Of a stretch of 64,000 bases of DNA, positions 1 through 64,000 are shown one piece after another. How positions within the stretch are numbered: position 1 is the stretch's first letter; every line of letters begins with the position of its first letter. The notes below the pieces were generated by a model, which was given only the letters and a program-made list of their open reading frames with translations, was not told where the DNA came from and did not search any database. Both the position numbers and the translations under genes were made by a program. This DNA is from Planctomycetota bacterium (GTDB taxonomy: Bacteria > Planctomycetota > UBA1135 > UBA2386). Where the stretch lies: contig JBGCDH010000024.1 of assembly GCA_045105235.1 (NCBI GenBank), positions 48,270 through 112,269 on the forward strand, given 5' to 3'.

Positions 1-19
1 CCACATTTTAGAGAACCGC

Positions 20-547
20 ATGCGCCTCTTCCGCGACAACCAGCAGGCCAACGCTCCCAAACGGGCGCTGCTGCTGCTGTGTGCCGCGCTGGTGATGCTC
101 CTCGGGTTGACGCGTCACTTCGTGATGTGCACGCACCAGGATGGCGACATGCACATCGAGTTCGTGCATGCCGAGGGCCAAGCCGTCGGGCACGTTCATC
201 CTCATAGGCATCCTCACGGGCATCCTCATGGGCACGCGTGCTGCGGCGGTGGCTGTGGTCTGTCGAGCGATGCGCCGGCGCCGGCAGACGGTGACGAGGA
301 TCCCCACGACTCCTGCAAACACGTCGTGCTCGACGTCGACGTTGGCGAGATGCCGTGCGGCGACGCCCTGCCTGCCTGGGCCCCAAGACACGAGTTGGCG
401 ATCTGGCTACCGCTGGAACCGATTGCTGGCTGGATCGGGGCCGCACGAAACCACCGCGCTCCGCCGGCGACAGGACCACCGATCCGGATGCGCATTGCGC
501 CGAGCACGACACTGGAGTGGCGCCGCTGCACGGTGCTGTTGATCTAG
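20..547 (+). CDS. His/Cys-rich small membrane protein upstream of czcCBA-like operon (no family recognised)
   Basis: ATG ORF with strong G/C third-position bias. N-terminal hydrophobic helix ALLLLCAALVMLLGL. HVHPHRHPHGHPHGH run followed by ACCGGGCG. Lies about 150 nt upstream of the efflux operon. Confidence 0.5.
   Translation: MRLFRDNQQANAPKRALLLLCAALVMLLGLTRHFVMCTHQDGDMHIEFVHAEGQAVGHVHPHRHPHGHPHGHACCGGGCGLSSDAPAPADGDEDPHDSCKHVVLDVDVGEMPCGDALPAWAPRHELAIWLPLEPIAGWIGAARNHRAPPATGPPIRMRIAPSTTLEWRRCTVLLI
197..235 (+). repeat. 3 x 12-bp in-frame tandem repeat encoding HPH(R/G) units
   Basis: catcctcatagg / catcctcacggg / catcctcatggg read directly from the sequence. Confidence 0.9.
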
Positions 548-699
548 TCGAACCGTTCGCTTTTCTAGCGTGGCGTTGCGCCGATGCGGCTCTTCAGAGC
601 CCGCCGACGCGCAGCCTCGCCGAAGAGTGCGCCGCCAACCAATGCGCCAGTGCTTGGCGCCTGTTGGCTTCACACCACTCGCGAACGAATCGTCGACTC

Positions 700-2130
700 A
701 TGAAACCACCTGCTTGCTGGGCGCCTGCGCGCGCCCGCATCCTCGGCACAAGCCTCGTTTTCGCGACGGCGGCGTGCCACAGCTACGTGCCGCAGCCCGT
801 CGACCTCGACGCGCATCTCCGCGAGTTCCTGCACCGCACCGCGGCGGCTCCCGCACGGCCATCCAAGCAACTGGGGACTTCCGATGACCCCAAACACCTG
901 GCACGAGAAACCGGGCGCGAGCTCGCCAAACTCCTGCACCCCGATGCAAGGGTCGCGCGCCTGCGCGCCAACGTCGCGACCGTCGCGCGCGACAACGCGG
1001 GGCTCTGGGAAGACCCGCAGCTGCAGGTCCAGGTGCAGAACATTCTCGAATCCTCCGTGCCGCACCGTTGGGTGCCCATGGCACAGGTCGGCCTGACGCT
1101 GCCCATCAATGGCCGCCTCGCCAAAGAGCGTGCGCTCGCCGACCGCCGCCGCGAAGAAGCGCTTATCGAAGCCTGGCGCATCGAGCAGCAGGTTGCCAAC
1201 GAACTCGACCGGAGCTGGGTGCTGTGGACCGCGGCGGCCCAAGTCGAGAGCGTCTTCGCCGAGACCTGCGACAATCTCGAGGACCTCGAACAGCTCGCCC
1301 TGGCGCTGGCCAAAAGCGGCAGCCTGACGCGGCCCGAAGCCCGCGTCTTCACGCTGGAGCGCCGGCAGCGCCAGGCCGGCAGCACCTTCGCCGCGGCCAG
1401 CGCCCACGCGGCGCGCCTCGATGTGCACCGCGCGCTGGGCTTGCACCCGCAAGCGCCCCTCGTGCTGCTGCCCGCCGCGGACAGCGTGGACGGCGGCACC
1501 GTGCAGCCGTTCGTCCCAATCGAACAGCGCGAAGCCGCGCTGCGACAAAGCCCGCGGCTGCTGCAGCGCCTGCGCGCCCATGCCGCCGCCGAAGCCGACG
1601 TCGAACTGCAGGTCCGTCGCCAGTGGCCCGACATCCAGATTTGGCCGGGCTGGCAGGAAGAGGATGCCCAGCCGCGCGCATCGTTTGGCTTCAACGTGCC
1701 CCTGCCGATCTTCACCGGCAACGATCCGGAGATCGCCCGCGCGCGCGCCGAACGCGAACTGCAGGGCGAGCTGGTCCGCATGGAGCTTGAAACCCTGCTG
1801 CAGGAACTGGCCATTGCCGAAGTGCGCCTCGACGCTGCCAGAATCCAGCGGCAGGAGCTCCAGGATCTTGTCCAGCTGGCGCGCGAACAGCTGGAAGACG
1901 GCCGCCGCCTCGCCCAGGCGGGCCAGTTTGACCCACTGCTGATGCTCGACGCCCTTTTGCGCCTGCACGACGTCCAGCTGCAAACCATTCAGGCGCGGCG
2001 TGACGAAGCGATCGCCGCGACCGCCATCAATGACCTGCTGTGCGATCCGGCGTCGAGAACCGACTCGGCTACCGAGTCGGCCACCGACTCGGCCACCGCC
2101 CCCGCACCGAACGGAGACTCCGACCGATGA
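700..2130 (+). CDS. czcC: RND efflux outer-membrane factor lipoprotein (TolC/CzcC family)
   Basis: In-frame ATG at 700 inside ORF 355..2130 gives a lipoprotein-like N-terminus (MKPPACW...LVFATAAC). Long helical Leu/Ala/Arg/Glu-rich OMF-like sequence. First gene of a C-B-A ordered operon. Its stop overlaps the next start (ATGA at 2127-2130). Confidence 0.8.
   Translation: MKPPACWAPARARILGTSLVFATAACHSYVPQPVDLDAHLREFLHRTAAAPARPSKQLGTSDDPKHLARETGRELAKLLHPDARVARLRANVATVARDNAGLWEDPQLQVQVQNILESSVPHRWVPMAQVGLTLPINGRLAKERALADRRREEALIEAWRIEQQVANELDRSWVLWTAAAQVESVFAETCDNLEDLEQLALALAKSGSLTRPEARVFTLERRQRQAGSTFAAASAHAARLDVHRALGLHPQAPLVLLPAADSVDGGTVQPFVPIEQREAALRQSPRLLQRLRAHAAAEADVELQVRRQWPDIQIWPGWQEEDAQPRASFGFNVPLPIFTGNDPEIARARAERELQGELVRMELETLLQELAIAEVRLDAARIQRQELQDLVQLAREQLEDGRRLAQAGQFDPLLMLDALLRLHDVQLQTIQARRDEAIAATAINDLLCDPASRTDSATESATDSATAPAPNGDSDR
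2059..2100 (+). repeat. 3.5 x 12-bp in-frame tandem repeat (TDSA/TESA units) at the C-terminus of czcC
   Basis: accgactcggct / accgagtcggcc / accgactcggcc / accgcc. Confidence 0.9.
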
Positions 2131-3605
2131 GCATCCCCCTACGTCCATATGGGCGATTCCTGCCGGTCCTTTTGCTCGCTCTGGCATGCTGCGGCGGCGG
2201 CGGCGGCAACCGATCGGATCAAGGCCCCCAAACGCCTGGTGACGCCGCCAGCAAGGCCGAACCAAAGAGCAATCGCATCGACGTGCCCGAAGGCGTGCGC
2301 CGCAGCCTGGGCATCGCCTTTGCAAACGTAGAGCGCCGCCACGTGCGCGAGACGCTGCGCGTGCCGGCCCAAATCGAACTGCTGCCCACCGCGCGCCGGC
2401 ACTACCGGGCGCCGCTCGCCGGGCGCATCGAGCTGCACGTTGCCCCCCTGCAGCGAGTCGCGGCCGGCGAACGGCTCTATTCGATCGATTCACAGGACTG
2501 GCGCGCGCAACAAAACGAACTGCACAAGACGCACAGCGCCATGCGCATGGCCAAGACTCGGACTCTGGCGACCGAACAGCTTGCGATGGCCTGCGAGCGC
2601 CACGAGCGCAGCATCCAACAAGCGCACCAAATCACCGGCGACTACGTCCGCGATCTGGAGCGGACCGAGCAGAATGTCGGCGGACAGGCCCAGAAGCTGG
2701 CCGCTGCCAGGGTCGACTACGCCCGCCTGGGTGCCGAACTGGCCGAAGCGGCCGAAAAGCACACCGAAACGCAAACGCTGCTGATCGAATACCGAAACGC
2801 CGCCGAGACGCTGGCCGAGCAGTTCGATCTGCAGCTCGGCACCGCCTCCTTGATCCTCGGCGTCGACACCGCAACCTTGCGCGGCGCAGACAACGGGTGG
2901 CGCACCCATCGCCTCGTCGAGATCCGCGCCCGGGCCGCGGGCATCGTCGACGGCCTCGCAGTCACCAGCGGCGCTCTCGTGCAAACGCACGACGGCGTGC
3001 TTGACGTGCTGGCCACAAACAGCGTGCGGGCACGCGCACGCGTCCTGCAAGGAGACGCCCTGCGCCTCCGTCCGGGTATGGCCGCGACCATCGTGCCCGC
3101 GACCGCAGCCTCCGACGCGGGACCGCGCGCAACGGGATCGCTGCAGCTCGCACCGCTCGGCGACGCAAGCACCCGAACCCTCGAGATCTTCGTCTCGCCC
3201 CGCACGCCTGCGGCCGAAGCGAGCGGTGGTGGCGCGGCGCCGCCCGCGCTGCTGCGTGCCGGCAGCGCCGTCTTCGTCGAGATCGACCTGTCTGCCGCAA
3301 ATGCGGCAGGCCAGGCAGGCGACAAGACGCGCCCGCCTCCGCTCGCAGTGCCGAGCCGCTGCGTGCTGCGCGACGGACTCGAACGGGTGTTCTTCCGGCG
3401 CGATCCGCGCAACCAAGACAAGGTCATCCGGGTCACTGCCGACGTTGGCTTCGACGACGGCCACTGGATTGAGATCCTGAGCGGCATCATGGACGGCGAC
3501 GAAATCGTCTCGGACGGCGCGTTCGAGCTCGTGCTTGCGAGTTCTGGCAGCACGCCGAAGGGCGGCCACTTCCACGCCGACGGCACCTGGCACGAGGACC
3601 ACTGA
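2127..3605 (+). CDS. czcB: RND efflux periplasmic adaptor (membrane fusion protein, HlyD/CzcB family)
   Basis: Internal ATG at 2127 gives a lipoprotein-type signal (LLLALACCGGGGG). Coiled-coil hairpin region and beta-barrel-like C-terminus typical of MFPs. Located between the OMF and RND pump genes. Confidence 0.85.
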   Translation: MSIPLRPYGRFLPVLLLALACCGGGGGNRSDQGPQTPGDAASKAEPKSNRIDVPEGVRRSLGIAFANVERRHVRETLRVPAQIELLPTARRHYRAPLAGRIELHVAPLQRVAAGERLYSIDSQDWRAQQNELHKTHSAMRMAKTRTLATEQLAMACERHERSIQQAHQITGDYVRDLERTEQNVGGQAQKLAAARVDYARLGAELAEAAEKHTETQTLLIEYRNAAETLAEQFDLQLGTASLILGVDTATLRGADNGWRTHRLVEIRARAAGIVDGLAVTSGALVQTHDGVLDVLATNSVRARARVLQGDALRLRPGMAATIVPATAASDAGPRATGSLQLAPLGDASTRTLEIFVSPRTPAAEASGGGAAPPALLRAGSAVFVEIDLSAANAAGQAGDKTRPPPLAVPSRCVLRDGLERVFFRRDPRNQDKVIRVTADVGFDDGHWIEILSGIMDGDEIVSDGAFELVLASSGSTPKGGHFHADGTWHEDH

Positions 3606-3606
3606 G

Positions 3607-6600
3607 ATGTTTCGGTTCCTGATTGCAGCATCGCTGCAGCGACCGTTCGTCGTCGCCGTGCTGGCCTTGCTGGTGGTCGGGGTCGCCGCATGGGTGATGC
3701 CGCGCATCCCGGTGGACGTCTTTCCGGAGCTCAACTCCCCCACGGTGGTTGTGCTCACCGAGAGCCCCGGCCTCGCTGCGGACGAGGTCGAGCAGTTCGT
3801 CACCGTGCCGCTCGAAACATCGGTTCGCGGTCTGCCCGCCGTGCGCCGTGTGCGCAGCGCCAGCGCCATCGGCCTGTCGTTGGTCTGGGTCGAGTTTGAC
3901 TGGGGACAGGACATCTATCGAGCCCGCCAGCTCGTCAACGAAAAGCTGCTCGCGGCGCGCGAGCTGCTGCCGCCAGACGCCCACGCCGAGATCACCCCGA
4001 TCACGTCGATCACCGGCGAGATCCTGCTGATGTCGGTGACGTCTCCAGACGGCAGCAAGAGCCCCATGGAGCTGCGCAGCTACGCGGAGTTTGAACTCAA
4101 GAACCAGCTGATGGGCGTCGCCGGAGTCGCCAAGGTCGTGCCCATCGGCGGCGAGTTGGCCGAGTACCAGGTGAACGTGCGCCAAGAGGACCTGCGCCAA
4201 CGTAAGCTCGCGTTCCAAGACATTGCCGATGCCGCAGCGCGCGCCCACACCACGGCCGGCGCAGGCTACCTGCGCAACGTCGGCGGGCTCGAGCTGCCGG
4301 TGCGACAAAGCGGCCGCGTGCGCTCGGTCGCCGACATCGAAGCAACCCTCGTTGGCCGCATCGACGGGCACCCCGTCACCATCGGCGAAGTCGCCGACGT
4401 GCAGCTCGGCGCGACCCCGCCACGCGGCACCGCCGCTCACGACGGCCGCCGCGCCGTGGTGCTCGCCGTGCAGAAATCGCCGGGCACCAATACGCTGGCG
4501 CTGACGGCCGCGATCGACGCTCAGCTTGAGAAGACGCGCCGCGCCATTCCGGCCGGCATCGTCATCGACGAGCACGTGATGCGGCAGGCAGACTTCATCC
4601 AGCTGTCGGTCAACAACCTGCTGCTGGTGCTGCGCGACGCCGCCATCTTCGTCGCGCTGATCCTGATTCTGTTCTTGCTCGACGTGCGCACGACCTTGAT
4701 CACGCTGACAGCGCTGCCGCTGAGCCTCGGCGTTGCCTTTGTGGTGCTGTGGGCGGCGGGCTTGTCGATCAACGTCATGACGCTCGGAGGCCTCGCAGTC
4801 GCGATCGGCGAGCTGGTCGACGACGCGATCATCGACGTCGAAAACGTCTTCCGCAGGCTGCGCGAAAACGCCGCCCTGCCGGAGTCAGACCGGCTGCCCG
4901 TCGTGCAGGTGGTCTACACCGCCAGCAACGAGATCCGCAGCTCGGTCGTCTTCGCGACCGTCATCATCGTCATCGTCTTTGTGCCGCTGCTGTTTTTGCA
5001 GGGCCTCGAAGGTCGCTTTTTTCGACCGCTCGGCATCGCCTACATCGTCGCCACGCTGGCTTCGCTGGTAACCGCGCTGACGGTTACGCCCGTGCTGTGC
5101 CGCTACCTGCTTGCCAAGGTGCGCCCGCGCGCCGGCGCCGGCAGCAGCAATCACGGCACCGAACACGACGGCTGGCTGGCCCGATGGCTGAAGGCTCGCT
5201 ACCGGCCGGTGCTGGGCTGGGCCATGGCGCGCGGCCGCACGGTGCTGGCCACGTCGGCCCTGCTGACGATTGGCTCGCTCGGCCTGCTATCGACGTTTGG
5301 CTCAAGCTTCTTGCCGACGTTCCACGAAGGCACGTTCACGGTGTTCTTGATGGCGCCGCCCGGTACGTCGCTCGAGGAGAGCGACCGCATGGCCAACTCC
5401 GTCGAGCGCCAGCTCGTCGAGCTCGAAGGCGTACGGGCCGTGTCGCGCCGTACCGGACGAGCCGAACGCGACGAGCACGCCGAGCCGGTCAGCAATTCCG
5501 AGATCGAAGTCTCCGTGCTGCCGGGCCACTCGCGGCGCGCCGTGCGCAGCCGCATCGACGGCGTGCTCGAGCAGGTCCCGGGCATCACGACGAGCATCGG
5601 GCAACCCATCGAGCACCGCCTGTCACACGTGCTTTCGGGCACGCCGGCGGCCATTGCGGTCGTCGCCAAGGGCGACGACCTGGCAACGCTGCGCGAAGTC
5701 GCCGCCAAACTCAAGACGGCGCTTCAGGCGTTGCCCGGCACCCGCGACGTCAACGCCAACCGCGAGGTCATGATCACGTCGCTGCCGGTCCGCTACGATC
5801 CGCAGGCACTGGCTGCGGCCGGCCTTACGCCCGCCGGCGCCGCCGAGCAGGTGCGTGCCGCCATCGACGGCACGACCGTAGCAGAGGTGCGTGAAGGCCT
5901 AAAGCGCATCGCGCTGACGGTGCGCCTGCACCCCGACGAACGCCGCGATCCGGCCTCGATGGAACGGCTGATGCTGCGCGGCATGGACGGTGCCCTGAGC
6001 CGGCTCGGCGATGTCGCCGACCTATCGCTCGAACGCTCCTCCAACCTGATTGCGCGCGAGGACGGCAGCCGCAAAGCCGTCGTCTCGTGCAACGTTGCCG
6101 ACGGCTACAACCTCGGCCAGGTCGCCGAGTCGGTGCGCGAGGCGGCCGAGCCGATCGTCGCCGCTGCCGGCTGCACGCTGGTTCTCGGCGGGCAGTTCGA
6201 AGCGCAGCAGTCCGCCAGCCGCACCATCCTGATCCTCGGCGCGCTGGTCGTGCTCATCATGCTGATGCTCGTCCACATGGCGATCGGTTCGCTGCCCGCT
6301 TCACTGTTGGTCATGGCCAATCTGCCGCTGTCGCTGATCGGCGGCATCCTGGCGATCTACATCACCGAGGGCAACGGCGCGATTGGCAACACCATGGCGC
6401 TGCTCGGCGTCGGCGGCGAACGCTACGAAGCGCCAGTGATCTCGATCGCCAGCATGGTCGGATTCATCACGCTGTTCGGCATCGCGGTTCGCAACGGCAT
6501 CCTGCTGGTTCGACACTACATGGACAAGATTGCCGAGGGTTGCGATCTGCGCAGCACCGTCTTGGACGGTTCCATGGCGCGCCTGGTTCCGATCCTGATG

Positions 6601-6840
6601 ACGGCATTGACCGCCGCGCTGGGCTTGCTGCCAATCGTTTTTGCGCGCGGTGAGCCGGGCAGCGAAATCCTCGCACCGCTATCCGTCGTCGTGCTCGGCG
6701 GCCTGCTATCCTCAACGTTCCTCAACCTGGTAGTTGTCCCGGCCGGCTTCTACCTGCTGTTTCGCAATCGGCCGCTGCCAAAGCCCGAAGCGGCGTTCGA
6801 TTCGCTCGTGACGCCACAGCCCCCATCGCTAACGCCATGA
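3607..6840 (+). CDS. czcA: Heavy-metal efflux RND permease (CzcA/CusA family)
   Basis: About 1077 aa from the ATG at 3607 (MFRFLIAASLQRPFVV...). 12-TM RND architecture with two large periplasmic loops. N-terminal block PVDVFPELNSPTVVVLTESPGLAADEVEQFVTVPLE resembles HME-RND pumps. Start lies 1 nt after the czcB stop. Confidence 0.95.
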   Translation: MFRFLIAASLQRPFVVAVLALLVVGVAAWVMPRIPVDVFPELNSPTVVVLTESPGLAADEVEQFVTVPLETSVRGLPAVRRVRSASAIGLSLVWVEFDWGQDIYRARQLVNEKLLAARELLPPDAHAEITPITSITGEILLMSVTSPDGSKSPMELRSYAEFELKNQLMGVAGVAKVVPIGGELAEYQVNVRQEDLRQRKLAFQDIADAAARAHTTAGAGYLRNVGGLELPVRQSGRVRSVADIEATLVGRIDGHPVTIGEVADVQLGATPPRGTAAHDGRRAVVLAVQKSPGTNTLALTAAIDAQLEKTRRAIPAGIVIDEHVMRQADFIQLSVNNLLLVLRDAAIFVALILILFLLDVRTTLITLTALPLSLGVAFVVLWAAGLSINVMTLGGLAVAIGELVDDAIIDVENVFRRLRENAALPESDRLPVVQVVYTASNEIRSSVVFATVIIVIVFVPLLFLQGLEGRFFRPLGIAYIVATLASLVTALTVTPVLCRYLLAKVRPRAGAGSSNHGTEHDGWLARWLKARYRPVLGWAMARGRTVLATSALLTIGSLGLLSTFGSSFLPTFHEGTFTVFLMAPPGTSLEESDRMANSVERQLVELEGVRAVSRRTGRAERDEHAEPVSNSEIEVSVLPGHSRRAVRSRIDGVLEQVPGITTSIGQPIEHRLSHVLSGTPAAIAVVAKGDDLATLREVAAKLKTALQALPGTRDVNANREVMITSLPVRYDPQALAAAGLTPAGAAEQVRAAIDGTTVAEVREGLKRIALTVRLHPDERRDPASMERLMLRGMDGALSRLGDVADLSLERSSNLIAREDGSRKAVVSCNVADGYNLGQVAESVREAAEPIVAAAGCTLVLGGQFEAQQSASRTILILGALVVLIMLMLVHMAIGSLPASLLVMANLPLSLIGGILAIYITEGNGAIGNTMALLGVGGERYEAPVISIASMVGFITLFGIAVRNGILLVRHYMDKIAEGCDLRSTVLDGSMARLVPILMTALTAALGLLPIVFARGEPGSEILAPLSVVVLGGLLSSTFLNLVVVPAGFYLLFRNRPLPKPEAAFDSLVTPQPPSLTP

Positions 6841-7304
6841 TGTCCCCTCTGAAGAAGATCTCTGTCCTTACGATCACCGCCCTGCTGCTCGCGGGCTGCG
6901 GTGAGCACGACCTCCACGAACACGGCGGCGATGGCGATGCCGGCCACGCAAACCAAAAGGGCGAAGGAATGGCGGACGAGCACGGTGAACGCCACGAGCT
7001 CGGCAAAGGCACGGCCTTTGGCGTGACGTTCGACATCGTGCAGTTCGGCGAGTTTGAGGCCGATCACGAGCCGGCGGTTGAGCTGATCTTCGCCAGCGGC
7101 AAAGAGCGCATCACGACAGCGCGTGGCTGGGTCGGGCTCGAGTCGGGCGTCGGTTCGATGAAAAACTCCTGGCACACAGAAGGCGAGACCAACATACACG
7201 GACACATCGAAGTCCCGGACCCGATGCCGGCCGGCAGCAAGCTCTGGGTCGAGCTGCAGAAGGGCGACAAGACCGAGACGGTCTCGGTCGACTTTCACAA
7301 ATAG
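6837..7304 (+). CDS. His/Asp/Glu-rich periplasmic lipoprotein, putative metal-binding accessory protein
   Basis: ATGA overlap with the czcA stop. Lipobox LLLAGC. N-terminal segment EHDLHEHGGDGDAGHANQKGEGMADEHGERHE, then a ~90 aa probable beta-sandwich. No family recognised. Confidence 0.7.
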   Translation: MMSPLKKISVLTITALLLAGCGEHDLHEHGGDGDAGHANQKGEGMADEHGERHELGKGTAFGVTFDIVQFGEFEADHEPAVELIFASGKERITTARGWVGLESGVGSMKNSWHTEGETNIHGHIEVPDPMPAGSKLWVELQKGDKTETVSVDFHK

Positions 7305-7332
7305 CGGCTGGCGAAGCCTCCGGCCGATCGCG

Positions 7333-7992
7333 CTACGGCGTCAGCAGCGTGCGCACCGCACGCTGCACGACATCGACAGCGGCGCCAAGGCTCCACTCGC
7401 CACGATCGCGGTCGCCGGTCCAGTTGCTGATCGCGCGCAGCTGCAGCAGCGGCAGCTCTTGCTGGCGGCAGAGGTAGGCAACCGCCGCCCCTTCCATCGA
7501 CTCGACGTCCGCGCCCGTGCGCGCTTGCAGTGCGCACGACGCCGCATCGATGCCGCTGCAGGTGCTGACCGTGACGCCATGCACGCGCGCAGCGCCGAGC
7601 CGTTCGACGGCAGCATCCTGCAGGCGCGGATCGCACGCGAACGGCCCGACATCGCCGAGCTTCATCGAGCCCAGGTCGAGAAAGCCGTCGGGGGTCGCGA
7701 CGCCTTCGTCGCCAAGCCGATCGTTGGCGACCACCACCAGGTCCCCGATACCTGCCGGTGCGGCGTCGCCGTCCGGTCGATGGCGCGTCGGAAACGCGCC
7801 CGCAATCCCAAACAGCAGCACAGCGCGCACGCTCGGACGCTCGACCAGCAGACGCTGCAGGTGCACGGCAGCGGCGACTTTGCCAACGCCTAGAACCTCG
7901 ACGCCGAGGTCCTCGAGCCCGTGCCCTTCAATCGGAGCGGCGTGCACCAGCAAAAACTCGTGGCGAGGGATTCCGCCAATGTCGGTGCTCAT
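7333..7992 (-). CDS. mqnB: Futalosine hydrolase (nucleoside phosphorylase superfamily)
   Basis: 219 aa. GVGKVAAA, FGIAGAF, ESMEGAAVA and RAISNWTGDRDRGEW blocks match the PNP_UDP_1 fold and my recollection of the MqnB C-terminal motif. Confidence 0.7.
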   Translation of the reverse strand: MSTDIGGIPRHEFLLVHAAPIEGHGLEDLGVEVLGVGKVAAAVHLQRLLVERPSVRAVLLFGIAGAFPTRHRPDGDAAPAGIGDLVVVANDRLGDEGVATPDGFLDLGSMKLGDVGPFACDPRLQDAAVERLGAARVHGVTVSTCSGIDAASCALQARTGADVESMEGAAVAYLCRQQELPLLQLRAISNWTGDRDRGEWSLGAAVDVVQRAVRTLLTP

Positions 7993-9938
7993 TTCGGCCA
8001 GCCCGCCGAGCGAGTTGTGCTGGCCGGAACAGCTGGCTGCAATGCGTCAGGCGGCGGCGAAGGAGTCGACGACATCCGCAGTCCACGGGATCGACGCAGC
8101 CCTTGGAAGGCGCCAGCGTTCGGCGCATAGCGCCGGGCGAGTTCGCGCCAAGCCTGTGCCACGCCCGTAAAAACGCCGGTCTCGACCTGGGTCGGCTCGC
8201 GGCCGGCAATTTCTACAGCAAGCTTCTGGACGCCCGACATGCTCGCGAGCAGCTGCTGCAGGTTGCTCGCCTTGCGGCAATCGCGACCATCGGTGTAGTC
8301 CAGCTGCTGCAGCTGTTCGACGGCACTGAGCCAGACCGGGTAGCCGTAGTTTTCGAGCTGCTTGCCGAGCGACGGCACGAAGCGCGGCGATTCCGCCAGC
8401 GGCTTCAACACCTCTCGGTAGGACGGGAAGTCGCCCGGCAGGTCAAAGCCGGACAGCTCGAGCTCGTGCAGTCCAGCCGCAAGCCCTCGTTGGCCCGCGC
8501 GGCGACCTGCCGCGAGAGCGCTGGCGACCACGCGGTCGATTTCATTGTCGAACGAAGGGGACTGCGCCATGCGGCGCAGCTCCGGATCGTTCAGCTGGTG
8601 GGCACCACCCCCCAGCAAGTTGGCAATCTGGACCTGCTGCGGTGCCCGTGCACGAAACAGCCAAACCACCGCCACCAACACCGCCGCAACCGAACCGATG
8701 AGGATCAAGGCGCCGCGGGCACCGCTGCCGCTTCGAGCCCGCGCCTCACGGCGGGCGCGAGCGGCCGCCATGCGCGCCTCGGCATCCGCCGCCGCCGCGC
8801 GACGCTTCTGATCGCCTCGATCCCGATCGTCGCGTGAGAGCGACCGCTTGCCGCGCGGCGGCAGCGGCGGCGGCACGCAGCTTGGGGCCGCGCCATCCAG
8901 CTGATTCCCAGCGGAGTTGCCAGCGGAGTTGCCCGCGGAGTTGCCAGCGGAGCTGCCCGCCGAGCCCGCCACCGAAGCATCCTGGAACGTGGCCACCGTC
9001 GAAGCCGTCAGAGCGACTCCGGCGTCGCTAAGCGCCGCCGGCCCAAACGTGCGCAGCAGCTCGTCGACGGTCTGGAATCGATCCTCGGGCCGCTTGGCGA
9101 GACAGCGCACCAGCACCTCGCGTTCGACGGGCGTCAGGTAGCTAGGCAGCTCGGGCGGCTGGTCTTCGTGCTTCTTGAGCACCTCCCACTCGCTATCGCC
9201 GACAAACGGCACGTGTCCGCAAAGCAGCTCGTAGAGCATCACGCCGAGCGAATAGATATCGCTGCGCTGGTCGCCGCGGCGCTGCAGCATCTCGGGCGCC
9301 ATGTAGTAGGGCGTGCCCCGCCCCATCGACAGGCTGCCGCGCGAATGCGTCACCAGCTTGCTCAGGCCATAGTCGCCGAGGCGAGCGACGCCGCCCTTCA
9401 AGAAGACGTTGGCGGGTTTGATGTCGAAGTGCACCAGTGAGCGCTCGTGCAGCGCCTGAAGCCCGCGGCACGACTGCAGGAAGCCGCGCAGCAGCTCGGG
9501 CTTTTCGTCGGCGGTCGGCGCGCGGCCCTTGCCATCCCCGTCGACCGGCATGACGTCACGCAGCGTATCGGTGCCGGCAAACGCCATCAGCAGATACGGG
9601 ATGCCGTGCACTTCGCCGCGGTCCTCAATCGACACCAGGTTGGGGTGGTCGATCTGCGCGAAGTACTTCACCTGCTCGAGCTCAGACAGAACGGCCCGCC
9701 GCACCTCGGTATCATCCACCTGCAGGAACTTGATGGCGTAGTCCTTGCCGATCGACATCCGACGGGCCCGGAAAACCAGCCCAAACATGCCGCCGCCGAG
9801 CTTGGTCGTGATTTCGAAGCCATCGACGAAACCTGGCTTGCGGTAGTCACGGTAGAACGCCTCCCAGTCGGGACGGCTGGCCGCCGGGGGGACCGGCTGC
9901 GGCGCGGCGTCAGAATCGGGGGACTCTTCCATGATCAT
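7989..9938 (-). CDS. Membrane Ser/Thr protein kinase with extracytoplasmic C-terminal domain
   Basis: Kinase motifs GGGMFGLV, AIKFL, HFDIKPANVFL, DYG and PYYMAPE. Low-complexity linker. One TM helix (ALILIGSVAAVLVAVVWLF). About 230 aa C-terminal domain. Its stop overlaps the mqnB start (ATGA at 7989-7992). Confidence 0.9.
   Translation of the reverse strand: MIMEESPDSDAAPQPVPPAASRPDWEAFYRDYRKPGFVDGFEITTKLGGGMFGLVFRARRMSIGKDYAIKFLQVDDTEVRRAVLSELEQVKYFAQIDHPNLVSIEDRGEVHGIPYLLMAFAGTDTLRDVMPVDGDGKGRAPTADEKPELLRGFLQSCRGLQALHERSLVHFDIKPANVFLKGGVARLGDYGLSKLVTHSRGSLSMGRGTPYYMAPEMLQRRGDQRSDIYSLGVMLYELLCGHVPFVGDSEWEVLKKHEDQPPELPSYLTPVEREVLVRCLAKRPEDRFQTVDELLRTFGPAALSDAGVALTASTVATFQDASVAGSAGSSAGNSAGNSAGNSAGNQLDGAAPSCVPPPLPPRGKRSLSRDDRDRGDQKRRAAAADAEARMAAARARREARARSGSGARGALILIGSVAAVLVAVVWLFRARAPQQVQIANLLGGGAHQLNDPELRRMAQSPSFDNEIDRVVASALAAGRRAGQRGLAAGLHELELSGFDLPGDFPSYREVLKPLAESPRFVPSLGKQLENYGYPVWLSAVEQLQQLDYTDGRDCRKASNLQQLLASMSGVQKLAVEIAGREPTQVETGVFTGVAQAWRELARRYAPNAGAFQGLRRSRGLRMSSTPSPPPDALQPAVPASTTRSAGWPK
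8908..8966 (-). repeat. about 4.5 x 12-bp in-frame tandem repeat encoding (GNSA)n in the kinase linker
   Basis: ccagcggagttg x2, cccgcggagttg, ccagcggagctg on the plus strand. Protein reads AGNSAGNSAGNSAGN. Confidence 0.9.
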
Positions 9939-10107
9939 CAGCTTATCAGCGGCGCGTCCGCGCGGCGGTCTTCAAGTTCGAGGAGCGAAGGGGGCTACGC
10001 GCCTCGTCGCCCGGTATTCTGCGATGCGATCCAGTTTTCCCAGATCCGTGGCGATTCGCCCGGACCGGCGTGCCACCGGCCCCTCGGCACGGTAGCCTGC
10101 CCGCCCT

Positions 10108-11343
10108 TTGACGTCCGAAACCCTGCAATGTTCTCACTTTGGCCGCTGCGGCGGCTGTAGCCGGCTCGACCAACCGATCGAGCTCCAGCTCGAGGACAAG
10201 CGCGATGCGGCGATGGCCCAGCTGGCGCCGTTCCTCGATGGCATCGAGCCCGCGATCACGCTGCCGCCGCGGCCGCCGCGCTACGACCGCATCAGCATCA
10301 CCTACCCGGTGCAGCCGCGACGGCGCGGCCCGATGGCGGGCATCTACCGACGCGGCACCCACCAGGTGGAGCCGATCCGGGACTGCCGCATCCAGCACCG
10401 CGCGTTGACGACGTTTGGCGCGCGCGCCAACGACGTCCTGCACCGCGTTGGGGTCGAGGCCTACGACGAGCGCACGGGCAAGGGCGCGGTGCGCGCGATC
10501 CGGGCCCGCGTGCTGCCTGGCAGCAACGAGCTGCTCGTCGGCGCGGTCGTCAACACCATGCGGTTCAACGGCCGCGACGCCATGTTCGACGGCCTGTGGG
10601 ATGCGGCCCACGACCTGCGCGGCGACCAGGGCCAGGCCCTCAAGCCGGTCGGTGCGGTTTGCAACCTCAACGACAAGCCCGGCAACACGCTCCTGGGCGC
10701 GGAGAATACTGCGTTCTACGGCCGCGACTGGCAGGAGCACGTGGTCCAGCCAGACCTCCGCTTTCGGGTCTCGTTCGCGAGCTTCTACCAGCTTCACCGC
10801 CACGCCGATGCGGTGCTGTTTCGGCCGGCGATGGCGATGCTCGGCGGCGATGGCGAACTGCGCGGCGGCCTGCTCAGCGGCCTCCGTATCGTCGACGGCT
10901 ACGGCGGCGTCGGCAGCTTTGCGCTGCGCCTGCTGGCGGCGGGCGCTGGCCACGTGACCCTGATCGAGGCGTCGCCGGGCGCGTGCCGCGATGCGCGCCA
11001 CAACCTGTCGCACAATGAGAGCACCAGCGCCGATCGGCCTGAAGGCAGCTGGCAGGACCGCTGGGAAGTGCGCGAGCAGCCGTTCGGTTCGCAGCCGTTG
11101 CCCGAATGCGACGTGCTGGTCGTCGACCCGCCGCGCAAGGGCCTCGGCCAAGAAGGCGCGGCCGCGGTGCTCACCGCCATGCCGCCGAAGGTCCTGCTGA
11201 TCTCGTGTGCGATCGGATCGCTGGCACGGGATCTCGAGCAGCTCAGCCCGCACTACCGGGTCGCCGCGCTGCGGCTGTGCGATCTGTTCCCGCACACAGA
11301 ACACATCGAAGCGGTTACTCTGCTAGAGCGTCGGGATAGCTAG
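10108..11343 (+). CDS. Class I SAM-dependent RNA (uracil-5)-methyltransferase, RumA/TrmA family, no TRAM domain
   Basis: N-terminal CSHFGRCGGCSRLDQP Fe-S cluster motif. DGYGGVGSFAL SAM-binding motif. VVDPPRKG and a C-terminal CDLFPHTEHIE block. TTG start as given by the ORF track. Confidence 0.85.
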   Translation: MTSETLQCSHFGRCGGCSRLDQPIELQLEDKRDAAMAQLAPFLDGIEPAITLPPRPPRYDRISITYPVQPRRRGPMAGIYRRGTHQVEPIRDCRIQHRALTTFGARANDVLHRVGVEAYDERTGKGAVRAIRARVLPGSNELLVGAVVNTMRFNGRDAMFDGLWDAAHDLRGDQGQALKPVGAVCNLNDKPGNTLLGAENTAFYGRDWQEHVVQPDLRFRVSFASFYQLHRHADAVLFRPAMAMLGGDGELRGGLLSGLRIVDGYGGVGSFALRLLAAGAGHVTLIEASPGACRDARHNLSHNESTSADRPEGSWQDRWEVREQPFGSQPLPECDVLVVDPPRKGLGQEGAAAVLTAMPPKVLLISCAIGSLARDLEQLSPHYRVAALRLCDLFPHTEHIEAVTLLERRDS

Positions 11344-11422
11344 GCGCAACCGCCTACCAACGAGGCTGCCTGTCCGCCTGTCCGCCCGCCTGCCGGTCTG
11401 ACCGCCCGCTCGCCCGCCCGCC

Positions 11423-12238
11423 ATGCACAATCCGACCCGACGCAACCGCAACATCGGCAGCGAACGGCAGGGCCACGGCAAGGACAACAAGCTGGTCATT
11501 CCGTGGCCGTTCCACGAGGACAGGATCTACTATGAGATCCTGCCGGATGCGCGCGAATACAGCTTTGAGCTGCATGGCGACAAGCGCGTCGCACTCGTCC
11601 AGCCGCCTACCAACGGCAACTACTACGGCTGCACGCTGCCGGACCTGATCCGCATCCTGCGGTCGCTGCCGGCCGCCGACGTCGACGGGCTGGACCTGTT
11701 CTTGTTTCGTCAGCCGACCAAGAAGCAGCTGCTGCTGAAATCGGTCTGGGGCCGATTCATCTATTACGCAACTCCAAGCCGCCACCGGGGCAGCGCAATC
11801 TGCATCGAGGCCACCAAGCCGATGCAGGTGAAGTGGCCGAAGTCGAATACGCCGGAGCATGAGCGCGAGCTCGCCCGGCTTGCGGCCGACGGCTGCAAGA
11901 TGACCTACACCAAACGCGAGATCCTGATCGACACCACCCGCGAGTCGCTGCGGAACACCGTCCTGTATCGGACCGTACTGCACGAGACCGGCCACTACGT
12001 CGACTGGTTGCGCAGCGTCTTGGATCTCGAAGGCACCGAGACGGAGATCGAAGCGGCGAGCGAGCGGTTCGACACCAAGACCTCCGCCATGAAGGAGGAC
12101 TTCGCGCACCGCTATGCAAAGGAGATGGCGGACAAGCTGCGCGCCAACGGCCAGCTGCCGTTCCCGATCACGTGGGACGAAGACGCGATGCAGCGCGCCG
12201 GCATCCAGCGCAGCTGGTTTGTTCCCGACGCGAGCTAG
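11423..12238 (+). CDS. Hypothetical protein with HExxH motif (LHETGHYVDW)
   Basis: 271 aa ATG ORF. Coding-like composition but slightly less GC-rich than its neighbours. Single HExxH. No family recognised. Confidence 0.65.
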   Translation: MHNPTRRNRNIGSERQGHGKDNKLVIPWPFHEDRIYYEILPDAREYSFELHGDKRVALVQPPTNGNYYGCTLPDLIRILRSLPAADVDGLDLFLFRQPTKKQLLLKSVWGRFIYYATPSRHRGSAICIEATKPMQVKWPKSNTPEHERELARLAADGCKMTYTKREILIDTTRESLRNTVLYRTVLHETGHYVDWLRSVLDLEGTETEIEAASERFDTKTSAMKEDFAHRYAKEMADKLRANGQLPFPITWDEDAMQRAGIQRSWFVPDAS

Positions 12239-12666
12239 CCAACCATTTGGGCAATGCGCCCGCGGAAGCGCGCCAGTAGCGCCGCCGCGACATCGCCTTC
12301 GACGTTTTCGACCATCCATTCGGCGTTGACGAAGGCACGCGAGTTGTGCTTCCGGATAGCCGCCAGATAGGGCTCCACCTTGGCGTAGAGCAGCATGCCT
12401 TCGCCGGTATTCTCGAGCAAAAACTCGGCGTTGACGACGCCGTGCTTGGCCATGCCGTAGACCATTTCCCAATACGTGCCGACCTGCCGGAACGCGCGGT
12501 TCAAGGAATGATCCGGGGCCATCACAGCCAGCATCTCGGCTTCGTTCTTCGGCCACCACTCGCCGTTGATCGCGTCCCGCGACTCGCGCATCACGGCCTC
12601 CCGGCGCAGGTCGTAGAGCTTGATGACGAGGTCGGCGTCGTGATGATCGGGGGCGTGCTTTGACAT
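12235..12666 (-). CDS. Hypothetical cytoplasmic protein (143 aa)
   Basis: ATG ORF with good codon bias. Lies 17 nt downstream of the preceding minus-strand gene. Its stop shares a CTAG with the convergent gene. Confidence 0.7.
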   Translation of the reverse strand: MSKHAPDHHDADLVIKLYDLRREAVMRESRDAINGEWWPKNEAEMLAVMAPDHSLNRAFRQVGTYWEMVYGMAKHGVVNAEFLLENTGEGMLLYAKVEPYLAAIRKHNSRAFVNAEWMVENVEGDVAAALLARFRGRIAQMVG

Positions 12667-12683
12667 ACGGGAAGTGTCGACGC

Positions 12684-14336
12684 TCAGGGCTTCAGCCGCA
12701 AATGCACATCGCGCCGCGCGACCCGTAGGTCGCGCTCGCGCACGCGGCCGCTGCGGGTCACAACGATGCGGTAGTCCCCCGGCGGCAGGTGCGACGCAAA
12801 CCGCTGCTTGCTGTGGACGTCGCCATCGGCCACCCGATCGGCGCCCAGGAAAACTTCGATGCTGGCGCGGAAATCCTCACGGCCGGAGGCGACGCAAGCC
12901 GACAGGCGGACCGACGCACGCGGCCGCACCGTCGCGCAGTGCTCGTTGACGCCTGCCTGCAACTGAAGCGTCTCGACGGCGGGCGGATCAAACGGCAAGA
13001 ACTCGCGCCCTAGCTCTGATTTGCGGTCTGCAAACGCAAGCTCGAAAGCGCCGACCGCAAACGGACCGAGCAGATCCGAACGGCCGCGACCGCTCGCCAG
13101 CGCCGCGTCGGCCGGATCCGAATCGGGCAAAGCCTGCTGCTGCACATCGGCCAGGATCTGCTTGCGGGCGGCACCGCCCAGCGCCACCGGCTTGCCGCGC
13201 TCATCGCGAAAGGACAAACGCAGCGACGCTGCGCCTTCGACAACGACCTCGAGTTCGACGCTTTGCTGCATCGGAGCGAGCGTCAGCTCGCGCTCAAATG
13301 GCCGAAAGAAACGCCCGCCGCCGCGCAGGGTGTAGGCACCGGGCGGAACACGGTCAAACTCCGCAACGGAACTCCCATCAAGCTTCTGTTCGAAGCGCCA
13401 CTCTTGCCCCGCCGGCGAACCGCGCAGCTCCCGCGTAAGCACAACGGCTCCGTTCGCGACCTTGCGCCCGGCTGCATCGCGCACGTGGATGCGCAGGTTG
13501 ATCGGATGCACTTCGTGACGCCACTCGTGGCTCCCGCTACCGGCCAGCAGGACCATCGGCCAATCACCTAGCTCAAGCGCGTTGCTCTCCGAGCTGCCGT
13601 TCGCGATCGCGAGCAAGCGGTAGCTGTCGGCGGCGAGGATCATGCGAAGACGAGCGCTGGCGGCGCGATCGCCCCCGGACGAGGAGTTGCGCGCGTAGCG
13701 CGTCATCACCGTCTTCCCCGCCATCGACCTGACGGTCGTCAGCTGCTTCACCAGCGGTTCTCCCCATCCGGTGAAGTGACCTTCGACGGCCACATGATCC
13801 GGCCCAAGCTGGATGTCGACGTCGTGGCGGCCTGGGGCGTCAATCTCGACAATGCGCTCCCAGTCCGGCCAGGCCGGCATCGTCAACTTGAAGTCGCGCA
13901 GGTGCTCGATCGCCGCCACCTCGCCTCGACCGTCTTCGTCCGTTCGAAAGCTGTAGCCGAACACGCGTGCCTCGGATTCGACGGGCCCAAGATAGACCTG
14001 GTAGCCAACCAGCGGCTTGCCGTTGCTGTCGCGAAACCGCGCATGCAAGCGAGGCGGCCCCGCGTCCGCGTGGCGTTCGCGCTCCAGGCCCGACGTGTCG
14101 TCAGACGCGGCGCCGTGGCTGCCCGCCGCCGCGCCCGCCGCCGCCGCATCACCAACCGCGCCGCTTTCGCCCAACCCGGAGCGATCGCTAGCGGCCGAAC
14201 CTTGCGGCACGTCGACATCGCCAACTCCGAGTTGGAAGGCTCGCACCGCAAGCCAAGCGCAGACGGCTAGCGCAAGCACCGCCGCCAACGCCGCCAACGC
14301 ACGCCGCCAAGGCCGCTGTCTTGGTGCCGCAACCAT
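12684..14336 (-). CDS. Membrane-anchored protein with repeated carboxypeptidase-regulatory-like beta-sandwich segments
   Basis: Internal ATG at 14336 (MVAAPRQRPWRRALAALAAVLALAVCAWLAV) removes the overlap with the upstream GHMP kinase gene, leaving a 4-nt gap. Repeated motifs of the type RIHVRDAAGRKVANGAVVL and PPGDYRIVV. Confidence 0.7.
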   Translation of the reverse strand: MVAAPRQRPWRRALAALAAVLALAVCAWLAVRAFQLGVGDVDVPQGSAASDRSGLGESGAVGDAAAAGAAAGSHGAASDDTSGLERERHADAGPPRLHARFRDSNGKPLVGYQVYLGPVESEARVFGYSFRTDEDGRGEVAAIEHLRDFKLTMPAWPDWERIVEIDAPGRHDVDIQLGPDHVAVEGHFTGWGEPLVKQLTTVRSMAGKTVMTRYARNSSSGGDRAASARLRMILAADSYRLLAIANGSSESNALELGDWPMVLLAGSGSHEWRHEVHPINLRIHVRDAAGRKVANGAVVLTRELRGSPAGQEWRFEQKLDGSSVAEFDRVPPGAYTLRGGGRFFRPFERELTLAPMQQSVELEVVVEGAASLRLSFRDERGKPVALGGAARKQILADVQQQALPDSDPADAALASGRGRSDLLGPFAVGAFELAFADRKSELGREFLPFDPPAVETLQLQAGVNEHCATVRPRASVRLSACVASGREDFRASIEVFLGADRVADGDVHSKQRFASHLPPGDYRIVVTRSGRVRERDLRVARRDVHLRLKP

Positions 14337-14340
14337 GATC

Positions 14341-15630
14341 CTATGAGGTCTTGCCGCCGCCGCTCTTTGGTGCCAAATCGATGGAGCCGAATGCCATCGC
14401 CCCCGGCGAGGACCAACGAAACACGTGTGCCGAATGGCCGGTGGCCTCGGACAAGTGCTTTTTGGCCCGCAGCGCTTCGTACCAGACCTTGTTGTGGGCA
14501 CCGAGCAGCACCACCGTACCGCCACCGCCGCCGCGACCGCTCAGCTTGGCGCCATAGACGCCGTTGCCGCCCTCGCGCCGCCCCCGCAAAAAGTCCACGA
14601 CGAGGTCCGCCGCGTCGCGACCGCAGCCGCTGCTGCCGTAGCTGGCATGCGCTTCGAACATCTGATCCCCGAGCGCGTGCCGGTTGGCCAAGCTCGGCTC
14701 GCGCCCGAGCAGCTCGCAAAAACGCGCCGTGCGCTCGGGGTCCTCACCGGCCCCGGGGGTGCCGGCCGCGGAGATGTCTGCACCGGATGCGCCTGCACCG
14801 GATGCGTCAGCACCAAAGGAGCTGGCAGCCCCCGCAGCGGCGCCGTCAGCGGCGCAGTCAGCGGCACCGTCAGCCAACCCCAGCGCAACGATCTCGAGGT
14901 CACTCGGCACCGCCAAGCGCTGCTCAAGATCGGCACCGGCGCCACGCATGACCAGCAGCTCCCCCGCGTTGCCTAGCAACGACACCATCGCGTCCGATCG
15001 ACGCGCGTCGGCGCCAAGAACCTCCCTCTCGACGTCTTCGGCGAGACTCGCGATTTCGGTAGGCGAAAGCTCGAGCCCGTAGAGGCGGGCAAACGCCTGC
15101 AGCGTCGCGATGGTGATCGCGGTCGAGGAGCCCACGCTGCAGCCAACCGGAACATCACTGTGAAGCAGCAGCTCTGCGCCGCGCTCGGGCAGCAGCGCGT
15201 GCCGGCGAGCCAGCGTCAACAGCGCCCCCAGCAAGTAGCCGGCCCAGCGATCGCGCGGATCCCCGGCCAAAAACGCCCGCGCCTCGGCAAAGTCGATGGG
15301 CTGGCCCGGGAGCCCCAGGTCGGACAGGCGCACGGACAGCATCTGGGTGCGCGAACCATCGCGGCACGGCGACCAAAGCCGCACGAGTTCGTCGTCGCGA
15401 AGCTGCACGGCGACGCAGGCAGCCTCGGCGGTCGGCACCGCAATCGCCTGCGGCGCCGCCGCGCCGGCGAGCCCGCCCATGACGTCCAGCCGACCGGGCG
15501 CCCTCGTGATGAAGATCTCCCGATCTGCGCGAAAGAACGCCGGAAGAGCCTCTTCGATCAGGCGAAAGACCATCAGGACGCCCAGGCCTTCTGCCGGGTC
15601 TTGGGACGGATGGAAGTGTTCGAGCTCCAC
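14341..15630 (-). CDS. GHMP-family sugar kinase (galactokinase-like)
   Basis: RAPGRLDVMGG (galactokinase-signature-like) and PVGCSVGSSTAITIAT (GHMP ATP-binding motif). Carries an Ala/Gly/Asp/Ser repeat insertion. Confidence 0.8.
   Translation of the reverse strand: MELEHFHPSQDPAEGLGVLMVFRLIEEALPAFFRADREIFITRAPGRLDVMGGLAGAAAPQAIAVPTAEAACVAVQLRDDELVRLWSPCRDGSRTQMLSVRLSDLGLPGQPIDFAEARAFLAGDPRDRWAGYLLGALLTLARRHALLPERGAELLLHSDVPVGCSVGSSTAITIATLQAFARLYGLELSPTEIASLAEDVEREVLGADARRSDAMVSLLGNAGELLVMRGAGADLEQRLAVPSDLEIVALGLADGAADCAADGAAAGAASSFGADASGAGASGADISAAGTPGAGEDPERTARFCELLGREPSLANRHALGDQMFEAHASYGSSGCGRDAADLVVDFLRGRREGGNGVYGAKLSGRGGGGGTVVLLGAHNKVWYEALRAKKHLSEATGHSAHVFRWSSPGAMAFGSIDLAPKSGGGKTS
14777..14875 (-). 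repeat. Two adjacent in-frame tandem repeat blocks (15-bp x ~2.5 and 12-bp x ~3.5) inside the GHMP kinase
   Basis: tctgcaccggatgcg / cctgcaccggatgcg / tcagcacc..., then cagcggcgccgt / cagcggcgcagt / cagcggcaccgt. Protein reads DGAADCAADGAAAGAASSFGADASGAGASGAD. Confidence 0.85.
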
Positions 15631-15834
15631 GATTGGGCGGACGATTTGGGGTCAGGTTGGGCGCGGCCCGGCGCCGGTGCGGTGCGAAGCGGGTGCTCGC
15701 ATATGTCTAGACTCGGCCGGAATCAGCTGCGACGCAACCGCTCTATGAACGGCTCTTCACGCAGGAGGCTGGACTCCGCCGCTGGGAAACGTACGCTCCG
15801 CCGCGTCCTTCCTTTAAGCAACTACGAGCAAACC

Positions 15835-16140
15835 ATGGCAGCGCGCCGAACCAACCTCCTCCTGCTGATGCCGATGTGCCTGCTTGCGTCATGCGGCGGC
15901 TCGACCCTATCCCGGACGATCTACACCAATCCGCCGGACGCCTCGGTCTACATGGATGGCGTCCGCGTGCAGAAGGGCATGAACCTCAACCACGAGTTCG
16001 GCTTTGAGAACGTCGACCGCGTGTTGCTGCAGGCGACCAGCCCCGGGTTTGAGCCGAGCAGCCAGTATGTGACCCGGCGCACCATCGAGGCCCTGATCCG
16101 CAACGACGACAAGCTGCGGATCGAGCTGCGCCAGCGCTGA
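15835..16140 (+). CDS. Small lipoprotein, PEGA-domain-like
   Basis: Internal ATG at 15835 gives MAARRTNLLLLMPMCLLASCGG (lipobox). IYTNPPDASVYMDGVRV resembles the PEGA motif. The upstream part of ORF 15160..16140 is antisense to the kinase gene. Confidence 0.6.
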   Translation: MAARRTNLLLLMPMCLLASCGGSTLSRTIYTNPPDASVYMDGVRVQKGMNLNHEFGFENVDRVLLQATSPGFEPSSQYVTRRTIEALIRNDDKLRIELRQR

Positions 16141-16223
16141 TCCTGACTGGCTCGACCACCCCTTGACCGCTCAAACAGGCCCCTCAAACAGGCCGCCCTC
16201 CAACCGGCGACCCGGCGACCCCG

Positions 16224-16619
16224 ATGACCAAGCTATCTCACACTCTGGCGCTCTGCGCCGTAGCCGCGCTTTCCACCGCATGCGGCAGCGTGCCCAAGCG
16301 CACGTTCGTATTTGACGCAATCGACACCGGCGAAGACCCGCGCCCGGCCATGATCGTCGTCGACCAGGACTGGCTCGCCGCCGGTCAGAACAAGCAGTTC
16401 ATCAACCTGAACAGCAACGACGAGCTGACCCTGGACCTCGAGTTCAAGAGCCGCGACATCGAGATCATGGCTGTCGCGATCCGCACGCTCGATGGCACGC
16501 CGGTCAGCGTCCCGACGAACCCGCGCGACGCCGCGGAGATCAGCGAATACGAGCTCGACTCGCGCAAGCTGCGGGCCAAGGACGCCGAGCGCCAGCTGTT
16601 CATCTTCCAGCGCAAGTAG
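16224..16619 (+). CDS. Small lipoprotein, unknown function
   Basis: MTKLSHTLALCAVAALSTACGS lipobox. 131 aa. Confidence 0.65.
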   Translation: MTKLSHTLALCAVAALSTACGSVPKRTFVFDAIDTGEDPRPAMIVVDQDWLAAGQNKQFINLNSNDELTLDLEFKSRDIEIMAVAIRTLDGTPVSVPTNPRDAAEISEYELDSRKLRAKDAERQLFIFQRK

Positions 16620-16995
16620 CGCCGAGAGGCGCCAATACTCCGCGTTGGTGCGTGAATAGAAAACCGGCAAGACCGCGGCCGAAAGCAACCGAGCTCATAT
16701 TCGAACCGCGTACGAAACCGGCATTCCAAGCTCGGTCATGCGGTTGAGGATGTTGCATACACGTCGAGCCTCGACGGACTGCCCATCCGCCTCACGCGCA
16801 TGCAGGCGATCGCCAAGCATCAATTTGTAACCCATGAACATGTTCTCGCGCTCTTGATGAGCAAGTGGCGCAGGCGCTTTCGAGAATGGGACCGTAGCGG
16901 GCGCGCCCTTCACTTTGGGCGCGGCTTTCCGATCACTGTCGTTGGCTATGCCAATCGCCGGCTCGAGTAACGGGAGCCGACACTGCAGGGCCTGG

Positions 16996-17457
16996 CTACT
17001 CGTAGGTGCCCAACAACCACAGGTAGTAAGCTTCGGCCATCTCGACCTCCCCATCTTCTGGCTCCCCATACTGGTCGTAGTAGTCGCTCCCACTTCCTTC
17101 AAAGACCAACGCGCCGGTGTTGTCGTAGAGGACAACGCGGTCGTCGGGGTCCACGAAGAGGAGGTCTCCTTCGTCTGCCTGGATAAAGTCCACCTGTCCG
17201 TTTTGCGCCTCGACGATGTCGTCATTCGCGTGATCCTGGGTATCAGACCAGCCGCCACCAAACGTGGTGCCAGCCAAGATGACGATGTCCGCCCCACCGG
17301 CGGCGCCAGCTGCCGCCTGGCCAAAGTCGGCGACGATGAACAGGTCCGCACCGAGAGTCCCGGTCCGCGTCTGCCCTGGGGGCACATAGATCTGAGCGGG
17401 GACCGCAGCGGCGATAGCGAGAGTGGCCAGGAGGCGAACGAAGGGAAGGTAGGTCAT
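16996..17457 (-). CDS. Secreted acidic protein, unknown function
   Basis: Internal ATG at 17457 gives the signal peptide MTYLPFVRLLATLAIAAAVPAQ. The mature part is Asp/Glu/Gly-rich. Confidence 0.6.
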   Translation of the reverse strand: MTYLPFVRLLATLAIAAAVPAQIYVPPGQTRTGTLGADLFIVADFGQAAAGAAGGADIVILAGTTFGGGWSDTQDHANDDIVEAQNGQVDFIQADEGDLLFVDPDDRVVLYDNTGALVFEGSGSDYYDQYGEPEDGEVEMAEAYYLWLLGTYE

Positions 17458-17669
17458 GAGTCTTGGGGTCAGGGTGAGGGGACCGGCCGCTCGGGCGGCC
17501 TCGGCAAGGCGAGCGCCGCCCTGCGTCACTAGCTAGGTCCACGAAGCGCTTTCGCTTAACGACCCCTTTGCAGATTTTCAGGCGGCGTGACGTGGCTCGA
17601 TGCTCCCGACTACAGGACTGGATGCCTTGCGCTGATGAGGGCAGGCTGCGGTCGAATCACGGCGACCGG

Positions 17670-17940
17670 TGCACGAGGCGTGGCCTGACCACCCACTACA
17701 TCCTGCTCTTGATCCAACACGCTTACCGAGGCGTAAAACTCGCAAGAGTCACAACGAGGGCGGAGGCGAGCTTCATGACCAAGGTCGCACGCAACCTGTC
17801 CGAGCACGTCGACGGGCTCCTGCACGGATCGCGATACCTCGCCCTCGACAACAACTCATCCTGCGCCTAGTCGAAGAGGCATGAGCCGGCGCGCGCTCGA
17901 GAGGCGCTACCGGCCCGAGTGTCGCCTGCGATCGGGATCG
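17670..17940 (+). pseudogene. Decayed fragment of an rve (integrase-core) type transposase
   Basis: RGLTTHYILLLIQHAYRGVKLARVTTRAEASFMTKVARNLSEHVDGLLHGSRYLALDNNS resembles the recalled consensus RGLVTYYVLFV..RRV.IAGITPHP.EAFM.QVARNLTD..DGFL.GKR.LI.DRDSKF. A stop follows. In another frame, ALERRYRPECRL resembles AERFV.SIK.ECL. No intact ORF or terminal repeats found. Confidence 0.55.
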
Positions 17941-18010
17941 CTGAGGGGAAGTCGCGCGGCAAGGTGAAGCAGACGCGGGACGGGTGCCAAAGCGAGGGCC
18001 GCCCCCCGCG

Positions 18011-19303
18011 CTACTCGTTCTCGTGGTGGCGCTCGCCGTCGTGGATCAGCCCTTCGCTGCTCGCCACGACGGTCGCGACCGTCGCATCGCCGGTCACGTT
18101 GAGCACGGTCCGACACATGTCGAGCGGACGGTCGACGGCCAGGATCAGACCGATGCCGGCCTCGGGCACGTTGACGGCCTTGAGCACGATCACCAGCATC
18201 ACGATGCCGACGCCCGGCACGGCCGCCGTGCCAATCGACGCCAGGGCCGCCGTCAGCACGATGGTCAGCTGCTGGCCAAAGTCGAGGCTGATGCCCGAGG
18301 CATTGGCGATGAAGATCGCCGCGACCCCCTGGTAGAGGCCGGTGCCGTCCATGTTGATCGTGGCGCCGAGCGGCAGCACGAACGACGTCACCTCTTCGTC
18401 GACGCCGATCTTCTCGACGCTGCGGATCGTGACCGGCAGCGTGGCCGCGCTAGAGCTCGAGCTGAATGCGAGCAGCTGAGCTGGCACCATGGCCTTGGCA
18501 AAGACCCGCCACGGGACCTTGGTCATCAGCTTGAGCATCACCGTATAGACGACCAGGTAGTGCACGAACAGCGCCAGCACGACGGTGCCCATGTAGCCGC
18601 CAAGGCTCGTCATCAGCTCCGATAGCTGCTCGGGGTCCTTGCCCAGCTCCGCGACGACGGCCGCCATCATCGCAAAGACGCCGATCGGCGCGATCTTCAT
18701 GATCAGCTGGACCATCTCGATGACGGCGTCGCTGAGCAGCTGGAAGACCTTGACGACGTGGTCGACGCCCGGCTCGCGCCGGCCGAGGCGCGTCAGCGCG
18801 ATGCCAAGCATCAGCGCAAAGAACACCACCTGCAGCATCTTGGCGCCCGACAGCGCCGCAAACGGGTTGGTCGGCACAATCGCGACGAGCTGGTCGATGA
18901 CGCTCACATCGGCGGTGGCCAGCTTGTCCGAAGTCTGCGCGGCGGTGGCGTTTTGCAGGCTCGCAATGGTGGCCTCGGAGAGCCCTTCGCCGGGGCCAAA
19001 CAGGTTGACCATGACGAGCCCAATGGCGATCGCGATCGCCGTAGTCGCCAGGTAGAGCACGATCGACTTGCCGCCGATCCGCCCCAGCTTGCTGGTGTCG
19101 TTGAGGCTGGCGACGCCCGCAATCAGCGAGAACAGCACCAGCGGCACCGCAATCATCTTGAGCAGGTTCAAGAACAGCGTCCCGAACGGCTTGATGTAGG
19201 CGACAACGTGCTCGGCTGAGCCATTGACGGCCGCCAGATAGCCGTAGGCAACGCCGACCACGAGGCCGATCAGGATCCACCAGTGCATCGCAAGCTTGCG
19301 CAT
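18011..19303 (-). CDS. Dicarboxylate/amino acid:cation symporter (DAACS / GltP-DctA family)
   Basis: 430 aa polytopic protein. Blocks SSSSAATLP, INMDGT and TAAVPGVG(I/L)VML typical of the sodium:dicarboxylate symporter family. Confidence 0.95.
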   Translation of the reverse strand: MRKLAMHWWILIGLVVGVAYGYLAAVNGSAEHVVAYIKPFGTLFLNLLKMIAVPLVLFSLIAGVASLNDTSKLGRIGGKSIVLYLATTAIAIAIGLVMVNLFGPGEGLSEATIASLQNATAAQTSDKLATADVSVIDQLVAIVPTNPFAALSGAKMLQVVFFALMLGIALTRLGRREPGVDHVVKVFQLLSDAVIEMVQLIMKIAPIGVFAMMAAVVAELGKDPEQLSELMTSLGGYMGTVVLALFVHYLVVYTVMLKLMTKVPWRVFAKAMVPAQLLAFSSSSSAATLPVTIRSVEKIGVDEEVTSFVLPLGATINMDGTGLYQGVAAIFIANASGISLDFGQQLTIVLTAALASIGTAAVPGVGIVMLVIVLKAVNVPEAGIGLILAVDRPLDMCRTVLNVTGDATVATVVASSEGLIHDGERHHENE

Positions 19304-19378
19304 GCGCAGACCGTAGCAACTGGCACCGCCGGTGTCGTGCGCAGACAGAGACGGTGCAGCTTGGGGGCAAACGCCGCG

Positions 19379-20683
19379 CTACTGCCAGCGCGGTGGCGCG
19401 ACGCGCGGCGCCAGCACGGCGCGCACCCCATACTTTGCAGCTGGATCGTCCACATTCGCGGAGACCAGCGCCCACACGGGGCTCAGCAGGCGCTCATCGC
19501 GCGCTGCAGAGATCCGCCGGAAGGCACCCGCAAGCTCGCTCTGTGCCACCACCCGCTCGGCCTCCATCGGCTGACCGCCGTCGTAGGTCCGGCGGTAGAG
19601 CACGCGGTGCTCTTCGGTCACCTTGCTGTAGAGGACCACGACCTGGCGCCCGGGGCCGCGCACGAGGGCGAAGTGCTCGTGCGACAGATTGCCGCTCTGC
19701 AGTCGCTTGTCCGTGACCACCACGCTCGTCTGCCAGCTGTCCTCGCCTGGCTCCGCGTAGGCAATGCGCAGCCGACCGTCAAAATCGCCGCGCTCGCGGG
19801 CGCTCGGATAGACCAGCGTGCGGCCACCAAAGGCGTCGACCAGCAGGCTGCTGGCGTTGGCAACGGCCCGGCCGTCGGTCGTGCGGCTGACAACCACATC
19901 GTCTTTTTGATCAAACGCGCGCGCGGCTACGGCAAAGCTGCGGTAGCCGATCACCGAACCGTGCGGCGACGTGCGATACGCGGCGAACGCGCGCCCGTCG
20001 TGGAGCTGCAGGCTTGGCCAGACGCCATAGGTATTGGTGTTGAGAGGATACGGCTTGCTCCACTTGCCCAGGCCGCGCTCGCGCAGCATCAGCCCCGAAC
20101 TCCAGCCACTCGGCCACGGCGGCCGCTGGGGCCGGCGATGTGTCGTCACCAGCACGGCAACCTGGCCGGCGGCGTCTATGGCCAGGTCCGCAACGCCGAA
20201 CTGGTCTTGCTTGCCCACGCCGACCTGGAGCGCCTCTGGCTCCCCCAAAAACGCCTGCTGCTCGGTGTCGTAGCGCTGATAGAGCGCACACGACCACTTG
20301 TCGCCTTCGCGGCGCCCGGCCCACGCGAGGTGGAGAACGTTGCTACGGGGCTCGCCGGCGACCGCACCATAGGCCGCCCACGCGCCGGGGAGCGTGGCGC
20401 CGCTTTGCCACGTGCGGCCATGGTCCGACGACCAGGCCAGGCGAAGCTCGCGCCGCGCCGCCGCCGAGCGATCGACGGCCTGCACCAGAGACCACAAGCG
20501 ACCTGTGCTGTCGCTGGTGAGCCCGTTCGAAAACGACCGCATGGCCGATACGTGCAGATCTTGGTCGGGCAGAGCCACAGCCGGCAGGTCTTCGATGCTC
20601 GGCGGTCGCTGCGGCGAACGCTGGGCAGCGATCGCGCCACCAAAGAAACAGGCGAAGACAGCAGCGGCAATGGAGAACTTCAT
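19379..20683 (-). CDS. Secreted BNR/Asp-box repeat protein (sialidase-like beta-propeller)
   Basis: Internal ATG at 20683 gives the signal peptide MKFSIAAAVFACFFGGAIAAQ. Asp-box WSSDHGRTWQ. The upstream part of ORF 19379..21214 has no coding support. Confidence 0.75.
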   Translation of the reverse strand: MKFSIAAAVFACFFGGAIAAQRSPQRPPSIEDLPAVALPDQDLHVSAMRSFSNGLTSDSTGRLWSLVQAVDRSAAARRELRLAWSSDHGRTWQSGATLPGAWAAYGAVAGEPRSNVLHLAWAGRREGDKWSCALYQRYDTEQQAFLGEPEALQVGVGKQDQFGVADLAIDAAGQVAVLVTTHRRPQRPPWPSGWSSGLMLRERGLGKWSKPYPLNTNTYGVWPSLQLHDGRAFAAYRTSPHGSVIGYRSFAVAARAFDQKDDVVVSRTTDGRAVANASSLLVDAFGGRTLVYPSARERGDFDGRLRIAYAEPGEDSWQTSVVVTDKRLQSGNLSHEHFALVRGPGRQVVVLYSKVTEEHRVLYRRTYDGGQPMEAERVVAQSELAGAFRRISAARDERLLSPVWALVSANVDDPAAKYGVRAVLAPRVAPPRWQ

Positions 20684-20881
20684 GGGCAGCTCGTGGGTCA
20701 ACGGGCGACGGACACCAGCGTAGCCGCTGCCGTAAGGCGCGTTCTGCAAGGAGGGTGTGCCCACTTCAGATCGCCCCGTTTCGCCCGGGAGCCGCACCGC
20801 GAAGAGATTTCGAGAGACGGCAAACTTCTGCGGCCGCCGGAGACGAGGGACCTTGTCTAGCTTCCCTGACCTGCTTCGCAA

Positions 20882-22648
20882 ATGAACCGACACGCGCTGC
20901 TGTGCCCCCTCGCTGGGGCGATTCTGGCTATTTCTCCCGCGGCCCAAATACCATTGCCCGACGTCCAAAAGGCGGTGCGATTCGACACCGGGGACCTTTT
21001 GCAAGGCTCCGTCGGCACGACCTCGAACGGCGAGATTGTCGCGTACAGCAACCCAGCAATGGGCTACGGACACGAGACCCTGAGCGGCAACGGCTACGTC
21101 GACATCGCACGGCTTGATGCGTTCGTCTTGGGCGAAACCGAAGACGTCGTCGCGCTGAACGGCGCCGGCGCCACCACGCTCCACTGGGACCGCAACACCG
21201 GCGCCTGGAGCCAATCGGCGTGGGGCGAAACGAGCCTAGTCGGGTCGCAGGCCGTCCGCTCGCGCAAGCTGCCGGGCCTCTCTCTCAACGTCGTCTGCCT
21301 GCTCGATGCCGACGACACCACTGCGCATGTCTACCGCTACGGCACCGGTCACTTCCACTTGACGGACGTCGTATTCGGCCAGAACGTCTTGGACATCGAA
21401 ATTGGATTCGACACAAACAACGCCGTGCTCCTCGTTGCACGGCACGCCAGCGGACTCGAGGCACGCCACCTCAACGGCAACCTGGCCTGGACCGCCAGCG
21501 GCATCGGCGGCGAACTGGTTCGCACCGAGTCGGGCGGCGGCGACATCGGCTGGATCCGGCGCGACACGAGCGGCGGCGGCTGGAAATACGCTTCCATCAC
21601 GGCAACCGGAGAAACGGTCACGGACCTGAGCACGGCCATTCCCATGGCTCAAAACGTGCTCGCGGCACACCTCGCGCACTGCGACCTCGACACGGATCTC
21701 GACCTCGTCACCAAGACAGCGCAACAGGTCGTCGTCGTCTACGGCGATTCGGCGACGACGCTCGACGCATCCACGGCGAACATCGCGCACACCTACACAG
21801 CGGCCGACATGGTCGAGACGGACATCTCGATCGACAACGGCGGCCAGACGATCTCCATCGTCGGCAGTGCTACGGCCGCCAGCCCGACCTGGCCGGTCGC
21901 AGCCGAGCACGCGCAGCAGGCTCGACCTGTTAGCGGTTCGTCTCTTGAAATGACCGACTGCGGTTTGGCCGGCGCAACCAACGGCACAAAACTAACCATG
22001 CGCGTCTGGCTTAGCTGGGAAGAGCTGCAGCGCTTCTCCAACAGCTCGAACACGGCCACGATCGAAGTGCTGGTGCGCAGTGCTCCGCACTACGCCTCGA
22101 CCGTCGGCGACCCGATCGGCAACACGCGGCACTACGAACTGCAGCAACCGATCGGGACACCGGCCCAGATTGCCTACGACCTGCCGCTGGTTGTCGGTGA
22201 AGCGCTGCTCTCACCTGGCTCCATCAGCCCGTACTACTGGGAAAATGACACGCACAACTTCGTCACGATGCGGCTACTCCGCAAGAACAACTCGACTGGC
22301 CTGATAAGCCGAACGGGCCTCCCCGTCACGTACGGGGTCTCATGCGCCGAAGACCAGCAGGAGATTCCGTCGCCCGCAGATCCTTACGCCGGATTCGACG
22401 ACTTGGTCGCTGCAGCCACAGGCAGCGGGATCATTCGGTGGCACGGCCCAGACGGGCTGCCACCCCTCAGTGGCGGCGGCAGCGGCGGGGATCCCGGCGA
22501 CGGCGGCTGCGCCCGCACGGCCCTCTACGTCGGCGGCGTCGTCGGCGTCACGACGGAAATCGACCCACCGCGCACGAACGGTACCCAGGGCGCAGGCGAC
22601 ACGTCCCAGGTCATCGTCGTCCCGCCGTCCGGTTCGACTGGCGGCTAG
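20882..22648 (+). CDS. Large secreted protein, unknown function
   Basis: Signal-like N-terminus MNRHALLCPLAGAILAISPAAQ. 588 aa with a Gly-rich C-terminal tail. The stop codon sits in a CTAGTG direct duplication abutting MITE copy A. Confidence 0.7.
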   Translation: MNRHALLCPLAGAILAISPAAQIPLPDVQKAVRFDTGDLLQGSVGTTSNGEIVAYSNPAMGYGHETLSGNGYVDIARLDAFVLGETEDVVALNGAGATTLHWDRNTGAWSQSAWGETSLVGSQAVRSRKLPGLSLNVVCLLDADDTTAHVYRYGTGHFHLTDVVFGQNVLDIEIGFDTNNAVLLVARHASGLEARHLNGNLAWTASGIGGELVRTESGGGDIGWIRRDTSGGGWKYASITATGETVTDLSTAIPMAQNVLAAHLAHCDLDTDLDLVTKTAQQVVVVYGDSATTLDASTANIAHTYTAADMVETDISIDNGGQTISIVGSATAASPTWPVAAEHAQQARPVSGSSLEMTDCGLAGATNGTKLTMRVWLSWEELQRFSNSSNTATIEVLVRSAPHYASTVGDPIGNTRHYELQQPIGTPAQIAYDLPLVVGEALLSPGSISPYYWENDTHNFVTMRLLRKNNSTGLISRTGLPVTYGVSCAEDQQEIPSPADPYAGFDDLVAAATGSGIIRWHGPDGLPPLSGGGSGGDPGDGGCARTALYVGGVVGVTTEIDPPRTNGTQGAGDTSQVIVVPPSGSTGG

Positions 22649-22650
22649 TG

Positions 22651-22848
22651 CTAGTGTAGGGCACCTGATATGGGGGCATTCTGCGGGCGCGAAGACGCCC
22701 GTCACGGCGTTGCTGCTTCTCGGCAGGAAGGCTTCTCGACAGGAAGGCTTCTCGGCAGGAACAATAGAACATGCATTCGTCGCAGCACCTGGCGACGAAC
22801 GCCTTCGCTTCCCGGATCATGCCCCGTCTACCAGATGCACGACACTAG
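22651..22848 (+). mobile_element. MITE-like palindromic element, copy A (198 bp)
   Basis: Termini CTAGTGTAGGGCACCTG ... CAGATGCACGACACTAG. The two ~65 bp arms are imperfect inverted repeats. By eye about 85% identical to the reverse complement of copy B. Carries an internal 16-bp tandem duplication (aggaaggcttctcg[ag]c x2). Lies between convergent genes. Confidence 0.85.
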
Positions 22849-25538
22849 CCGCGAACGAACGGCGCCGGCGCTTGCTTGCGGCTGCCGCGACGTAGGACGA
22901 GCATGAGCAAGACAAGCGCGCCCAACGGGGCCGCAAGCCAGAGCCAGCCATACGGACCTCGCCCTGGCACGGGCGTCGACACAAAGCAGCGACCGCCGTC
23001 GCCGTACGCTTCGAGCTGGGCGAGCCGAAAGGCGCGCAGCCGATCGCCGCCGCCGCCAACGCCGTCCGCCACGCGCGCGCGACGAAGGGCTTCGGCCACC
23101 GAGACTCCCTGCTGCAGCTCGCGGAGGAGAACCGGCAACACGTCGCGGTAGACGCCGAGCCGCAGCGGCGCTGGACTCGCAACCACAGCGTGAGCGCCCG
23201 CGTGCAGCCAAGCTCCTACCAGCGTGTCGGCGACCGTATCGTTGCCCATCCGGAGAGGGCCACGCGCACCAAAACAAGCGGCCATCGCAACGATCCCGGA
23301 GTGCTGCAGCGCACGGATGCGCGGCGCGCTGAGCAGGCCGCCAGCGGCAGCGCCAGCGGAATCGGCAGCGGGATCGGCAAGAAGATCTGCGGAGGCAAGA
23401 CCTACGGAAACATCGCGCGCGTCCATCGCCAGACCCAGCGCGGCGTCGCGCATCTGCGTTCTGGCGGCGCCATGCGCCAAGACAACGGTCAGATCGTTCG
23501 GCTCGGCGCAGAATCCTTCGAGCTTGGCAACGGTCGCATCCGCCCCAAACGCCACACGCGTGTCAGCCGGCAGGCATTGACCGAGTTCGCGCCAAAGCGT
23601 CGCGGCGAGCGTGCTGGCGGCGGGTTCGACGGCTACATCGCGTCGAAAAACGGGCCCCGGATCGAGCGTCGCCACGCAAACCGATCGCGGCGCTTTGGCA
23701 AGGTCTGCCGCCGCGGCCCCGCGACCAAGCGCACGGTCCTGCTGCAAGCGCACCAGCAGCGGCAGGGACGAAATCGTCGTCGTAGCAAAGCGCTCCCCCA
23801 TCAGCTTGCCGTCGGCAAGCTCCAGAGCGGCAAACGGCGGCGCTCCCAAGAGCCCGGCCCCGCTCACGTAGACATGCCGCCAGCCAGCCATGCGCGCAAC
23901 AGCAGCATCGGGCAGCAGCTGCCGGCACAAGCCGCGGCTCACGTCGCGCACATCGGCCAACTCCTCTTGACCAACATCCAGTCCGTCCAGCGCTGCAAGC
24001 TCTGCCTGCAGCGCGCGACTGCCCTCACGCAGGCGGCGCATGCCGGTCAAGCGGTGATGTGAGACACCATCTCGATCCACCAAGAACAGATGCGAACTCT
24101 GCCAGACCACCGCGTAGACGAGCACGCCCGTGCCAACGGGAAGGCGACGTTGCAGTGCGGAAACGTCGAGAGGTTGCGCCCCGCGTGCGTCGGCCAACTG
24201 CGTGCATCTCTGCACATCGAGCACGGGCTGCAGCGCAGCCGACGGTCCATCCAGATCGGCAATCGCCGTCACCAGTTCGCCGAGCACGCGCAGCCGGGTG
24301 CCAAAACGAAGATGCCCGACGGCATCCGGCAACTCGGCCAACCGCCGCCAGGAGTCGATTCGTTTTGCAAGCAGGGCGCGCAGCACGCCAACCAAACGCC
24401 GCTGCTCCGCACGATCGCCGCTGAGGTTGGCCAAGTAGGCTGAGAGTACGTCCAGCTTCCAGCCCAGGTCCGGCGCAATGCCTTCGGTTGTCAGCGCCGC
24501 CAGCTCGGTCTTGGCGTCGTCGAGATCGCCCGCTTGCGCCGTTAGATCGACAAGCCATAGGCGAAGCAGACCCGCGCTTCGCGGGTCAATCTGTCCCTTG
24601 GCAAGCAGCGCCTGCAGGCGCGCAGCCGCCGGCCGGCACTGCTTGGCATCGTCGAGAGCCGCCAGGTAGGCGGCATGGCATTCGAAGACTGTGAGCAGCT
24701 GCTCTTCGCGCGCCGACGGCGCCTGGCTCTCTGCAGTGCGTAGGTCTCGATACTGCTGGATGCTGCGCCGCAGGCCTTCGTGGTCACGCTGCACGCCGAG
24801 CAGATCAAAGCTGCGCCGCCACACATCCAGCCGAATCGAACGGTAGTACGGAAGCAAGCGGTCCTCGGCGCCAGACGCAGCGGCAACGAGCGACTGCGCC
24901 GCCGCCTGCGCGCGCTGGAAGCCGCGCGCCGCGCGCCCAAGCCGCCCAAACTGGGTATGCACATAGCTTTCTAGGCTCAAAAACGCCGTGCGCTGCGCTT
25001 CATCCACATCGAGCGCACGCAGCCGTGCGAGCGGCGTGGCAACCAACGCCAGCCGCTCAAGGCTCAGCAACAGATCCACCTCGAGCATCAACCGGTAGAA
25101 GCGCACCGAAGCATCTTTGGCGCACGCAGCATCGGCGCGACGAAGCAGCCGAAGAGCCCCCTCTACCTGCTGGTCTCGGATCAGGCGACGCGCGCCGTCG
25201 TAGCCAAACCGATCCAAAACCCCCGGCGCCTGAACCGCGAGTCGCGCCGCAACCGCATCGAGAAGAACCAGCAGTCGCTTGCCGCGTATGCTGGCATCGG
25301 CGAGCAACTTGTTTGCCGCGCTTTGCAAGAAGCCTCGGTCGGCCCTGCTGTTCGCGGCCGCCGACTCGAATCCCGCGACGGCCCGCTCAGACTGCTCTTC
25401 CGCGAGCCAGGTAAAGGAATTCTCAGGCGCAATCGACTCCTGCGCTGCCATGCCTCCGGCCAGCAGCAAACTCATTGCGACAGCACCGAAACGAAGATCA
25501 GCCCGCAGCAGTCCGCCCCCTTCGCGCCGATCGAGCAA
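22845..25538 (-). CDS. Exported TPR-like repeat + CHAT (caspase-like protease) domain protein with C-terminal TM anchor
   Basis: C-terminal CHAT-like region with His in VVLAHGAA (codon 23472-23474) and Cys in AMAACFGARG (codon 23274-23276). Long helical repeat N-terminal region. C-terminal helix GWLWLAAPLGALVLLMLVL. Start uncertain: TTG 25538 or ATG 25475 give RADLRFGAVAMSLLLAGGMAA-QE as a signal peptide, while the ATG at 25826 would overlap the anti-sigma gene by 130 nt in a frame with poor third-position GC. Confidence 0.85.
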   Translation of the reverse strand: MLDRREGGGLLRADLRFGAVAMSLLLAGGMAAQESIAPENSFTWLAEEQSERAVAGFESAAANSRADRGFLQSAANKLLADASIRGKRLLVLLDAVAARLAVQAPGVLDRFGYDGARRLIRDQQVEGALRLLRRADAACAKDASVRFYRLMLEVDLLLSLERLALVATPLARLRALDVDEAQRTAFLSLESYVHTQFGRLGRAARGFQRAQAAAQSLVAAASGAEDRLLPYYRSIRLDVWRRSFDLLGVQRDHEGLRRSIQQYRDLRTAESQAPSAREEQLLTVFECHAAYLAALDDAKQCRPAAARLQALLAKGQIDPRSAGLLRLWLVDLTAQAGDLDDAKTELAALTTEGIAPDLGWKLDVLSAYLANLSGDRAEQRRLVGVLRALLAKRIDSWRRLAELPDAVGHLRFGTRLRVLGELVTAIADLDGPSAALQPVLDVQRCTQLADARGAQPLDVSALQRRLPVGTGVLVYAVVWQSSHLFLVDRDGVSHHRLTGMRRLREGSRALQAELAALDGLDVGQEELADVRDVSRGLCRQLLPDAAVARMAGWRHVYVSGAGLLGAPPFAALELADGKLMGERFATTTISSLPLLVRLQQDRALGRGAAAADLAKAPRSVCVATLDPGPVFRRDVAVEPAASTLAATLWRELGQCLPADTRVAFGADATVAKLEGFCAEPNDLTVVLAHGAARTQMRDAALGLAMDARDVSVGLASADLLADPAADSAGAAAGGLLSAPRIRALQHSGIVAMAACFGARGPLRMGNDTVADTLVGAWLHAGAHAVVASPAPLRLGVYRDVLPVLLRELQQGVSVAEALRRARVADGVGGGGDRLRAFRLAQLEAYGDGGRCFVSTPVPGRGPYGWLWLAAPLGALVLLMLVLRRGSRKQAPAPFVRG

Positions 25539-25644
25539 GACCGAGCGCCTAGCCGCCGCCGTCGCCGGACCCCACGCCGCTGAATCCAGCGTGGAAGCAC
25601 GCGGCGCTGCAGAATCTGGCGTCCCAAATTCTGGCGCGACAAGA

Positions 25645-25712
25645 GCCGGCGCTACGTAGTCCGGCGCTACATAGTCCGGAGCTACGGAGTCCGGAGCTAC
25701 GGAGTCCGGCTC
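25645..25712. repeat. about 4.5 x 15-bp tandem repeat at the anti-sigma/CHAT gene junction
   Basis: gccggcgctacgta / gtccggcgctacata / gtccggagctacgga / gtccggagctacgga / gtccggc. The anti-sigma stop (25697-25699) lies inside one unit. In the CHAT-ORF frame the units read DSVAP/DYVAP. Confidence 0.9.
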
Positions 25713-26446
25713 GAGCTTGCCCAGCCCGACGTCTGTAGAACAACGCCATCGTCGCCAACCGCACGCACGCGCCAGCGGAACGCCGCCACCGGCAGCTGTT
25801 GGAGTTGTGCGTTGTTGGGAAGCCATCGCGTCTGCGTGAACCTATCCGGAAGCGTCCGCTTTGGGCCTTCTGACTCCGGCCGTAGGTCGATGCGGTAGAC
25901 GACGGTTTCCGGCACTGGCTTCCATACGAATCCTGCCGCAGGATCAAAAGCGACCCCGTTCGGCTCCAGCTCCATTGCATCCACGGTGCCGAGCCGCGGG
26001 CCGTCGCGCTCCGCATCGGAATCGACAGCCCCGCCTGCGCGCAGCACCAAAACGATCATCAGCGAAGCCGCAGCAGCCGCCATCGCCGCGAAAACGGCCC
26101 ATCGACGCCGGCTCGGCAGCAACTTGCTCGCCGCACGATCGGTAGGCACCAGATCATCCGCCGCCATACCGCGCAAACGCCGATGCGCACAATCGCGCGC
26201 AACAAGGCCTTCCATGTCGAGCTTTGGACCATCTCCATCCATGCCGGCCGACGCACTGCGCAAGTCATCGCCGACATCTTCGAGCTCCTCCATCTGCGCG
26301 GCAAACTCGCGCATACGACGCCACTCTTCGCGCGCCCCAGGATTGCTATCGAAGAGCCTCCGCACATCGGGGTCGTCCACGGTACGCTCACCAACCATCA
26401 ACGCTGCCAGCAGCTGCTCCCGTTCGCCTCCTGGAAGGTCGTTCAT
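25697..26446 (-). CDS. Single-pass anti-sigma-factor-like protein
   Basis: Start overlaps the sigma stop (ATGA). ~115 aa acidic cytoplasmic N-domain, TM helix WAVFAAMAAAAASLMIVLVL, ~105 aa extracytoplasmic C-domain. No HxxxCxxC zinc motif. Confidence 0.7.
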   Translation of the reverse strand: MNDLPGGEREQLLAALMVGERTVDDPDVRRLFDSNPGAREEWRRMREFAAQMEELEDVGDDLRSASAGMDGDGPKLDMEGLVARDCAHRRLRGMAADDLVPTDRAASKLLPSRRRWAVFAAMAAAAASLMIVLVLRAGGAVDSDAERDGPRLGTVDAMELEPNGVAFDPAAGFVWKPVPETVVYRIDLRPESEGPKRTLPDRFTQTRWLPNNAQLQQLPVAAFRWRVRAVGDDGVVLQTSGWASSSRTP

Positions 26447-27039
26447 GCTCGCTCTTCCCGACCGTGATGAACCTCCGACATGCGCATCACCTCTTCCAGC
26501 GACTTCATGCCGCGATAGAAGCGCCCCCGAATGGTGTTGGTGCTCACGCCGAGCCTGATGCCGATTTCGACGAACGTCAAGCCATCAAGATATCGCATGC
26601 GAACGGCCTGAGCATCGGACGACTTGACCTGTTCTAGCGCCGCAAAGATCATCTCGCGGCGCTCAACCGAGGCCAGCGCATCCTGAGCTCCATCCTCGAT
26701 AGTATCGTCGATCGAACGCGTGGCAGAGCGCCGCTTGCGACGCAGCGCGTTGCGCAGTTCCAAGTTGCAGATGCGGTAGAGCCACGCGCCAAGCGGCACA
26801 CCCTGCACGAATTTTGGCAGCTTGCGCAGCGCGATCACGCAGGAGGCCTGGGCTAGATCCTCAACCTCCGACGCGTCCAGCAAACGACCGAAGCGACGAT
26901 TTAGGCAAGCCGCGATGCGCGGCAGATGCTGCAGGCGCGCCACAATCTGGGTAGCCGCGCCGCCATCGCCCGCAAGGTAACGCATCACCAGATCGTGATC
27001 TGCCGCGACATCTTCGGTTTCGTTGAGAGGATCGTTCAC
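26443..27039 (-). CDS. ECF-type sigma-70 family RNA polymerase sigma factor
   Basis: Region 2-like DLAQASCVIALRKLPKFVQGVPLGAWLYRICNLELRNALRRKRR and region 4 HTH VRMRYLDGLTFVEIGIRLGVSTNTIRGRFYRGMKSL. Start placed at GTG 27039 (alternative ATG 26985). The long N-terminal extension of ORF 26443..27573 looks non-coding. Confidence 0.85.
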   Translation of the reverse strand: MNDPLNETEDVAADHDLVMRYLAGDGGAATQIVARLQHLPRIAACLNRRFGRLLDASEVEDLAQASCVIALRKLPKFVQGVPLGAWLYRICNLELRNALRRKRRSATRSIDDTIEDGAQDALASVERREMIFAALEQVKSSDAQAVRMRYLDGLTFVEIGIRLGVSTNTIRGRFYRGMKSLEEVMRMSEVHHGREERA

Positions 27040-27280
27040 AGAATGGGAAGCACTGCCGGGCGACAGCTTGCGACCAGCTGGAGGTCTAGCGCGGGTCGTG
27101 CAGCACGCAGCCACCAAGCCGCGGCTGCGCGCGCCCTTCGCACTGGTTGCAGATCTTCCTATCACAGGCGCTGCATGTCGTAACCCTGCTCGAAAGTCCG
27201 AAGATTCTGATTTCTTGACCAGAGCGCACGGAAGTCGACGGACCACGCCGGAGATCGGACAAAGCGCTAAGCTCTTGCAG

Positions 27281-29674
27281 ATGCGGAAACCATGGTTCCA
27301 GCTCGTCACCTTGCTGGCGGCAGTCTTAAGCCTGCCGGCACAGAAGTCCGCGAGCCCGCCAGCAGTTGTCCGAACGGGCAAGCCCCAAAGCGCCGCCGCC
27401 AAAACCCGGCCAGGCACGCCTTTTCCGATTGGCAGCCACCGTATGGCAATCGAATGCCCCGGTGGACAGCTACCGTTCTTCCTGACGCTAAACGGCGATT
27501 CGCCCGGCAGCAGCATCGCTACCGCGGCGACCATCTTCAACGGCGACGAACGCATCGCGGTCCCGAGCGTCACGGCGAAAGCGGACGGCCGCCTGTGGCT
27601 GCGCTTCCCGCACTACGACGCCGAGCTGGCGTTGACCGTAGACGCGGTCGCCAAGACGATCGCGGGCGAGTGGATCAAGCGGCGCGGCAGCGGCAAGGCC
27701 ACGCGCATGCAGGTGCAGAGCACGGCGGGGAAACGGCGCTTCCCCCAGCTCTCGCCGGCGCCGAAGGCCGCCGCGATGCAGCGCACCATCGCTTGGTGCA
27801 GCGGCCGGTTTCGCGTGCAGTTTGGCGACAGCAAAGACGTCGCCGTCGGCATCTTCGCGCCGGCCACCGCGGCGGGTGCATGGGCACAGCGCTCTTCACA
27901 CCGGGGGACCTTTTTGACAACCCTCGGCGACTACCGGTATCTGGCGGGCCAAGCGGGTCCCCGCGAGATGCGGCTATCGTGCTTTGATGGCGCCCACGCG
28001 TTCTTGTTCCAGGCACGGCCAGGAGCCAAGCCCGACACCATCGAAGGCGACTTCTGGTCATCCGACAGCTGGCATGAAGCGTGGACCGCAACGCGCGACC
28101 CGGACGCAGTCTTGGCCGACGGTTTTTCCCTGACGCGCATGCGCGACGACGCGGCCGTCGAAACCACACCGTTCCTAGATCTCGATGGACAGCAGCGCAC
28201 GCTTGCCGACGCCGGCCTCGCGGGCACCGTTCGCATCCTCGAAGTCTTTGGCACATGGTGCCCCAACTGCCAGGACCACGGGGCCTACATGGCGGAGCTT
28301 CACCGCCGCTACGCCGACCGTGGCGTCAAGATCATCGGCTTGGCCTTCGAGCACGCGGGCGACGCCGAGCACAGCATCCGACAGGTGCAGACGTTCGTGG
28401 CGCGCCACGGCGTCGAATACCCTGTTTGGCTCGGCGGCTCTTCCAACAAGCAAGAAGCCACCAAGCAGCTCGGCTTCTTCGACCGTGTGCGCAGCTTTCC
28501 GACGACCGTCTTCCTCGACCATCGCGGCCAGGTTCGCGGCGTCTACCAAGGATGGTCGGGGCCGGCGACGGGTGCCAGCCACGTGCGCTTGAAGCGACGC
28601 TTTGAAGAACGCATCGACGCGCTGCTCGCCGAACGCAGCGAGACCGTGCGATCGGGGCGCGTGCTCGACCACGATGGCCAACCGGTCGTCAACGCCGAGA
28701 TCCTCTGCTTCGCGGCCAACGACATCCGCACGCTCGAAGTCCTGACGGACACCGACGGGCGCTTCCGTTTTCCTAGCGACCTCGGTGTTCAGTCGGTCGC
28801 CGCACGCTACCAAGCCGTGCTCAGCAAAAAGCGCCCGCTGGCTGCGGACAATGCGATCACGCAGCTGCGACTCCCCAAGCCCAAGTGGCGAATCAGCGGC
28901 CGGGTCCTTCTTCCCAACGGCCGCCCCGCCGAAGGTGTCGACGTTGCGCTGACGGATGCAGTCAAAGAAGGCGTGAAGCGAACCAAGGTCCTCGCCTCAA
29001 CGACGATCGATGCGCAAGGACGCTTTGCCATCCGCTGCGGCGAGCAGGCGCCCGCCCGACTGCTGGTCGACCCACTCGGACTCCGCCACGCAATCGAGGG
29101 GCCGTTCGAAGCGGACGCCCATCTCAATCTGGACATGCGGCTGCTGCAGGACCAGTTCCAGCGCATTGTTGGCCGCGTGCTCGATCTCGACGGCGCGCCA
29201 GCCGCCGGCGCGCCCGTCGTTGCCTTTGACGAAACGAGCACCGATCGCATTCGCTGTGGCGCGGCTCGCACGGCGGCCGACGGCAAGTTCGAGCTGTGGA
29301 CAAGCCGCCGCCCGAACACGATGGTTGCAAGCGTCAACGGCATCCGTTTGCACCAACAGGCGGGCGAGTGGGATCGCGACGAGCCCATTGAATTCGACCC
29401 CAAGGTCGATGCGCTGGTATCGATCCGTGGACGCGTCGAAAACCGCGACAACTCCGCCGCGCCGGCCATGCAGATCTACACGAGCACCGACGGCAAACTC
29501 GCGCCGGGCAGCCGGGCGCTCACGCGCAGCGGCCGCGACGGGGACTTCCGCGCCATGATCCGCCGCGGCACCAAGTTCTTGATCGCCGCCGATGGCCGCG
29601 AAGTCTTTGCGGTGCTCGCGGCCCCCAACGACCAGGAAAAGATCGTGCTGCAGCCGTCGGCCGACAAGCGCTAG
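27281..29674 (+). CDS. Secreted multidomain thiol:disulfide oxidoreductase (TlpA/thioredoxin-like, WCPNC) with C-terminal carboxypeptidase-regulatory-like repeats
   Basis: ATG at 27281 gives the signal peptide MRKPWFQLVTLLAAVLSLPAQ. ~330 aa unknown N-domain. Thioredoxin fold with FGTWCPNCQDH (CPNC at 28259-28270). Then 3-4 GRVLD.DG.P-type beta-sandwich repeats. Divergent from the ECF sigma gene. Confidence 0.85.
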   Translation: MRKPWFQLVTLLAAVLSLPAQKSASPPAVVRTGKPQSAAAKTRPGTPFPIGSHRMAIECPGGQLPFFLTLNGDSPGSSIATAATIFNGDERIAVPSVTAKADGRLWLRFPHYDAELALTVDAVAKTIAGEWIKRRGSGKATRMQVQSTAGKRRFPQLSPAPKAAAMQRTIAWCSGRFRVQFGDSKDVAVGIFAPATAAGAWAQRSSHRGTFLTTLGDYRYLAGQAGPREMRLSCFDGAHAFLFQARPGAKPDTIEGDFWSSDSWHEAWTATRDPDAVLADGFSLTRMRDDAAVETTPFLDLDGQQRTLADAGLAGTVRILEVFGTWCPNCQDHGAYMAELHRRYADRGVKIIGLAFEHAGDAEHSIRQVQTFVARHGVEYPVWLGGSSNKQEATKQLGFFDRVRSFPTTVFLDHRGQVRGVYQGWSGPATGASHVRLKRRFEERIDALLAERSETVRSGRVLDHDGQPVVNAEILCFAANDIRTLEVLTDTDGRFRFPSDLGVQSVAARYQAVLSKKRPLAADNAITQLRLPKPKWRISGRVLLPNGRPAEGVDVALTDAVKEGVKRTKVLASTTIDAQGRFAIRCGEQAPARLLVDPLGLRHAIEGPFEADAHLNLDMRLLQDQFQRIVGRVLDLDGAPAAGAPVVAFDETSTDRIRCGAARTAADGKFELWTSRRPNTMVASVNGIRLHQQAGEWDRDEPIEFDPKVDALVSIRGRVENRDNSAAPAMQIYTSTDGKLAPGSRALTRSGRDGDFRAMIRRGTKFLIAADGREVFAVLAAPNDQEKIVLQPSADKR

Positions 29675-29712
29675 CGGGCCGGTTTCAGCGAACCGGCGTT
29701 CGCGGTCCAAAC

Positions 29713-29879
29713 CTAGTGTGGTGCATCTGGTAGACGGGGTATTATCCGGGATGCGAGGGCGTTCGTCGCAAGGCGCTGCGACGAACGCATGTTGCATACG
29801 TCCTGCCGAGGAGCAGCAACGCCGCGACGGGCGGCTTCGTGCCCGCAGAATGCCCCTGATATCAGATGCACTACACTAG
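29713..29879 (-). mobile_element. MITE-like palindromic element, copy B (167 bp, inverted relative to copy A)
   Basis: CTAGTGTGGTGCATCTGGTAGACGGGG ... CAGATGCACTACACTAG. The reverse complement aligns along the whole of copy A except for A's 16-bp internal duplication. Lies between convergent genes. Confidence 0.85.
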
Positions 29880-29904
29880 TGTCTACGAGATCCCACGACA
29901 CTAG
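29876..29904. repeat. Minimal CTAGTGTC...GACACTAG terminal-repeat pair abutting copy B
   Basis: ctagtgtctacgagatcccacgacactag: 8-bp inverted termini identical to the MITE ends. The last CTA is the stop (TAG) of the minus-strand TPR gene. Confidence 0.6.
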
Positions 29905-30806
29905 CGAGCCAGCGTCGCCAGCTGCTTTTGCAAGTCCGTCGAAGCCGGGTGCCTCGCCAGTCCGCGCCGCCAGATTTGCGCTGCACGCTCGGTCTCCCCA
30001 CGCTGCGCACACAGATTGCCGAGCATGTAGTAGACGCGCGCATGCTCGGACTCCGCCGGCATCGTCTCCTGCTGTGCGATCAGCTTTTCGAAGTGGCCGA
30101 TGGCCTCTGGATGGCGCCCATACGTCGCCGGCCAGAACGAGAGCTTGACGGCCTTTTCGTAGCGCGCCGTCCAGTTCTGTGGATCCAGATCCAGCACGCT
30201 GCTGTAGGCATCGTCGGACTCGCGCCAGAGGCCCCCGCCCGCGTGGTTCGGGTCGGCCATCGCCGCCGCGTGGACCGCTCTCGCGAGATCGTGATGCGCC
30301 GCAACAGAGCCGGGCGCATCGTCCACGTGCGCCCGAAACACATCGAGCACTTCGTCGGTCTGCCCGCTTTCGAGGATCTGCTCCCAAACGCTCCTCGTCG
30401 ATTCTCCCGACGCCAGCAGCGGCCCAAGCTGCTTCGCGAGCTCTTCCGGAGACAGCGGCCCCACCGATTTGGGCGCAGCGGTGGCAGCACGAGCATCACC
30501 TAGAGCATCCGATCCTGAGCGCTGCTCTTGCAAGGCACTCGCCACCAGTGCGCGAATCTGCTCCGGGTCCACAAGCGTCGAGCGGGCTTCGGTTCGCTCC
30601 GGCGCGGCTTCGAGATCCGCCAACCGCAGCTTGAGACCCTGCAGGTCGGCACGAAGCTCCGCGGCAAGTTCGGCGCCCGTCGCAGCAGAAACCGTTGCGG
30701 GCGGATCCGGCGGCGATTGCCGACCCGCAACGAGAGCGAGAGCCGTCATGGCGGCGACTGCGGCGCTGAGGCCGCAAGGAAGAAGAACAGTCGACAGGTT
30801 CGGCAT
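29901..30806 (-). CDS. Exported TPR-repeat protein
   Basis: ATG at 30806 preceded by GAGGTG. N-terminus MPNLSTVLLPCGLSAAVAAMTALALVAG. C-terminal TPR-like helices (ARVYYMLGNLCAQRGETERAAQIWRRGLARHP). Confidence 0.75.
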   Translation of the reverse strand: MPNLSTVLLPCGLSAAVAAMTALALVAGRQSPPDPPATVSAATGAELAAELRADLQGLKLRLADLEAAPERTEARSTLVDPEQIRALVASALQEQRSGSDALGDARAATAAPKSVGPLSPEELAKQLGPLLASGESTRSVWEQILESGQTDEVLDVFRAHVDDAPGSVAAHHDLARAVHAAAMADPNHAGGGLWRESDDAYSSVLDLDPQNWTARYEKAVKLSFWPATYGRHPEAIGHFEKLIAQQETMPAESEHARVYYMLGNLCAQRGETERAAQIWRRGLARHPASTDLQKQLATLAR

Positions 30807-30925
30807 CGGAACACCTCGGTAGGAGCAAGACGTAGCCGCGGATCGCAGCTTGGAAGCGAGCACGAAGCTCGCGTGCGCAGCGCGCACCCACCACTCGCAA
30901 GCGGGGCGCTAAGGGCTCACGTTTT

Positions 30926-33508
30926 TCACAAACCCATCGCGGCACGCAGTTCGGCCAACAAACGTGGACCGTCGCTGCGGCTGGCAGCCTTCGCTTCCGC
31001 ATCACGCAGCGCCGATCGATAGAGCGACGCAAGCCCGCGGCGATCGCCCAACCCAGCCCCGAGAAGCTCCATCGCCGCAACGTAGAGGCGGTCCGACATT
31101 CGCCGATACTCTTCGGGCGCAACCGCGGACCAGCGCCGCTCAACCTCGTCGGCGCAGGCCGATCGCAGGTCGCCATCGACGCAAGCGAGGCGAACCGCGG
31201 CAAACTGCGTCCACTCCACCAGGGCTGAAGCGTCGTAGAGCTCGCTGTCTAGCTCCCTGGCCGCAATTTGCTCCATCCCTTGCTGCGCGCGGCGGGCGGC
31301 ACGACCTCGGTCAACCTCCGCCAAGTGCTGAAGCTCCAGCCCCAGCTGCGTTCGCAGATCCTGCCGCCGCCGCGTCGTGGGTCCGTCCGCGTACGTTTGC
31401 AGGGCCGCATCGGCGCACTTTTGCAAATGCGGCCCGCACTCCTGACTTCGCACCGGGTCATACTTCAGCCAGGCTCCCACCCGAAAGTGCGACCAGCCCC
31501 ATAGGCGGCGCCATCGCGCCGGATTCGCCGCCGGATCCGCACGGCCACGCTCGGCAACGGCAAGGGCGGCTTCGGCATCGGCAAGGCCGCTGCGCGACGC
31601 TCCTGCAGCGATGGAGCTTGCGAAAAGTTGGCCACTCTCCGGATGGCTGTAGCGGAAGTCACAGCGCGTCCAGTAGGCAGCCACCAGGTCTGCCTCGACC
31701 GACAGGTCCCCAGCATCGCTCTCGGCACAGCGCGCGTGCGCGAGGGACACCAGCTCATCCGCCGCGGCCGCCCCCAATCGAACCTTGCCCGTCTTGCGGC
31801 AGCTGTGCACGTAGTCCACCAGCGAACCAGCCAGCAACCTGCGGGCTTCCGGCCCGGCACGCAATGCTGCATGCCTTCGCGCCAGGTCCACAGCTTGCAC
31901 AAACGCCTCATGGCCAACCGTCGCATCTTCGGGCGCCGCAAACCACTCGCTGCCGTGCAGATCGCCAACGCGTCGATAGGCGGCGATCAACGTTTTTCGG
32001 CTGGCGGCGTCGTCCACCAGCGTGCCGCGCAGTTCCTCGAGCTTGGCGAACGCTTCTTTCACGGCCAGCCGCCGTTGGTCGAGCCCTACGGTCCGCTGAA
32101 CCTTCTCGGCCGATTGCCGGATCAGCTCCGCAGTCATCGTCTCCGCCACGAGAGCGAGCCGATCTCTGACGTCATTCAGGTCGACCTTCGCGGTTCTCAA
32201 ACGAGCTGCTCGCTCCTGCGACTGGGCTTCGGCCGCGCGGTAGTCCGCGACGGCAGCGTCCGCTTTGACGTAGAGGACGACAATGGCAATCAGGCCAGCG
32301 GCGAAGACTGCGAAGGCCGCCGCAACCCCAGCACACAGAGCCGTGCGACGGCGCGCAAACAGCACCAAGCGGTGGCCAAGAGAAGAACGGCGCGCGACAA
32401 CGGGCTCACACGCAAGGTAGCGGCGAAGATCGTCGCGCAGTTCGTCGACGCCGTCATAGCGCTGATCTGGATCCGGCTGCAGGCTACGCGCCACAATCGC
32501 CGCGAGGTCGTCCGGCAATCCGGCGACCGCCGCGCGGACATCGGCCGCTGTCGACGAGCGGATCCGTGACAGAGCCTGCAGCATGGACTCGTCGCCGTGC
32601 AGCAACGGATGCCCGCCGCTACGCAGCAGCTCGAACAGCATGACGCCAAGAGCGTAGACATCGCTGCGCACGTCCCCGCCGGCGATCCGCCCCTCCGCTT
32701 GCTGGGGACTCATGTAGAGCACCGTGCCGATCAGTTCCCCGTCGCACTGCCGCGTCAGCTCTGCGCGCGACCCAGACAGCAGCCTGGCAATGCCGAAGGC
32801 GATGACCTTGACGTCGACTTGGTCGTGCGCGCGCTGCCTCGGGGCACCGGACACGACGACGTTTGCCGGCTTTAGATCCCGGTGAAGAAAGCCGCATCGG
32901 TGAGCGTGATGGACCGCATCGCAAACGCGCACGAACAGCGCCAACCGCGCGCCGGTCGGCAGGGAGGCCGACTCGCAGTAGGTGGATATGGGCAGCGGCT
33001 GCGGCACCAGTTCCATCGCGATCCAGGACAGACACTGGCCATCGATCGACTCCTCACCAGCACCGAAGATGCTGGCAATCGACGGATGGTCCAGCTCTGC
33101 CAGCGCCTGCGCTTCGGCGGCGAACCGACGAGCCGCCGCATCCCCCACGCGCGACCAGCGCAGCACCTTGAGCGCAACCCGGCGGCGCGGAGTGGCCTGC
33201 TCGGCCTCGTAGACTTCCGCCATGCTGCCCGCCCCGAGCGTGCTCAAGACCTGGAAGCCACCGAGCACGCTCCCGACGAGATCGAGTGGCTCCGAGCGCG
33301 CCGCATCCGCCGACCAGTCCGGCGGCAGCTCGGGCGCCGAGTCCAGCAGGGCATGTTCGCGAGCGTCAGCATCCAGCAGTTCTTGCAGCTCACGGTGCAG
33401 CTCCGGCTCCGCTCGACCAAGCTGCTCCAGGTAGGCGGCGCGCTCGGCGTCGCCCATAGCCTGCACGCGGTCGAAGGACGCCGCCAACCGTTCAAGATCG
33501 ACACTCAT
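30926..33508 (-). CDS. Membrane Ser/Thr kinase-like protein (AFG variant of DFG) with large helical C-terminal sensor domain
   Basis: ATG at 33508, 32 nt below the sigma gene stop. Motifs LGAGSMAEVYEA, VALKVL and HRDLKPANVVV, but KVIAFGIAR instead of DFG. TM helix LCAGVAAAFAVFAAGLIAIVVLYV. ~430 aa helical C-terminal region. Confidence 0.9.
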   Translation of the reverse strand: MSVDLERLAASFDRVQAMGDAERAAYLEQLGRAEPELHRELQELLDADAREHALLDSAPELPPDWSADAARSEPLDLVGSVLGGFQVLSTLGAGSMAEVYEAEQATPRRRVALKVLRWSRVGDAAARRFAAEAQALAELDHPSIASIFGAGEESIDGQCLSWIAMELVPQPLPISTYCESASLPTGARLALFVRVCDAVHHAHRCGFLHRDLKPANVVVSGAPRQRAHDQVDVKVIAFGIARLLSGSRAELTRQCDGELIGTVLYMSPQQAEGRIAGGDVRSDVYALGVMLFELLRSGGHPLLHGDESMLQALSRIRSSTAADVRAAVAGLPDDLAAIVARSLQPDPDQRYDGVDELRDDLRRYLACEPVVARRSSLGHRLVLFARRRTALCAGVAAAFAVFAAGLIAIVVLYVKADAAVADYRAAEAQSQERAARLRTAKVDLNDVRDRLALVAETMTAELIRQSAEKVQRTVGLDQRRLAVKEAFAKLEELRGTLVDDAASRKTLIAAYRRVGDLHGSEWFAAPEDATVGHEAFVQAVDLARRHAALRAGPEARRLLAGSLVDYVHSCRKTGKVRLGAAAADELVSLAHARCAESDAGDLSVEADLVAAYWTRCDFRYSHPESGQLFASSIAAGASRSGLADAEAALAVAERGRADPAANPARWRRLWGWSHFRVGAWLKYDPVRSQECGPHLQKCADAALQTYADGPTTRRRQDLRTQLGLELQHLAEVDRGRAARRAQQGMEQIAARELDSELYDASALVEWTQFAAVRLACVDGDLRSACADEVERRWSAVAPEEYRRMSDRLYVAAMELLGAGLGDRRGLASLYRSALRDAEAKAASRSDGPRLLAELRAAMGL

Positions 33509-33539
33509 GCCTAGGACTCGTCGGAGTGGCGCAGGCAGC

Positions 33540-34229
33540 TCACGCTTTCTCGCGATTTTCTGGGCTGCGAGTTTCGGGGCTACGATCTTCGGTCGCGTCG
33601 CCGTCGCCATCGCCATCGCCATCGCCGTCGCGATCCATGGCCCGCAAAAGCCAAGCCCGGGCAAAGCCCCAGTCGCGCTTGACCGTTGCCACCGAAACAT
33701 CAAGAGCCTTGGCCGTCTGCGCCACGCTCATGCCGCCGAAGAAGCGCAGCTGCACGACCTGCGCACGCCGGGTGTCCTGCTGATCCAAAGCGGTCAGCGC
33801 CCGGTCGAGACGAAGCATGGCTCCCGGGTCATCGACAGGCATGCCGGCTTTGTCGCCACCGCCGAGTTCGTGAACATCCACATCGCTACGCCCGCCCGCA
33901 TCGCGCTTCACGGCACCGCGTCGGCGTGCGTGGTCGACGAGAATCCATCGCATCGCCTGCGCGGCCAAGGCCCGAAAATGCTCCTCATCGCGAACTTCGA
34001 GGTGCTGAGAAACGCGGTCGGCGGCGGGGCCGGGATCAGGGTCGCGGTCGGCGAGGTCTGCATCGGAATCTGGCCGCGCACCGCGGCCCAGCAGGCGAAG
34101 CCACGCCTCGTGGACCAGGGCCGTCGCCTGCAGCGTCTGCCCCACGGGCAACCCGGCAAGACGCTGCTGCGCGATACCGCGCAGCTCGTCGTAGACGCGC
34201 ACAAACGCCTGATTCGGATCGGCAGCCAT
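33540..34229 (-). CDS. ECF sigma factor of the kinase-associated type (Sigma70_ECF / TIGR02999-like)
   Basis: VYDELRGIAQQRL, ATALVHEAWLRLL, WILVDHARRRGAVKR and VVQLRFFGGMSVAQTAKALDVSVATVKRDWGFARAWL. Start at ATG 34229 (alternative 34295). Repetitive acidic C-terminal tail. Confidence 0.85.
   Translation of the reverse strand: MAADPNQAFVRVYDELRGIAQQRLAGLPVGQTLQATALVHEAWLRLLGRGARPDSDADLADRDPDPGPAADRVSQHLEVRDEEHFRALAAQAMRWILVDHARRRGAVKRDAGGRSDVDVHELGGGDKAGMPVDDPGAMLRLDRALTALDQQDTRRAQVVQLRFFGGMSVAQTAKALDVSVATVKRDWGFARAWLLRAMDRDGDGDGDGDGDATEDRSPETRSPENREKA
33556..33635 (-). repeat. In-frame 15-bp (x ~2.5) and 6-bp (x ~7) tandem repeats encoding the sigma-factor tail (DGDGDGDGDGD...RSPETRSPEN)
   Basis: gtcgcc/atcgcc hexamer run at 33592-33635. 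ttctgggctgcgagt / ttcggggctacgatc units at 33556-33590. Confidence 0.85.
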
Positions 34230-34293
34230 CGTTGCAAGATAGCCAAACACGAACGACGCGCACGAGTCGCCGCTCGCTATAGTGGGATTCGGC

Positions 34294-35493
34294 ATGCGCG
34301 TCGTCCTGGCACTGTTTCGCTATTTTCCGCATGGCGGCATGCAGCGCGACGCGATGGCGACCGCCGCGCTCCTGCAGGAGCGCGGTCACGACGTGCGCAT
34401 GGTTTGCCACACCTTTGCAGGGCCCGGCACTGCTCCGCAAACGGGCACTGGTCCTCAAACCGGCACTGGTCCGCAAACCGGCAGCGACCGCGTGCCGATC
34501 GATGTGCTCAGGGCCGGCGGCCGCACCAACCACGGGCGCGCGGCTCGCTTTGACCGGCTGCTTGCGGAGTATCGCGCCCGCCAGCAACCCGACGTCGTCG
34601 TCGGCTTCGACAAGCTGTCCGGGCTCGATTTCTATTTTGCCGCCGATCCCTGCTTCGTCGATCGCACGCGGAACCGGCCCTTCGCCTACCGCTGGACGCC
34701 GCGCTACCGCACCTTTCGCGCCCTCGAAGGCGCGGTCTTCGCCCGCACGTCGACAACCCGCATCTTGCTGCTGGCGAACGCGACGGCAGCGGCCTATCGC
34801 GATGCGTGGCAGACGCCGGCCGATCGCTTCGTGCTGCTCGGGCCGGGCGTCGCGCGCGATCGCTGCCGCAACGATCGCGCAGCGGCGCTGCGCGCGGCCG
34901 GGCGACGCGAGCTCAAGCTTGGCGACGAACACCGCTGCCTGCTGATGCTCGCGGCCAACCCACACCTGAAGGGACTCGATCGCGCGCTGGCCGCCGTCCG
35001 CGAATTGCCCGAGGCAGAACGCGGGCGATGCCGGCTGGTCGCAGTAGGCGCAGGTCACAGCGACGACATGGCCGCGCTCGCCCAACGCGCCGGGCTCGGC
35101 GACCAGCTGATGCAGCTACCGGGCCGCGACGAGGTTCCACAGCTGCTGCAGGCCGCGGATCTGCTGGTCCACCCGGCGCGCCGCGACACCACCGGCACGG
35201 TGCTGCTCGAAGCCCTCGTGGCTGGTCTGCCCATCGTGTGCAGCGACGCCTGTGGCTACGCCGAACACGTGCGCGCGGCCGACGTCGGCGAAGTGCTGGC
35301 GCAGCCCGCAAACGCAAGGGCCTTCGCCGCCGCCATCCGCCGCCAGCTGCAGCGCCCGCGCGAACAAGTTGTCCAGCGCGCGGCGAGCTACGGACGCGCA
35401 CACGACCTTCACTCCATGCACGAACAGCTGGTCGAGCAGATCACGGCAGCGCGCCCGCCCCGTTCGTGTCGTGCAGCCGGTAGACGGGGATGA
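34294..35493 (+). CDS. waaG: Family-4 glycosyltransferase, WaaG (RfaG)-like LPS core glucosyltransferase
   Basis: Collinear with E. coli WaaG as I recall it: ALFRYFPHGGMQRD, VVVGFDKLSGLDFYFAADPCF, RYRTFRALEGAVF and AADLLVHPARRDTTGTVLLEALVAGLPIVCSDACGYAEHV. The last ~9 codons plus the stop lie inside MITE copy C. Confidence 0.85.
   Translation: MRVVLALFRYFPHGGMQRDAMATAALLQERGHDVRMVCHTFAGPGTAPQTGTGPQTGTGPQTGSDRVPIDVLRAGGRTNHGRAARFDRLLAEYRARQQPDVVVGFDKLSGLDFYFAADPCFVDRTRNRPFAYRWTPRYRTFRALEGAVFARTSTTRILLLANATAAAYRDAWQTPADRFVLLGPGVARDRCRNDRAAALRAAGRRELKLGDEHRCLLMLAANPHLKGLDRALAAVRELPEAERGRCRLVAVGAGHSDDMAALAQRAGLGDQLMQLPGRDEVPQLLQAADLLVHPARRDTTGTVLLEALVAGLPIVCSDACGYAEHVRAADVGEVLAQPANARAFAAAIRRQLQRPREQVVQRAASYGRAHDLHSMHEQLVEQITAARPPRSCRAAGRRG
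34424..34486 (+). repeat. 3.5 x 18-bp in-frame tandem repeat (TGTGPQ units) inserted in waaG-like gene
   Basis: ccggcactgctccgcaaa / cgggcactggtcctcaaa / ccggcactggtccgcaaa / ccggcagcg. Confidence 0.9.
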
Positions 35494-35545
35494 TCCGGGC
35501 TGCGAAGGCGTTCATCGCAAGGCGCTGCGACGAATAGGCAGAAGC
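35466..35545 (-). mobile_element. MITE-like element, copy C (partial/degenerate, one arm, same orientation as copy B)
   Basis: gtgtcgtgcagccggtagacggggatgatccgggctgcgaaggcgttcatcgcaaggcgctgcgacgaat aligns with the left arm of copy B. The distal arm is absent or strongly diverged. Confidence 0.7.
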
Positions 35546-35617
35546 CGCGCAAACGGCCCCTGCCAGGAACACCCTCCCTTGCCTACCACCGCAACGCTCG
35601 CTTGCTATCCTGCAGCG

Positions 35618-36865
35618 ATGAGCGACCCCCAAGCCGAACGCACGACCCGACGCGGCTTCTTGCGAAACTCGAGCCAGGCGGCCGTCGCTGCTGTCGTCGG
35701 CGCTCCCGTCGTCTTTGGCGCGCACCTGCCGGCGGGCATGCAGCCGATTGGCCTGCCGCAAGACCCGGTAGCGCTTCCGGGCAAGCAGGGCCTACGCGTT
35801 CTCAACGATCGACCGATCAACGCCGAAACGCCGGCGCACCTGCTCGACGACGACGTCACCCCCGCGGCCAGGCTGTTTGTCCGCAACAACGGGCTGCCGC
35901 CGCCGCGCGAGACGATCGCCCCCGCAACTTGGACGCTCGAAATCGGCGGCGAGTCGATTGAGACTCCCCGCACCTTCACCCTGGCCGAACTGCGCGAACA
36001 GTTCACTTCGCACACCTACCAGCTGACGATCGAGTGCGCCGGCAACGGCCGGTCCGAGTTTTCGCCGCCGGCAACCGGCAACCAGTGGAGCACCGGCGCC
36101 GTCGGCTGCCCACGCTGGACGGGCGTGCGCCTGCGTGACGTGCTCGAGTCGTGCGGCATTCGCAGCAACGCGGTCTACATCGGCTACTACGGCAAGGACC
36201 GCCACCTGTCGGGCGACGACAGCAAGCAGCCGATCTCACGCGGTGTCCCGATGGCGAAGGCGCTCGAAGACGAGACGCTGCTGGCGTTCGCCATGAACGG
36301 CGAGGAGTTGCCGTGGCTCAACGGCCACCCGCTGCGGCTGGTCTGCGGTGGCTGGCCGGCATCGACGTGCGGGAAATGGCTGCGCAAGATCGTGGTGCGC
36401 GACCGCGTGCACGACGGCACCAAGATGACCGGCAAGGCCTACCGCGTGCCCAAGCGGCCGGTGGCTCCCGGCAGCAAGGTGCCAGATGAGGACATGCGCA
36501 TCATCGAGGCGATGCCAGTCAAATCGCTCGTGACCTTTCCGAAGAGCGGCACCGTGCTGCCAACGGGCGAGTTGAGCGAAGTGCGCGGACATGCCTGGGT
36601 CGGCGACGGTGCGATTGCGGCCGTGCACGTCTCGATCGACTTCGGCGCAACCTGGCAGCCAGCCGTTGTCGACGCGCCGCCCAACCGGCTGGCCTGGCAG
36701 CGCTTTCGCACCAACATCCAATTGCCGCAGGACGGCTACTTCGAAGTCTGGGCACGCGCGACGGACCAGCAGGGCCGCGCGCAGCCCATGGTCGTGCCCG
36801 GCTGGAATCCCAAGGGCTACCTCAACAACGCGTGCCACCGGATCGCGGTGCTGGCGAAGTCATGA
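35618..36865 (+). CDS. sorA: Sulfite oxidase-family molybdopterin oxidoreductase (SorA-like sulfite dehydrogenase), Tat-exported
   Basis: ATG at 35618 gives the Tat signal TRRGFLRNSSQAAVAAVVGAP. IECAGNGRSEF Mo-cofactor Cys motif. C-terminal Ig-like dimerisation region (VRGHAWVGDGAIAAVHVSIDFGATW). Confidence 0.85.
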   Translation: MSDPQAERTTRRGFLRNSSQAAVAAVVGAPVVFGAHLPAGMQPIGLPQDPVALPGKQGLRVLNDRPINAETPAHLLDDDVTPAARLFVRNNGLPPPRETIAPATWTLEIGGESIETPRTFTLAELREQFTSHTYQLTIECAGNGRSEFSPPATGNQWSTGAVGCPRWTGVRLRDVLESCGIRSNAVYIGYYGKDRHLSGDDSKQPISRGVPMAKALEDETLLAFAMNGEELPWLNGHPLRLVCGGWPASTCGKWLRKIVVRDRVHDGTKMTGKAYRVPKRPVAPGSKVPDEDMRIIEAMPVKSLVTFPKSGTVLPTGELSEVRGHAWVGDGAIAAVHVSIDFGATWQPAVVDAPPNRLAWQRFRTNIQLPQDGYFEVWARATDQQGRAQPMVVPGWNPKGYLNNACHRIAVLAKS

Positions 36866-37383
36866 GGCTCTCTCAAAAGGTCCGGTCACGGCCGGCGGCC
36901 GGCTGCATGTTGGCCGCGGCGCTCGCCGCCTCATCGTGCAGCGACGAGACGTCTCGCAGCAGCGCCATCACCGGCCACACGCCCAGCGCCAGAACGAGCA
37001 GCGCCAGCACGAGCAGAAGCGGCACGAGCAGCAGCCCGGAGTCGATCCACAACACCGCCGTTGCCCACAAGCTCATCGAGGCCCCCGGCTTTGAGCTGGT
37101 GATGCAAAACTGCGTCACGTGCCACGGCCCGAGCCAGTTCTTGCAGCAACGCGGCGACCGCGAAACGTGGCTGGGGCTGATCCGCTGGATGCAGCAAGAC
37201 CACGGCATGGCCAAGCTCACGGCAGTGGTTGAGGACCGCATCGTCGACTACCTGGCCAGCCACTACGGGCCCGAAGACAGCGGCAGGCGCCCGCCGCTGC
37301 GCCCAGAGCTTATGCCGCCCAATCCCTATGCAGGCACGGCTAGCAGCCCCATCCGCAGCGGCCGTCCTGCCGGCAAAGACTGA
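36862..37383 (+). CDS. sorB: Monohaem c-type cytochrome subunit (SorB-like), lipoprotein-type signal and Ser/Thr-rich linker
   Basis: ATGA overlap with sorA. CVTCH haem-binding motif. AALAASSC lipobox-like N-terminus. SARTSSASTSRSGTSSS linker. Confidence 0.7.
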   Translation: MRLSQKVRSRPAAGCMLAAALAASSCSDETSRSSAITGHTPSARTSSASTSRSGTSSSPESIHNTAVAHKLIEAPGFELVMQNCVTCHGPSQFLQQRGDRETWLGLIRWMQQDHGMAKLTAVVEDRIVDYLASHYGPEDSGRRPPLRPELMPPNPYAGTASSPIRSGRPAGKD

Positions 37384-37482
37384 CGAGGCCGACCCGCCCC
37401 GAGCGGCGTTGCGAACGCCGACGGAGTGGCGGGGCCAGAGTTGCGAGCAACGGCCCGCGACAGGTAGCGTGCACGGGACGCT

Positions 37483-38559
37483 ATGACATCTGCCCTTGCC
37501 CCCCACCTGCTGCGCCTCCTCGGCGCCATCCTGTGCGCCGAGCTCGCTTGCCAGCAGACAACGCCGCCGCCGCCGCCGCTGCCGCTAGAAGCAGATTCCT
37601 CGCAAGCCGAAGCCACGCCCGCGCCTGCCCCCCGCGGCCGCTTCGGCAACTGGTCCGCCAAGCGCCCGCGGCTGCGGCTGCTGTGGCAAAACGACTCGTG
37701 GTGGACCGACAGCGACCGCTTCTTTACCAACGGAGCCGAGATTGGCGTCACGTTTGCAGCGGCAGACGACTCCCTGTCCTGGCTGCCGTTCCGCGGCGAG
37801 CCAACGGTCGCGACCCACGAGATCGCCATTGGGCAGGACATGTATACGCCCGAGGAGTTTGAAACACCGACCCCGGATCCCAACGACCGGCCCTACGCCG
37901 GCTGGCTCCACCTGAGCTACCGCCACGAGCTGCTGACGCTTGGCGCGGGCCGCGAGGACCGGCTCGACACCTGGGAACTCGAACTCGGCATCGTCGGACC
38001 GAGCTCGCTGGCCGACGACACCCAAATCCAGGTGCACGAGTTTGTCGACGCCCCACGCCCCCAGGGATGGGCGAGCCAGCTTCGCGACGAACCGGGCATC
38101 CTGCTGGGCTACGGGCGGCACTACCGGACCTGGTTTGACGACAAGTCATTCGGCCCGTTCGAAGCCGACTTGGTCGGGCAAGCCGGCTTCCGTCTCGGCA
38201 ACGTCGACACCAGCGTTCGGCTCGGCTCGACCGTGCGATTTGGCTACAAGCTTCCGCGCCACCTCGGCTCGGCAGCGCGGCCCGATGGCCCGAGTCCTCA
38301 TCGCGTCTACCTACAGGCCGGAGTCACCGGCAGGCTCGTCCTGCGCAACATCTTCCTGGATGGCAACAGCTACCGGCGCAGCCCGTCCGTAGACCGCAAC
38401 TTCTTCGTCAGCGAATTCCACGTCGGCGCCGTTTGGGAGCTGCCGAACAACCTGCGCTTTAGCGTGATCGGCACGTTCCGCACGCCCGAGTTCGATTCGC
38501 CGTCGACGCTCGGCGACCCGACCTACTTCACGTCGATGCAGCTCGAGATGTTCTTTTGA
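37483..38559 (+). CDS. lpxR: Outer-membrane lipid A deacylase LpxR-family protein (DUF2219)
   Basis: Signal peptide. Blocks QNDSWWTDSDRFFTNGAEIG, GQDMYTPE and DRPYAGWLH match my recollection of the LpxR family. C-terminal beta-barrel ending in F. Confidence 0.65.
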   Translation: MTSALAPHLLRLLGAILCAELACQQTTPPPPPLPLEADSSQAEATPAPAPRGRFGNWSAKRPRLRLLWQNDSWWTDSDRFFTNGAEIGVTFAAADDSLSWLPFRGEPTVATHEIAIGQDMYTPEEFETPTPDPNDRPYAGWLHLSYRHELLTLGAGREDRLDTWELELGIVGPSSLADDTQIQVHEFVDAPRPQGWASQLRDEPGILLGYGRHYRTWFDDKSFGPFEADLVGQAGFRLGNVDTSVRLGSTVRFGYKLPRHLGSAARPDGPSPHRVYLQAGVTGRLVLRNIFLDGNSYRRSPSVDRNFFVSEFHVGAVWELPNNLRFSVIGTFRTPEFDSPSTLGDPTYFTSMQLEMFF

Positions 38560-39664
38560 GCCCGCCGCTGCCAAGCCATTCGAGCAGCTCTGGCAGCGTG
38601 CCCCGAAAGGGAATATCGCGCTCCGACGACTCGAGCGCATAGGCGTAGTGCTTGTCGTAGTAGCCTTCGAGCAACAGCCGAATCCAGGGCTCGTGCGCCG
38701 CAACGCTATGCCAGTGGTCGTCGCGATCCGCCGCCGCCAGCAGCTCTAGGCACTGCTTGCTCGCAACCGGTCCCAGCCGCTTGCGCAGCTTCTGCAGGGC
38801 GGCCTCAAGGCCTTCGCGCACGTCGCGACGCGGGCGCGTCCGAGCCGGCTCGATGGCGTATTCCCGTGCGATCCGCTCGATCCGCTCGGCCAGCGGCGCT
38901 TCGAGAACCGCCACCGGCGCATGCTGGACACGACGCCACATGCACTGCGGCTGCAGAAGTCGGCCCACGTTGCGCGCTTCGTCTTCGACCACCGTGACGC
39001 TGGCGGGAGTCAGGTGCAGCGACAGCGCGAGTTCGTTTTCGAACGACGCCTGCGCCGGCTGGGGCTCGTTGCGGCCGCCGAAAACACTGCCGCGATGGTG
39101 TGCGAGTCCCTCTAGATCGAGCACATGAAGATCGTCGTATTGCGCGGCTTGGATCGCATGCAGCGCGTCCGTCTTGCCGGCACCGGTCAACCCCGCCACC
39201 ACCAGCAGCTGCTGCTCGGCCATGCGCTGTTCGAGCGAAGCCAGCAAGAATCGCCGCAGCTCTTTGGCGCCGCCGCGCACGCGCGGCACCGCCGCGTCGC
39301 CGAGCCACTGCCGCGCCACCTTGCTGCGGTCGCCGCCGCGCCAACACGTCATCGCGGTCGGGCGATCCGCGGCCTCGCACGCTTGCCGCCAGCCGGCGAC
39401 GCGCTCGCTGCGCACCGGCGCCGTCAGCGCAATCGCCAGTTCGAAGGCCGCCTCGGAACCTTGCTGGTGGTAGCAGGCGCCGACCTGCTGGCGCTCGCCG
39501 TCGTCGAGGATTGGCAGGGTCACGGCATCGGGTAGCTGCGACTTGGCCACCTCGACCGGCGCCCGCACGTCGATCAGCTGGTAGGCCGCGACTTCGCCGC
39601 CACGCGGCCAGACGGCATCGGGCTCAATCCAAGCTTCGGACAGTTCTGCGGCAGGTTGCGACAC
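38528..39664 (-). CDS. selU: tRNA 2-selenouridine synthase
   Basis: Collinear with E. coli SelU/YbbB as recalled: rhodanese LIDVRAPVE, active-site CWRGGDRS, P-loop GLTGAGKT, DLEGLAHHRGSVFG, QASFEN and LLEGYYDKHY. Confidence 0.9.
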   Translation of the reverse strand: MSQPAAELSEAWIEPDAVWPRGGEVAAYQLIDVRAPVEVAKSQLPDAVTLPILDDGERQQVGACYHQQGSEAAFELAIALTAPVRSERVAGWRQACEAADRPTAMTCWRGGDRSKVARQWLGDAAVPRVRGGAKELRRFLLASLEQRMAEQQLLVVAGLTGAGKTDALHAIQAAQYDDLHVLDLEGLAHHRGSVFGGRNEPQPAQASFENELALSLHLTPASVTVVEDEARNVGRLLQPQCMWRRVQHAPVAVLEAPLAERIERIAREYAIEPARTRPRRDVREGLEAALQKLRKRLGPVASKQCLELLAAADRDDHWHSVAAHEPWIRLLLEGYYDKHYAYALESSERDIPFRGTLPELLEWLGSGGLKRTSRAAST

Positions 39665-39924
39665 CCAGCCATCATGCCGAGCGCGCGCCCGTCATCGGAT
39701 GAAATCCACATTCATCCGTAGGTCCGCGCGGGTGCCGCCTGGAGCGCACCGCAAAATCGGCACATCGAGCAGCCGCGAGCGCGACACCGCGACACCGCGC
39801 AACTGCCGTCGCCATGGGCCCATGGCCGTCCTGCCGCGCCACGGAGAAGGACCTCGTCTCGCGACGAGACTTCGCACGCATCGCAACTCAGGACAAGCCC
39901 TAGGAACAGCCGATCCCCAAGGGG

Positions 39925-42396
39925 ATGAAATATACCCCCGCCGCTTTCACTCTTGGATGCCTGCTCCTCGCGGGCTGCGACGGCAGCAAGAGCCGCAGCA
40001 TAGAGGTCGGCGGCGTCGCCCTCGCGAGCACGGCCGGCGGGACCGTGCCGGTCGAGATTTGGCTGTTCGACTTTCAGTCGGATCCGGTCGACGTCGAGCT
40101 CTCCTACTCAACAGACGGTCGCCAGAGCTTCGAACCCGCGACCGTTACGTCCAACACGGCCGGACTGGCAACATCACCGTTGGGGCGACGCCACACGCTT
40201 GAGTGGGATGCCCTGACCGACTTGGGCGCACGAGCCTCGCTGGAGGTCAGCCTGTCCGTTCAGGCAACCGATCCGCTGACCGGCAACCGCAGCCTCGCCT
40301 TCGTCACGAGCTTCAACCTCGAGAACCTCGAGTCCGCCTCGGATCAGGTGGAGTCGTACATGATCTACTTTGGCCCGGTGGATGAAGCCAAGGTGGCCAT
40401 CGCCGAGACCCACGATCTGGTCATCCTCTACTCGTGTGATCCGACCATCACGCGCGCCGTGATCGCCGAGATTCAGGACGGCATCGACCCCGAAGACCCG
40501 CGCGACGACGTCATCGTGCTCGGCTACGTCAACGTGGGCGAAGACGAACGCACGATTGGCGTGAGCGATAACGATCTGCTGCTCGATCCGCGGTTCGTCG
40601 GCGACGGCACGGGCCCGCGCCTCGACCCACGTGGCCCCGGCGCTGCCGGACAGGCGCTGACCGATCTCGACCCGCTCGGCATCGCGTCGACCAGCGCCGG
40701 TTACGCGTCGTGGTTTCTCGACGACAACTCGCTGGAGTCGAACGGCGTCGGCGACGGCGTTCCGGATCGCAACGGCGTGACCGGTGCCTGCTACGCCAAC
40801 ATGGGCGACCCGATGTGGCTGGAGACGCTCGACGCCATGCAGTGCGCTTCGACCGACCAGCGCAACGGCTTCCGCGAGCTGCTAACCCTCGACTACGGAC
40901 TCGGCCTCGGTTGCGACGGTGTCTACCTCGACAACGTCGACACCTGCGCACCCAACACCTTCACCGGCCCCGGCGACCCCGACCAAGCCGAGTTTGAGTG
41001 GACGGCGGCAGGCTACACGGACATGGTCGAAGAGCTTCGCACGCGCTACCCAAGAGCGCTGCTGATGCAGAACCGCGGCCTGTTCTTCTTTAGCCCCGAC
41101 CTGCCGCACTACGCGATCACTCCGCGCACCAACCTCGACTTCGTCAAGGTCGAATCCTACCGGCTCGACCGCCAGGCCAGCGTCGAGTTCGACGACTTCA
41201 CGTTCGCGGACAACAAGTTCAATTTCGTGCCGAAGCTTCAGGCAGAAGCCTACCGCGAAGACGGTTTCCAGGTCCTGTCGCTGGGCTACGCCGAAGGCCC
41301 CGGCATCGACTACGACACGCTGCTTGGCACGTCCACTGCGGGACTCGCCACGCTGCAAGAAGACCTGTTTGAAGCGCAGCAGCTCGCGGGCTTCCGCCAC
41401 TACATCGCCGACAGCGGCGGCCAAATCGTGAATAGCTTTGTCCGCGAGCGCTCGGACTTTGCGGACACGACGCCGCCGGTCTGGACGAGCACGTTCAACG
41501 ACAACCAGCCCGGCTTTCCGACCCCGCCATTGGCGCCGACGGCGCGGGTTGGCATCCAGGAAGTCGTCCCCGAGAGTCAGGCTGTCACCGTGCGCTGGGA
41601 CGTGGCGCTGGACCTCAACCCGGTGACCTATCGCCTCTACTACCAAGAGCAGGCATTCGACTTCGCAGCGAGTAACCCGCTTGCAAACGCGACCCAGCTC
41701 GATCTCAATCCCGAAGTGGGCACCGGCTACGCCAACGGGACCAGCGCGACCGTCTACGCCAACGAGGCGACCGTGACCGACCTCGAAACCGACACCAGCT
41801 ACTGGTTCTGCATCCGGGCCTACGATTCGCAGGGCAACGAGGACAGCAACCAGGTCGCGCTCCAGGCCACCACCGGATCGCAGGAGCGGCTGATCACAAT
41901 CGACGGCGACTTCTCCGACTGGAACAACGTGCCGCGCGTGCTGCGCGACCGTCGCACCAACGGAACCAGCGCCGGGCCGGACTGGCGCAACATCAAGATG
42001 GTCCGCGACAACTTCAACGTCTACGTCTACTTCACGACGTATGAGGCCTTTGAACTCAGCGGCACACCGTTCGCTGAATCGCAGCTGAAGATCTACATCG
42101 ACTGCGACAACGATCCGTTCACGGGTTTCCGCTTCAGCAACGTCGGCAGCGAGCTGATGGTGCGCGGCGACGAGCTGGTCAGCCAGCAGATCGGGGTCGA
42201 AGATGCCGGCACGCTGCAGACCATCGAGATCAACCCAACGTCCGGCATCCGTGAATGCGAGCTGGCGATTCCGTTTGCCCAGATCGATGCGGCTGCTGGC
42301 CAGACGGCCACCTCCATCCGGATCCTCTTGCGCAACCAGGACGGCGACGACCTCGCTCCCGATAGCGGCTACTTTCTGTACCGCTTCCGCCGGTGA
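39925..42396 (+). CDS. Surface/periplasmic lipoprotein: Ig-like N-domain + GH114-like (endo-alpha-1,4-polygalactosaminidase-like) TIM barrel + FN3 + C-terminal beta domain (paralog 1)
   Basis: Lipobox LLLAGC. YVNVGEDERT and GCDGVYLDNVDTC blocks resemble GH114/GHL TIM-barrel hydrolases. FN3-like VTVRWDVALD...YWFCIRAYDSQGNED. ITIDGDFSDWNN C-terminal module. The CDS call is solid; the family call is tentative. Confidence 0.85.
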   Translation: MKYTPAAFTLGCLLLAGCDGSKSRSIEVGGVALASTAGGTVPVEIWLFDFQSDPVDVELSYSTDGRQSFEPATVTSNTAGLATSPLGRRHTLEWDALTDLGARASLEVSLSVQATDPLTGNRSLAFVTSFNLENLESASDQVESYMIYFGPVDEAKVAIAETHDLVILYSCDPTITRAVIAEIQDGIDPEDPRDDVIVLGYVNVGEDERTIGVSDNDLLLDPRFVGDGTGPRLDPRGPGAAGQALTDLDPLGIASTSAGYASWFLDDNSLESNGVGDGVPDRNGVTGACYANMGDPMWLETLDAMQCASTDQRNGFRELLTLDYGLGLGCDGVYLDNVDTCAPNTFTGPGDPDQAEFEWTAAGYTDMVEELRTRYPRALLMQNRGLFFFSPDLPHYAITPRTNLDFVKVESYRLDRQASVEFDDFTFADNKFNFVPKLQAEAYREDGFQVLSLGYAEGPGIDYDTLLGTSTAGLATLQEDLFEAQQLAGFRHYIADSGGQIVNSFVRERSDFADTTPPVWTSTFNDNQPGFPTPPLAPTARVGIQEVVPESQAVTVRWDVALDLNPVTYRLYYQEQAFDFAASNPLANATQLDLNPEVGTGYANGTSATVYANEATVTDLETDTSYWFCIRAYDSQGNEDSNQVALQATTGSQERLITIDGDFSDWNNVPRVLRDRRTNGTSAGPDWRNIKMVRDNFNVYVYFTTYEAFELSGTPFAESQLKIYIDCDNDPFTGFRFSNVGSELMVRGDELVSQQIGVEDAGTLQTIEINPTSGIRECELAIPFAQIDAAAGQTATSIRILLRNQDGDDLAPDSGYFLYRFRR

Positions 42397-42565
42397 TCGC
42401 GCGCGCCGCGAGCGCGCCAAGCACCATGGCATGGCGGCTTCGCACGCTAGCGGAACAACCCGTAGTTCGACTGAAGCAGCGCAATCGCCGGATTCGATGA
42501 AGGGCCTGGATCGAAGTCGAACGCTGCGGAAAGGCCGCATCGTCGTCGACGCGTCCACCTTTGCC

Positions 42566-45076
42566 ATGCGCCACTCCACCGCACTCCTGTTCGCCGCTTC
42601 GCTGTCCGTCGCTACGACCGCATGCTTCGGCGACGGCTCGGCCGCTGTCTCCGATGCGCCGGCGCCGACGCCGATCACCGCGAGCGTCGAGCTTCCGACG
42701 GATCCTTCGGGAACCGTCGAAATCCGCATCACGCTCACCGACGCTGAGTCGCGATCCCTCGCGGCCACCGTGGAAGTCGCGCACGACGGCATGACGTTTC
42801 GCCCGGCGAGCATTGCGACCGACGCCGAGCTCGACAACCTGCCGAGTTCTCCAGCCGGCGCGACCACAACCGCGCGGTGGGACACTCTGGCAGATCTGGG
42901 CTTTCGAGACTGCCCCAACGCGCAGCTTCGCGTGCGTCTCGAAGGCGCCGACGGCGTCGAAGCCACGGCCGCGGCCGCCGTGCCGCCCCTCGACAACCTG
43001 CGCTGTGCGCTCGAACAGGTCGAGCACCACATGATCCATTACGGGCCGTTTGACGAAGGATCGATCGAGCTCGCCGTCGGCCACGACCTGGTTGTCGTGC
43101 ACCCGAAGAACGGCAACGTATCCGTAGAGACGATCCGCGCGATCCAGCTCGGGCGCGACATCAACGACCCCCGCGACGACGTGCTGGTCTTGAGCTACAT
43201 CTCGGTCGGCGAAGACTCGCGCACGATCGGGGTCAGCGATAGCGACATGCTGCTCGACGCTCGCTTTGTTGGCGACGCCAGCGGCCCGCGGATCGATCCG
43301 CGCGGCCCCAATGCGGACGGCCAATCGCTGGTCGGACTGGCCCCGCTGGGAGTGCCCTCCAACAGCCTGACCGGAACCCGCTACGCATCCTGGTATCTCG
43401 ACGACAACTCCGTCGACACCAGCCCAACCGACATCGGCGACGGCATCCCGGATCGCAACGCGGCTTTCGGCGGCTGTTTCGTCAATGCGGGCGACCCCGC
43501 ATGGTTTGAGGTCCTCGACCAAATGACGTTCGACGGCGTCGACGCCCGGCCCGGGATGCGTGAGTTGCTGCGATCCGATACCGGCCGCGGCTTCGACTGT
43601 GACGGTCTCTTCTTCGACACCTTCGACACGTGCGCACCGAACTCCTACACCGACGGATCGAGTCCGGTGCAAAACGAATTCGAATGGACGGCGCCAGGAT
43701 TCCAAGCCTTCACGGAGCGCTTCCAGGAGCGCTATCCAAACAAGATCGCGCTGCAGAACCGCGGCATGTTCTTGTTTGACCCGCGGCTGCCGCACTACCA
43801 GGTCACGACGCGCAGCTTCATCGATGCCGTGCTGGTTGAGAGCTACCGGCTGGACTCCAACCCAAGCGCTCAGTTCGACGCCTACTTCTCGGCCGACAAC
43901 AAGAACAACTTCGCCCCCAAGCTGCTCGCCGAAGCCGGCCGCCCCGATGGCTTCCGCGTCTTGAGCCTCGGGTACGCCGAGGGCCCGGACATCAACCAGG
44001 CGACCCTGCTGGGGCAGTCATCCGTCGGGCTTCAGACGCTGCTTGAGGACATCGAAGAAGCGCAGGTGCTGGCCGGATTCTCCCACTACATCACCGACGC
44101 CGGTGTTGCGCTGCCCAACTCGTTTGTGCGCGATCGTCTGCCCGTCGACGTGGCGGCTCCGATCTGGTCCAGCACCTACAACGACAACCTGGCGCCGTTT
44201 CCGACGCCGCCCGGGGTGCCAACGCCGCGCCCCGGCATCCAAACCCTCACGGCCAGCGACGGGGAACTGCTCGTGCGCTGGGATGTCGCCCAGGATCAAA
44301 ACCGCGTGGGCTATGCGCTCTACCTGCAAACAGAGCCGTTCAACTTCGATACGGACCCAACGCTCACGGGTGCGACCCGGCAGGTCTTGACGCCCGGCAT
44401 CGATGCGGACTACGTCACTTCCGGGATCGGCCCCAATCGCTACCCGTTCCGCGCCACGATCTCCGGGCTTGCCAACGACACCACCTACTACGCCTGCTTG
44501 CGCGCATTCGACTCGCTCGGCAACGAAGAGCGCAACGAGGTCGTGCTGTCGGCAACGCCGAGCGAAGCGGCCGTGATCGTCGATGGACAGTTCGGCGAGT
44601 GGGATGGCGTCCCCGTGCTGATCTCCGATCCGGATGACGCGCCGGTGTCCGCCGGGCCCGACTGGCTCGACGTCGCGGTCACCCATGACGCGACCAACCT
44701 CTACATTCGATTCACCTCGGCGCACCCATTCAACCTAGACGGATCGCCTACCTACACGTTCTCGCGGACGCTGATCTTCTTGGACCTCGACGGCAACGGC
44801 GCAACCGGCTGGCCCATCGCCGGCATCGGCAGCGACGCACTGGTCGCAGGAGACGGGCTGTTCACGCAGAGCAGCAGCACGTTCAACACCGGCAGTCTCG
44901 GCAGCATCGAGGTCGCACCAACGACCGCCATCGTGCAGTGCGAGATGTCGATCCCGTGGGCACTGCTCGACTCGGTCGAGCCTGGAGTCACCAACGTGCG
45001 GCTGGTGTTCTTGAACGACGAAGTCACCGACTACGCGCCTGACACCGGCATCGTCACCTACACCGCTACGCGCTAG
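42566..45076 (+). CDS. Paralog 2 of the GH114-like multidomain lipoprotein
   Basis: ATG at 42566 gives MRHSTALLFAASLSVATTACFG. By eye roughly half of the residues are identical to paralog 1 over the full length, with the same domain order. DNVDTC is replaced by DTFDTC. Confidence 0.85.
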   Translation: MRHSTALLFAASLSVATTACFGDGSAAVSDAPAPTPITASVELPTDPSGTVEIRITLTDAESRSLAATVEVAHDGMTFRPASIATDAELDNLPSSPAGATTTARWDTLADLGFRDCPNAQLRVRLEGADGVEATAAAAVPPLDNLRCALEQVEHHMIHYGPFDEGSIELAVGHDLVVVHPKNGNVSVETIRAIQLGRDINDPRDDVLVLSYISVGEDSRTIGVSDSDMLLDARFVGDASGPRIDPRGPNADGQSLVGLAPLGVPSNSLTGTRYASWYLDDNSVDTSPTDIGDGIPDRNAAFGGCFVNAGDPAWFEVLDQMTFDGVDARPGMRELLRSDTGRGFDCDGLFFDTFDTCAPNSYTDGSSPVQNEFEWTAPGFQAFTERFQERYPNKIALQNRGMFLFDPRLPHYQVTTRSFIDAVLVESYRLDSNPSAQFDAYFSADNKNNFAPKLLAEAGRPDGFRVLSLGYAEGPDINQATLLGQSSVGLQTLLEDIEEAQVLAGFSHYITDAGVALPNSFVRDRLPVDVAAPIWSSTYNDNLAPFPTPPGVPTPRPGIQTLTASDGELLVRWDVAQDQNRVGYALYLQTEPFNFDTDPTLTGATRQVLTPGIDADYVTSGIGPNRYPFRATISGLANDTTYYACLRAFDSLGNEERNEVVLSATPSEAAVIVDGQFGEWDGVPVLISDPDDAPVSAGPDWLDVAVTHDATNLYIRFTSAHPFNLDGSPTYTFSRTLIFLDLDGNGATGWPIAGIGSDALVAGDGLFTQSSSTFNTGSLGSIEVAPTTAIVQCEMSIPWALLDSVEPGVTNVRLVFLNDEVTDYAPDTGIVTYTATR

Positions 45077-46203
45077 CTCCCGCCGCCGCCCGATTTCGCG
45101 GGCGGCTTGACCGGCTTTGGCGGAGCGGGCGGTTCGGGCGATTCGGGGACGGGAGCCACCTCCACTTCTTCCACCACCACCTCGACGGCTTCGGCAACTT
45201 CGAGGACGCCGCCCTGCATCGGCATGGGCGCCGTCATGTTGAACCCGATGAACAAGAACGGCGCCATACTGCCGAGCATGCCGGCGACTTGGCGCGACCG
45301 GCCGCAGTCCACGCTCCAAACGGCGTCGGTGCCTTCGCGGCGGTGCTCGATCTTCTTCAGCAGCGGGCGCAGGATGCGCAGCTCTGTGACCTTGGCCATC
45401 TTTGCCAAAGCCGCGTTGACCGCCGCCTCGGTCGCCGCAAGGCCATCGCCCACGGTGTTGTGCCGAACGGTCAGTTCCACCAGGGTGTGAGGATCGATTT
45501 CGTCCCCGACCAGGCGCACCCGTAGGCACACAAAGGTTGGCTGCCGGCCATCGGGCCACGTCGTGCCCGGCACGAATTTACACAGCTCGCGAACCACTTC
45601 GTCGTCGTCACGAACGTCGACGATTGCCTGCAGCAGGACGTTTGGGTGGCCGGCGAGAAACGCCATCACGTCCGGACACGGCAGACCTCGCCGAGGCTTG
45701 CCTTCGAGCACACTCTGAAGCACGGATGTGGGCCCATAGACACGCAGCTTGTCGTGGACCATGCCGAGCGCTTGCGAGTCCTTCGCGCTACGAGAGCCGA
45801 AGCGATCGACGTGCAGCACGTGCGCCCCAACATCGGTCGTCGTGTAACGCCAATCGAGACTCTTCGGCTGCCCCAATTCTTCGCAGCCTTCGATCGTCAG
45901 GATCTCCTGGTGGCCAGCGGACGCGGCCGAACGAACCATCGTAATTCGGTCGAGGCCCTCAAGGCTGAAGCCCTGCTGGTCCTCGATCATGCGTTGCCCA
46001 GCAATTAGTGCGCCGACGCCCATGTCTTCAAGGAACCCCGTCTCACGCGCGGCCTTCATGTCGACAATCAGCACCGAGCGATAGTCGTCAAAGAAGAACT
46101 GCTGCGCACGCAAGGGACCGTTCGCCGGTCGCTGTTGTGCCAGGCACAAGCAAGAAGCTAGCGAAGCGAGGAGTGGTGCGGCGAGCAATCGACGTGCGGT
46201 CAT
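45073..46203 (-). CDS. Secreted hypothetical protein with Pro/Glu/Val-rich C-terminal tail
   Basis: Signal peptide MTARRLLAAPLLASLASCLCLAQQ. 376 aa. Tail EVVVEEVEVAPVPESPEPPAPPKPVKPPAKSGGGGS. Confidence 0.7.
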   Translation of the reverse strand: MTARRLLAAPLLASLASCLCLAQQRPANGPLRAQQFFFDDYRSVLIVDMKAARETGFLEDMGVGALIAGQRMIEDQQGFSLEGLDRITMVRSAASAGHQEILTIEGCEELGQPKSLDWRYTTTDVGAHVLHVDRFGSRSAKDSQALGMVHDKLRVYGPTSVLQSVLEGKPRRGLPCPDVMAFLAGHPNVLLQAIVDVRDDDEVVRELCKFVPGTTWPDGRQPTFVCLRVRLVGDEIDPHTLVELTVRHNTVGDGLAATEAAVNAALAKMAKVTELRILRPLLKKIEHRREGTDAVWSVDCGRSRQVAGMLGSMAPFLFIGFNMTAPMPMQGGVLEVAEAVEVVVEEVEVAPVPESPEPPAPPKPVKPPAKSGGGGS

Positions 46204-46352
46204 GGGCGGAGCGTCTCGAATGAAAACAGACGGAACACGCCCGACCTTGCGGGATCACCGGATTTCGGTCAAGCCGGGCCCACAACGTCAGCCCACGCGA
46301 CGGAACTCATGCCAATGCTTGACGCGGGCGCCACGACGCGGATCCTGCCAGG

Positions 46353-47621
46353 ATGCGACGCGCTCTCAAACTCGGCACCGCCGCGTGCCTCTTGTGCCTA
46401 CCCACTTTCGCCCAGGCTTCCGGCCAAGCCGCGGACGCCGCTGCCGTCGCCAACCGTTCCGCCCAGCCAGGCGCGTGGCAGGACCTGTTTGATGGCAAGA
46501 CCCTCAACGGCTGGACCCAGCGAAACGGCACGGCCGACTACGAGGTCGTTGACGGCACCATCGTTGGCACGACCAAGAAAGGCAGCCCCAATTCCTTTCT
46601 CTGCACCGACCGATTCTACGGCGACTTCGAATTGACGTTTGACGTCAAGCTCCACAGCGACGAACTCAACTCGGGCGTGCAGATCCGCAGCCACTCGATC
46701 CCTTCGTATCGCAAGGGCCGCGTGCACGGCTACCAGGTGGAAGTCGCCACCAACGGCCACGCTGGCTTCATCTACGACGAGGCTCGTCGCGGCTGGCTGA
46801 GCAAGGACCGCGACGACCCCGCCCGCCGAGCCGCCTACCGCAACGGCGAGTGGAACCGCTACCGCGTGCTCTGCGTCGGCCCAACCATCCGCACCTGGGT
46901 CAACGATGTCCAGGTAGCTCACATCGTCGACGACTTCTCGCCAACCGGCTTCATCGGCCTGCAGGTTCACTCCGTCCGCAACGATCCGAAGTGGCGCGTT
47001 GCCTGGCGCAACCTGCGCATCCGCGAACTGGGCGACGGCGGCGGCTTTGCGTCGCTGTTTGACGGCAAGTCCCTTGCGGGCTGGAAGGTCAACGAGAACC
47101 CGGATTCGGTCGCGGTCAAGGATGGCGCGATCGTGGTCAAGGGCCAGCGCGCCCACGCCTTTTATGACGGCCCGGTATACCGCCACGACTTCCAGAACTT
47201 TGAGCTGCGCGCTTTGGTGCGCACCCGCAAGAACTCCAACTCCGGGCTCTACTTCCACACTGCATTCCAGCCAAACGGCTGGCCACAGAAGGGCTACGAA
47301 GTGCAGGTCAACAACAGCCACGGCGACTGGCGTCGCACCGGCGGCCTCTATGGCATCGAGGACGTGCGCGAAGCTCCGGCTGCTGACGAGCAATGGTTCC
47401 GCATGGAAGCAAAGGTTGTGGGACAGCACATCACGGTATTCGTGAACGGCAAGCAGACGGTCGACTACACGGAGCCAGTCGATGCCAAGCGCGAACCGGG
47501 TTTCGCGGGTCGGCTGCTCGGGCGCGGGACGATTGCACTCCAGGCGCACGACCCAGGCAGCGAGGTTTGGTTCAAGGACATCGCGGTACGGCCACTGCCC
47601 GAAACGCCAAGCGCCCGCTAG
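46353..47621 (+). CDS. Secreted protein with two DUF1080 (3-keto-disaccharide hydrolase-like) domains
   Basis: Signal peptide. Twice the pattern LFDGK(T/S)L.GW ... NSG(V/L) ... W.(R/N).(R/A) ... FKDI typical of DUF1080. Confidence 0.85.
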   Translation: MRRALKLGTAACLLCLPTFAQASGQAADAAAVANRSAQPGAWQDLFDGKTLNGWTQRNGTADYEVVDGTIVGTTKKGSPNSFLCTDRFYGDFELTFDVKLHSDELNSGVQIRSHSIPSYRKGRVHGYQVEVATNGHAGFIYDEARRGWLSKDRDDPARRAAYRNGEWNRYRVLCVGPTIRTWVNDVQVAHIVDDFSPTGFIGLQVHSVRNDPKWRVAWRNLRIRELGDGGGFASLFDGKSLAGWKVNENPDSVAVKDGAIVVKGQRAHAFYDGPVYRHDFQNFELRALVRTRKNSNSGLYFHTAFQPNGWPQKGYEVQVNNSHGDWRRTGGLYGIEDVREAPAADEQWFRMEAKVVGQHITVFVNGKQTVDYTEPVDAKREPGFAGRLLGRGTIALQAHDPGSEVWFKDIAVRPLPETPSAR

Positions 47622-47635
47622 CCAACAAACACACC

Positions 47636-48091
47636 ATGTTTCTCATCCTCTCGATCCTGTTCTTCGCACTGCTGCACCTGCCGTGGTTTCGCAAGCGGCG
47701 CTGGTGGAACACGCTCAAAGAACGCGCGGCGTGGGCGCTCGGCCTGAGCCTGTTTGCCGCCGGCGCGCTGCACCTATCGGTGCCAGCTGTGTTCGCGGCC
47801 ATTGTCCCCGACTACATGCCGTCGCCCCAAAAGCTCGTCTACGCAGGCGGAGCGGCGCTGATGACGGGGTCGCTCGGGGTCATCTGGAAGCGCGTGCGCC
47901 GCTTCACGTCGTATGGCGTGATTGGCATGCTGCTGGCCTTCTTGCCGGCCAATATCAACCTCGCCATGCACGGCGCCGAGCTGCCGAACGCCGTCGGTAC
48001 GGTGCCGCCGAACCACTGGCTGGCGTGGTCGAGTGTGCCGATGCAGTTCGTCTACATGGCCTGGGCCTGGCTGGTGGGCCGCAAGCGCTGA
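47636..48091 (+). CDS. Small integral membrane protein (about 4 TM, DoxX-like)
   Basis: Internal ATG at 47636 (MFLILSILFFALLHLPWF). Hydrophobic throughout. The upstream part of ORF 47393..48091 overlaps the previous gene. Confidence 0.65.
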   Translation: MFLILSILFFALLHLPWFRKRRWWNTLKERAAWALGLSLFAAGALHLSVPAVFAAIVPDYMPSPQKLVYAGGAALMTGSLGVIWKRVRRFTSYGVIGMLLAFLPANINLAMHGAELPNAVGTVPPNHWLAWSSVPMQFVYMAWAWLVGRKR

Positions 48092-48231
48092 GCCGGCACC
48101 CCGCCAACTTTCTGATCGCAAATCGGGTGCGCTACGGCGACATTCTTTTGCGCAAGACTCGTCTCCGTTCCTGCCGGACCGCATGAAGGCGGAATCTGAG
48201 GGGCGGCCAACCAGTTCCTACCAGCAAGACC

Positions 48232-48627
48232 ATGCTCTCAGAGTTCAAGAAGTTCATCTTCAAAGGCGACGTCGTCGCCCTCGCCACCGGCGTCATCATC
48301 GGCACGGCATTCGGAAAGATCGTCACCGCGTTCACCGAAGGCTTTGTAAACCCGCTTCTGAAGCTTCTTGGCGGCAGCCCGGAAGTGGCGATGAAGATTC
48401 AGATTGCAGGCGAAACCGGCGCGAAGGAAGGCGTCTACCTGGACGTCGGGCTGATCATCAGCGCGATCATCTCCTTTTTGATCACCGCCGCGATCATCTT
48501 CTTCTTCATCGTCAAGCCCGCCAACGCCCTGCAAAAGCGCATGGCCGAAGACGAAGTCAAGGCACCGCCGAAGCCATCGGACGAAGTGGTCCTGCTCGGC
48601 GAGATTCGCGACGCGCTCAAGAAGTAG
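48232..48627 (+). CDS. mscL: Large-conductance mechanosensitive channel
   Basis: MLSEFKKFIFKGDVVALATGVIIGTAFGKIVTAFTEGFVNPLL is the canonical MscL N-terminus. 131 aa. Confidence 0.95.
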   Translation: MLSEFKKFIFKGDVVALATGVIIGTAFGKIVTAFTEGFVNPLLKLLGGSPEVAMKIQIAGETGAKEGVYLDVGLIISAIISFLITAAIIFFFIVKPANALQKRMAEDEVKAPPKPSDEVVLLGEIRDALKK

Positions 48628-48712
48628 CCGCGGTTGCTCACCGTCAAGAGTGGCGGCGCGCAGACGATTGCGAGCGGGCCAGGCGCAATCTGCCGGCCAT
48701 ACGTGGCAGCTG

Positions 48713-50689
48713 CTATTTCCCAGCCGTTGCTACGTCAAAGTCGACACTCGCCAGCAGTGTCGCGAGCAGCTCGCGGTCCGCATCGGATGCGATCCGGCCC
48801 AGCTCAAACACAAACAGGGCATCGCCCGCGAGCACGAACGTGACGCGCTCATTGCCAGCGGAGCGCTGGCGCTCGATCGCCCGCGCCGGCCGATCGTCGA
48901 CCAAGAGTTCTTCGAACTCGCCCTTGAGCCCGAACATCGTGCGGAGCTGCGGCCAGGCAAAGCCAGCCGGAACGTCCATGACGGCAACTTCGATCTGACG
49001 GGGCTCGCCGCCGTCACTGCGCCCTTCCACCTCTAGCAGCTCAAAGCTGATCTGCGCGGAGGGTGGCCCGGACTCGATCTCGAAGCCTTCGGGCGCCTCC
49101 AGCGACAACCCCCAGAGTCGGTTGACGTAACGCTTGGCGTGCTCCGCATTCGTGACCGCACCAGCGGCATCGCAGTCAAGGACGCGGCCACGGTGCACGA
49201 CTTCCTGCACCTCGATGTCGAGTCGCCCAAACGCCGCCATCAGCTGCATGAACTCTTCTGCCATGCTGCCTTCTTGCAGCGACATCGAGACCATCTGCAG
49301 CCGCAGCGGGTCGGCCGACCCGTAGCCCATTGTTGCATCGAGCGGGTACCACTGGCCGTCGACATAGACTTCGTTCCATGCGTGGCCGCCCCAGATGCCG
49401 CCGAGGTAGACGACCCCCATGGCGACACGCGCCGGAATGCCGACCGCACGGCACATGGCCGCAAGCAGCATCGCGTGCTCGCTGCAGTCGCCCTCGCGGT
49501 CGCGGCACACCTCAAGCGCCGAGGCCATACCGACACCGAAGTTCTTATTGGTGATGTGTTCGAAGACCCAGCTCTCGATCTTTTGCGCAGCCGCCCACGC
49601 GTCGCGTTCGTCACCGACCGCCTGCTGCGCAAGCTCACGGATTTCGGGTTCGTCGGACTGCAGCATCGTGCTTGCCGCCAGGCTCCCGCCGACGCCCGCC
49701 GCATTCGCGGCCGCCAGCGCCAACGGCCGCCGACCGGCGTGGCCCGTCGGCGGCACACGTCGCTCGAGTCGCATCGTGACCACGCCGTCGTCCCCACGCG
49801 AGACGACGCGCTGGCCGTTCGACTCGACGATTTGCACCGGCCGGCCCGACTCCTTGGAGCGTACCGCAACCGTGGCAGCGGACGCCGTTCGCGCGAACGG
49901 CACGGAACGCTTGGCGACGATCATCGTCGCTTGGAAAACGTCCGGCGACAGCTCGGACTTGCCGACAGCAGCGAGCGCCTGCTGTCTGGTCGCAAGGTCC
50001 TGCTCCATCTTGATGCCCGCCATCGGCACCATCGTGCGCACCACCGTGCCATCGCGTCGAAGCCAGCTGGTCGTCGTGAACGGCATCTTCTCCATGCGAG
50101 ACTCTGTCTTGACGAGAGTGACCTTCTCGCCGAGCACCGTCACTTCTTCTTCGCCGACGACGAGAATGTCCATGCCGACAATTCCATCTAGCTCGGCCGC
50201 AAACGTCACGGCTTCCGCCTTTCTGCCGGGCTGCAGATCCTCGCCGACCAGCATGCGCGACAAGCGCCATGGGCCGATCACACCGTCATCGACTTCGATC
50301 TCCCGCTCGCGCTCGCGCCCCATCAACTTGGTCACGATCTTGGCCATGCCATCGCCGAAGGTCGCACGCGACTCGCTGTCCTGATTCGACATCTTGCTCG
50401 ACATCGACACCTCGATGAGCTTGCCGTCGTCGGACCGCTCGACCGACGCACTGCGCGACTCGACTTCAACCGTAGAGCCAAGGCGCTTGATCTTCATTTC
50501 GGTCGTGATGACCGTTTCGATGCGATCGCCGCTCTGCACAGAGCGCGAATGCAGGTAGCCAACTTCGCCGCCTTGCATGCGCATGACGTACCAGAGATCT
50601 TCGAGCACAACGGGTTTGGTCGCTCCCTGCCCGATCAACATCGGCGCGAGAGAGAACCAGGCCAACACAGCGAACAGGGTCTTCTTCAT
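48713..50689 (-). CDS. Secreted transglutaminase-like cysteine protease-fold protein
   Basis: Signal peptide MKKTLFAVLAWFSLAPMLIGQ. Core GDCSEHAMLLAAMCRAVGIPARV...GHAWNEVYVDGQWYPLDAT (Cys-His-Asp triad context). Confidence 0.85.
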   Translation of the reverse strand: MKKTLFAVLAWFSLAPMLIGQGATKPVVLEDLWYVMRMQGGEVGYLHSRSVQSGDRIETVITTEMKIKRLGSTVEVESRSASVERSDDGKLIEVSMSSKMSNQDSESRATFGDGMAKIVTKLMGREREREIEVDDGVIGPWRLSRMLVGEDLQPGRKAEAVTFAAELDGIVGMDILVVGEEEVTVLGEKVTLVKTESRMEKMPFTTTSWLRRDGTVVRTMVPMAGIKMEQDLATRQQALAAVGKSELSPDVFQATMIVAKRSVPFARTASAATVAVRSKESGRPVQIVESNGQRVVSRGDDGVVTMRLERRVPPTGHAGRRPLALAAANAAGVGGSLAASTMLQSDEPEIRELAQQAVGDERDAWAAAQKIESWVFEHITNKNFGVGMASALEVCRDREGDCSEHAMLLAAMCRAVGIPARVAMGVVYLGGIWGGHAWNEVYVDGQWYPLDATMGYGSADPLRLQMVSMSLQEGSMAEEFMQLMAAFGRLDIEVQEVVHRGRVLDCDAAGAVTNAEHAKRYVNRLWGLSLEAPEGFEIESGPPSAQISFELLEVEGRSDGGEPRQIEVAVMDVPAGFAWPQLRTMFGLKGEFEELLVDDRPARAIERQRSAGNERVTFVLAGDALFVFELGRIASDADRELLATLLASVDFDVATAGK

Positions 50690-50747
50690 ATCGAAACTCC
50701 AGATCTTACCGGGTGAACCATAGCGAACTCACTCGCCAACGGGGCCC

Positions 50748-51887
50748 CTATCGGCCCCGAGGAGCGACTCGCGGCGGCACATACGGCGGCGGCAGCGGCA
50801 CCAAACCGCAGCGGTAGGCACGCACGAACAGCGTGAACCCTCGGGCGTAGTCGTCCGTGCCCAGCGCGACCCCCTGCGTTTTGAGGTAGGTATCGTTGAC
50901 CGCTCGGGACACCCGCGCCAGCGTCGGCACCGAGTGCCGCTTGCGCCGCTCTGACAGCTCGCGCAGGTCGGCCTTCGCACGCTCGGGCAACAACTTGTAG
51001 AAGCGCGCAGCGGAGCCTTCATCCTCACGCGACATCGCATACCGCACCATCGACAGCGCTGTGCCATAGCGCGCCAAGGGGTCTGCGGCACGCAATCCCG
51101 CAACGAACCCGACTAGGTTGGCATCGGCTTCGCCGCAGTAGCCAAACAAGTGCGCCAACTCGTGCGCACGAATCCCCAGCAACATCGGCAGCGGCAGGGC
51201 GCCGTCAACGTGAGCCTCCAGGGTAAACGGCGACACGATCCCATAGATCCCGAGCGCCATGAGCCAACCATCCGGTGGCTCTTTGATGTATCTCGGGACG
51301 GCGGGCAGCCATCCTTCGAGTTCCTCCACGAGCTCACGTTCGGCGCTTGCCACGGCTCGCCACGCCCGCTCAGCATCGCCGTGCGCACGGTCGCCGTCTT
51401 CATGCAGAACGCGCAGAAGCCGCATCTGCACGTCCGCAACGTGCTCGCGCAGCAGCTCTGTTTCGCCGAGATGCCAACGCTCTTCGATCGGCACGCGGCG
51501 ATAGCCAAGCCCCCAGATCAACAGAAAGGCTGCGGCGACGACGAGTGCTCCCCGCATCAGCCGAACGGCACCGGCTACCAGCAAGGCCCACCGGGCCTCT
51601 CCGCACCTGCGGCCCCGACGCCATCTCCGGACTCCAACCAGAGCAAGCAACGCGGGCACCGCCAGGAGCAGCGAACCCATGAGCGGCCAGTCGACCGCGC
51701 CGGTAACGGGCACCAAGTTCTTTTGGAGTATCGGGAAGAGAGTGCGGCTGTAGCCACGCTCCATCACGTCAGCTGGCAGCACGAGGCCGGCGACCACGAC
51801 AAGCGCTGCGGCGACCCAAGCCACCGTGCGGCCGTGTCGCCGAAGCGGCGACTCGACGCGAGCACCCGATTCTGCAGATCCGGACAT
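50748..51887 (-). CDS. DUF3810-family membrane metalloprotein
   Basis: N-terminal TM helices. HELAHLFGYCGEADANLVGFVAG matches the DUF3810 HExxH...E(A/E)NF motif. Confidence 0.7.
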   Translation of the reverse strand: MSGSAESGARVESPLRRHGRTVAWVAAALVVVAGLVLPADVMERGYSRTLFPILQKNLVPVTGAVDWPLMGSLLLAVPALLALVGVRRWRRGRRCGEARWALLVAGAVRLMRGALVVAAAFLLIWGLGYRRVPIEERWHLGETELLREHVADVQMRLLRVLHEDGDRAHGDAERAWRAVASAERELVEELEGWLPAVPRYIKEPPDGWLMALGIYGIVSPFTLEAHVDGALPLPMLLGIRAHELAHLFGYCGEADANLVGFVAGLRAADPLARYGTALSMVRYAMSREDEGSAARFYKLLPERAKADLRELSERRKRHSVPTLARVSRAVNDTYLKTQGVALGTDDYARGFTLFVRAYRCGLVPLPPPYVPPRVAPRGR

Positions 51888-51923
51888 CTCTCACCAGTCT
51901 ACGCCACCCACGGAGCAGCGGGA

Positions 51924-53297
51924 TCACAACACGCCAATCGGTTGAAACACATGCGACGGAAAGACCAGGTTTGGATCCGTTCCGCCCATGTGCACATCGA
52001 GCACTTCTCGCAAGACGTCGCGAAAGTCATTGCTAGGCGCAACATGCTTGCCTTGCAACAAAGCCGACGGCGAGAGCCCCGGCCAAGTGCCATGCACCTG
52101 GCCTCCCTGGACCGCGGTGCCGGCACCACCAACAACCGCCATGGCGCCACCGGCGCCGTGGTCGGTTCCGAGCGACCCGTTTTCGGCCGCCGAACGGCCG
52201 AACTCCGACATCGACACCAGCACGACGTCGTCCGCCAAACCGCCCAGGTCGACAAAGAAGGCCGCGATCGCCGCGCTGTACTCTGCGGCATTGGCGTCGA
52301 TCCTCGGCACCAGATTCGAATGGTGATCCCAGCCCCCCTGATCCACGGCGAAGAACTCGACGCCAAGGTTGCCCTTGATCACCTCCGCCACTTCGCGAAG
52401 GGCCTCCCCCAAACGACCCTCGGGATATACCGCGCCGTTGCTGGGCACGTAGTTCACGGGATCGAGAGCGGCGAACAAATCGAGCAAAGCAAACGTCTCG
52501 CGCTGTGTGCGGTACGCAAGCTGGCGCTGCGGCGCCATGGCGCCGGTGGGAGTACCCGCCGCAATCGCCTCGGCGAACACACGCTGCTCTGATGTGCCGG
52601 CAAACGCCAGATCCCGCGTCGATTGCACCGCATAGCAAGCATGCGATCCAACCATCGAGCGCGGCAACACCTTGCGCAATGCCAGGGCACGCACCGGTGC
52701 CTCACCGGGGGCGGCCGTAGCCTGCAGATGCCGATTGATCCAACCCTCTGCACCGCTGCCAAGCAGCGTCGTCTCGTAGAGATCCTGACTGGCGAAGTGC
52801 GAACGGCTGTAGGGCTGATAGCCAACCGCAGGCACAACCGCACAACGGCTGTTCGCCTGCGCAAAGGATGCGTGCAGGCCCGTCATCGCCGGGTGCATCG
52901 AGAACATCGCGTCCATCGAAAGACCTTCGACGGCCGCCGCGCTTCCCGGCGCGCCCAGGCCAATGTTCGGGCGAAGCACCGCATAGTCCGGGTCTCCCGT
53001 TGGAGCGTAGAGATTGAGCGCATCGGCACCGCCGCGCTGGAACAGCGCCACCACAACGCGCGTGCCATTGCCGCGCCGCTGGGGGCCAGCCGCCCGTAGA
53101 CCGTTGTGCAGGCACAGCGCGCCGCCGGCGACCACGGCCGATGCCTGCAACATCGATCGACGCGTCGTGCCGCCCCGCGCCGCATCGTCCCGTGCTGCAT
53201 CGTCCCGCGCTGCATCGCCCCGCGCTGCATCGTCATCGGGAGACGCATTTGTGCAAGTGTCGGACTGGTTCATTGTTTTCCTCTTCCGCGTGGCCAT
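51924..53297 (-). CDS. DUF1501 domain protein (sulfatase-fold), Tat signal
   Basis: ATG at 53297, 30 nt below the DUF1800 stop. Tat motif TRRSMLQASAVVAGGALCL. WDHHSN and GTDHGAGG blocks typical of DUF1501. Confidence 0.85.
   Translation of the reverse strand: MATRKRKTMNQSDTCTNASPDDDAARGDAARDDAARDDAARGGTTRRSMLQASAVVAGGALCLHNGLRAAGPQRRGNGTRVVVALFQRGGADALNLYAPTGDPDYAVLRPNIGLGAPGSAAAVEGLSMDAMFSMHPAMTGLHASFAQANSRCAVVPAVGYQPYSRSHFASQDLYETTLLGSGAEGWINRHLQATAAPGEAPVRALALRKVLPRSMVGSHACYAVQSTRDLAFAGTSEQRVFAEAIAAGTPTGAMAPQRQLAYRTQRETFALLDLFAALDPVNYVPSNGAVYPEGRLGEALREVAEVIKGNLGVEFFAVDQGGWDHHSNLVPRIDANAAEYSAAIAAFFVDLGGLADDVVLVSMSEFGRSAAENGSLGTDHGAGGAMAVVGGAGTAVQGGQVHGTWPGLSPSALLQGKHVAPSNDFRDVLREVLDVHMGGTDPNLVFPSHVFQPIGVL
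53174..53233 (-). repeat. 4 x 15-bp in-frame tandem repeat (DAAR[GD] units) in the DUF1501 N-terminus
   Basis: cccgcgccgcatcgt / cccgtgctgcatcgt / cccgcgctgcatcgc / cccgcgctgcatcgt. Confidence 0.9.
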
Positions 53298-53326
53298 GGC
53301 GATTCCGCCGGAACGCCTAGCGACAA

Positions 53327-54877
53327 TCAGTGAAGCTGCACCTCGGGAAGCTGCAGGATGGCAGAGAGCAGATCGCGCGCTCGATTCCGTATTTGGTTGA
53401 ACGAAGGACTCGACGGCGCCGACGACAACATGCCGTCCATATACGCCGTCAAAGCCACCACGGTCGAGGGGGGCACGTCGCCGTCGACGAAACGATTCAA
53501 CAGCGGCAGCACAAAGCCGGCGCCCGTCGATGGCCAGGTCGGAAACCAAGCCGCCCACGGAATGTCTCCGGGACCAAATCGGCCGTGTGCGAAGTCGTCG
53601 GCGACGTTCCAACGCGGCAACAAGTTGCCTGCCCCTTGCCATGCTTCACCGTTCTCGGCGTAGCCCGTTGGGACGGGATTTTGATGTGGCTGCGCGCCGA
53701 GTTCGCCAATCTTGCGGTTTGCGACCACATAGCTGATCACATCGAGCTTGGCGCGACGCAGGAGATTGGCGACCATTTCAAAGCCGTCGCGCACCTTGTC
53801 ACGCTCCGCAGACATCGCGGCAAAGTCCGGATCCTGGAAGATCGCCGCCACCGTCTCGCCCATGCCACCGCCAGACCCCGAAAAGGCCTGCGCGACCCGC
53901 TGCAGCATGCCAGCCGTTGGCGAGTCGCCGGCAAAGTAGCGACAGAGCTTCGCCGGAATGCGCGCTGCAGTCTGTGGCATCGCCGCGAGGTAGTTGAGCA
54001 GACTCTCGCCTTCTTGCACCCCCGCGGGCCCCGCGATGCCGGGCGTGGACCACCCAAACGACAGCGTCTTGCTGCCGGCATCGTGACGGTCATCACGGAA
54101 CGCAAAGAAGCTGAACACCGCCTCGTTGCCGGAGCCGTATTCGCGCTGCCGCGACCAACCCGTAAAGACTCGCGCAACTTCCGCGACATCCGCCTCCGTG
54201 TAGCCGGCGCCAACTCCGAGCGTGTGCAGCTCGAGCAGCTCGCGCGCGTAGTTTTCGTTTGGACGGCCGGCTCGATTGGACCGCGAGTCCAGGTAGTCAA
54301 TCATCGCCGGACTCTTCGCACTCGCCTGCAGCAGGTCCGCAAAGCGGCCAAAGGCGCGCTGGAAGAAGGTATTGTCTTCCTGCGTTTCGCTGACGCCAGC
54401 AGTCGCGCGTCGATACGTCGAAAAGTGGTTGTTCCAGAAATAGGCCGTCCGCCACGCCAGCTGGCGCCGCGACGTCACCGCGCGCGCGAGCAACCGGATA
54501 TCGGCAGACGACCCACCGGTCGCGCTGCTCGACGCAGCAACCGCGCCATCGGACGCACGATCGTCGATCTGGCGCGGCTGCAGCTGCTCCTGAAGCCACG
54601 CGCCAGGACCTTGCTCCGCGATCGCCTCAACGGTTGCTGCGTCGCCGCCGAACGTTGCCCGACTTGCCAACCGCCGCGCCATCGCCACGGTGCTGGGCAA
54701 GCTCCCACCTACTTGGCAGGGTACGGCCTGGATGGATTGGACCTGGCTGGATTCGACCTGGCTGGCGGCAGCGGCAGGCTCCACTGCGGAGGAAGGCGGA
54801 ACGGGAATACCGACGCACGGACGCGGCAGACCAAAGAAGCGCTGCACGACTTCACGTCGCGTAGATTCGGCAGGCAT
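53327..54877 (-). CDS. DUF1800 domain protein
   Basis: YFWNNHFS and NYARELLELHTLGVGAGYTEADVAEVARVFTGW blocks typical of DUF1800. Usual upstream partner of DUF1501. Confidence 0.85.
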   Translation of the reverse strand: MPAESTRREVVQRFFGLPRPCVGIPVPPSSAVEPAAAASQVESSQVQSIQAVPCQVGGSLPSTVAMARRLASRATFGGDAATVEAIAEQGPGAWLQEQLQPRQIDDRASDGAVAASSSATGGSSADIRLLARAVTSRRQLAWRTAYFWNNHFSTYRRATAGVSETQEDNTFFQRAFGRFADLLQASAKSPAMIDYLDSRSNRAGRPNENYARELLELHTLGVGAGYTEADVAEVARVFTGWSRQREYGSGNEAVFSFFAFRDDRHDAGSKTLSFGWSTPGIAGPAGVQEGESLLNYLAAMPQTAARIPAKLCRYFAGDSPTAGMLQRVAQAFSGSGGGMGETVAAIFQDPDFAAMSAERDKVRDGFEMVANLLRRAKLDVISYVVANRKIGELGAQPHQNPVPTGYAENGEAWQGAGNLLPRWNVADDFAHGRFGPGDIPWAAWFPTWPSTGAGFVLPLLNRFVDGDVPPSTVVALTAYMDGMLSSAPSSPSFNQIRNRARDLLSAILQLPEVQLH

Positions 54878-55064
54878 GGGTGCTCTGGATTGGAGACGAA
54901 AGGCTGCTGCTGCCTACGCCCTCCGCTGCACACCTGGTCACGCCGATGCTTGAAAATCAAGCAACGCCGAGCGCTCGCGTCATGCAGCTCGCCAAGCCAT
55001 TCCTGCCGCATTCCGCGATGGAACGCAACGTGCTCCAAGCGCTGCTATCGCGTCGCGATACGCT

Positions 55065-55769
55065 CTACAGACGTATCGGCAGCAACGAATCGCGCGCGAC
55101 CACAAAGCCATCGGCTTGCTCTGCATAGTTTGCGCGGGGTGCAAACATCTGCAGAACGAACACGCGCTCGCCAAACCTGCGGGTCGCGATACGCCCAATC
55201 TGCAGGTCGTGATCGGCCCCGCGGTGAACCAACACATCCCCGCATAGCGGCCCGCCCTTGAACTCTGCAGCCTCGGGCTCCTCACCGGTCGCGGCACTCA
55301 TGCCGGCGCAATGAAACGGCCGGCTCGACACGACCCGATCCCCACGCGCAGCCACCCAACGGTCAAGCCACTCGGGAAGACGCACGCTCTCGGCAAGAAG
55401 ATGCCCATCGATCTCGATTCTGACGTGCGCACCGACGCGCCAACGGACCAGACTGGCACCGCCACCGCGCGAATCGCGAATCGCTCCCGCCGGCAGGCGC
55501 ACGCTCAGCCACCAGTCACGATCAATCAGGTCGTCGGCACCGGTCATCGGGTAGCGGCTCTTCCATTCGGCTGGCGAAGACGCGACCCGACTCGGAAATG
55601 GCACACCCGGCGCCCGACGAAGCCGCCCGAGCCATCGCGCCAGATGCTGGTCATAGCCATCCACGGACGGATCCGTTTCGACCACGACGATCGGATCGAA
55701 TCCGAGCGGGTCGACGATCGACGCGTCGACCGATTCGGATCGCGGCTGCTCCAGTTCGGGTTCTTGCAT
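55065..55769 (-). CDS. Hypothetical cytoplasmic protein
   Basis: 234 aa ATG ORF with coding-like codon bias. No motif recognised. Confidence 0.6.
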   Translation of the reverse strand: MQEPELEQPRSESVDASIVDPLGFDPIVVVETDPSVDGYDQHLARWLGRLRRAPGVPFPSRVASSPAEWKSRYPMTGADDLIDRDWWLSVRLPAGAIRDSRGGGASLVRWRVGAHVRIEIDGHLLAESVRLPEWLDRWVAARGDRVVSSRPFHCAGMSAATGEEPEAAEFKGGPLCGDVLVHRGADHDLQIGRIATRRFGERVFVLQMFAPRANYAEQADGFVVARDSLLPIRL

Positions 55770-55986
55770 GGCTCGTCACCGTCCACAACGCCAAGAAACG
55801 CATGCCGTGGCATCGTTGTCGCGCGCGCACGCACAGCCAGCGAAAACACAGACGCGGTCCCCAGGACATACTGCCATTTTCTAGGCTCACTTTCCGCCGG
55901 CCAGATGCGCAGACGACATGCCGCAGCCACACGCATACTGGCCACGACCATGACGGATTCGCCATAAGCCGGGCCCCGCTATCGAC

Positions 55987-56727
55987 TCACCGACGCAACG
56001 GCTGCCAAAGCTGGTTGCTGACCGGCTTGCCAGAAAGCTCGCCCACAAGGTTCATGATGCGCATCGGGCGCGGTCCAGGACGGCCCTCAATCTTCGCGGC
56101 CAGGCCGGGCTCGGCCATCTTCAGCAGCGGCGGTAGGTCGACGTGCCATCCGCTGGCTTCCCGCACCAACGGCACGGCCACGCCGATTTCTTGCCCCCCG
56201 CGCTCCATCTGAATTTCGGCGCGGTCGCCAACGACCTCGACGTGCCCTGCCTGCATGCTCGCGAAGCCGCGCACGTCGACGATGCCTTGATCGATCGCAG
56301 CCGCAACCAGGGCGCGGCCCGGCATTCTTGCAAGCGCGCCTTCTGGCAGAGCGGAGCGCAAGCGCAGCACTGCGACCTGGTCGGTCAACGACTCTCGCTC
56401 GAGCGCTTGGGGCGCGGCATCCAGCGCAAGCTCTCGCCAACGAGACAGAGCATCGGCCGTGCTCTGCGCGACCTGCTGCGCCAGCTCCCGAACATCTCCC
56501 GCACCGGCAGCGTTTCGAAACGCCGTGAAGGCTGCCGCGGCTCGCGCCTCGTCTGAGCCCGAAGCCACCGTTCGCGTCGCTGCCGGCTGGGATGCCAGCC
56601 GAGATGCCTGCTGAGATGCCGGCTGCGAAACCTGCTGGGAATCACGCGGCGCACAGCCGGAAACCGCGCCCACGGCAAGCAGACTCGCAGCCACCAGCAA
56701 AGCTCTTGAGAGCAGGATTCGACGCAT
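55987..56727 (-). CDS. Lipoprotein, unknown function, with repetitive SQ(P/Q)AS linker
   Basis: MRRILLSRALLVAASLLAVGAVSGC lipobox. Linker SQQVSQPASQQASRLASQPA encoded by ~12-bp repeats at about 56578-56640. Confidence 0.7.
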   Translation of the reverse strand: MRRILLSRALLVAASLLAVGAVSGCAPRDSQQVSQPASQQASRLASQPAATRTVASGSDEARAAAAFTAFRNAAGAGDVRELAQQVAQSTADALSRWRELALDAAPQALERESLTDQVAVLRLRSALPEGALARMPGRALVAAAIDQGIVDVRGFASMQAGHVEVVGDRAEIQMERGGQEIGVAVPLVREASGWHVDLPPLLKMAEPGLAAKIEGRPGPRPMRIMNLVGELSGKPVSNQLWQPLRR

Positions 56728-56845
56728 AGCAATCTAGAAGGGGACGAAGCATCCGCCCCGGGAGAGCTCGCCGGGACGCCGAACACACGATACTGCCCGA
56801 CTGCGATTCGCACACAGATGCAACCGTTTCGCTATCGTGCCGTAC

Positions 56846-58282
56846 ATGCAGGCACGTTTTCTGGTCGCTTTGGCGTTGGCAAGTCTGTTGTCGCCAACAG
56901 TGGCCGCGCAGGCTCAACAAGAGCCACTGCGGATCACCGTCTCGGGTCCCGACGGCAAGCCCTATCCGGGCGCGACGGTCCAAGTCCTGCGTTTTGAAAA
57001 CGCCGACGCGTACTACGCCATGCACGAGTGGATCGACCGCGATCGTCAGCGCACGGTGGCCCGACTGACAACGCCCAAAAACGGCTGCATCGGCGTACAG
57101 CTCCCCGTCGCCATCCCGCACCGCATCTGCGTCGACGTGCCACCGTTTGCGATCGAGTGGCGCGCCGGCATCTATGCCGGCGGCGAAATCGAGATCCAGC
57201 TGCGCGAAGCCGCGATCCTCGAAGGCACGGTGACCGACGACACCGGCGCCCCGATCCCGGCCGAGCGCGTGCTGGTCCAGGCCAGCGGCAATCCAACCAC
57301 GCAGAAAACGTGGCTCGCCGCGGGCGCCGACGGCTGCTTCCGTATGGATCGGTGCATGCCCGGCAACTACTACGTCGAAGCCACGTCAAGTCGCGCGGCA
57401 TGCCACGGCGGCAAGAACGTCAAGCTGCGCAGCGGCGAGAAGACCATGGTCGCATTCTTGCTTGAACGCGGGGCAACCCTGCGCGGGCAGGTGCGCGACG
57501 AACAAACCGGGCTCCCCATCGCCGGCGCCACGCTCGGGATCAGCTGGACGTTTGACAAGCCCGTAGCGAGCGACGCCGATGGACGCTTTGAGCTGCGCGG
57601 CCTCGGCGGCCCGTTCGTCAACAACCTGTTTCTGCGGCACCCAAGCTACGCCAAACAGCAGATCCAGCGCCCCGCGCAAAAACAGGGCGCCGTCACGCTG
57701 GATCTTGCCATGCGGCGCGGCATCGAAGTAAGCGGGCGCATCGTCGACGCCCAAGGATCGCCGGTTGGCGACTGCTACGTTGCGGTTGTTGGCATGACGC
57801 GCGACCTGGCGCAACAACAGACCGACTGGCTTTCGGCTCGAACCGACGAAGCCGGGCGCTACCAATTGAGTGGCGTGCGCGAGTTGCTCCGCCCTGTCGT
57901 GCTCGTGCGCCGCGACGGCAACGCAACCTGGTTTGCCACCGTGCCAAAGGCAGACAACAAGCAGCACAGCGCCGTGCCGGACATCACGCTGCTCCCGCGA
58001 CAAATTGTGCAGGGGGTGCTACTCGACGGCGCCGGAGACCCCATGCCCGGCAGCCGCGTCGCGCTGATCGGAATGCACGACGGCGCACCCCGGCACTGCC
58101 GCAAGGGCAACGGGGCGCTCGCCAGCTATCTGGGCCATCGCGCCGGCTACACCGATGCGCGCGGGCGGTTCTTCTTTGGCGACTTGGCACCCGGCAACTA
58201 CGAGCTGCACAGCCCCCCGCTTCGCCAGCAGGTTCGGGTGCGCGCCGGCGTCGACCCAAAGCCCATCGAGCTGGCCCACTGA
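56846..58282 (+). CDS. Secreted protein made of carboxypeptidase-regulatory-like beta-sandwich repeats
   Basis: ATG at 56846 gives MQARFLVALALASLLSPTVAAQA. Repeats such as LRITVSGPDGKPYPGATVQV, LEGTVTDDTGAPIPAERVLV, LRGQVRDEQTGLPIAGATL, VSGRIVDAQGSPVGDCYV and PGNYELHS. Confidence 0.8.
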   Translation: MQARFLVALALASLLSPTVAAQAQQEPLRITVSGPDGKPYPGATVQVLRFENADAYYAMHEWIDRDRQRTVARLTTPKNGCIGVQLPVAIPHRICVDVPPFAIEWRAGIYAGGEIEIQLREAAILEGTVTDDTGAPIPAERVLVQASGNPTTQKTWLAAGADGCFRMDRCMPGNYYVEATSSRAACHGGKNVKLRSGEKTMVAFLLERGATLRGQVRDEQTGLPIAGATLGISWTFDKPVASDADGRFELRGLGGPFVNNLFLRHPSYAKQQIQRPAQKQGAVTLDLAMRRGIEVSGRIVDAQGSPVGDCYVAVVGMTRDLAQQQTDWLSARTDEAGRYQLSGVRELLRPVVLVRRDGNATWFATVPKADNKQHSAVPDITLLPRQIVQGVLLDGAGDPMPGSRVALIGMHDGAPRHCRKGNGALASYLGHRAGYTDARGRFFFGDLAPGNYELHSPPLRQQVRVRAGVDPKPIELAH

Positions 58283-58409
58283 GATCGTGCGCAGAGAGGC
58301 CCCTGGCAGCGCACGTTGGCAACCCCGACATGATCCTCCCTGCACCAAAGGCCAGGTTCCGATAGCATGCTTGCCCTGATTCCCGCCTTGCGCGCGGGGT
58401 TGAAACCTC

Positions 58410-60416
58410 ATGGCATCCCCCTGCAGCACTCCTGACGCCTCGGCGTTTCTCCCGACCACGCGAGCCGAAATGAAGGCCCGTGGCTGGGACGAAGTAGACG
58501 TCGTCTTTGTCTCCGGCGACGCCTACATCGACCACCCCTCGTTTGCCGCCGCACTGCTCGGGCGCGTGCTCGAGGCCGAGGGCTTCCGCGTCGCCATCCT
58601 GCCGCAGCCAGCCTGGAACAACGCCGACGCCTTCCGCGAGTTCGGTTGCCCACGCCTCTGCTTTGCAGTGAGCGCCGGCAACATGGATTCGATGATCAAC
58701 CACTACACGGCAAACAAGAAGCGACGCAACGACGACGCCTACTCGCCCGGTGGCCAGATCGAGCTGCGGCCGGACCGAGCCACCAACGTGTATGCCCAGC
58801 GGTGCCGCGAAGCGTTCAAAGAAGTACCGGTCATCGCCGGCGGCGTCGAAGCCTCGCTGCGCCGCATCGCGCACTTTGACTACTGGTCGGAAACCGTTCG
58901 GCCTTCGATCCTGGTCACATCCAAGGCCGACCTCGTCGGCTTTGGCATGGGCGAAAGCGTCATCGTCGAGATCCTAAAGCGGCTTCGCGAGGGTCGCTCG
59001 ATCCAGGAGTGTCGGGACCTGCGCGGCGTCGCCTACCTGCTCGGCGGCAAGGAAGAGCTGCCCGCACACGAGTGGCACGACGCCAGCTGCGACAATCGCA
59101 CGGTCGAGATGCCAAGCTTCGAACGGGTCAAAGAGGACAAGCGCGCCTTCGCGGATGCGACGCGCCTCTTGCACCACGAAACCAACCCGCAAAACGGCCG
59201 CCGACTGACGCAACAGCACGGGGATCGCCTGCTCGTCGTCAACCCGCCCGCACTCGCGCTCGACGAGCGCGGCATGGATGCGATCTACGATCATCGCTAC
59301 ACGCGTCGCCCGCATCCGCGCTACAGCGAAGCGATCCCAGCGCACACGATGATCAAGGACAGCGTGACGACCATGCGCGGCTGCTTTGGCGGCTGCACGT
59401 TCTGTTCGATCACGATGCACCAGGGCCGCGCCATCCAGAGCCGCAGCCAAAAGTCCGTGCTCAAGGAAGTGCGCCAGATGGCGGCGGACCCCGAGTTCAA
59501 GGGCCACATCAGCGACGTCGGCGGGCCGACCGCGAACATGTTCCAGATGCGCTGCTCGCGCCCGGAAATCGAAGCCAAGTGCCGCCGGCTATCGTGCGTG
59601 CACCCCACCGTCTGCAAGCTGCTCGGCGTCGACCACAAGCCGACCAAGGACCTGCTGAAGAAGGTGCGCGAAACACCGGGCGTCAAGTCCGTGCGCGTTG
59701 CGTCCGGGATCCGCATGGACCTGGCGCGATTCGACGACGAATACCTCAGCGACATGGCCACGCACCATGTCGGCGGCCAGCTCAAGGTGGCGCCAGAGCA
59801 CGTCAGCCCCAAGGTGCTGTCGCTGATGAAGAAGCCGGAGCACAACACGTTTGAAGAGTTTGCCGACAAGTTCAAGGCGGCCAGCGAACGCGCCGGCAAG
59901 GAACAGTACCTGATCCCCTACTTCATCGCGTCGCACCCCGGATCCGGCGTCGCCGAGATGATCGACCTCGCGGTCTTCTTGAAGCAGCGCGGCTACCGAC
60001 CGCGCCAGGTGCAGGACTTCATTCCGGCGCCGATGGACATCGCGACCTGCATGTACCACACCGGCCTCGACCCGATGACGATGAAGCCCGTCGAGACGGT
60101 CAAGAAGCTCAAGGATCGAGAAGTGCAGCGCGCGCTGATGCAGTACTTCAAACCCGAAAACTGGTTCACGGTGCGCAAAGCCCTGCTAGACGCCGGCAAG
60201 AAGGAGCTGATCGGCGATGGCCCCATGGCGCTGATCCCCAAGAATCCGCCGAAGGAAGCCCTTGCTGCACGTCGGCAGGGAGCCAACACGCGGCGCGGCG
60301 ACCCAACCTACGTGCACGCCAAGGATGCCGGCGTGCGCTCCGAAGGCGGCAGCGGCGGTCGCGGCGGCAGCCGCAGCCGCGGCCGAACGAGCGGCAAACG
60401 GCGCGAGCGCACGTAG
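58410..60416 (+). CDS. ygiQ: YgiQ-family (UPF0313) radical SAM protein
   Basis: FLPTTRAEMKARGWDEVDVVFVSGDAYIDHPSF N-terminus. CFGGCTFCSI radical-SAM cluster motif. Basic Gly/Arg-rich C-terminal tail. Confidence 0.9.
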   Translation: MASPCSTPDASAFLPTTRAEMKARGWDEVDVVFVSGDAYIDHPSFAAALLGRVLEAEGFRVAILPQPAWNNADAFREFGCPRLCFAVSAGNMDSMINHYTANKKRRNDDAYSPGGQIELRPDRATNVYAQRCREAFKEVPVIAGGVEASLRRIAHFDYWSETVRPSILVTSKADLVGFGMGESVIVEILKRLREGRSIQECRDLRGVAYLLGGKEELPAHEWHDASCDNRTVEMPSFERVKEDKRAFADATRLLHHETNPQNGRRLTQQHGDRLLVVNPPALALDERGMDAIYDHRYTRRPHPRYSEAIPAHTMIKDSVTTMRGCFGGCTFCSITMHQGRAIQSRSQKSVLKEVRQMAADPEFKGHISDVGGPTANMFQMRCSRPEIEAKCRRLSCVHPTVCKLLGVDHKPTKDLLKKVRETPGVKSVRVASGIRMDLARFDDEYLSDMATHHVGGQLKVAPEHVSPKVLSLMKKPEHNTFEEFADKFKAASERAGKEQYLIPYFIASHPGSGVAEMIDLAVFLKQRGYRPRQVQDFIPAPMDIATCMYHTGLDPMTMKPVETVKKLKDREVQRALMQYFKPENWFTVRKALLDAGKKELIGDGPMALIPKNPPKEALAARRQGANTRRGDPTYVHAKDAGVRSEGGSGGRGGSRSRGRTSGKRRERT

Positions 60417-60455
60417 CCAAGCCGGAGCGAACTTTGCCTTGCTGCTCCGGCAGCG

Positions 60456-61277
60456 TCAGTGGGTCGCCGACCACGAGTGCTCGAGCCACGGGCTGTCTTC
60501 GCGCTTTAGGTGCGCATCGGCGATTTGGATCATCGCCGGCATGGTGTCGCTGAAGCCGTTCCAGAAGATCCGCCCGATCAAGAACGCCAGCGCGTGCTCC
60601 TTCCAGGAGTCGGCCGCTTCTTGCGCTAGATCCGTGGCTCGATCCATGTAGTACCAAGCCGTCTCCTCGTCGATGTAGCCAACAGCGTGCGACATCCTGG
60701 CCACGTAGGCCACGCGCCCAAAGTCCCAGCCGCCGATGCCGCGAATCGCATCCTCGCCGCTGTCGAGGTAGCCCTTCTTGTGCATCGTCGCGATACCGCT
60801 CAGCAGGTTCTTGTGGCAGTCCAAGAAGAACGCTCGCTCATCGAGATCTGCGAACGCCGCCTCGATGCGCGCCCGCGCCTCCTTCGGCGACGCATCGCCA
60901 ATGACGTGCTTTAGCTTTTCAAACGCGACCCGGTGCCCCTCCGCGATCAGCCAGTCCAGCCGGTCGACGGCATCCTCATGGTTGCCGATACCCCACCAGT
61001 GCTGCAGCGCTTGGATCTCAGAGCTCGCATCAAAACCGGTATCGATGTCATCGACCGGCATGCCGTTCATCTGGCAGAGCACACCGCCGGTAGCCATCGA
61101 GCGCACCTGCTGCGGCGACAGCAGATTCTTGCCCGTGCGCGGAAACCACGTCGCCGGCTTCTTTGCAGCCGCGGCGGCTTTCAGCGCTTTGCGCGACTCT
61201 GGATGGGCGTAAGCCGCAAGTACGATCACCGCGCACACGCCAAGCATGACCCACGCGTAGGCTGGAAGACTGTTCAT
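60456..61277 (-). CDS. DUF1266 domain membrane-anchored protein
   Basis: N-terminal TM helix. GGWDFGRVAYVARMSHAVGYIDEETAWYYM resembles the DUF1266 core. Confidence 0.65.
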   Translation of the reverse strand: MNSLPAYAWVMLGVCAVIVLAAYAHPESRKALKAAAAAKKPATWFPRTGKNLLSPQQVRSMATGGVLCQMNGMPVDDIDTGFDASSEIQALQHWWGIGNHEDAVDRLDWLIAEGHRVAFEKLKHVIGDASPKEARARIEAAFADLDERAFFLDCHKNLLSGIATMHKKGYLDSGEDAIRGIGGWDFGRVAYVARMSHAVGYIDEETAWYYMDRATDLAQEAADSWKEHALAFLIGRIFWNGFSDTMPAMIQIADAHLKREDSPWLEHSWSATH

Positions 61278-61352
61278 TCGCGAAGCCTAGCCTGGGTCGC
61301 CGATCGAGTTGTCATATGGCGATCATGGCCACAACGTTTCCGGACGCAGCCT

Positions 61353-62231
61353 TCAACGCGGCGAGGCGAGGGCTGCGTCAAAGAACTTGTCGAAGCGTCG
61401 TTCGAACTCACGCGGCACCAGCGTCCACGGCGATACATGAGGTGCTCCGGGCACAATCCACAGCTCCTTTGGATCCGCCGCCGCGTCGAAGAGATCCTGC
61501 CCAAAACGGTGCGGCACGACATCGTCACGATCGCCGTGGATCACAAGCAGTGGCCGCGGCGCCAGCGATGCAACGACCGCATCGGGATCGTGGCCCTGCG
61601 AGACGAAGAACGGCACCAGCGACGAGAAGACGCGCGCTTTCGACTGTGCAATGGCGCGATAGTTGGCAAACGTTGACTCGGCGAGGACTCCGCGAACGGC
61701 CGGACGCTGTGCGGCAGCAACAACGCCAACAGCGCCTCCCAGGCTGTGCCCGAACACGACCGTGCGATCGGGATCCCGAGCCAGCGCGTAGTCGATCGCC
61801 GCCACCGCATCGGCGACAGTGCCGGCACGCGTCACTTTGCCCGCGCTGCGACCGTAGCCGCGATAGTCAAACAGCAGCACCGAGTAGCCGTGCTTCGGCA
61901 GCCATGCAATGTAGGCCGCATGCGCCGTCAGGTTGGCGGCGTTGCCGTGGCAGTAGACGACCGTGCCACGTGATTCCGCGGCTTCGGCCGGCAGCCACCA
62001 GCCGTGTAGCTCAGGACCATCCGGCGCGGCGAAGCGCACGTCCTCTGCCGCCGCAATGCCATAGTCGGCCGGCGTCGCGCGCGTCCGTGAATCCGGATAG
62101 TAGAACAGACCGTCACCGGCCGAACGGAGCACGAGGGCGCCGACCACGAGGACGAGTCCAATTCCGAGCAAGATGTAGAAAGTCATGCGCAGCCGCGTCG
62201 CAGGCTTCATGGGCAACGCAGCGTAGACCAA
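61353..62231 (-). CDS. Alpha/beta hydrolase (membrane-anchored serine hydrolase)
   Basis: N-terminal TM helix. HGNAANL, nucleophile elbow GHSLGG and a distal GDRDDVVP / PGAPH triad context. Confidence 0.85.
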   Translation of the reverse strand: MVYAALPMKPATRLRMTFYILLGIGLVLVVGALVLRSAGDGLFYYPDSRTRATPADYGIAAAEDVRFAAPDGPELHGWWLPAEAAESRGTVVYCHGNAANLTAHAAYIAWLPKHGYSVLLFDYRGYGRSAGKVTRAGTVADAVAAIDYALARDPDRTVVFGHSLGGAVGVVAAAQRPAVRGVLAESTFANYRAIAQSKARVFSSLVPFFVSQGHDPDAVVASLAPRPLLVIHGDRDDVVPHRFGQDLFDAAADPKELWIVPGAPHVSPWTLVPREFERRFDKFFDAALASPR

Positions 62232-62290
62232 CGGCGCGAATCTCCAATAGCACTCTACCTGGGCGACCCGAGAGACACATTCCTCAGAAT

Positions 62291-64000
62291 ATGGCTGACA
62301 CCAAGCACATGAGTGGTTTCGTAGCCGCTATGGCACCTCGCATCGCCATCCTCTTGTTAGCAGCCATCTGTGCCGCCGTCGCGGCGCTGCTTCTCTTTGG
62401 CGATGGAGCTGCGGCGTTGCCGACCAACGCATCGGACGAAGCGGCTCGCGGCCCAAGCATCGCGGCACCCGACGGGTTGGTGGATCCTGCAGCCGCCAGT
62501 GGGCGATCGGCAAGAGATCGTGCGGCGGTAGATTTCGCAGCCGCCGATCGAGCAAGCGCAAAGCCCGCGGCCGTCGATCCGGCAGCCGATCCGACAGCCA
62601 CTGCTTCCACAGCACGCGGATCGATCCGACTGATTGTGAAGGACACGTTCGGGCAGGCCGCCGTAGGCGTTCCATTTGCCTACTGGCCCACCGGAAGCCG
62701 CGACGAGACGGGCCGTCCGCGGCTGCGTGCCGCGACGGACGCATCCGGGGTGCAGACCATCACCGAACTGCGTCCGGGCAGCTGGAGCCTGCGCGTCGCA
62801 AATCAGTCCGCGTCGCTCGTAGAGGTCGCCGCCAACCAACAAACCGAGCATATCGCAACCGTCAGGCTTGCCGGACGGTTCACGGTGCGATGCGTCGACG
62901 CCGCGGGTTCGCCAGTCGCTGGCGCCACGATCCTGCTGTGGCCGGCGAGCAACGTGATGGAACCGCAGCGCGTGAGCCTTGGCACGATCGTGGGACGCAC
63001 AAATGGCGCCGGCAAGCTGACGATCGCCAGCGTGCCACCTCCCTATCCGACGCATAGCTGGATCCAGGCGCGAGCAAGCACACTCGGTGCCTCGCTCGCC
63101 CGCACTGTCCCCCATGCCAGCACTGTCCCCAAGGCCGCGAGCGGAGCACGCCCACGAGAGATCCTGCTCCGAATCGATCGGCAAACGGCGGTGGCAACCC
63201 TCCGAGCGGTGGACGCAACCGGCCAAGCGATCGCCGGCGCCGACATGTTCGTCATCCCCATCGACACGCCTTCTGCCGACGGGCAAAACGGCGACTTGCG
63301 CAGCCCATACGTTGCGGCCCAAGCGACCACAGACGACCGCGGCACGGCCATCGTCGCGCCGCTAGCCGCCGGCAGACACGAAGTGCGCGTGCGTGCGGCA
63401 ACCAAAGGCGAAGCAAAAAGGAGTTTCGTGAGCGATGGCGAGCATCCGATCGACCTGCAAATCGCTCTGGTCGACGAAGCGGCGCTTTCCGGGCGCGTGC
63501 TGGCGACAAATGGCCGCCCCATCCGCGACGCGCTGGTTCGCATCAGGAGCCAAGGGGCTCGCCGGCGCACCCGCACGGGCGCCGACGGTCGCTTCCACTT
63601 TTCGGGCCTCGCAGCCGGGACCGTCGATTGGTCCGTGGATCAACGGCTCCATGCAAAAGCCAAGGGCAGCATCGACATCGCAGCTGGCGAAGTCGCAACC
63701 CTGCCGGTCCGACTCCAGTCACTTGGCGAGCTGCGCGGCACCGTGAGCGATCCGTCCGGGCAACCGCTTCCTGGCTATGCTGTCGAGCTGTCCTGCGAAC
63801 TCCCAGGCCTCGACGTCGATCGCCGCACGGCGACAACCGACCCGCAAGGGCGCTTCGCGATCTCAGGACAAACGGATCTCTCCTACCGGCTCGCGCTGCG
63901 CGCGCCCGACAGCCACCAGCGGATCACGCTGCCCGATCACGAGGACGTGCGCGTCGACCAGGGCCCGCTACACGTGACCGTGCCCGTAACCTCGCAGCCG
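62291..64000 (+). CDS. Membrane-anchored carboxypeptidase-regulatory-like repeat protein (partial, runs off the window end)
   Basis: Not in the supplied track because no stop is reached. My translation from the ATG at 62291 is stop-free and in frame to 64000. N-terminal helix IAILLLAAICAAVAALLLF. Repeats such as GSIRLIVKDTFGQAAVGVP, GRFTVRCVDAAGSPVAGATILL, LSGRVLATNGRPIRDALV and LRGTVSDPSGQPLPGYAV. Confidence 0.75.
   Translation, partial: MADTKHMSGFVAAMAPRIAILLLAAICAAVAALLLFGDGAAALPTNASDEAARGPSIAAPDGLVDPAAASGRSARDRAAVDFAAADRASAKPAAVDPAADPTATASTARGSIRLIVKDTFGQAAVGVPFAYWPTGSRDETGRPRLRAATDASGVQTITELRPGSWSLRVANQSASLVEVAANQQTEHIATVRLAGRFTVRCVDAAGSPVAGATILLWPASNVMEPQRVSLGTIVGRTNGAGKLTIASVPPPYPTHSWIQARASTLGASLARTVPHASTVPKAASGARPREILLRIDRQTAVATLRAVDATGQAIAGADMFVIPIDTPSADGQNGDLRSPYVAAQATTDDRGTAIVAPLAAGRHEVRVRAATKGEAKRSFVSDGEHPIDLQIALVDEAALSGRVLATNGRPIRDALVRIRSQGARRRTRTGADGRFHFSGLAAGTVDWSVDQRLHAKAKGSIDIAAGEVATLPVRLQSLGELRGTVSDPSGQPLPGYAVELSCELPGLDVDRRTATTDPQGRFAISGQTDLSYRLALRAPDSHQRITLPDHEDVRVDQGPLHVTVPVTSQP

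Follow-up and report, generated by a model that had tools for sequence, protein, structure and literature searches.

A short hairpin-forming element of probable IS630/Tc1-mariner MITE type at gene ends in a Planctomycetota genome

Two full copies of a short palindromic element, a truncated third copy and a solo terminal repeat lie within 13 kb of the stretch of Planctomycetota DNA analysed here (64,000 nucleotides, referred to as the window), and the remaining 51 kb of the window hold no copies. Copy A occupies positions 22654..22845 in (-) orientation and is 192 bp long (22651-22848 including the flanking TA and the target C/G), and copy B occupies positions 29716..29876 in (+) orientation and is 161 bp long (29713-29879 including TA and C/G). 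Copy C had been described as a single arm; it is indeed a degenerate left arm, covering element positions 3-74 only, and its extent is 35465..35535 (+) rather than up to 35545 as first proposed. According to Pfam content, copy A is flanked on the left by a 588-aa ORF on the plus strand and on the right by a CHAT gene on the minus strand, and copy B by genes for an AhpC/TSA-CarboxypepD_reg protein (left, plus) and a TPR protein (right, minus). Copy C is found at the 3' end of a GT4 glycosyltransferase gene, with a sulfite-oxidase-like gene to its right. Both full copies are thus located between convergent ORFs, as stated in the original prediction, and these ORFs keep a coding-type GC3 up to their stops. 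The orientation of the copies relative to the flanking genes was dropped as an argument, since it is uninformative between convergent genes. For the CHAT-domain protein encoded beside copy A, NCBI has a 100% identical entry, MFK7740285.1, which belongs to a Planctomycetota MAG; a protein search with it returned no homologue other than itself.

Copies A and B are related over their whole length in opposite orientation. A repeat finder reported two inverted matches, one 102 nt long with 86% identity and the other 56 nt long with 93%, and in a global alignment 147 of the 167 shared columns are identical (88%), with a single 32-nt indel in addition. This indel consists of two surplus units of the 16-nt sequence GCTTCTCGGCAGGAAG, which is tandemly repeated 2.9 times (+ strand) in the core of copy A at 22715..22761, which explains why copy A is 32 nt longer than copy B. 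An nhmmer profile built from A and B and run over the 64 kb returned copy A (E 1e-70), copy B (3e-57) and copy C (1.6e-16) and nothing besides, the next match having E>1, so that the earlier claim of three related copies in 13 kb stands. A 20-nt end pattern, CTAGTGTNGKGCAYCTGRTA, matches exactly the four ends of the full copies with 0 mismatches in the 64-kb window; when up to 3 mismatches were allowed, no further match was obtained in the window, with 0.03 expected by chance. In the 60 nt beyond the terminal CTAGs, A and B are unrelated (41-51% identity in gapped global alignments). The similarity between the two copies stops exactly at their ends, which argues against a segmental duplication, the explanation that the original prediction had set against mobility.

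The element is self-complementary nearly from end to end. It has terminal inverted repeats of 17-20 bp (GTGTnGTGCATCTGrTA...), and when its left arm is compared with its right arm as DNA, about 65% of the positions agree across roughly 57-75 nt. Each full copy folds accordingly, and the two imperfect arms of roughly 65 bp that had been proposed to form a long hairpin are therefore borne out. The terminal repeat in the window is of the GTGTnGTGCATCTG type, and GTGTCGTGCATCTGGTAGAC represents the left-type reference. The GC content of the element is 60%, compared with 66% for the window. The predicted lack of coding capacity also holds: A and B differ by frame-shifting indels and share no conserved ORF, and a six-frame concatenated protein query of the element yielded no homologous protein. 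A putative remnant of a transposase ORF in the right arm (a frame ending in RRDGRLRARRMPLISDALH and a stop) was discarded because the frame is not kept in copy A. No Rfam 15 family matched at gathering thresholds; the best sub-threshold match, MIR3454, reached 22 bits against a threshold of 142 and is an artefact of the long hairpin. With A and B 88% identical and C reduced to a mutated stub, the copies are, as judged from their sequences, old.

In copies A and B, the ends of the element read C-TA-GTG...CAC-TA-G. The TA at 22652..22653, at the right end of copy A in forward orientation, is a putative target-site duplication together with the TA at 22846..22847 at its forward left end, and the TAs flanking copy B, read from the sequence, are located at 29714-29715 and 29877-29878. 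Several of these dinucleotides are part of stop codons. The CHAT-domain gene (22845-25826, minus strand) ends with a TAG made up of G22845 and the TA at 22846-47, and the TPR gene (29901-30887, minus strand) ends with a TAG made up of C29901 and the TA at 29902-03. The 588-aa ORF (20882-22648, plus strand) has its stop inside the CTAG at 22645-48, which adjoins copy A. At copy C, the terminal CTAG has mutated to TTCG and the former TAG is now a TCG (35464-66) in frame with the glycosyltransferase ORF (34282-35493), which reads 9 codons into the copy and ends at a TGA at 35491-93. From the reading frames, all four terminal or adjoining TAGs are, or in the case of copy C ancestrally were, stop codons of the abutting genes. 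CTAG is scarce in the window, with 57 occurrences observed and 198 expected (3.5-fold under-representation), and six of the 57 are found in the elements. We infer that the ends arose by duplication of a TA within CTAG and that the insertions hit the TA of CTAG sites that carried a stop codon, where the first G and the last C of the element would have rebuilt both the CTAG and the stop. On this reading, CTAG is present at both ends because the element starts with G and ends with C. The CTAG...CTAG arrangement of the copies in the window fits a 4-bp duplication equally well. Under the TA reading, the expected sites before insertion would be GGCGGCTAGCCGCG at copy A, CCAAACCTAGCGAGCC at copy B and CCCCG(C/T)TAG at copy C.

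Next to copy B lies a solo terminal repeat (29879..29901, minus strand), which consists of GT and 21 nt of the left-type repeat and is bounded by the TA at 29877-78, common to copy B, and the TA at 29902-03. Its reverse complement, GTGTCGTGGGATCTCGTAGAC followed by AC, is 3 edits away from GTGTCGTGCATCTGGTAGAC, with a null expectation of 0.03 per window; at 3 edits, the matches to GTGTCGTGCATCTGGTAGAC are confined to four places, namely the right end of A, the left end of B, the solo repeat and copy C. The minimal 29-bp pair of terminal repeats that had been assigned to positions 29876-29904 is thus not a pair, and the sequence contains a single 21-nt left-type repeat plus 2 nt in inverted orientation. 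Copy A is preceded by a CTAGTG at 22645..22650 (plus strand) that is directly repeated (CTAGTG followed by CTAGTGT), so that the junction reads TA-GTGC-TA. One might speculate that this sequence is an excision footprint of an earlier insertion at the same CTAG. More generally, the CTAGs regenerated by the element could attract second insertions, and the solo repeat at copy B and the CTAGTG duplication at copy A may be the traces of such second hits, followed by an internal deletion on the B side and by excision on the A side. The IS630 family member ISY100 duplicates TA and cuts 2 nt inside its 5' ends (PMC2170065), which makes short footprints starting with the first bases of the element plausible.

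A distant homologue of the element was found through protein space. One fully open frame of copy B was searched against 1.84 billion representative proteins and matched P0122, a spurious ORF made of three 57-aa repeats (E 1.2e-5), which led to an unrelated metagenome contig of 10.7 kb and 67% GC (ENA ERZ25069412 ctg741528, here L011). The E-value of P0122 is inflated by its three near-identical repeats, and the homology rests on a permutation test at the DNA level. The second match of the same protein search, P0123, is an unrelated repeat protein. L011 contains an array that reads, from left to right, C-TA, a mini-element of 45 nt, three units of 164 nt that are 98% identical, and TA-C. Aligned end to end with copy B, the 164-nt unit is identical in 100 of 167 columns (60%; z=7.4); none of 1000 dinucleotide shuffles aligned as well, and the reverse complement gave z=1.7. 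Considering this test together with the equal length and register of the two sequences, the L011 unit is homologous to copy B. The array is flanked by an MFS gene on the plus strand and an ORF on the minus strand, and its terminal TAGs are the stops of both convergent genes. Its outer terminal repeats, TAGTGATCTGTCTGCG and CGCAGACAGACCACTA, are 16 nt long and 94% complementary. The ends of the array read C-TA-GTGATC...GACCAC-TA-C, and the repeats are symmetric only if TA is taken as the duplicated target. As the right flank is TA-C and not TA-G, the sequence duplicated at this site would be TA and not CTAG. The core of the L011 terminal repeat, GTGGTCTGTC, is identical at 9 of 10 positions to IS630-family ends.

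The self-complementarity of the element is reflected in strongly stable predicted folds. For copy B, the RNA fold reaches -102.6 kcal/mol (z=-10.6) and the DNA fold z=-8.1, and for copy A the RNA fold is -86.3 kcal/mol (z=-4.1) for the plus strand and -96.6 kcal/mol (z=-6.3) for the minus strand, which is its forward strand. Copy B contains a perfect 12-bp inner hairpin (GCGTTCGTCGCA-AGGCGC-TGCGACGAACGC; 29759..29788, plus strand). Copy A has this hairpin too (minus strand, 22773-22802) and copy C has it with a single mismatch, but it is not conserved in L011. In a structure alignment of A, B and two L011 units, that is of two independent lineages with 60% identity between them, the consensus comprises 55 pairs from the tips to near the centre, 17 of them in helix 1. 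In this alignment 96.4% of cells are paired, compared with 27-51% when the partners are slid by 1-3 columns, and 22 of the 55 pairs have changed on both sides and are still paired, compared with 0-3 in the slid controls. Between A and B the changes are one-sided only, with no compensatory ones. In all four sequences the fold of the forward strand is more stable than that of the reverse strand, by 10-33 kcal/mol, and G.T mismatches outnumber A.C mismatches in each of them (7:1, 8:2, 7:3 and 7:2 in a structure-blind palindrome alignment). In addition, conservation is higher in the internal blocks GTTCnTCGCnAGG...GACGAA than in the terminal repeats. Taken from the pattern of sequence change, these results suggest selection on the single-stranded form of the forward strand, most simply as RNA; binding of both ends by one transposase could explain part of the conservation of the arms. 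The predicted hairpin may affect the mRNAs of the neighbouring genes at their 3' ends. The inner hairpin of copy A, which has a T-rich tail behind it, was classed as terminator-like. Terminator-like sites are not in excess in the region (11, compared with 9.6 in shuffles), and no T-run was seen behind the long hairpin.

Scans with the exact ends covered 185,579 species genomes (one each), JGI metagenomes and IMG/VR and detected no second copy. Seven single matches (L001-L007) were attributed to chance, as they have no partner repeat and no similarity past the pattern, and their number lies within the roughly 35 or fewer expected from a hand estimate that considers the depletion of CTAG. One of them, L005, is located upstream of an IS630 transposase gene and was rejected as an IS end, because comparison with related IS630 copies showed that the left end proper lies some 55 nt deeper inside (TA followed by GTGCACCGCTACCGCTAAAAC). 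BLAST searches of plasmids returned no usable match, whether the query was copy B, a 49-nt end consensus or the L011 unit, and a family-block pattern had no match in viral contigs. Using tblastn, no IS630-type transposase was detected anywhere in the 64-kb window, and no autonomous element with matching ends was found in the window or in the collections scanned.

Bacterial MITEs are defined as non-coding elements of about 70-300 bp (PMC3733652). Terminal inverted repeats of about 15-30 bp are a further hallmark. The element described here is 161-192 bp long and non-coding, has terminal inverted repeats of 17-20 bp, sharp borders and TA ends, and is accompanied by a truncated copy and a solo repeat. 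The original prediction had linked it to MITEs mobilised by IS5- or IS630-type transposases. The assignment as a MITE is upheld by these traits, and the TA-only flanks of L011, the 9/10 repeat match and the G...C tips speak for the IS630 type rather than the IS5 type. For comparison, we sampled seven IS630 loci from five lineages (L008-L015; NCBI-named, with HTH_32 and DDE_3 domains). At all seven loci the ends read TA-G...C-TA, and several have CTAG on both sides at different insertion sites. The left flank of the L008 element reads G-TA, from which it follows that TA alone is duplicated in that IS630 element. The ends GTAGTCTGTC of an Aphanizomenon IS (L013-15) and GTGGTTTGTC of L010 are each 9/10 identical to the L011 core GTGGTCTGTC, and the window repeat GTGTnGTGCATCTG resembles the sampled IS630 ends at the GTG...CAC tips only. 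According to references listed in PMC2170065, IS630 targets the TA in CTAG, and ISY100 needs merely about 24-30 bp of its ends (PMC2170065). An IS630-type MITE is already known in RUP (PMC2229807). Taken together, the features of the copies make it probable that they belong to a MITE family in decay, for which IS630/Tc1-mariner is the most likely type and mobilisation is a prediction. The family is one that has not been described previously.

In accordance with this assignment, we propose that both terminal repeats are recognised by a DDE transposase whose gene lies elsewhere and whose type is most likely IS630/Tc1-mariner. This enzyme would excise the element and paste it into a TA, which would thereby be duplicated. 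Insertion into CTAG would produce C-TA-[G...C]-TA-G, with CTAG at both ends and the TAG stop intact. TA and CTAG are scarce in a genome of 66% GC and insertions within genes are harmful, which may explain why the surviving copies are positioned on stop codons, and most survivors would be expected between convergent genes. Transcription from the flanking genes would then yield the long RNA hairpin.

A more far-reaching reading, which we regard as rather unlikely, is that the element is a mobile gene-end cassette whose G...C tips rebuild or create TAG stops on both strands and whose hairpin, and not its transposase-binding ends, is the part under selection. If this were true, each insertion would supply convergent genes with a ready stop codon and a 3' stem-loop, and purifying selection would act on the forward RNA hairpin even in lineages far apart. 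A related explanation, to which we give a low probability, puts the RNA first: the element would be a functional 3' hairpin that stabilises transcripts, is a target of RNase III or insulates in both directions, and mobility would only be its means of spread. The 22 compensatory pairs between the two lineages, the better folding of the forward strand in all sequences with G.U exceeding A.C, and the higher conservation of the internal blocks relative to the terminal repeats are all in line with such a role, as are the position exactly on stop codons and the terminator-like inner hairpin with T-rich tail in copy A; long stem-loop transcripts of MITEs are known in bacteria (PMC2229807). However, the covariation comes from two lineages only, the differences between A and B are one-sided and never compensatory, and copy A folds worse than copy B while copy C is a decayed stub, which looks like neutral decay. 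The missing T-run after the long hairpin and the number of terminator-like sites close to that in shuffles also speak against an RNA function, and the symmetry of the arms could be maintained by the binding of both ends to one transposase.

If the duplicated target were the 4 bp CTAG, the true ends of the MITE would be TGT...ACA, and it would have been mobilised by an IS5-group (YTAR) or IS481/IS3-type transposase. IS481-type elements have TGT...ACA tips and the target NCTAGN, which resembles the situation here. CTAG is also found on both sides of both full copies and of the solo repeat, and a precedent exists in MITEPsy1, an IS5-type MITE that duplicates CTAG or YTAA (PMC3189936). We nevertheless consider a 4-bp duplication quite unlikely. 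At L011 the flanks are C-TA...TA-C, with CTAG on the left and CTAC on the right, so that CTAG is not duplicated there, and a 6-bp NCTAGN duplication fails at copy A, where GCTAGT stands against ACTAGC. IS5-type repeats begin with GG or GA in the examples given in PMC3189936, while the element begins with GTG, or with TGT under the 4-bp model. Moreover, 9 of 10 positions agree between the terminal repeat of L011 and IS630 ends, and the sampled IS630 elements can look like CTAG...CTAG and yet duplicate TA only, as seen from the G-TA left flank at L008.

It is very improbable that the element is a palindrome of the REPIN/RAYT or IS200/IS605-derived kind that is moved as single-stranded DNA by a tyrosine HUH transposase. 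The long hairpin with its strand asymmetry, the GTAG in the left repeat (GGTAGAC) and the presence of REP-type repeats in Planctomycetes (PMC3733652) would agree with this, but the element has true terminal inverted repeats and TA on both sides, whereas inverted repeats and target duplications are both lacking in REP and IS200/IS605 elements. REP units are palindromes of 20-40 bp that have a GTAG or CGTC tag and are associated with a RAYT gene. The arms of the element are themselves not palindromes of this size, the GTAG is missing from the right arm and from L011, and no RAYT, Y1 or HUH transposase gene is present among the neighbouring genes. A local segmental duplication or gene conversion in the 13-kb region with no mobility would fit the confinement of all copies to that region and the scans of public collections that gave no other copy, but has next to no probability given the unrelated flanks with similarity that stops exactly at the terminal repeats, the opposite orientation of the copies, and the TA-bounded solo repeat and the L011 homologue in an unrelated contig, which indicate transposition.

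Returning to the element as a probable IS630/Tc1-mariner-type MITE, one of its closest counterparts is RUP of Streptococcus pneumoniae, a MITE of the IS630-Spn1 type. RUP is likewise small (107 bp), non-coding and intergenic and has terminal inverted repeats; it inserts at TA, as proposed for the element here, and its presumed mobiliser in trans is a transposase of the IS630 family (PMC2229807). In contrast, RUP is unrelated in sequence, AT-rich and closed by stops in all six frames; about 100 copies of it exist, and its parent IS is known, whereas the element described here has a GC content of 60%, a length of 161-192 bp and a hairpin over nearly its whole extent. The complete elements IS630, IS870, ISY100 and those at L008-L015 share with it the TA duplication, which is putative for the window element, the preference for CTAG and the G...C tips beside TA, and the L011 relative has the same repeat core, GTrGTyTGTC. 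They differ in that they are 1.2 kb long and encode an HTH + DDE_3 transposase, while the window element encodes nothing.

A likeness to Correia and ERIC elements had also been put forward in the original prediction, and it applies to behaviour, that is to the TA at the ends, the long RNA hairpin and the site at gene ends, and not to family membership. Correia/NEMIS elements of Neisseria are 100-155 bp long, have TA termini, a TA duplication and repeats of about 24 bp, occur in variants of different internal length and give transcripts that fold into long hairpins, which are reported to be RNase III substrates. They are, however, restricted to Neisseria, unrelated in sequence, equipped with an IHF site and promoter motifs, and present in hundreds of copies. 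Considering the host, the GC content and the lack of a BLAST or Rfam match, membership in the Correia/NEMIS family is implausible, and the likeness is one in working only. Similarly, the enterobacterial ERIC and YPAL elements are imperfect palindromes of 127-168 bp at gene ends that are co-transcribed with their neighbours. Their hosts and sequences are unrelated, they are set apart by the absence of Rfam or BLAST similarity, and YPAL, in addition, is without TA termini and has duplications of variable length.

The element is an ordinary kind of bacterial repeat and leaves the current understanding of bacterial mobile elements unchanged. If the assignment is right, it adds a GC-rich MITE family to the IS630-type group, and such elements have hardly been documented in Planctomycetota. 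The stop-preserving arrangement of G...C tips and TA, together with the compensation within the hairpin across two lineages, would illustrate how MITEs can survive at gene ends. For the annotation of this region, the family would account for three odd intergenic palindromes, for the stop codons of several genes and for the 9-codon C-terminal extension of the glycosyltransferase.

The sequence CGTTCGCGG occurs four times in the whole window, both strands summed, and two of these four occurrences lie beside the full-length hairpin elements, copies A and B, in an identical orientation relative to the element. At copy A, it is located on the minus strand at 22849-22857 and directly abuts the forward left end (distance 0 nt), and at copy B it is found on the plus strand at 29697-29705, 7 nt beyond the corresponding end. 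In the truncated copy C, CCGTTCG is found immediately 5' of its TGT. The presence of CGTTCGCGG beside A and B could reflect an extended target preference, additional element sequence or chance (rough p ~0.01). The surroundings of the elements (22845-33703) form a signalling-type neighbourhood, with genes coding for a CHAT-domain protein, an AhpC/TSA-CarboxypepD_reg fusion protein, a TPR protein, a 925-aa Ser/Thr kinase and an ECF-type sigma factor (26443-27573).

A homologous element is present as a head-to-tail array at positions 7906-8449 of the metagenome contig L011, in which a 45-nt mini-element carrying both terminal repeats is followed by three 164-nt units with 98% identity. The junctions read CAC-A-GTG, not CAC-TA-GTG, and a 184-aa ORF, P0122, was called over this array.

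The match of contig L005 to the end pattern of the window element was rejected as a chance match, located in the spacer between two IS630-family copies. These two related copies are separated by approximately 85 nt in the entire contig of 1540 bp, and the second carries frameshifts at C/A homopolymers. A large IS630-family clade has its transposase divided between two ORFs that lie 5 nt apart, one with HTH_32 (155-169 aa) and one with DDE_3 (222 aa), as seen in contigs L008 (2028-3169) and L009 (1986-3169) and with approximately 90 protein matches of 222 aa. Such an arrangement suggests either programmed frameshifting or two-ORF expression.

The whole window shows a strong skew in its palindromic tetramers: CTAG (57) and GTAC (40) are depleted compared to 198 expected, as is TTAA (3 versus 52 expected), and GATC (476) and TCGA (603) are enriched, a pattern that may reflect restriction-modification or codon usage. 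Two adjacent large plus-strand ORFs, 39925-42396 (823 aa) and 42203-45076 (957 aa), are paralogous; neither has a Pfam match, and the repeats D5 and D18 recur here at a spacing of approximately 2.68 kb with 72-81% identity. Lastly, three short tandem repeats have in-frame unit sizes, namely a 15-nt unit repeated 3-4 times (CGTCCCGCGCTGCAT, 53171-53230), a 15-nt unit repeated 4.3 times near the 5' end of the CHAT ORF (25646-25710) and an 18-nt unit repeated 3.3 times within the glycosyltransferase gene (34424-34483).

Follow-up and report, generated by a model that had tools for sequence, protein, structure and literature searches.

Two adjacent genes of a Planctomycetota contig, termed A and B, probably encode lipid-anchored retaining endo-alpha-glycanases, for which a Pel-like GalNAc/GalN polymer would be the most likely substrate. 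The two products are paralogs of one fold, and their barrels are homologous to the PelA hydrolase. The catalytic Asp/Glu pair of that enzyme is conserved in both, and in other lineages relatives of the pair are encoded at pel loci. The whole stretch of DNA analysed, 64 kb in length, is referred to below as the window. Features of the two genes are listed in Table 1.

Table 1. Positions within the window of genes A and B and of their predicted domains and catalytic residues.
Feature	Position	Strand	Basis
Gene A, 823 aa lipoprotein (predicted)	39925..42396	+	ORF; AF2 model, pLDDT 93.3
A signal peptide and lipobox LLAG-C18, Asp at +2	39925..39978	+	Sequence; Cys conserved in orthologs
A N-terminal Ig-like beta-sandwich, aa 25-133	39997..40323	+	AF2 strands 27-133
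A catalytic (beta/alpha)8 barrel (predicted), aa 136-535	40330..41529	+	AF2 secondary structure; Foldseek 9ep5 and 5tcb; hhalign
A acidic insertion after beta3, about 85 aa, aa 204-288	40534..40788	+	Invariant columns; gap opposite PelA
A D336, predicted nucleophile, end of beta4	40930..40932	+	Aligns with PelA D160
A E410, predicted acid/base, end of beta6	41152..41154	+	Aligns with PelA E218
A FN3-like beta-sandwich, aa 536-651	41530..41877	+	Pfam fn3, E 5e-5, just under gathering score
A C-terminal beta module, 172 aa (IDGxFxDW ...)	41878..42393	+	TIGR04145, E 1.9e-8, sub-threshold
Gene B, 836 aa paralog of A, probable start 42566	42566..45076	+	ORF; ortholog N-termini
B signal peptide and atypical lipobox ATTA-C20	42566..42625	+	Sequence; orthologs
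B catalytic barrel (predicted), aa 145-549	42998..44212	+	AF2 barrel-only model; Foldseek
B D351, equivalent to A D336 and PelA D160	43616..43618	+	Alignment
B E425, equivalent to A E410 and PelA E218	43838..43840	+	Alignment
B FN3-like domain, aa 550-665	44213..44560	+	Alignment to A; weak Pur_ac_phosph_N and MXAN_2561 matches
B C-terminal CBM9-like beta module, aa 666-836	44561..45073	+	Alignment to A

Both open reading frames were recovered on the forward strand with exactly the limits given in the initial annotation (39925-42396 for A and an end at 45076 for B). In its longest form the reading frame of B would begin at 42203, inside A. With 42566 (MRHSTALLFAASLSVATTAC..) as the start codon, the product has 836 aa and agrees with the N-termini of B orthologs (MR...LAAC or LGSC). 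The product of A is a 100% match to AB8H80_08235 of an NCBI Planctomycetota MAG, where it is labelled 'hypothetical protein'. Aligned by BLASTP, A and B matched end to end over 842 columns with 43.8% identity (E = 0). The earlier description of the pair as full-length paralogs therefore stood, and its 'about half identical' was slightly high (44%). Recent tandem duplication was rejected, since A and B fall into separate clades and each has its own orthologs at distant loci in the same other MAGs. Judged by their sequences, the two are old, anciently diverged paralogs. Scanned for promoters and terminators, the pair scored no higher than shuffled sequence.

The order of domains described earlier (lipobox, Ig-like domain, barrel, FN3-like domain, C-terminal beta module) is the same in A and B and agrees with the AF2 model of A. 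Strands in this model form beta-sandwiches at 27-133, 544-649 and about 660-820, with the (beta/alpha)8 barrel at about 136-535. The TIM-barrel-like region was thus borne out, and its size was revised from '~380 aa' to 400 aa. Read against the lipobox pattern [LVI][ASTVI][GAS]C, A is canonical (LLAG-C18), and B (TTA-C20) is atypical at -3. The position of the Cys is conserved across the family, including the orthologs and the pel-linked members. A and B are accordingly described as putative lipoproteins, with a predicted extracytoplasmic location.

The barrel and the FN3-like domain form the constant core of the entire family. An FN3-like domain of about 117 aa lies beside the barrel in 57/57 members and is an obligatory partner; PF00041 itself matched 22 of the 57. 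In A the PF00041 match reached 23.8 bits against a gathering score of 25 (E 5e-5), and the model has a seven-strand sandwich at 544-649. The Ig-like N-terminal domain is an optional module found in some members only. In A it contains an Asp-box-like SxDxGxxF/W motif, and weak BNR matches were obtained in 3 family members. The C-terminal module is also optional (31/57 members) and opens with ITIDGDFSDW in A and VIVDGQFGEW in B. It is probably a CBM9-like carbohydrate-binding domain. The modules of A and B gave no match to CBM9 (PF06452), one related module of the family matched CBM9_1 (4.5e-5), and a profile of the module searched against the PDB returned nothing meaningful. The pair had been thought to carry a novel domain combination; the full four-part form in fact recurs in many Planctomycetota, and related genomes of the phylum hold up to three dispersed copies. 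The family is rare and unnamed, comprising 292 clusters among 1.84 billion representatives.

Foldseek searches with the full-length model were dominated by GH2/LacZ multi-domain proteins (26-31 A rmsd). These matches reflect the Ig-barrel-Ig layout and were set aside as meaningless, and the barrel of B was therefore modelled alone (pLDDT 93.0, pTM 0.91). Eight beta/alpha units are visible in the models of both A and B. Searched alone, the barrel placed GH191 (9ep5, 2aam/9eux) and the PelA hydrolase (5tcb, 9cgy) on top, with E values of 1e-10 to 5e-9 and TM scores of about 0.65-0.69 when normalised by target length. For the GH191 structures 9ep5 and 2aam, E was 1e-10 to 2e-9 and TM 0.65-0.67 (target length). 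Structure prediction thus returned, with high confidence, a barrel of the GH114/GH135/GH166/GH191 superfamily of the kind that had been proposed by eye. In this superfamily an insertion after beta3 covers the cleft, and the barrel studied here likewise has an insertion at that place (A aa 204-288). Ega3, which the initial annotation had named for comparison, was missing from the top 50 Foldseek matches.

Sequence searches placed the family less directly. Neither phmmer nor hmmsearch against all PDB sequences gave a match to PelA, TM1410 or Env-GH191, even at E = 10. The sequence of A and the 57-sequence family profile matched FN3 domains only, so the barrel was not placeable from such searches alone. 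Identity to any characterised enzyme was only 12-14%. Profile-profile comparison by hhalign aligned the family barrel with a 28-sequence PelA-hydrolase profile over 210-245 columns, from beta1 to beta8, at a probability of 94.4% in local mode (E 9e-8) and 97.2% in global mode. Twenty column-shuffled profiles and one reversed profile served as controls and reached a probability of at most 0.9%. Motifs common to the family and the PelA hydrolase are SVGE (beta3), FLDTxD (beta4), NRG (beta5), ES (beta6) and Y (beta7). The blocks quoted in the initial annotation were located at A 201 (YVNVGEDERT), A 329 (GCDGVYLDNVDTC), B 211 (YISVGEDSRT) and B 344 (DCDGLFFDTFDTC). These comparisons identify the family as remotely homologous to the PelA hydrolase (GH166) at the level of the clan, with family-level similarity absent. 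GH191 and GH114 are likewise read as remote homologs.

No Pfam or NCBIfam model reached its threshold for A or B. PF03537, which also takes in GH166 and GH191 sequences, was the sole Pfam model to give any signal in the barrel. Its gathering threshold is 27 bits. A scored 11.5 bits (E 0.18) in a match of just 21 residues, and B gave no match. Weak matches in 14/57 family members (best E 6.5e-4) were all sub-threshold and do not amount to membership; true PelA scored 79 bits (1e-22). Since no family threshold was reached, A and B are not members of GH114. The label 'GH114-like' holds for the wider GH114/GH135/GH166/GH191 superfamily and not for GH114 proper, the nearest relatives being GH166 and GH191.

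The predicted catalytic residues were identified in both copies, as the initial annotation had proposed. The column of A D336 is Asp in 81/81 family sequences, and that of A E410 is Glu in 78/81. On the PelA side, E218 was pinpointed by comparing the wild-type and E218A chains of 5tcb and 5tsy. D160/E218 and their equivalents are catalytic in GH114, GH135, GH166 and GH191 (PMC12054363). Tandem paralogs sometimes include a pseudo-enzyme, and the difference between DNVD (A) and DTFD (B) had been taken as a hint of subfunctionalisation or of one altered copy. One or both products would then be a non-catalytic, lectin-like binder or an adhesin. This is very improbable. The two positions that differ are variable across the family, and FFDTFDT in B resembles the FLDTxDT consensus of the family and the FLDTLDS of PelA more closely than the A sequence does. 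D336, D339, E410 and every invariant or near-invariant column are intact in both copies, so neither looks catalytically altered. A and B also each have their own conserved orthologs in other MAGs.

The barrel is strongly acidic. Its net charge has a median of -28 in the family and is -44 in A and -31 in B, overall values that are only a stand-in for cleft electrostatics. Among its conserved positions 23 are acidic and 10 basic. No other stretch of the family is as conserved as the insertion after beta3, which carries a net charge of -10. In A it follows the pattern VGEDERT..DPRFVGDGTGPRxDPRGP..LDDNS..GDGxPDRN and forms short strands. An electronegative cleft and the geometry of the catalytic Asp/Glu have been described for GH191 (PMC12054363), and the acidity of the barrel is consistent with the electronegative clefts of GH114/135/166/191-type enzymes. 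Foldseek also returned GH66, GH13, GH36 and Cwp19 lower in the ranking (E 1e-6 to 1e-4), and distant relatives of the family gave weak Pfam matches to GH66. These would fit a glycanase acting on a neutral alpha-glycan (dextran or alpha-glucan, as in GH66 and GH13) or on peptidoglycan or another cell-wall glycan (as in Cwp19). We consider such a substrate improbable. By E value the matches fall two to five orders of magnitude short of the best ones, their TM scores are lower, and they reflect general relatedness among alpha-glycosidase barrels. Genomic context lends this reading no support.

No exopolysaccharide synthesis genes flank the pair, in agreement with the initial annotation; neither the neighbouring genes nor the remaining large open reading frames of the window were seen to include one. 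Searching the window by tblastn with PelA, B, C, D, E, F and G and with PelX proteins gave no match. Comparison of five homolog neighbourhoods, which was done first, revealed no conserved neighbour. A link to pel emerged only from all-against-all clustering of the open reading frames at 80 loci, the best 80 of at least 177 genomic matches. Six of the 80 loci, drawn from five lineages, have a family member inside a pel operon or next to one (within 6 kb). In a Geobacter MAG the member lies between pelC and pelD, in the order pelA-B-C-[member]-D-E-F-G. The order is [member]-pelX-pelA-pelB in Sideroxydans and [member]-pelA in Myxococcales. Two Lachnospiraceae loci read [member]-pelD-E-A_DA-F, and at a Peptostreptococcaceae locus (L062) the member is divergent from pelD-E-A_DA-F. 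In the Geobacter MAG only about 390 bp of contig precede the aligned part of pelA.

The family member coexists with a complete PelA in Sideroxydans and Myxococcales and is thus no simple PelA substitute. A PelA hydrolase encoded on its own next to a Gram-positive pel operon has precedent (PMC7112168). Every pel-linked member branches in the half of the tree outside Planctomycetota, shares 43-49% identity with A and is without the Ig and CBM modules. Neither pel genes nor other exopolysaccharide genes were found beside any of the roughly 38 Planctomycetota loci examined. An NAD-epimerase upstream of three close Planctomycetota copies (L023, L024, L029) was not counted as a pel link because it shares just 26-28% identity with PelX and stands apart from any other pel gene. 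Other recurrent neighbours (histidine kinases, ABC/C39 exporters, SDR enzymes and an IS66 transposase) were generic and were put down to chance.

The absence of pel genes near every Planctomycetota copy examined also suits a different substrate for the same fold and catalytic machinery. A and B would then forage on an algal or marine alpha-linked polysaccharide, such as sulfated fucan, and the link to pel would be limited to the short, non-Planctomycetota branch of the family. Several dispersed paralogs with a CBM-like module are a pattern typical of polysaccharide foragers, and sulfatase, FGE-sulfatase or GH43-sulfatase genes occur in some homolog neighbourhoods. GH168 endo-alpha-1,3-L-fucanases have barrels of similar size (350-370 aa) and occur in Planctomycetota. 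Five of them, 9nhf, 9jom, 9joc, 8rg3 (PbFucA, Planctomycetes K23_9) and 9f9v (Planctomycetota strain 892), stood at Foldseek ranks 13-24. Their E values were 6e-9 to 6e-7 and their TM scores about 0.5 (target length), in a comparison that is based on structure only. They rank under GH191 and GH166, and homology to the PelA hydrolase is demonstrable at the level of motifs. The GH168 substrate is anionic, and a barrel with a net charge of -31 to -44 and 23 conserved acidic positions suits a polyanionic sulfated chain poorly. Sulfatase genes are common throughout Planctomycetota, and the clustering did not bring them out as recurrent neighbours. Overall, we regard a foraging role as unlikely, though less so than either of the alternatives above. 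The suggestion in the initial annotation of a cationic exopolysaccharide gained independent support from the pel linkage and is tempered by GH168 scoring nearly as well. Because of this near equality in structural score, the Pel-like substrate is one that we infer.

Among known systems the PelA hydrolase (P. aeruginosa PelA 47-303) shares the barrel, the motifs and the beta4 Asp/beta6 Glu with A and B, and likewise some members of their family are encoded in pel operons. The PelA barrel is about 255 aa, whereas that of the A/B family is 400 aa with larger loops. In the family barrel the insertion after beta3 is much larger than in PelA, whose hydrolase has no equivalent of the acidic stretch of about 85 aa. 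The family barrel is followed by the FN3-like domain in a stand-alone lipoprotein, whereas the PelA hydrolase is fused to a deacetylase. GH191 (Env-GH191 and T. maritima TM1410) gave the best Foldseek match of the barrel (E 1e-10). Unlike the multi-domain A and B, GH191 enzymes consist of a single domain and are about 280 aa long. PelA itself matches TM1410 by sequence (4e-5), whereas the A/B family does not. B. cereus PelA_H (BCE_5582) resembles the L062 member in being a separate gene that flanks pelDEA_DAFG, sometimes divergently (PMC7112168). It is a PelA-like protein of 276 aa, whereas members of the A/B family have about 520 aa or more with the FN3-like domain and belong to a different sequence family. 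Loss of pelA_H in B. cereus alters Pel-dependent aggregation. GH114, represented by A. fumigatus Ega3 (6oj1), shares the superfamily with A and B.

On this evidence the favoured reading is that A and B act as extracytoplasmic, lipid-anchored retaining endo-alpha-glycoside hydrolases built on the 400-aa barrel and the FN3-like domain. The beta4 Asp (A D336, B D351) would be the nucleophile and the beta6 Glu (A E410, B E425) the acid/base, in a retaining mechanism modelled on PelA, Ega3 and Env-GH191. The substrate would most likely be an alpha-1,4-GalNAc/GalN polymer that is Pel-like and partly de-N-acetylated, its cationic chain being gripped by the very acidic barrel and the beta3 insertion. 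Possession of this catalytic pair need not bring activity on GAG, as the relative TmGH191 shows (PMC12054363). The CBM9-like module and the Ig-like spacer, additions typical of Planctomycetota, could keep the enzyme on the polymer outside the cell. A matrix polymer, self or foreign, would be trimmed or degraded in trans rather than within a synthesis machine; action in trans is made more likely by the lack of pel genes nearby and by the up to three dispersed copies in relatives.

More tentatively, the barrel-FN3 lipoproteins as a whole may be an unclassified glycoside hydrolase family acting on Pel-type polymers. A and B would be among its founding members. The family would be a dedicated and so far unrecognised component of the pel locus in Geobacter, Sideroxydans, Myxococcales and Clostridia. 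In Planctomycetota it would have been expanded and equipped with CBM-like modules, and would remodel or digest a cationic biofilm matrix away from pel operons. Pel is among the most widespread bacterial biofilm polysaccharides. Known Pel-cutting enzymes are few (PelA_H, Env-GH191 and Ega3) and are under development as biofilm-dispersal agents. If the proposed reading is true, an extra, structurally distinct hydrolase family would be tied to pel loci in Gram-negative and Gram-positive lineages, and a missing accessory component would be added to models of Pel processing. The family would also offer new enzyme scaffolds and would probably receive a new CAZy family number. The 'hypothetical protein' labels of about 300 protein clusters would be replaced by a testable activity with named, predicted catalytic residues. 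For Planctomycetota it would mean processing of a cationic amino-sugar polymer, of which we found no earlier description for the phylum.

Genes A and B are adjacent ORFs on the same strand, and the outer limits assigned to them in the initial annotation were exact. The longest ORF for B starts at 42203, within A. The start was taken as the later one in the table because it places a signal peptide and a Cys at the N-terminus, as in B orthologs. A and B aligned over their full length with 43.8% identity (BLASTP), confirming the end-to-end likeness first described, although "about half identical" was slightly generous. Every motif quoted at that stage was found in the two sequences. A is 100% identical to an NCBI Planctomycetota MAG protein labelled "hypothetical protein".

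Full-length A was modelled with AlphaFold2 from a 57-sequence alignment (pLDDT 93.3, pTM 0.80), and the B barrel was modelled by itself (pLDDT 93.0, pTM 0.91). The A model reproduced the proposed domain order. The barrel (~400 aa) and FN3-like domain (~117 aa) were always paired across the 57 homologs; the N-terminal Ig-like domain and the C-terminal module were optional, the latter occurring in 31, for the most part from Planctomycetota. The suggestion of an architecture unique to this pair is therefore not supported; many Planctomycetota carry the complete four-part form. The C-terminal module gave a weak CBM9_1 match in one member (4.5e-5) and a sub-threshold TIGR04145 match. The lipobox Cys is kept throughout the family; at position +2, A has Asp and B has Phe. 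In Lol sorting of the E. coli type, Asp at +2 keeps a lipoprotein in the inner membrane. The insertion after beta3, which has an equivalent in B and no counterpart in PelA hydrolase, is the best-conserved stretch of the family. It is Asp/Gly/Pro-rich (DPRFVGDGTGPRxDPRGP, LDDNS, GDGxPDRN), with motifs reminiscent of thrombospondin type 3 calcium-binding loops.

Coordinates of features in the window and at loci of family members in other genomes
Feature	Location	Position	Strand	Remarks
Gene A	window	39925-42396	+	823 aa
Gene B	window	42566-45076	+	836 aa, probable start
A lipobox	A		+	LLAG-C18
A Cys18 with Asp at +2	window	39976-39981	+	
A Ig-like sandwich	A	aa 27-133	+	seven strands in model
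A (beta/alpha)8 barrel	A	aa about 136-535	+	from model
A beta3 insertion	A; window	aa 204-288; 40534-40788	+	~85 residues
A FN3-like sandwich	A	aa 544-649	+	from model
A C-terminal sandwich	A	aa about 660-820	+	from model
378-aa ORF	window	38528-39664	-	divergent from A
376-aa secreted hypothetical	window	45073-46203	-	convergent with B
Large Ser/Thr protein kinase	window	7992-9938	-	
Large Ser/Thr protein kinase	window	30929-33703	-	
CarboxypepD_reg repeat-rich protein	window	27023-29671		AhpC/redoxin domain fusion
CarboxypepD_reg repeat-rich protein	window	56837-58279		
Member in pel operon	L085, Geobacter MAG, CAZNWF010000036.1	5824-7587		between pelC-like lipoprotein gene and pelD
Member to pelB	L070, Sideroxydans MAG	5818-11470		member, pelX-like epimerase, pelA, pelB
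Member and pelA	L046, Myxococcales MAG	6001-10956		member, then full-length pelA
PqqD-like small ORF	L053, L059, Lachnospiraceae MAGs	~7690-8004		PF05402, 1.4e-8
NAD-dependent epimerase	L023, Planctomycetota MAG	4813-5832		directly upstream of member
NAD-dependent epimerase	L024, Planctomycetota MAG	4757-5776		directly upstream of member
NAD-dependent epimerase	L029, Planctomycetota MAG	4799-5812		directly upstream of member

Curated models left the barrel unplaced. The sole Pfam match of the A barrel was to PF03537 (GH114; E = 0.18 over 21 residues), the B barrel had none, NCBIfam models matched neither, and searching the PDB by sequence or by profile returned FN3 domains only. A placement came from the predicted structure. 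A Foldseek search with the isolated barrel ranked GH191 (9ep5, E 1.1e-10; TM1410, 2aam/9eux) and the PelA hydrolase, GH166 (5tcb, 5tsy, 9cgy), first. GH168 endo-alpha-1,3-fucanases followed (6e-9 to 6e-7), and GH66, GH13, Cwp19 and GH36 were far weaker. Ega3 (GH114), proposed for comparison alongside PelA, was absent from the top 50 matches, as was Sph3 (GH135).

The PelA hydrolase sequence was recovered from alignments, a genuine PelA also being encoded at L070, and comparison of the wild-type and E218A chains located E218 in AVAV-E-S and D160 in LFL-D-TLD. The family barrel profile was aligned by hhalign with a 28-sequence PelA-hydrolase profile. The local alignment, which covers 210-245 columns and runs from beta1 to beta8, reached 94.4% probability (E 9e-8), and the global one 97.2%; 20 column-shuffled controls and one reversed control gave at most 0.9%. 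Shared motifs were SVGE (beta3), FLDTxD (beta4), NRG (beta5), ES (beta6) and Y (beta7). D336 and E410 of A paired with D160 and E218 of PelA. In GH114, GH135, GH166 and GH191, the Asp/Glu pair at these positions serves as nucleophile and acid/base in catalysis (PMC12054363). D336 is present in 81/81 family sequences and E410 in 78/81. Sub-threshold PF03537 matches in 14 of 57 members, and matches of the same grade in more distant relatives to PF03537, Spherulin4 (GH135) and GH66, agree with this superfamily placement. The barrel is homologous to the endo-alpha-galactosaminidases at clan level, a remote relationship in which GH166 and GH191 stand nearest, and by the thresholds testable here it lies outside GH114, GH135, GH166 and GH191. 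The GH114-like proposal holds at the level of the superfamily, with GH166 and GH191 nearer than GH114 itself.

The DNVD to DTFD difference between A and B had been taken as a hint of subfunctionalisation or of one altered copy. The two positions are variable across the family (consensus FLDTxDT), and the B version is nearer than A to both this consensus and FLDTLDS of PelA. B also retains D351, E425 and all invariant columns. Neither copy looks catalytically altered, the hint of subfunctionalisation is not supported, and a non-catalytic copy is among the less likely readings. A and B would be lipid-anchored, retaining endo-alpha-glycanases, with the beta4 Asp as putative nucleophile and the beta6 Glu as acid/base.

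The family is rare: an exhaustive phmmer search of 1.84 billion cluster representatives with the A barrel matched only 292 of them at E <= 1e-3, of which 82 also passed E <= 1e-30. When one genome per GTDB species was scanned, at least 177 relatives came up. Many were from Planctomycetota, as dispersed copies (up to three per genome); others were from Myxococcota/Polyangia, Gamma- and Betaproteobacteria, Spirochaetota, Geobacter, Sideroxydans and Bacillota (including Lachnospiraceae, Clostridiaceae, Pelotomaculum and the isolate Paenibacillus turpanensis). A and B fell in two separate Planctomycetota clades of a neighbour-joining tree. Their orthologs co-occur in other MAGs (L007/L018, L008/L030, L009/L025), and in one closed chromosome lie ~4 Mb apart. 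A and B are therefore old paralogs, and their side-by-side placement here is not the conserved state. A metagenomic protein of 1023 aa, P0186, carries two complete barrel+FN3 units in one chain (28-516 and 526-1020, each ~44% identical to A). This fused counterpart of the tandem pair hints that two units may act jointly.

ORFs of 80 fetched loci (the best 80 of at least 177 relatives) were clustered; PelF-type glycosyltransferases and epimerases recurred near members, and the loci that carry them were annotated. Linkage to pel genes was found at 6 of these 80 loci, in five arrangements and five lineages. A 12-kb neighbourhood spans ~0.2% of a genome of 5 Mb, so that on a rough estimate chance would account for well below one such case in the 80 loci. 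At L085 the order is pelA (partial, ending at the contig edge), TPR, pelB, pelC-like, member, pelD, pelE, pelF, pelG. At L070 and L046 the member lies upstream of a complete PelA with its own PF03537 hydrolase domain (3.6e-22 at L070), so that each of these pel loci would encode two different hydrolases of one superfamily. In L062 (Peptostreptococcaceae) the member is divergent from pelD(SDR-GAF), pelE, pelA_DA(DUF2194) and pelF, and in L053 and L059 the order is member, PqqD-like, pelD, pelE, pelA_DA, pelF. The PqqD-like ORF is an unusual polysaccharide-operon companion.

In Gram-positive pel operons PelA is known to come without its hydrolase half, and the operon is flanked by a separate PelA_H gene (BCE_5582, 276 aa), whose deletion causes hyper-biofilm and whose purified product disperses Pel biofilms (PMC7112168). 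Members occupy the same flanking position but belong to a different, larger family, and in the Gram-negative L070 and L046 coexist with complete PelA. Separately, in three related Planctomycetota MAGs (L023, L024, L029) the epimerase upstream of the member shares 26-28% identity with the PelX-like one at L070, and downstream an M14 carboxypeptidase-like gene is likewise kept; no other pel genes occur within 6 kb, and these loci were not counted as pel-linked.

The initial annotation had noted no flanking exopolysaccharide genes. None were found in the window, and tblastn with pel proteins gave no match there. Neighbours of A and B encode a molybdopterin oxidoreductase, a cytochrome c-like protein, LpxR, a double 3-keto-disaccharide hydrolase, MscL, a transglutaminase-like protein and two proteins without Pfam match. 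Of these two, the 378-aa ORF (coding-like GC3; no match at E <= 0.001) looks by eye like a possible rhodanese plus P-loop protein of tRNA 2-selenouridine synthase type; the stop codons of the 376-aa hypothetical and B overlap by 4 nt. The kinases and CarboxypepD_reg-rich proteins elsewhere in the window are typical Planctomycetota features.

The barrel is strongly acidic (net charge: family median -28, A -44, B -31; conserved positions, 23 acidic and 10 basic). Such a charge fits a cationic substrate, and the electronegative clefts that have been described in PelA_H, Ega3 and GH191 (PMC12054363) fit one too. A Pel-like, partly de-N-acetylated alpha-1,4-GalNAc polymer is the best-supported candidate, the pel linkage of relatives having strengthened the original idea of a cationic exopolysaccharide. 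The chief rival is that the Planctomycetota clades act on something else, such as the sulfated fucan of GH168 enzymes; this is favoured by how well GH168 structures match and by the lack of pel linkage at Planctomycetota loci, but the barrel is acidic and GH166 and GH191 outrank GH168. Other alpha-glycans are less likely. The lack of pel genes nearby, the dispersed paralogs and the added CBM-like module suggest that A and B act on matrix polymer in trans, self or foreign. The fold, the homology, the catalytic residues and the linkage of relatives to pel are demonstrated; activity, substrate, location and role are inferred.

No description of the barrel+FN3 family or its pel association was found in the literature searched, and database names of members are hypothetical or FN3 alone, apart from one JGI record, "GH114 family". 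The family belongs to a known superfamily, in which it will probably become a CAZy family of its own. The core of the original proposal was right and is reinforced by the pel-operon evidence. The family extends a known theme and does not amount to a system of an entirely new category; the finding is directly testable and useful to biofilm and CAZyme specialists.
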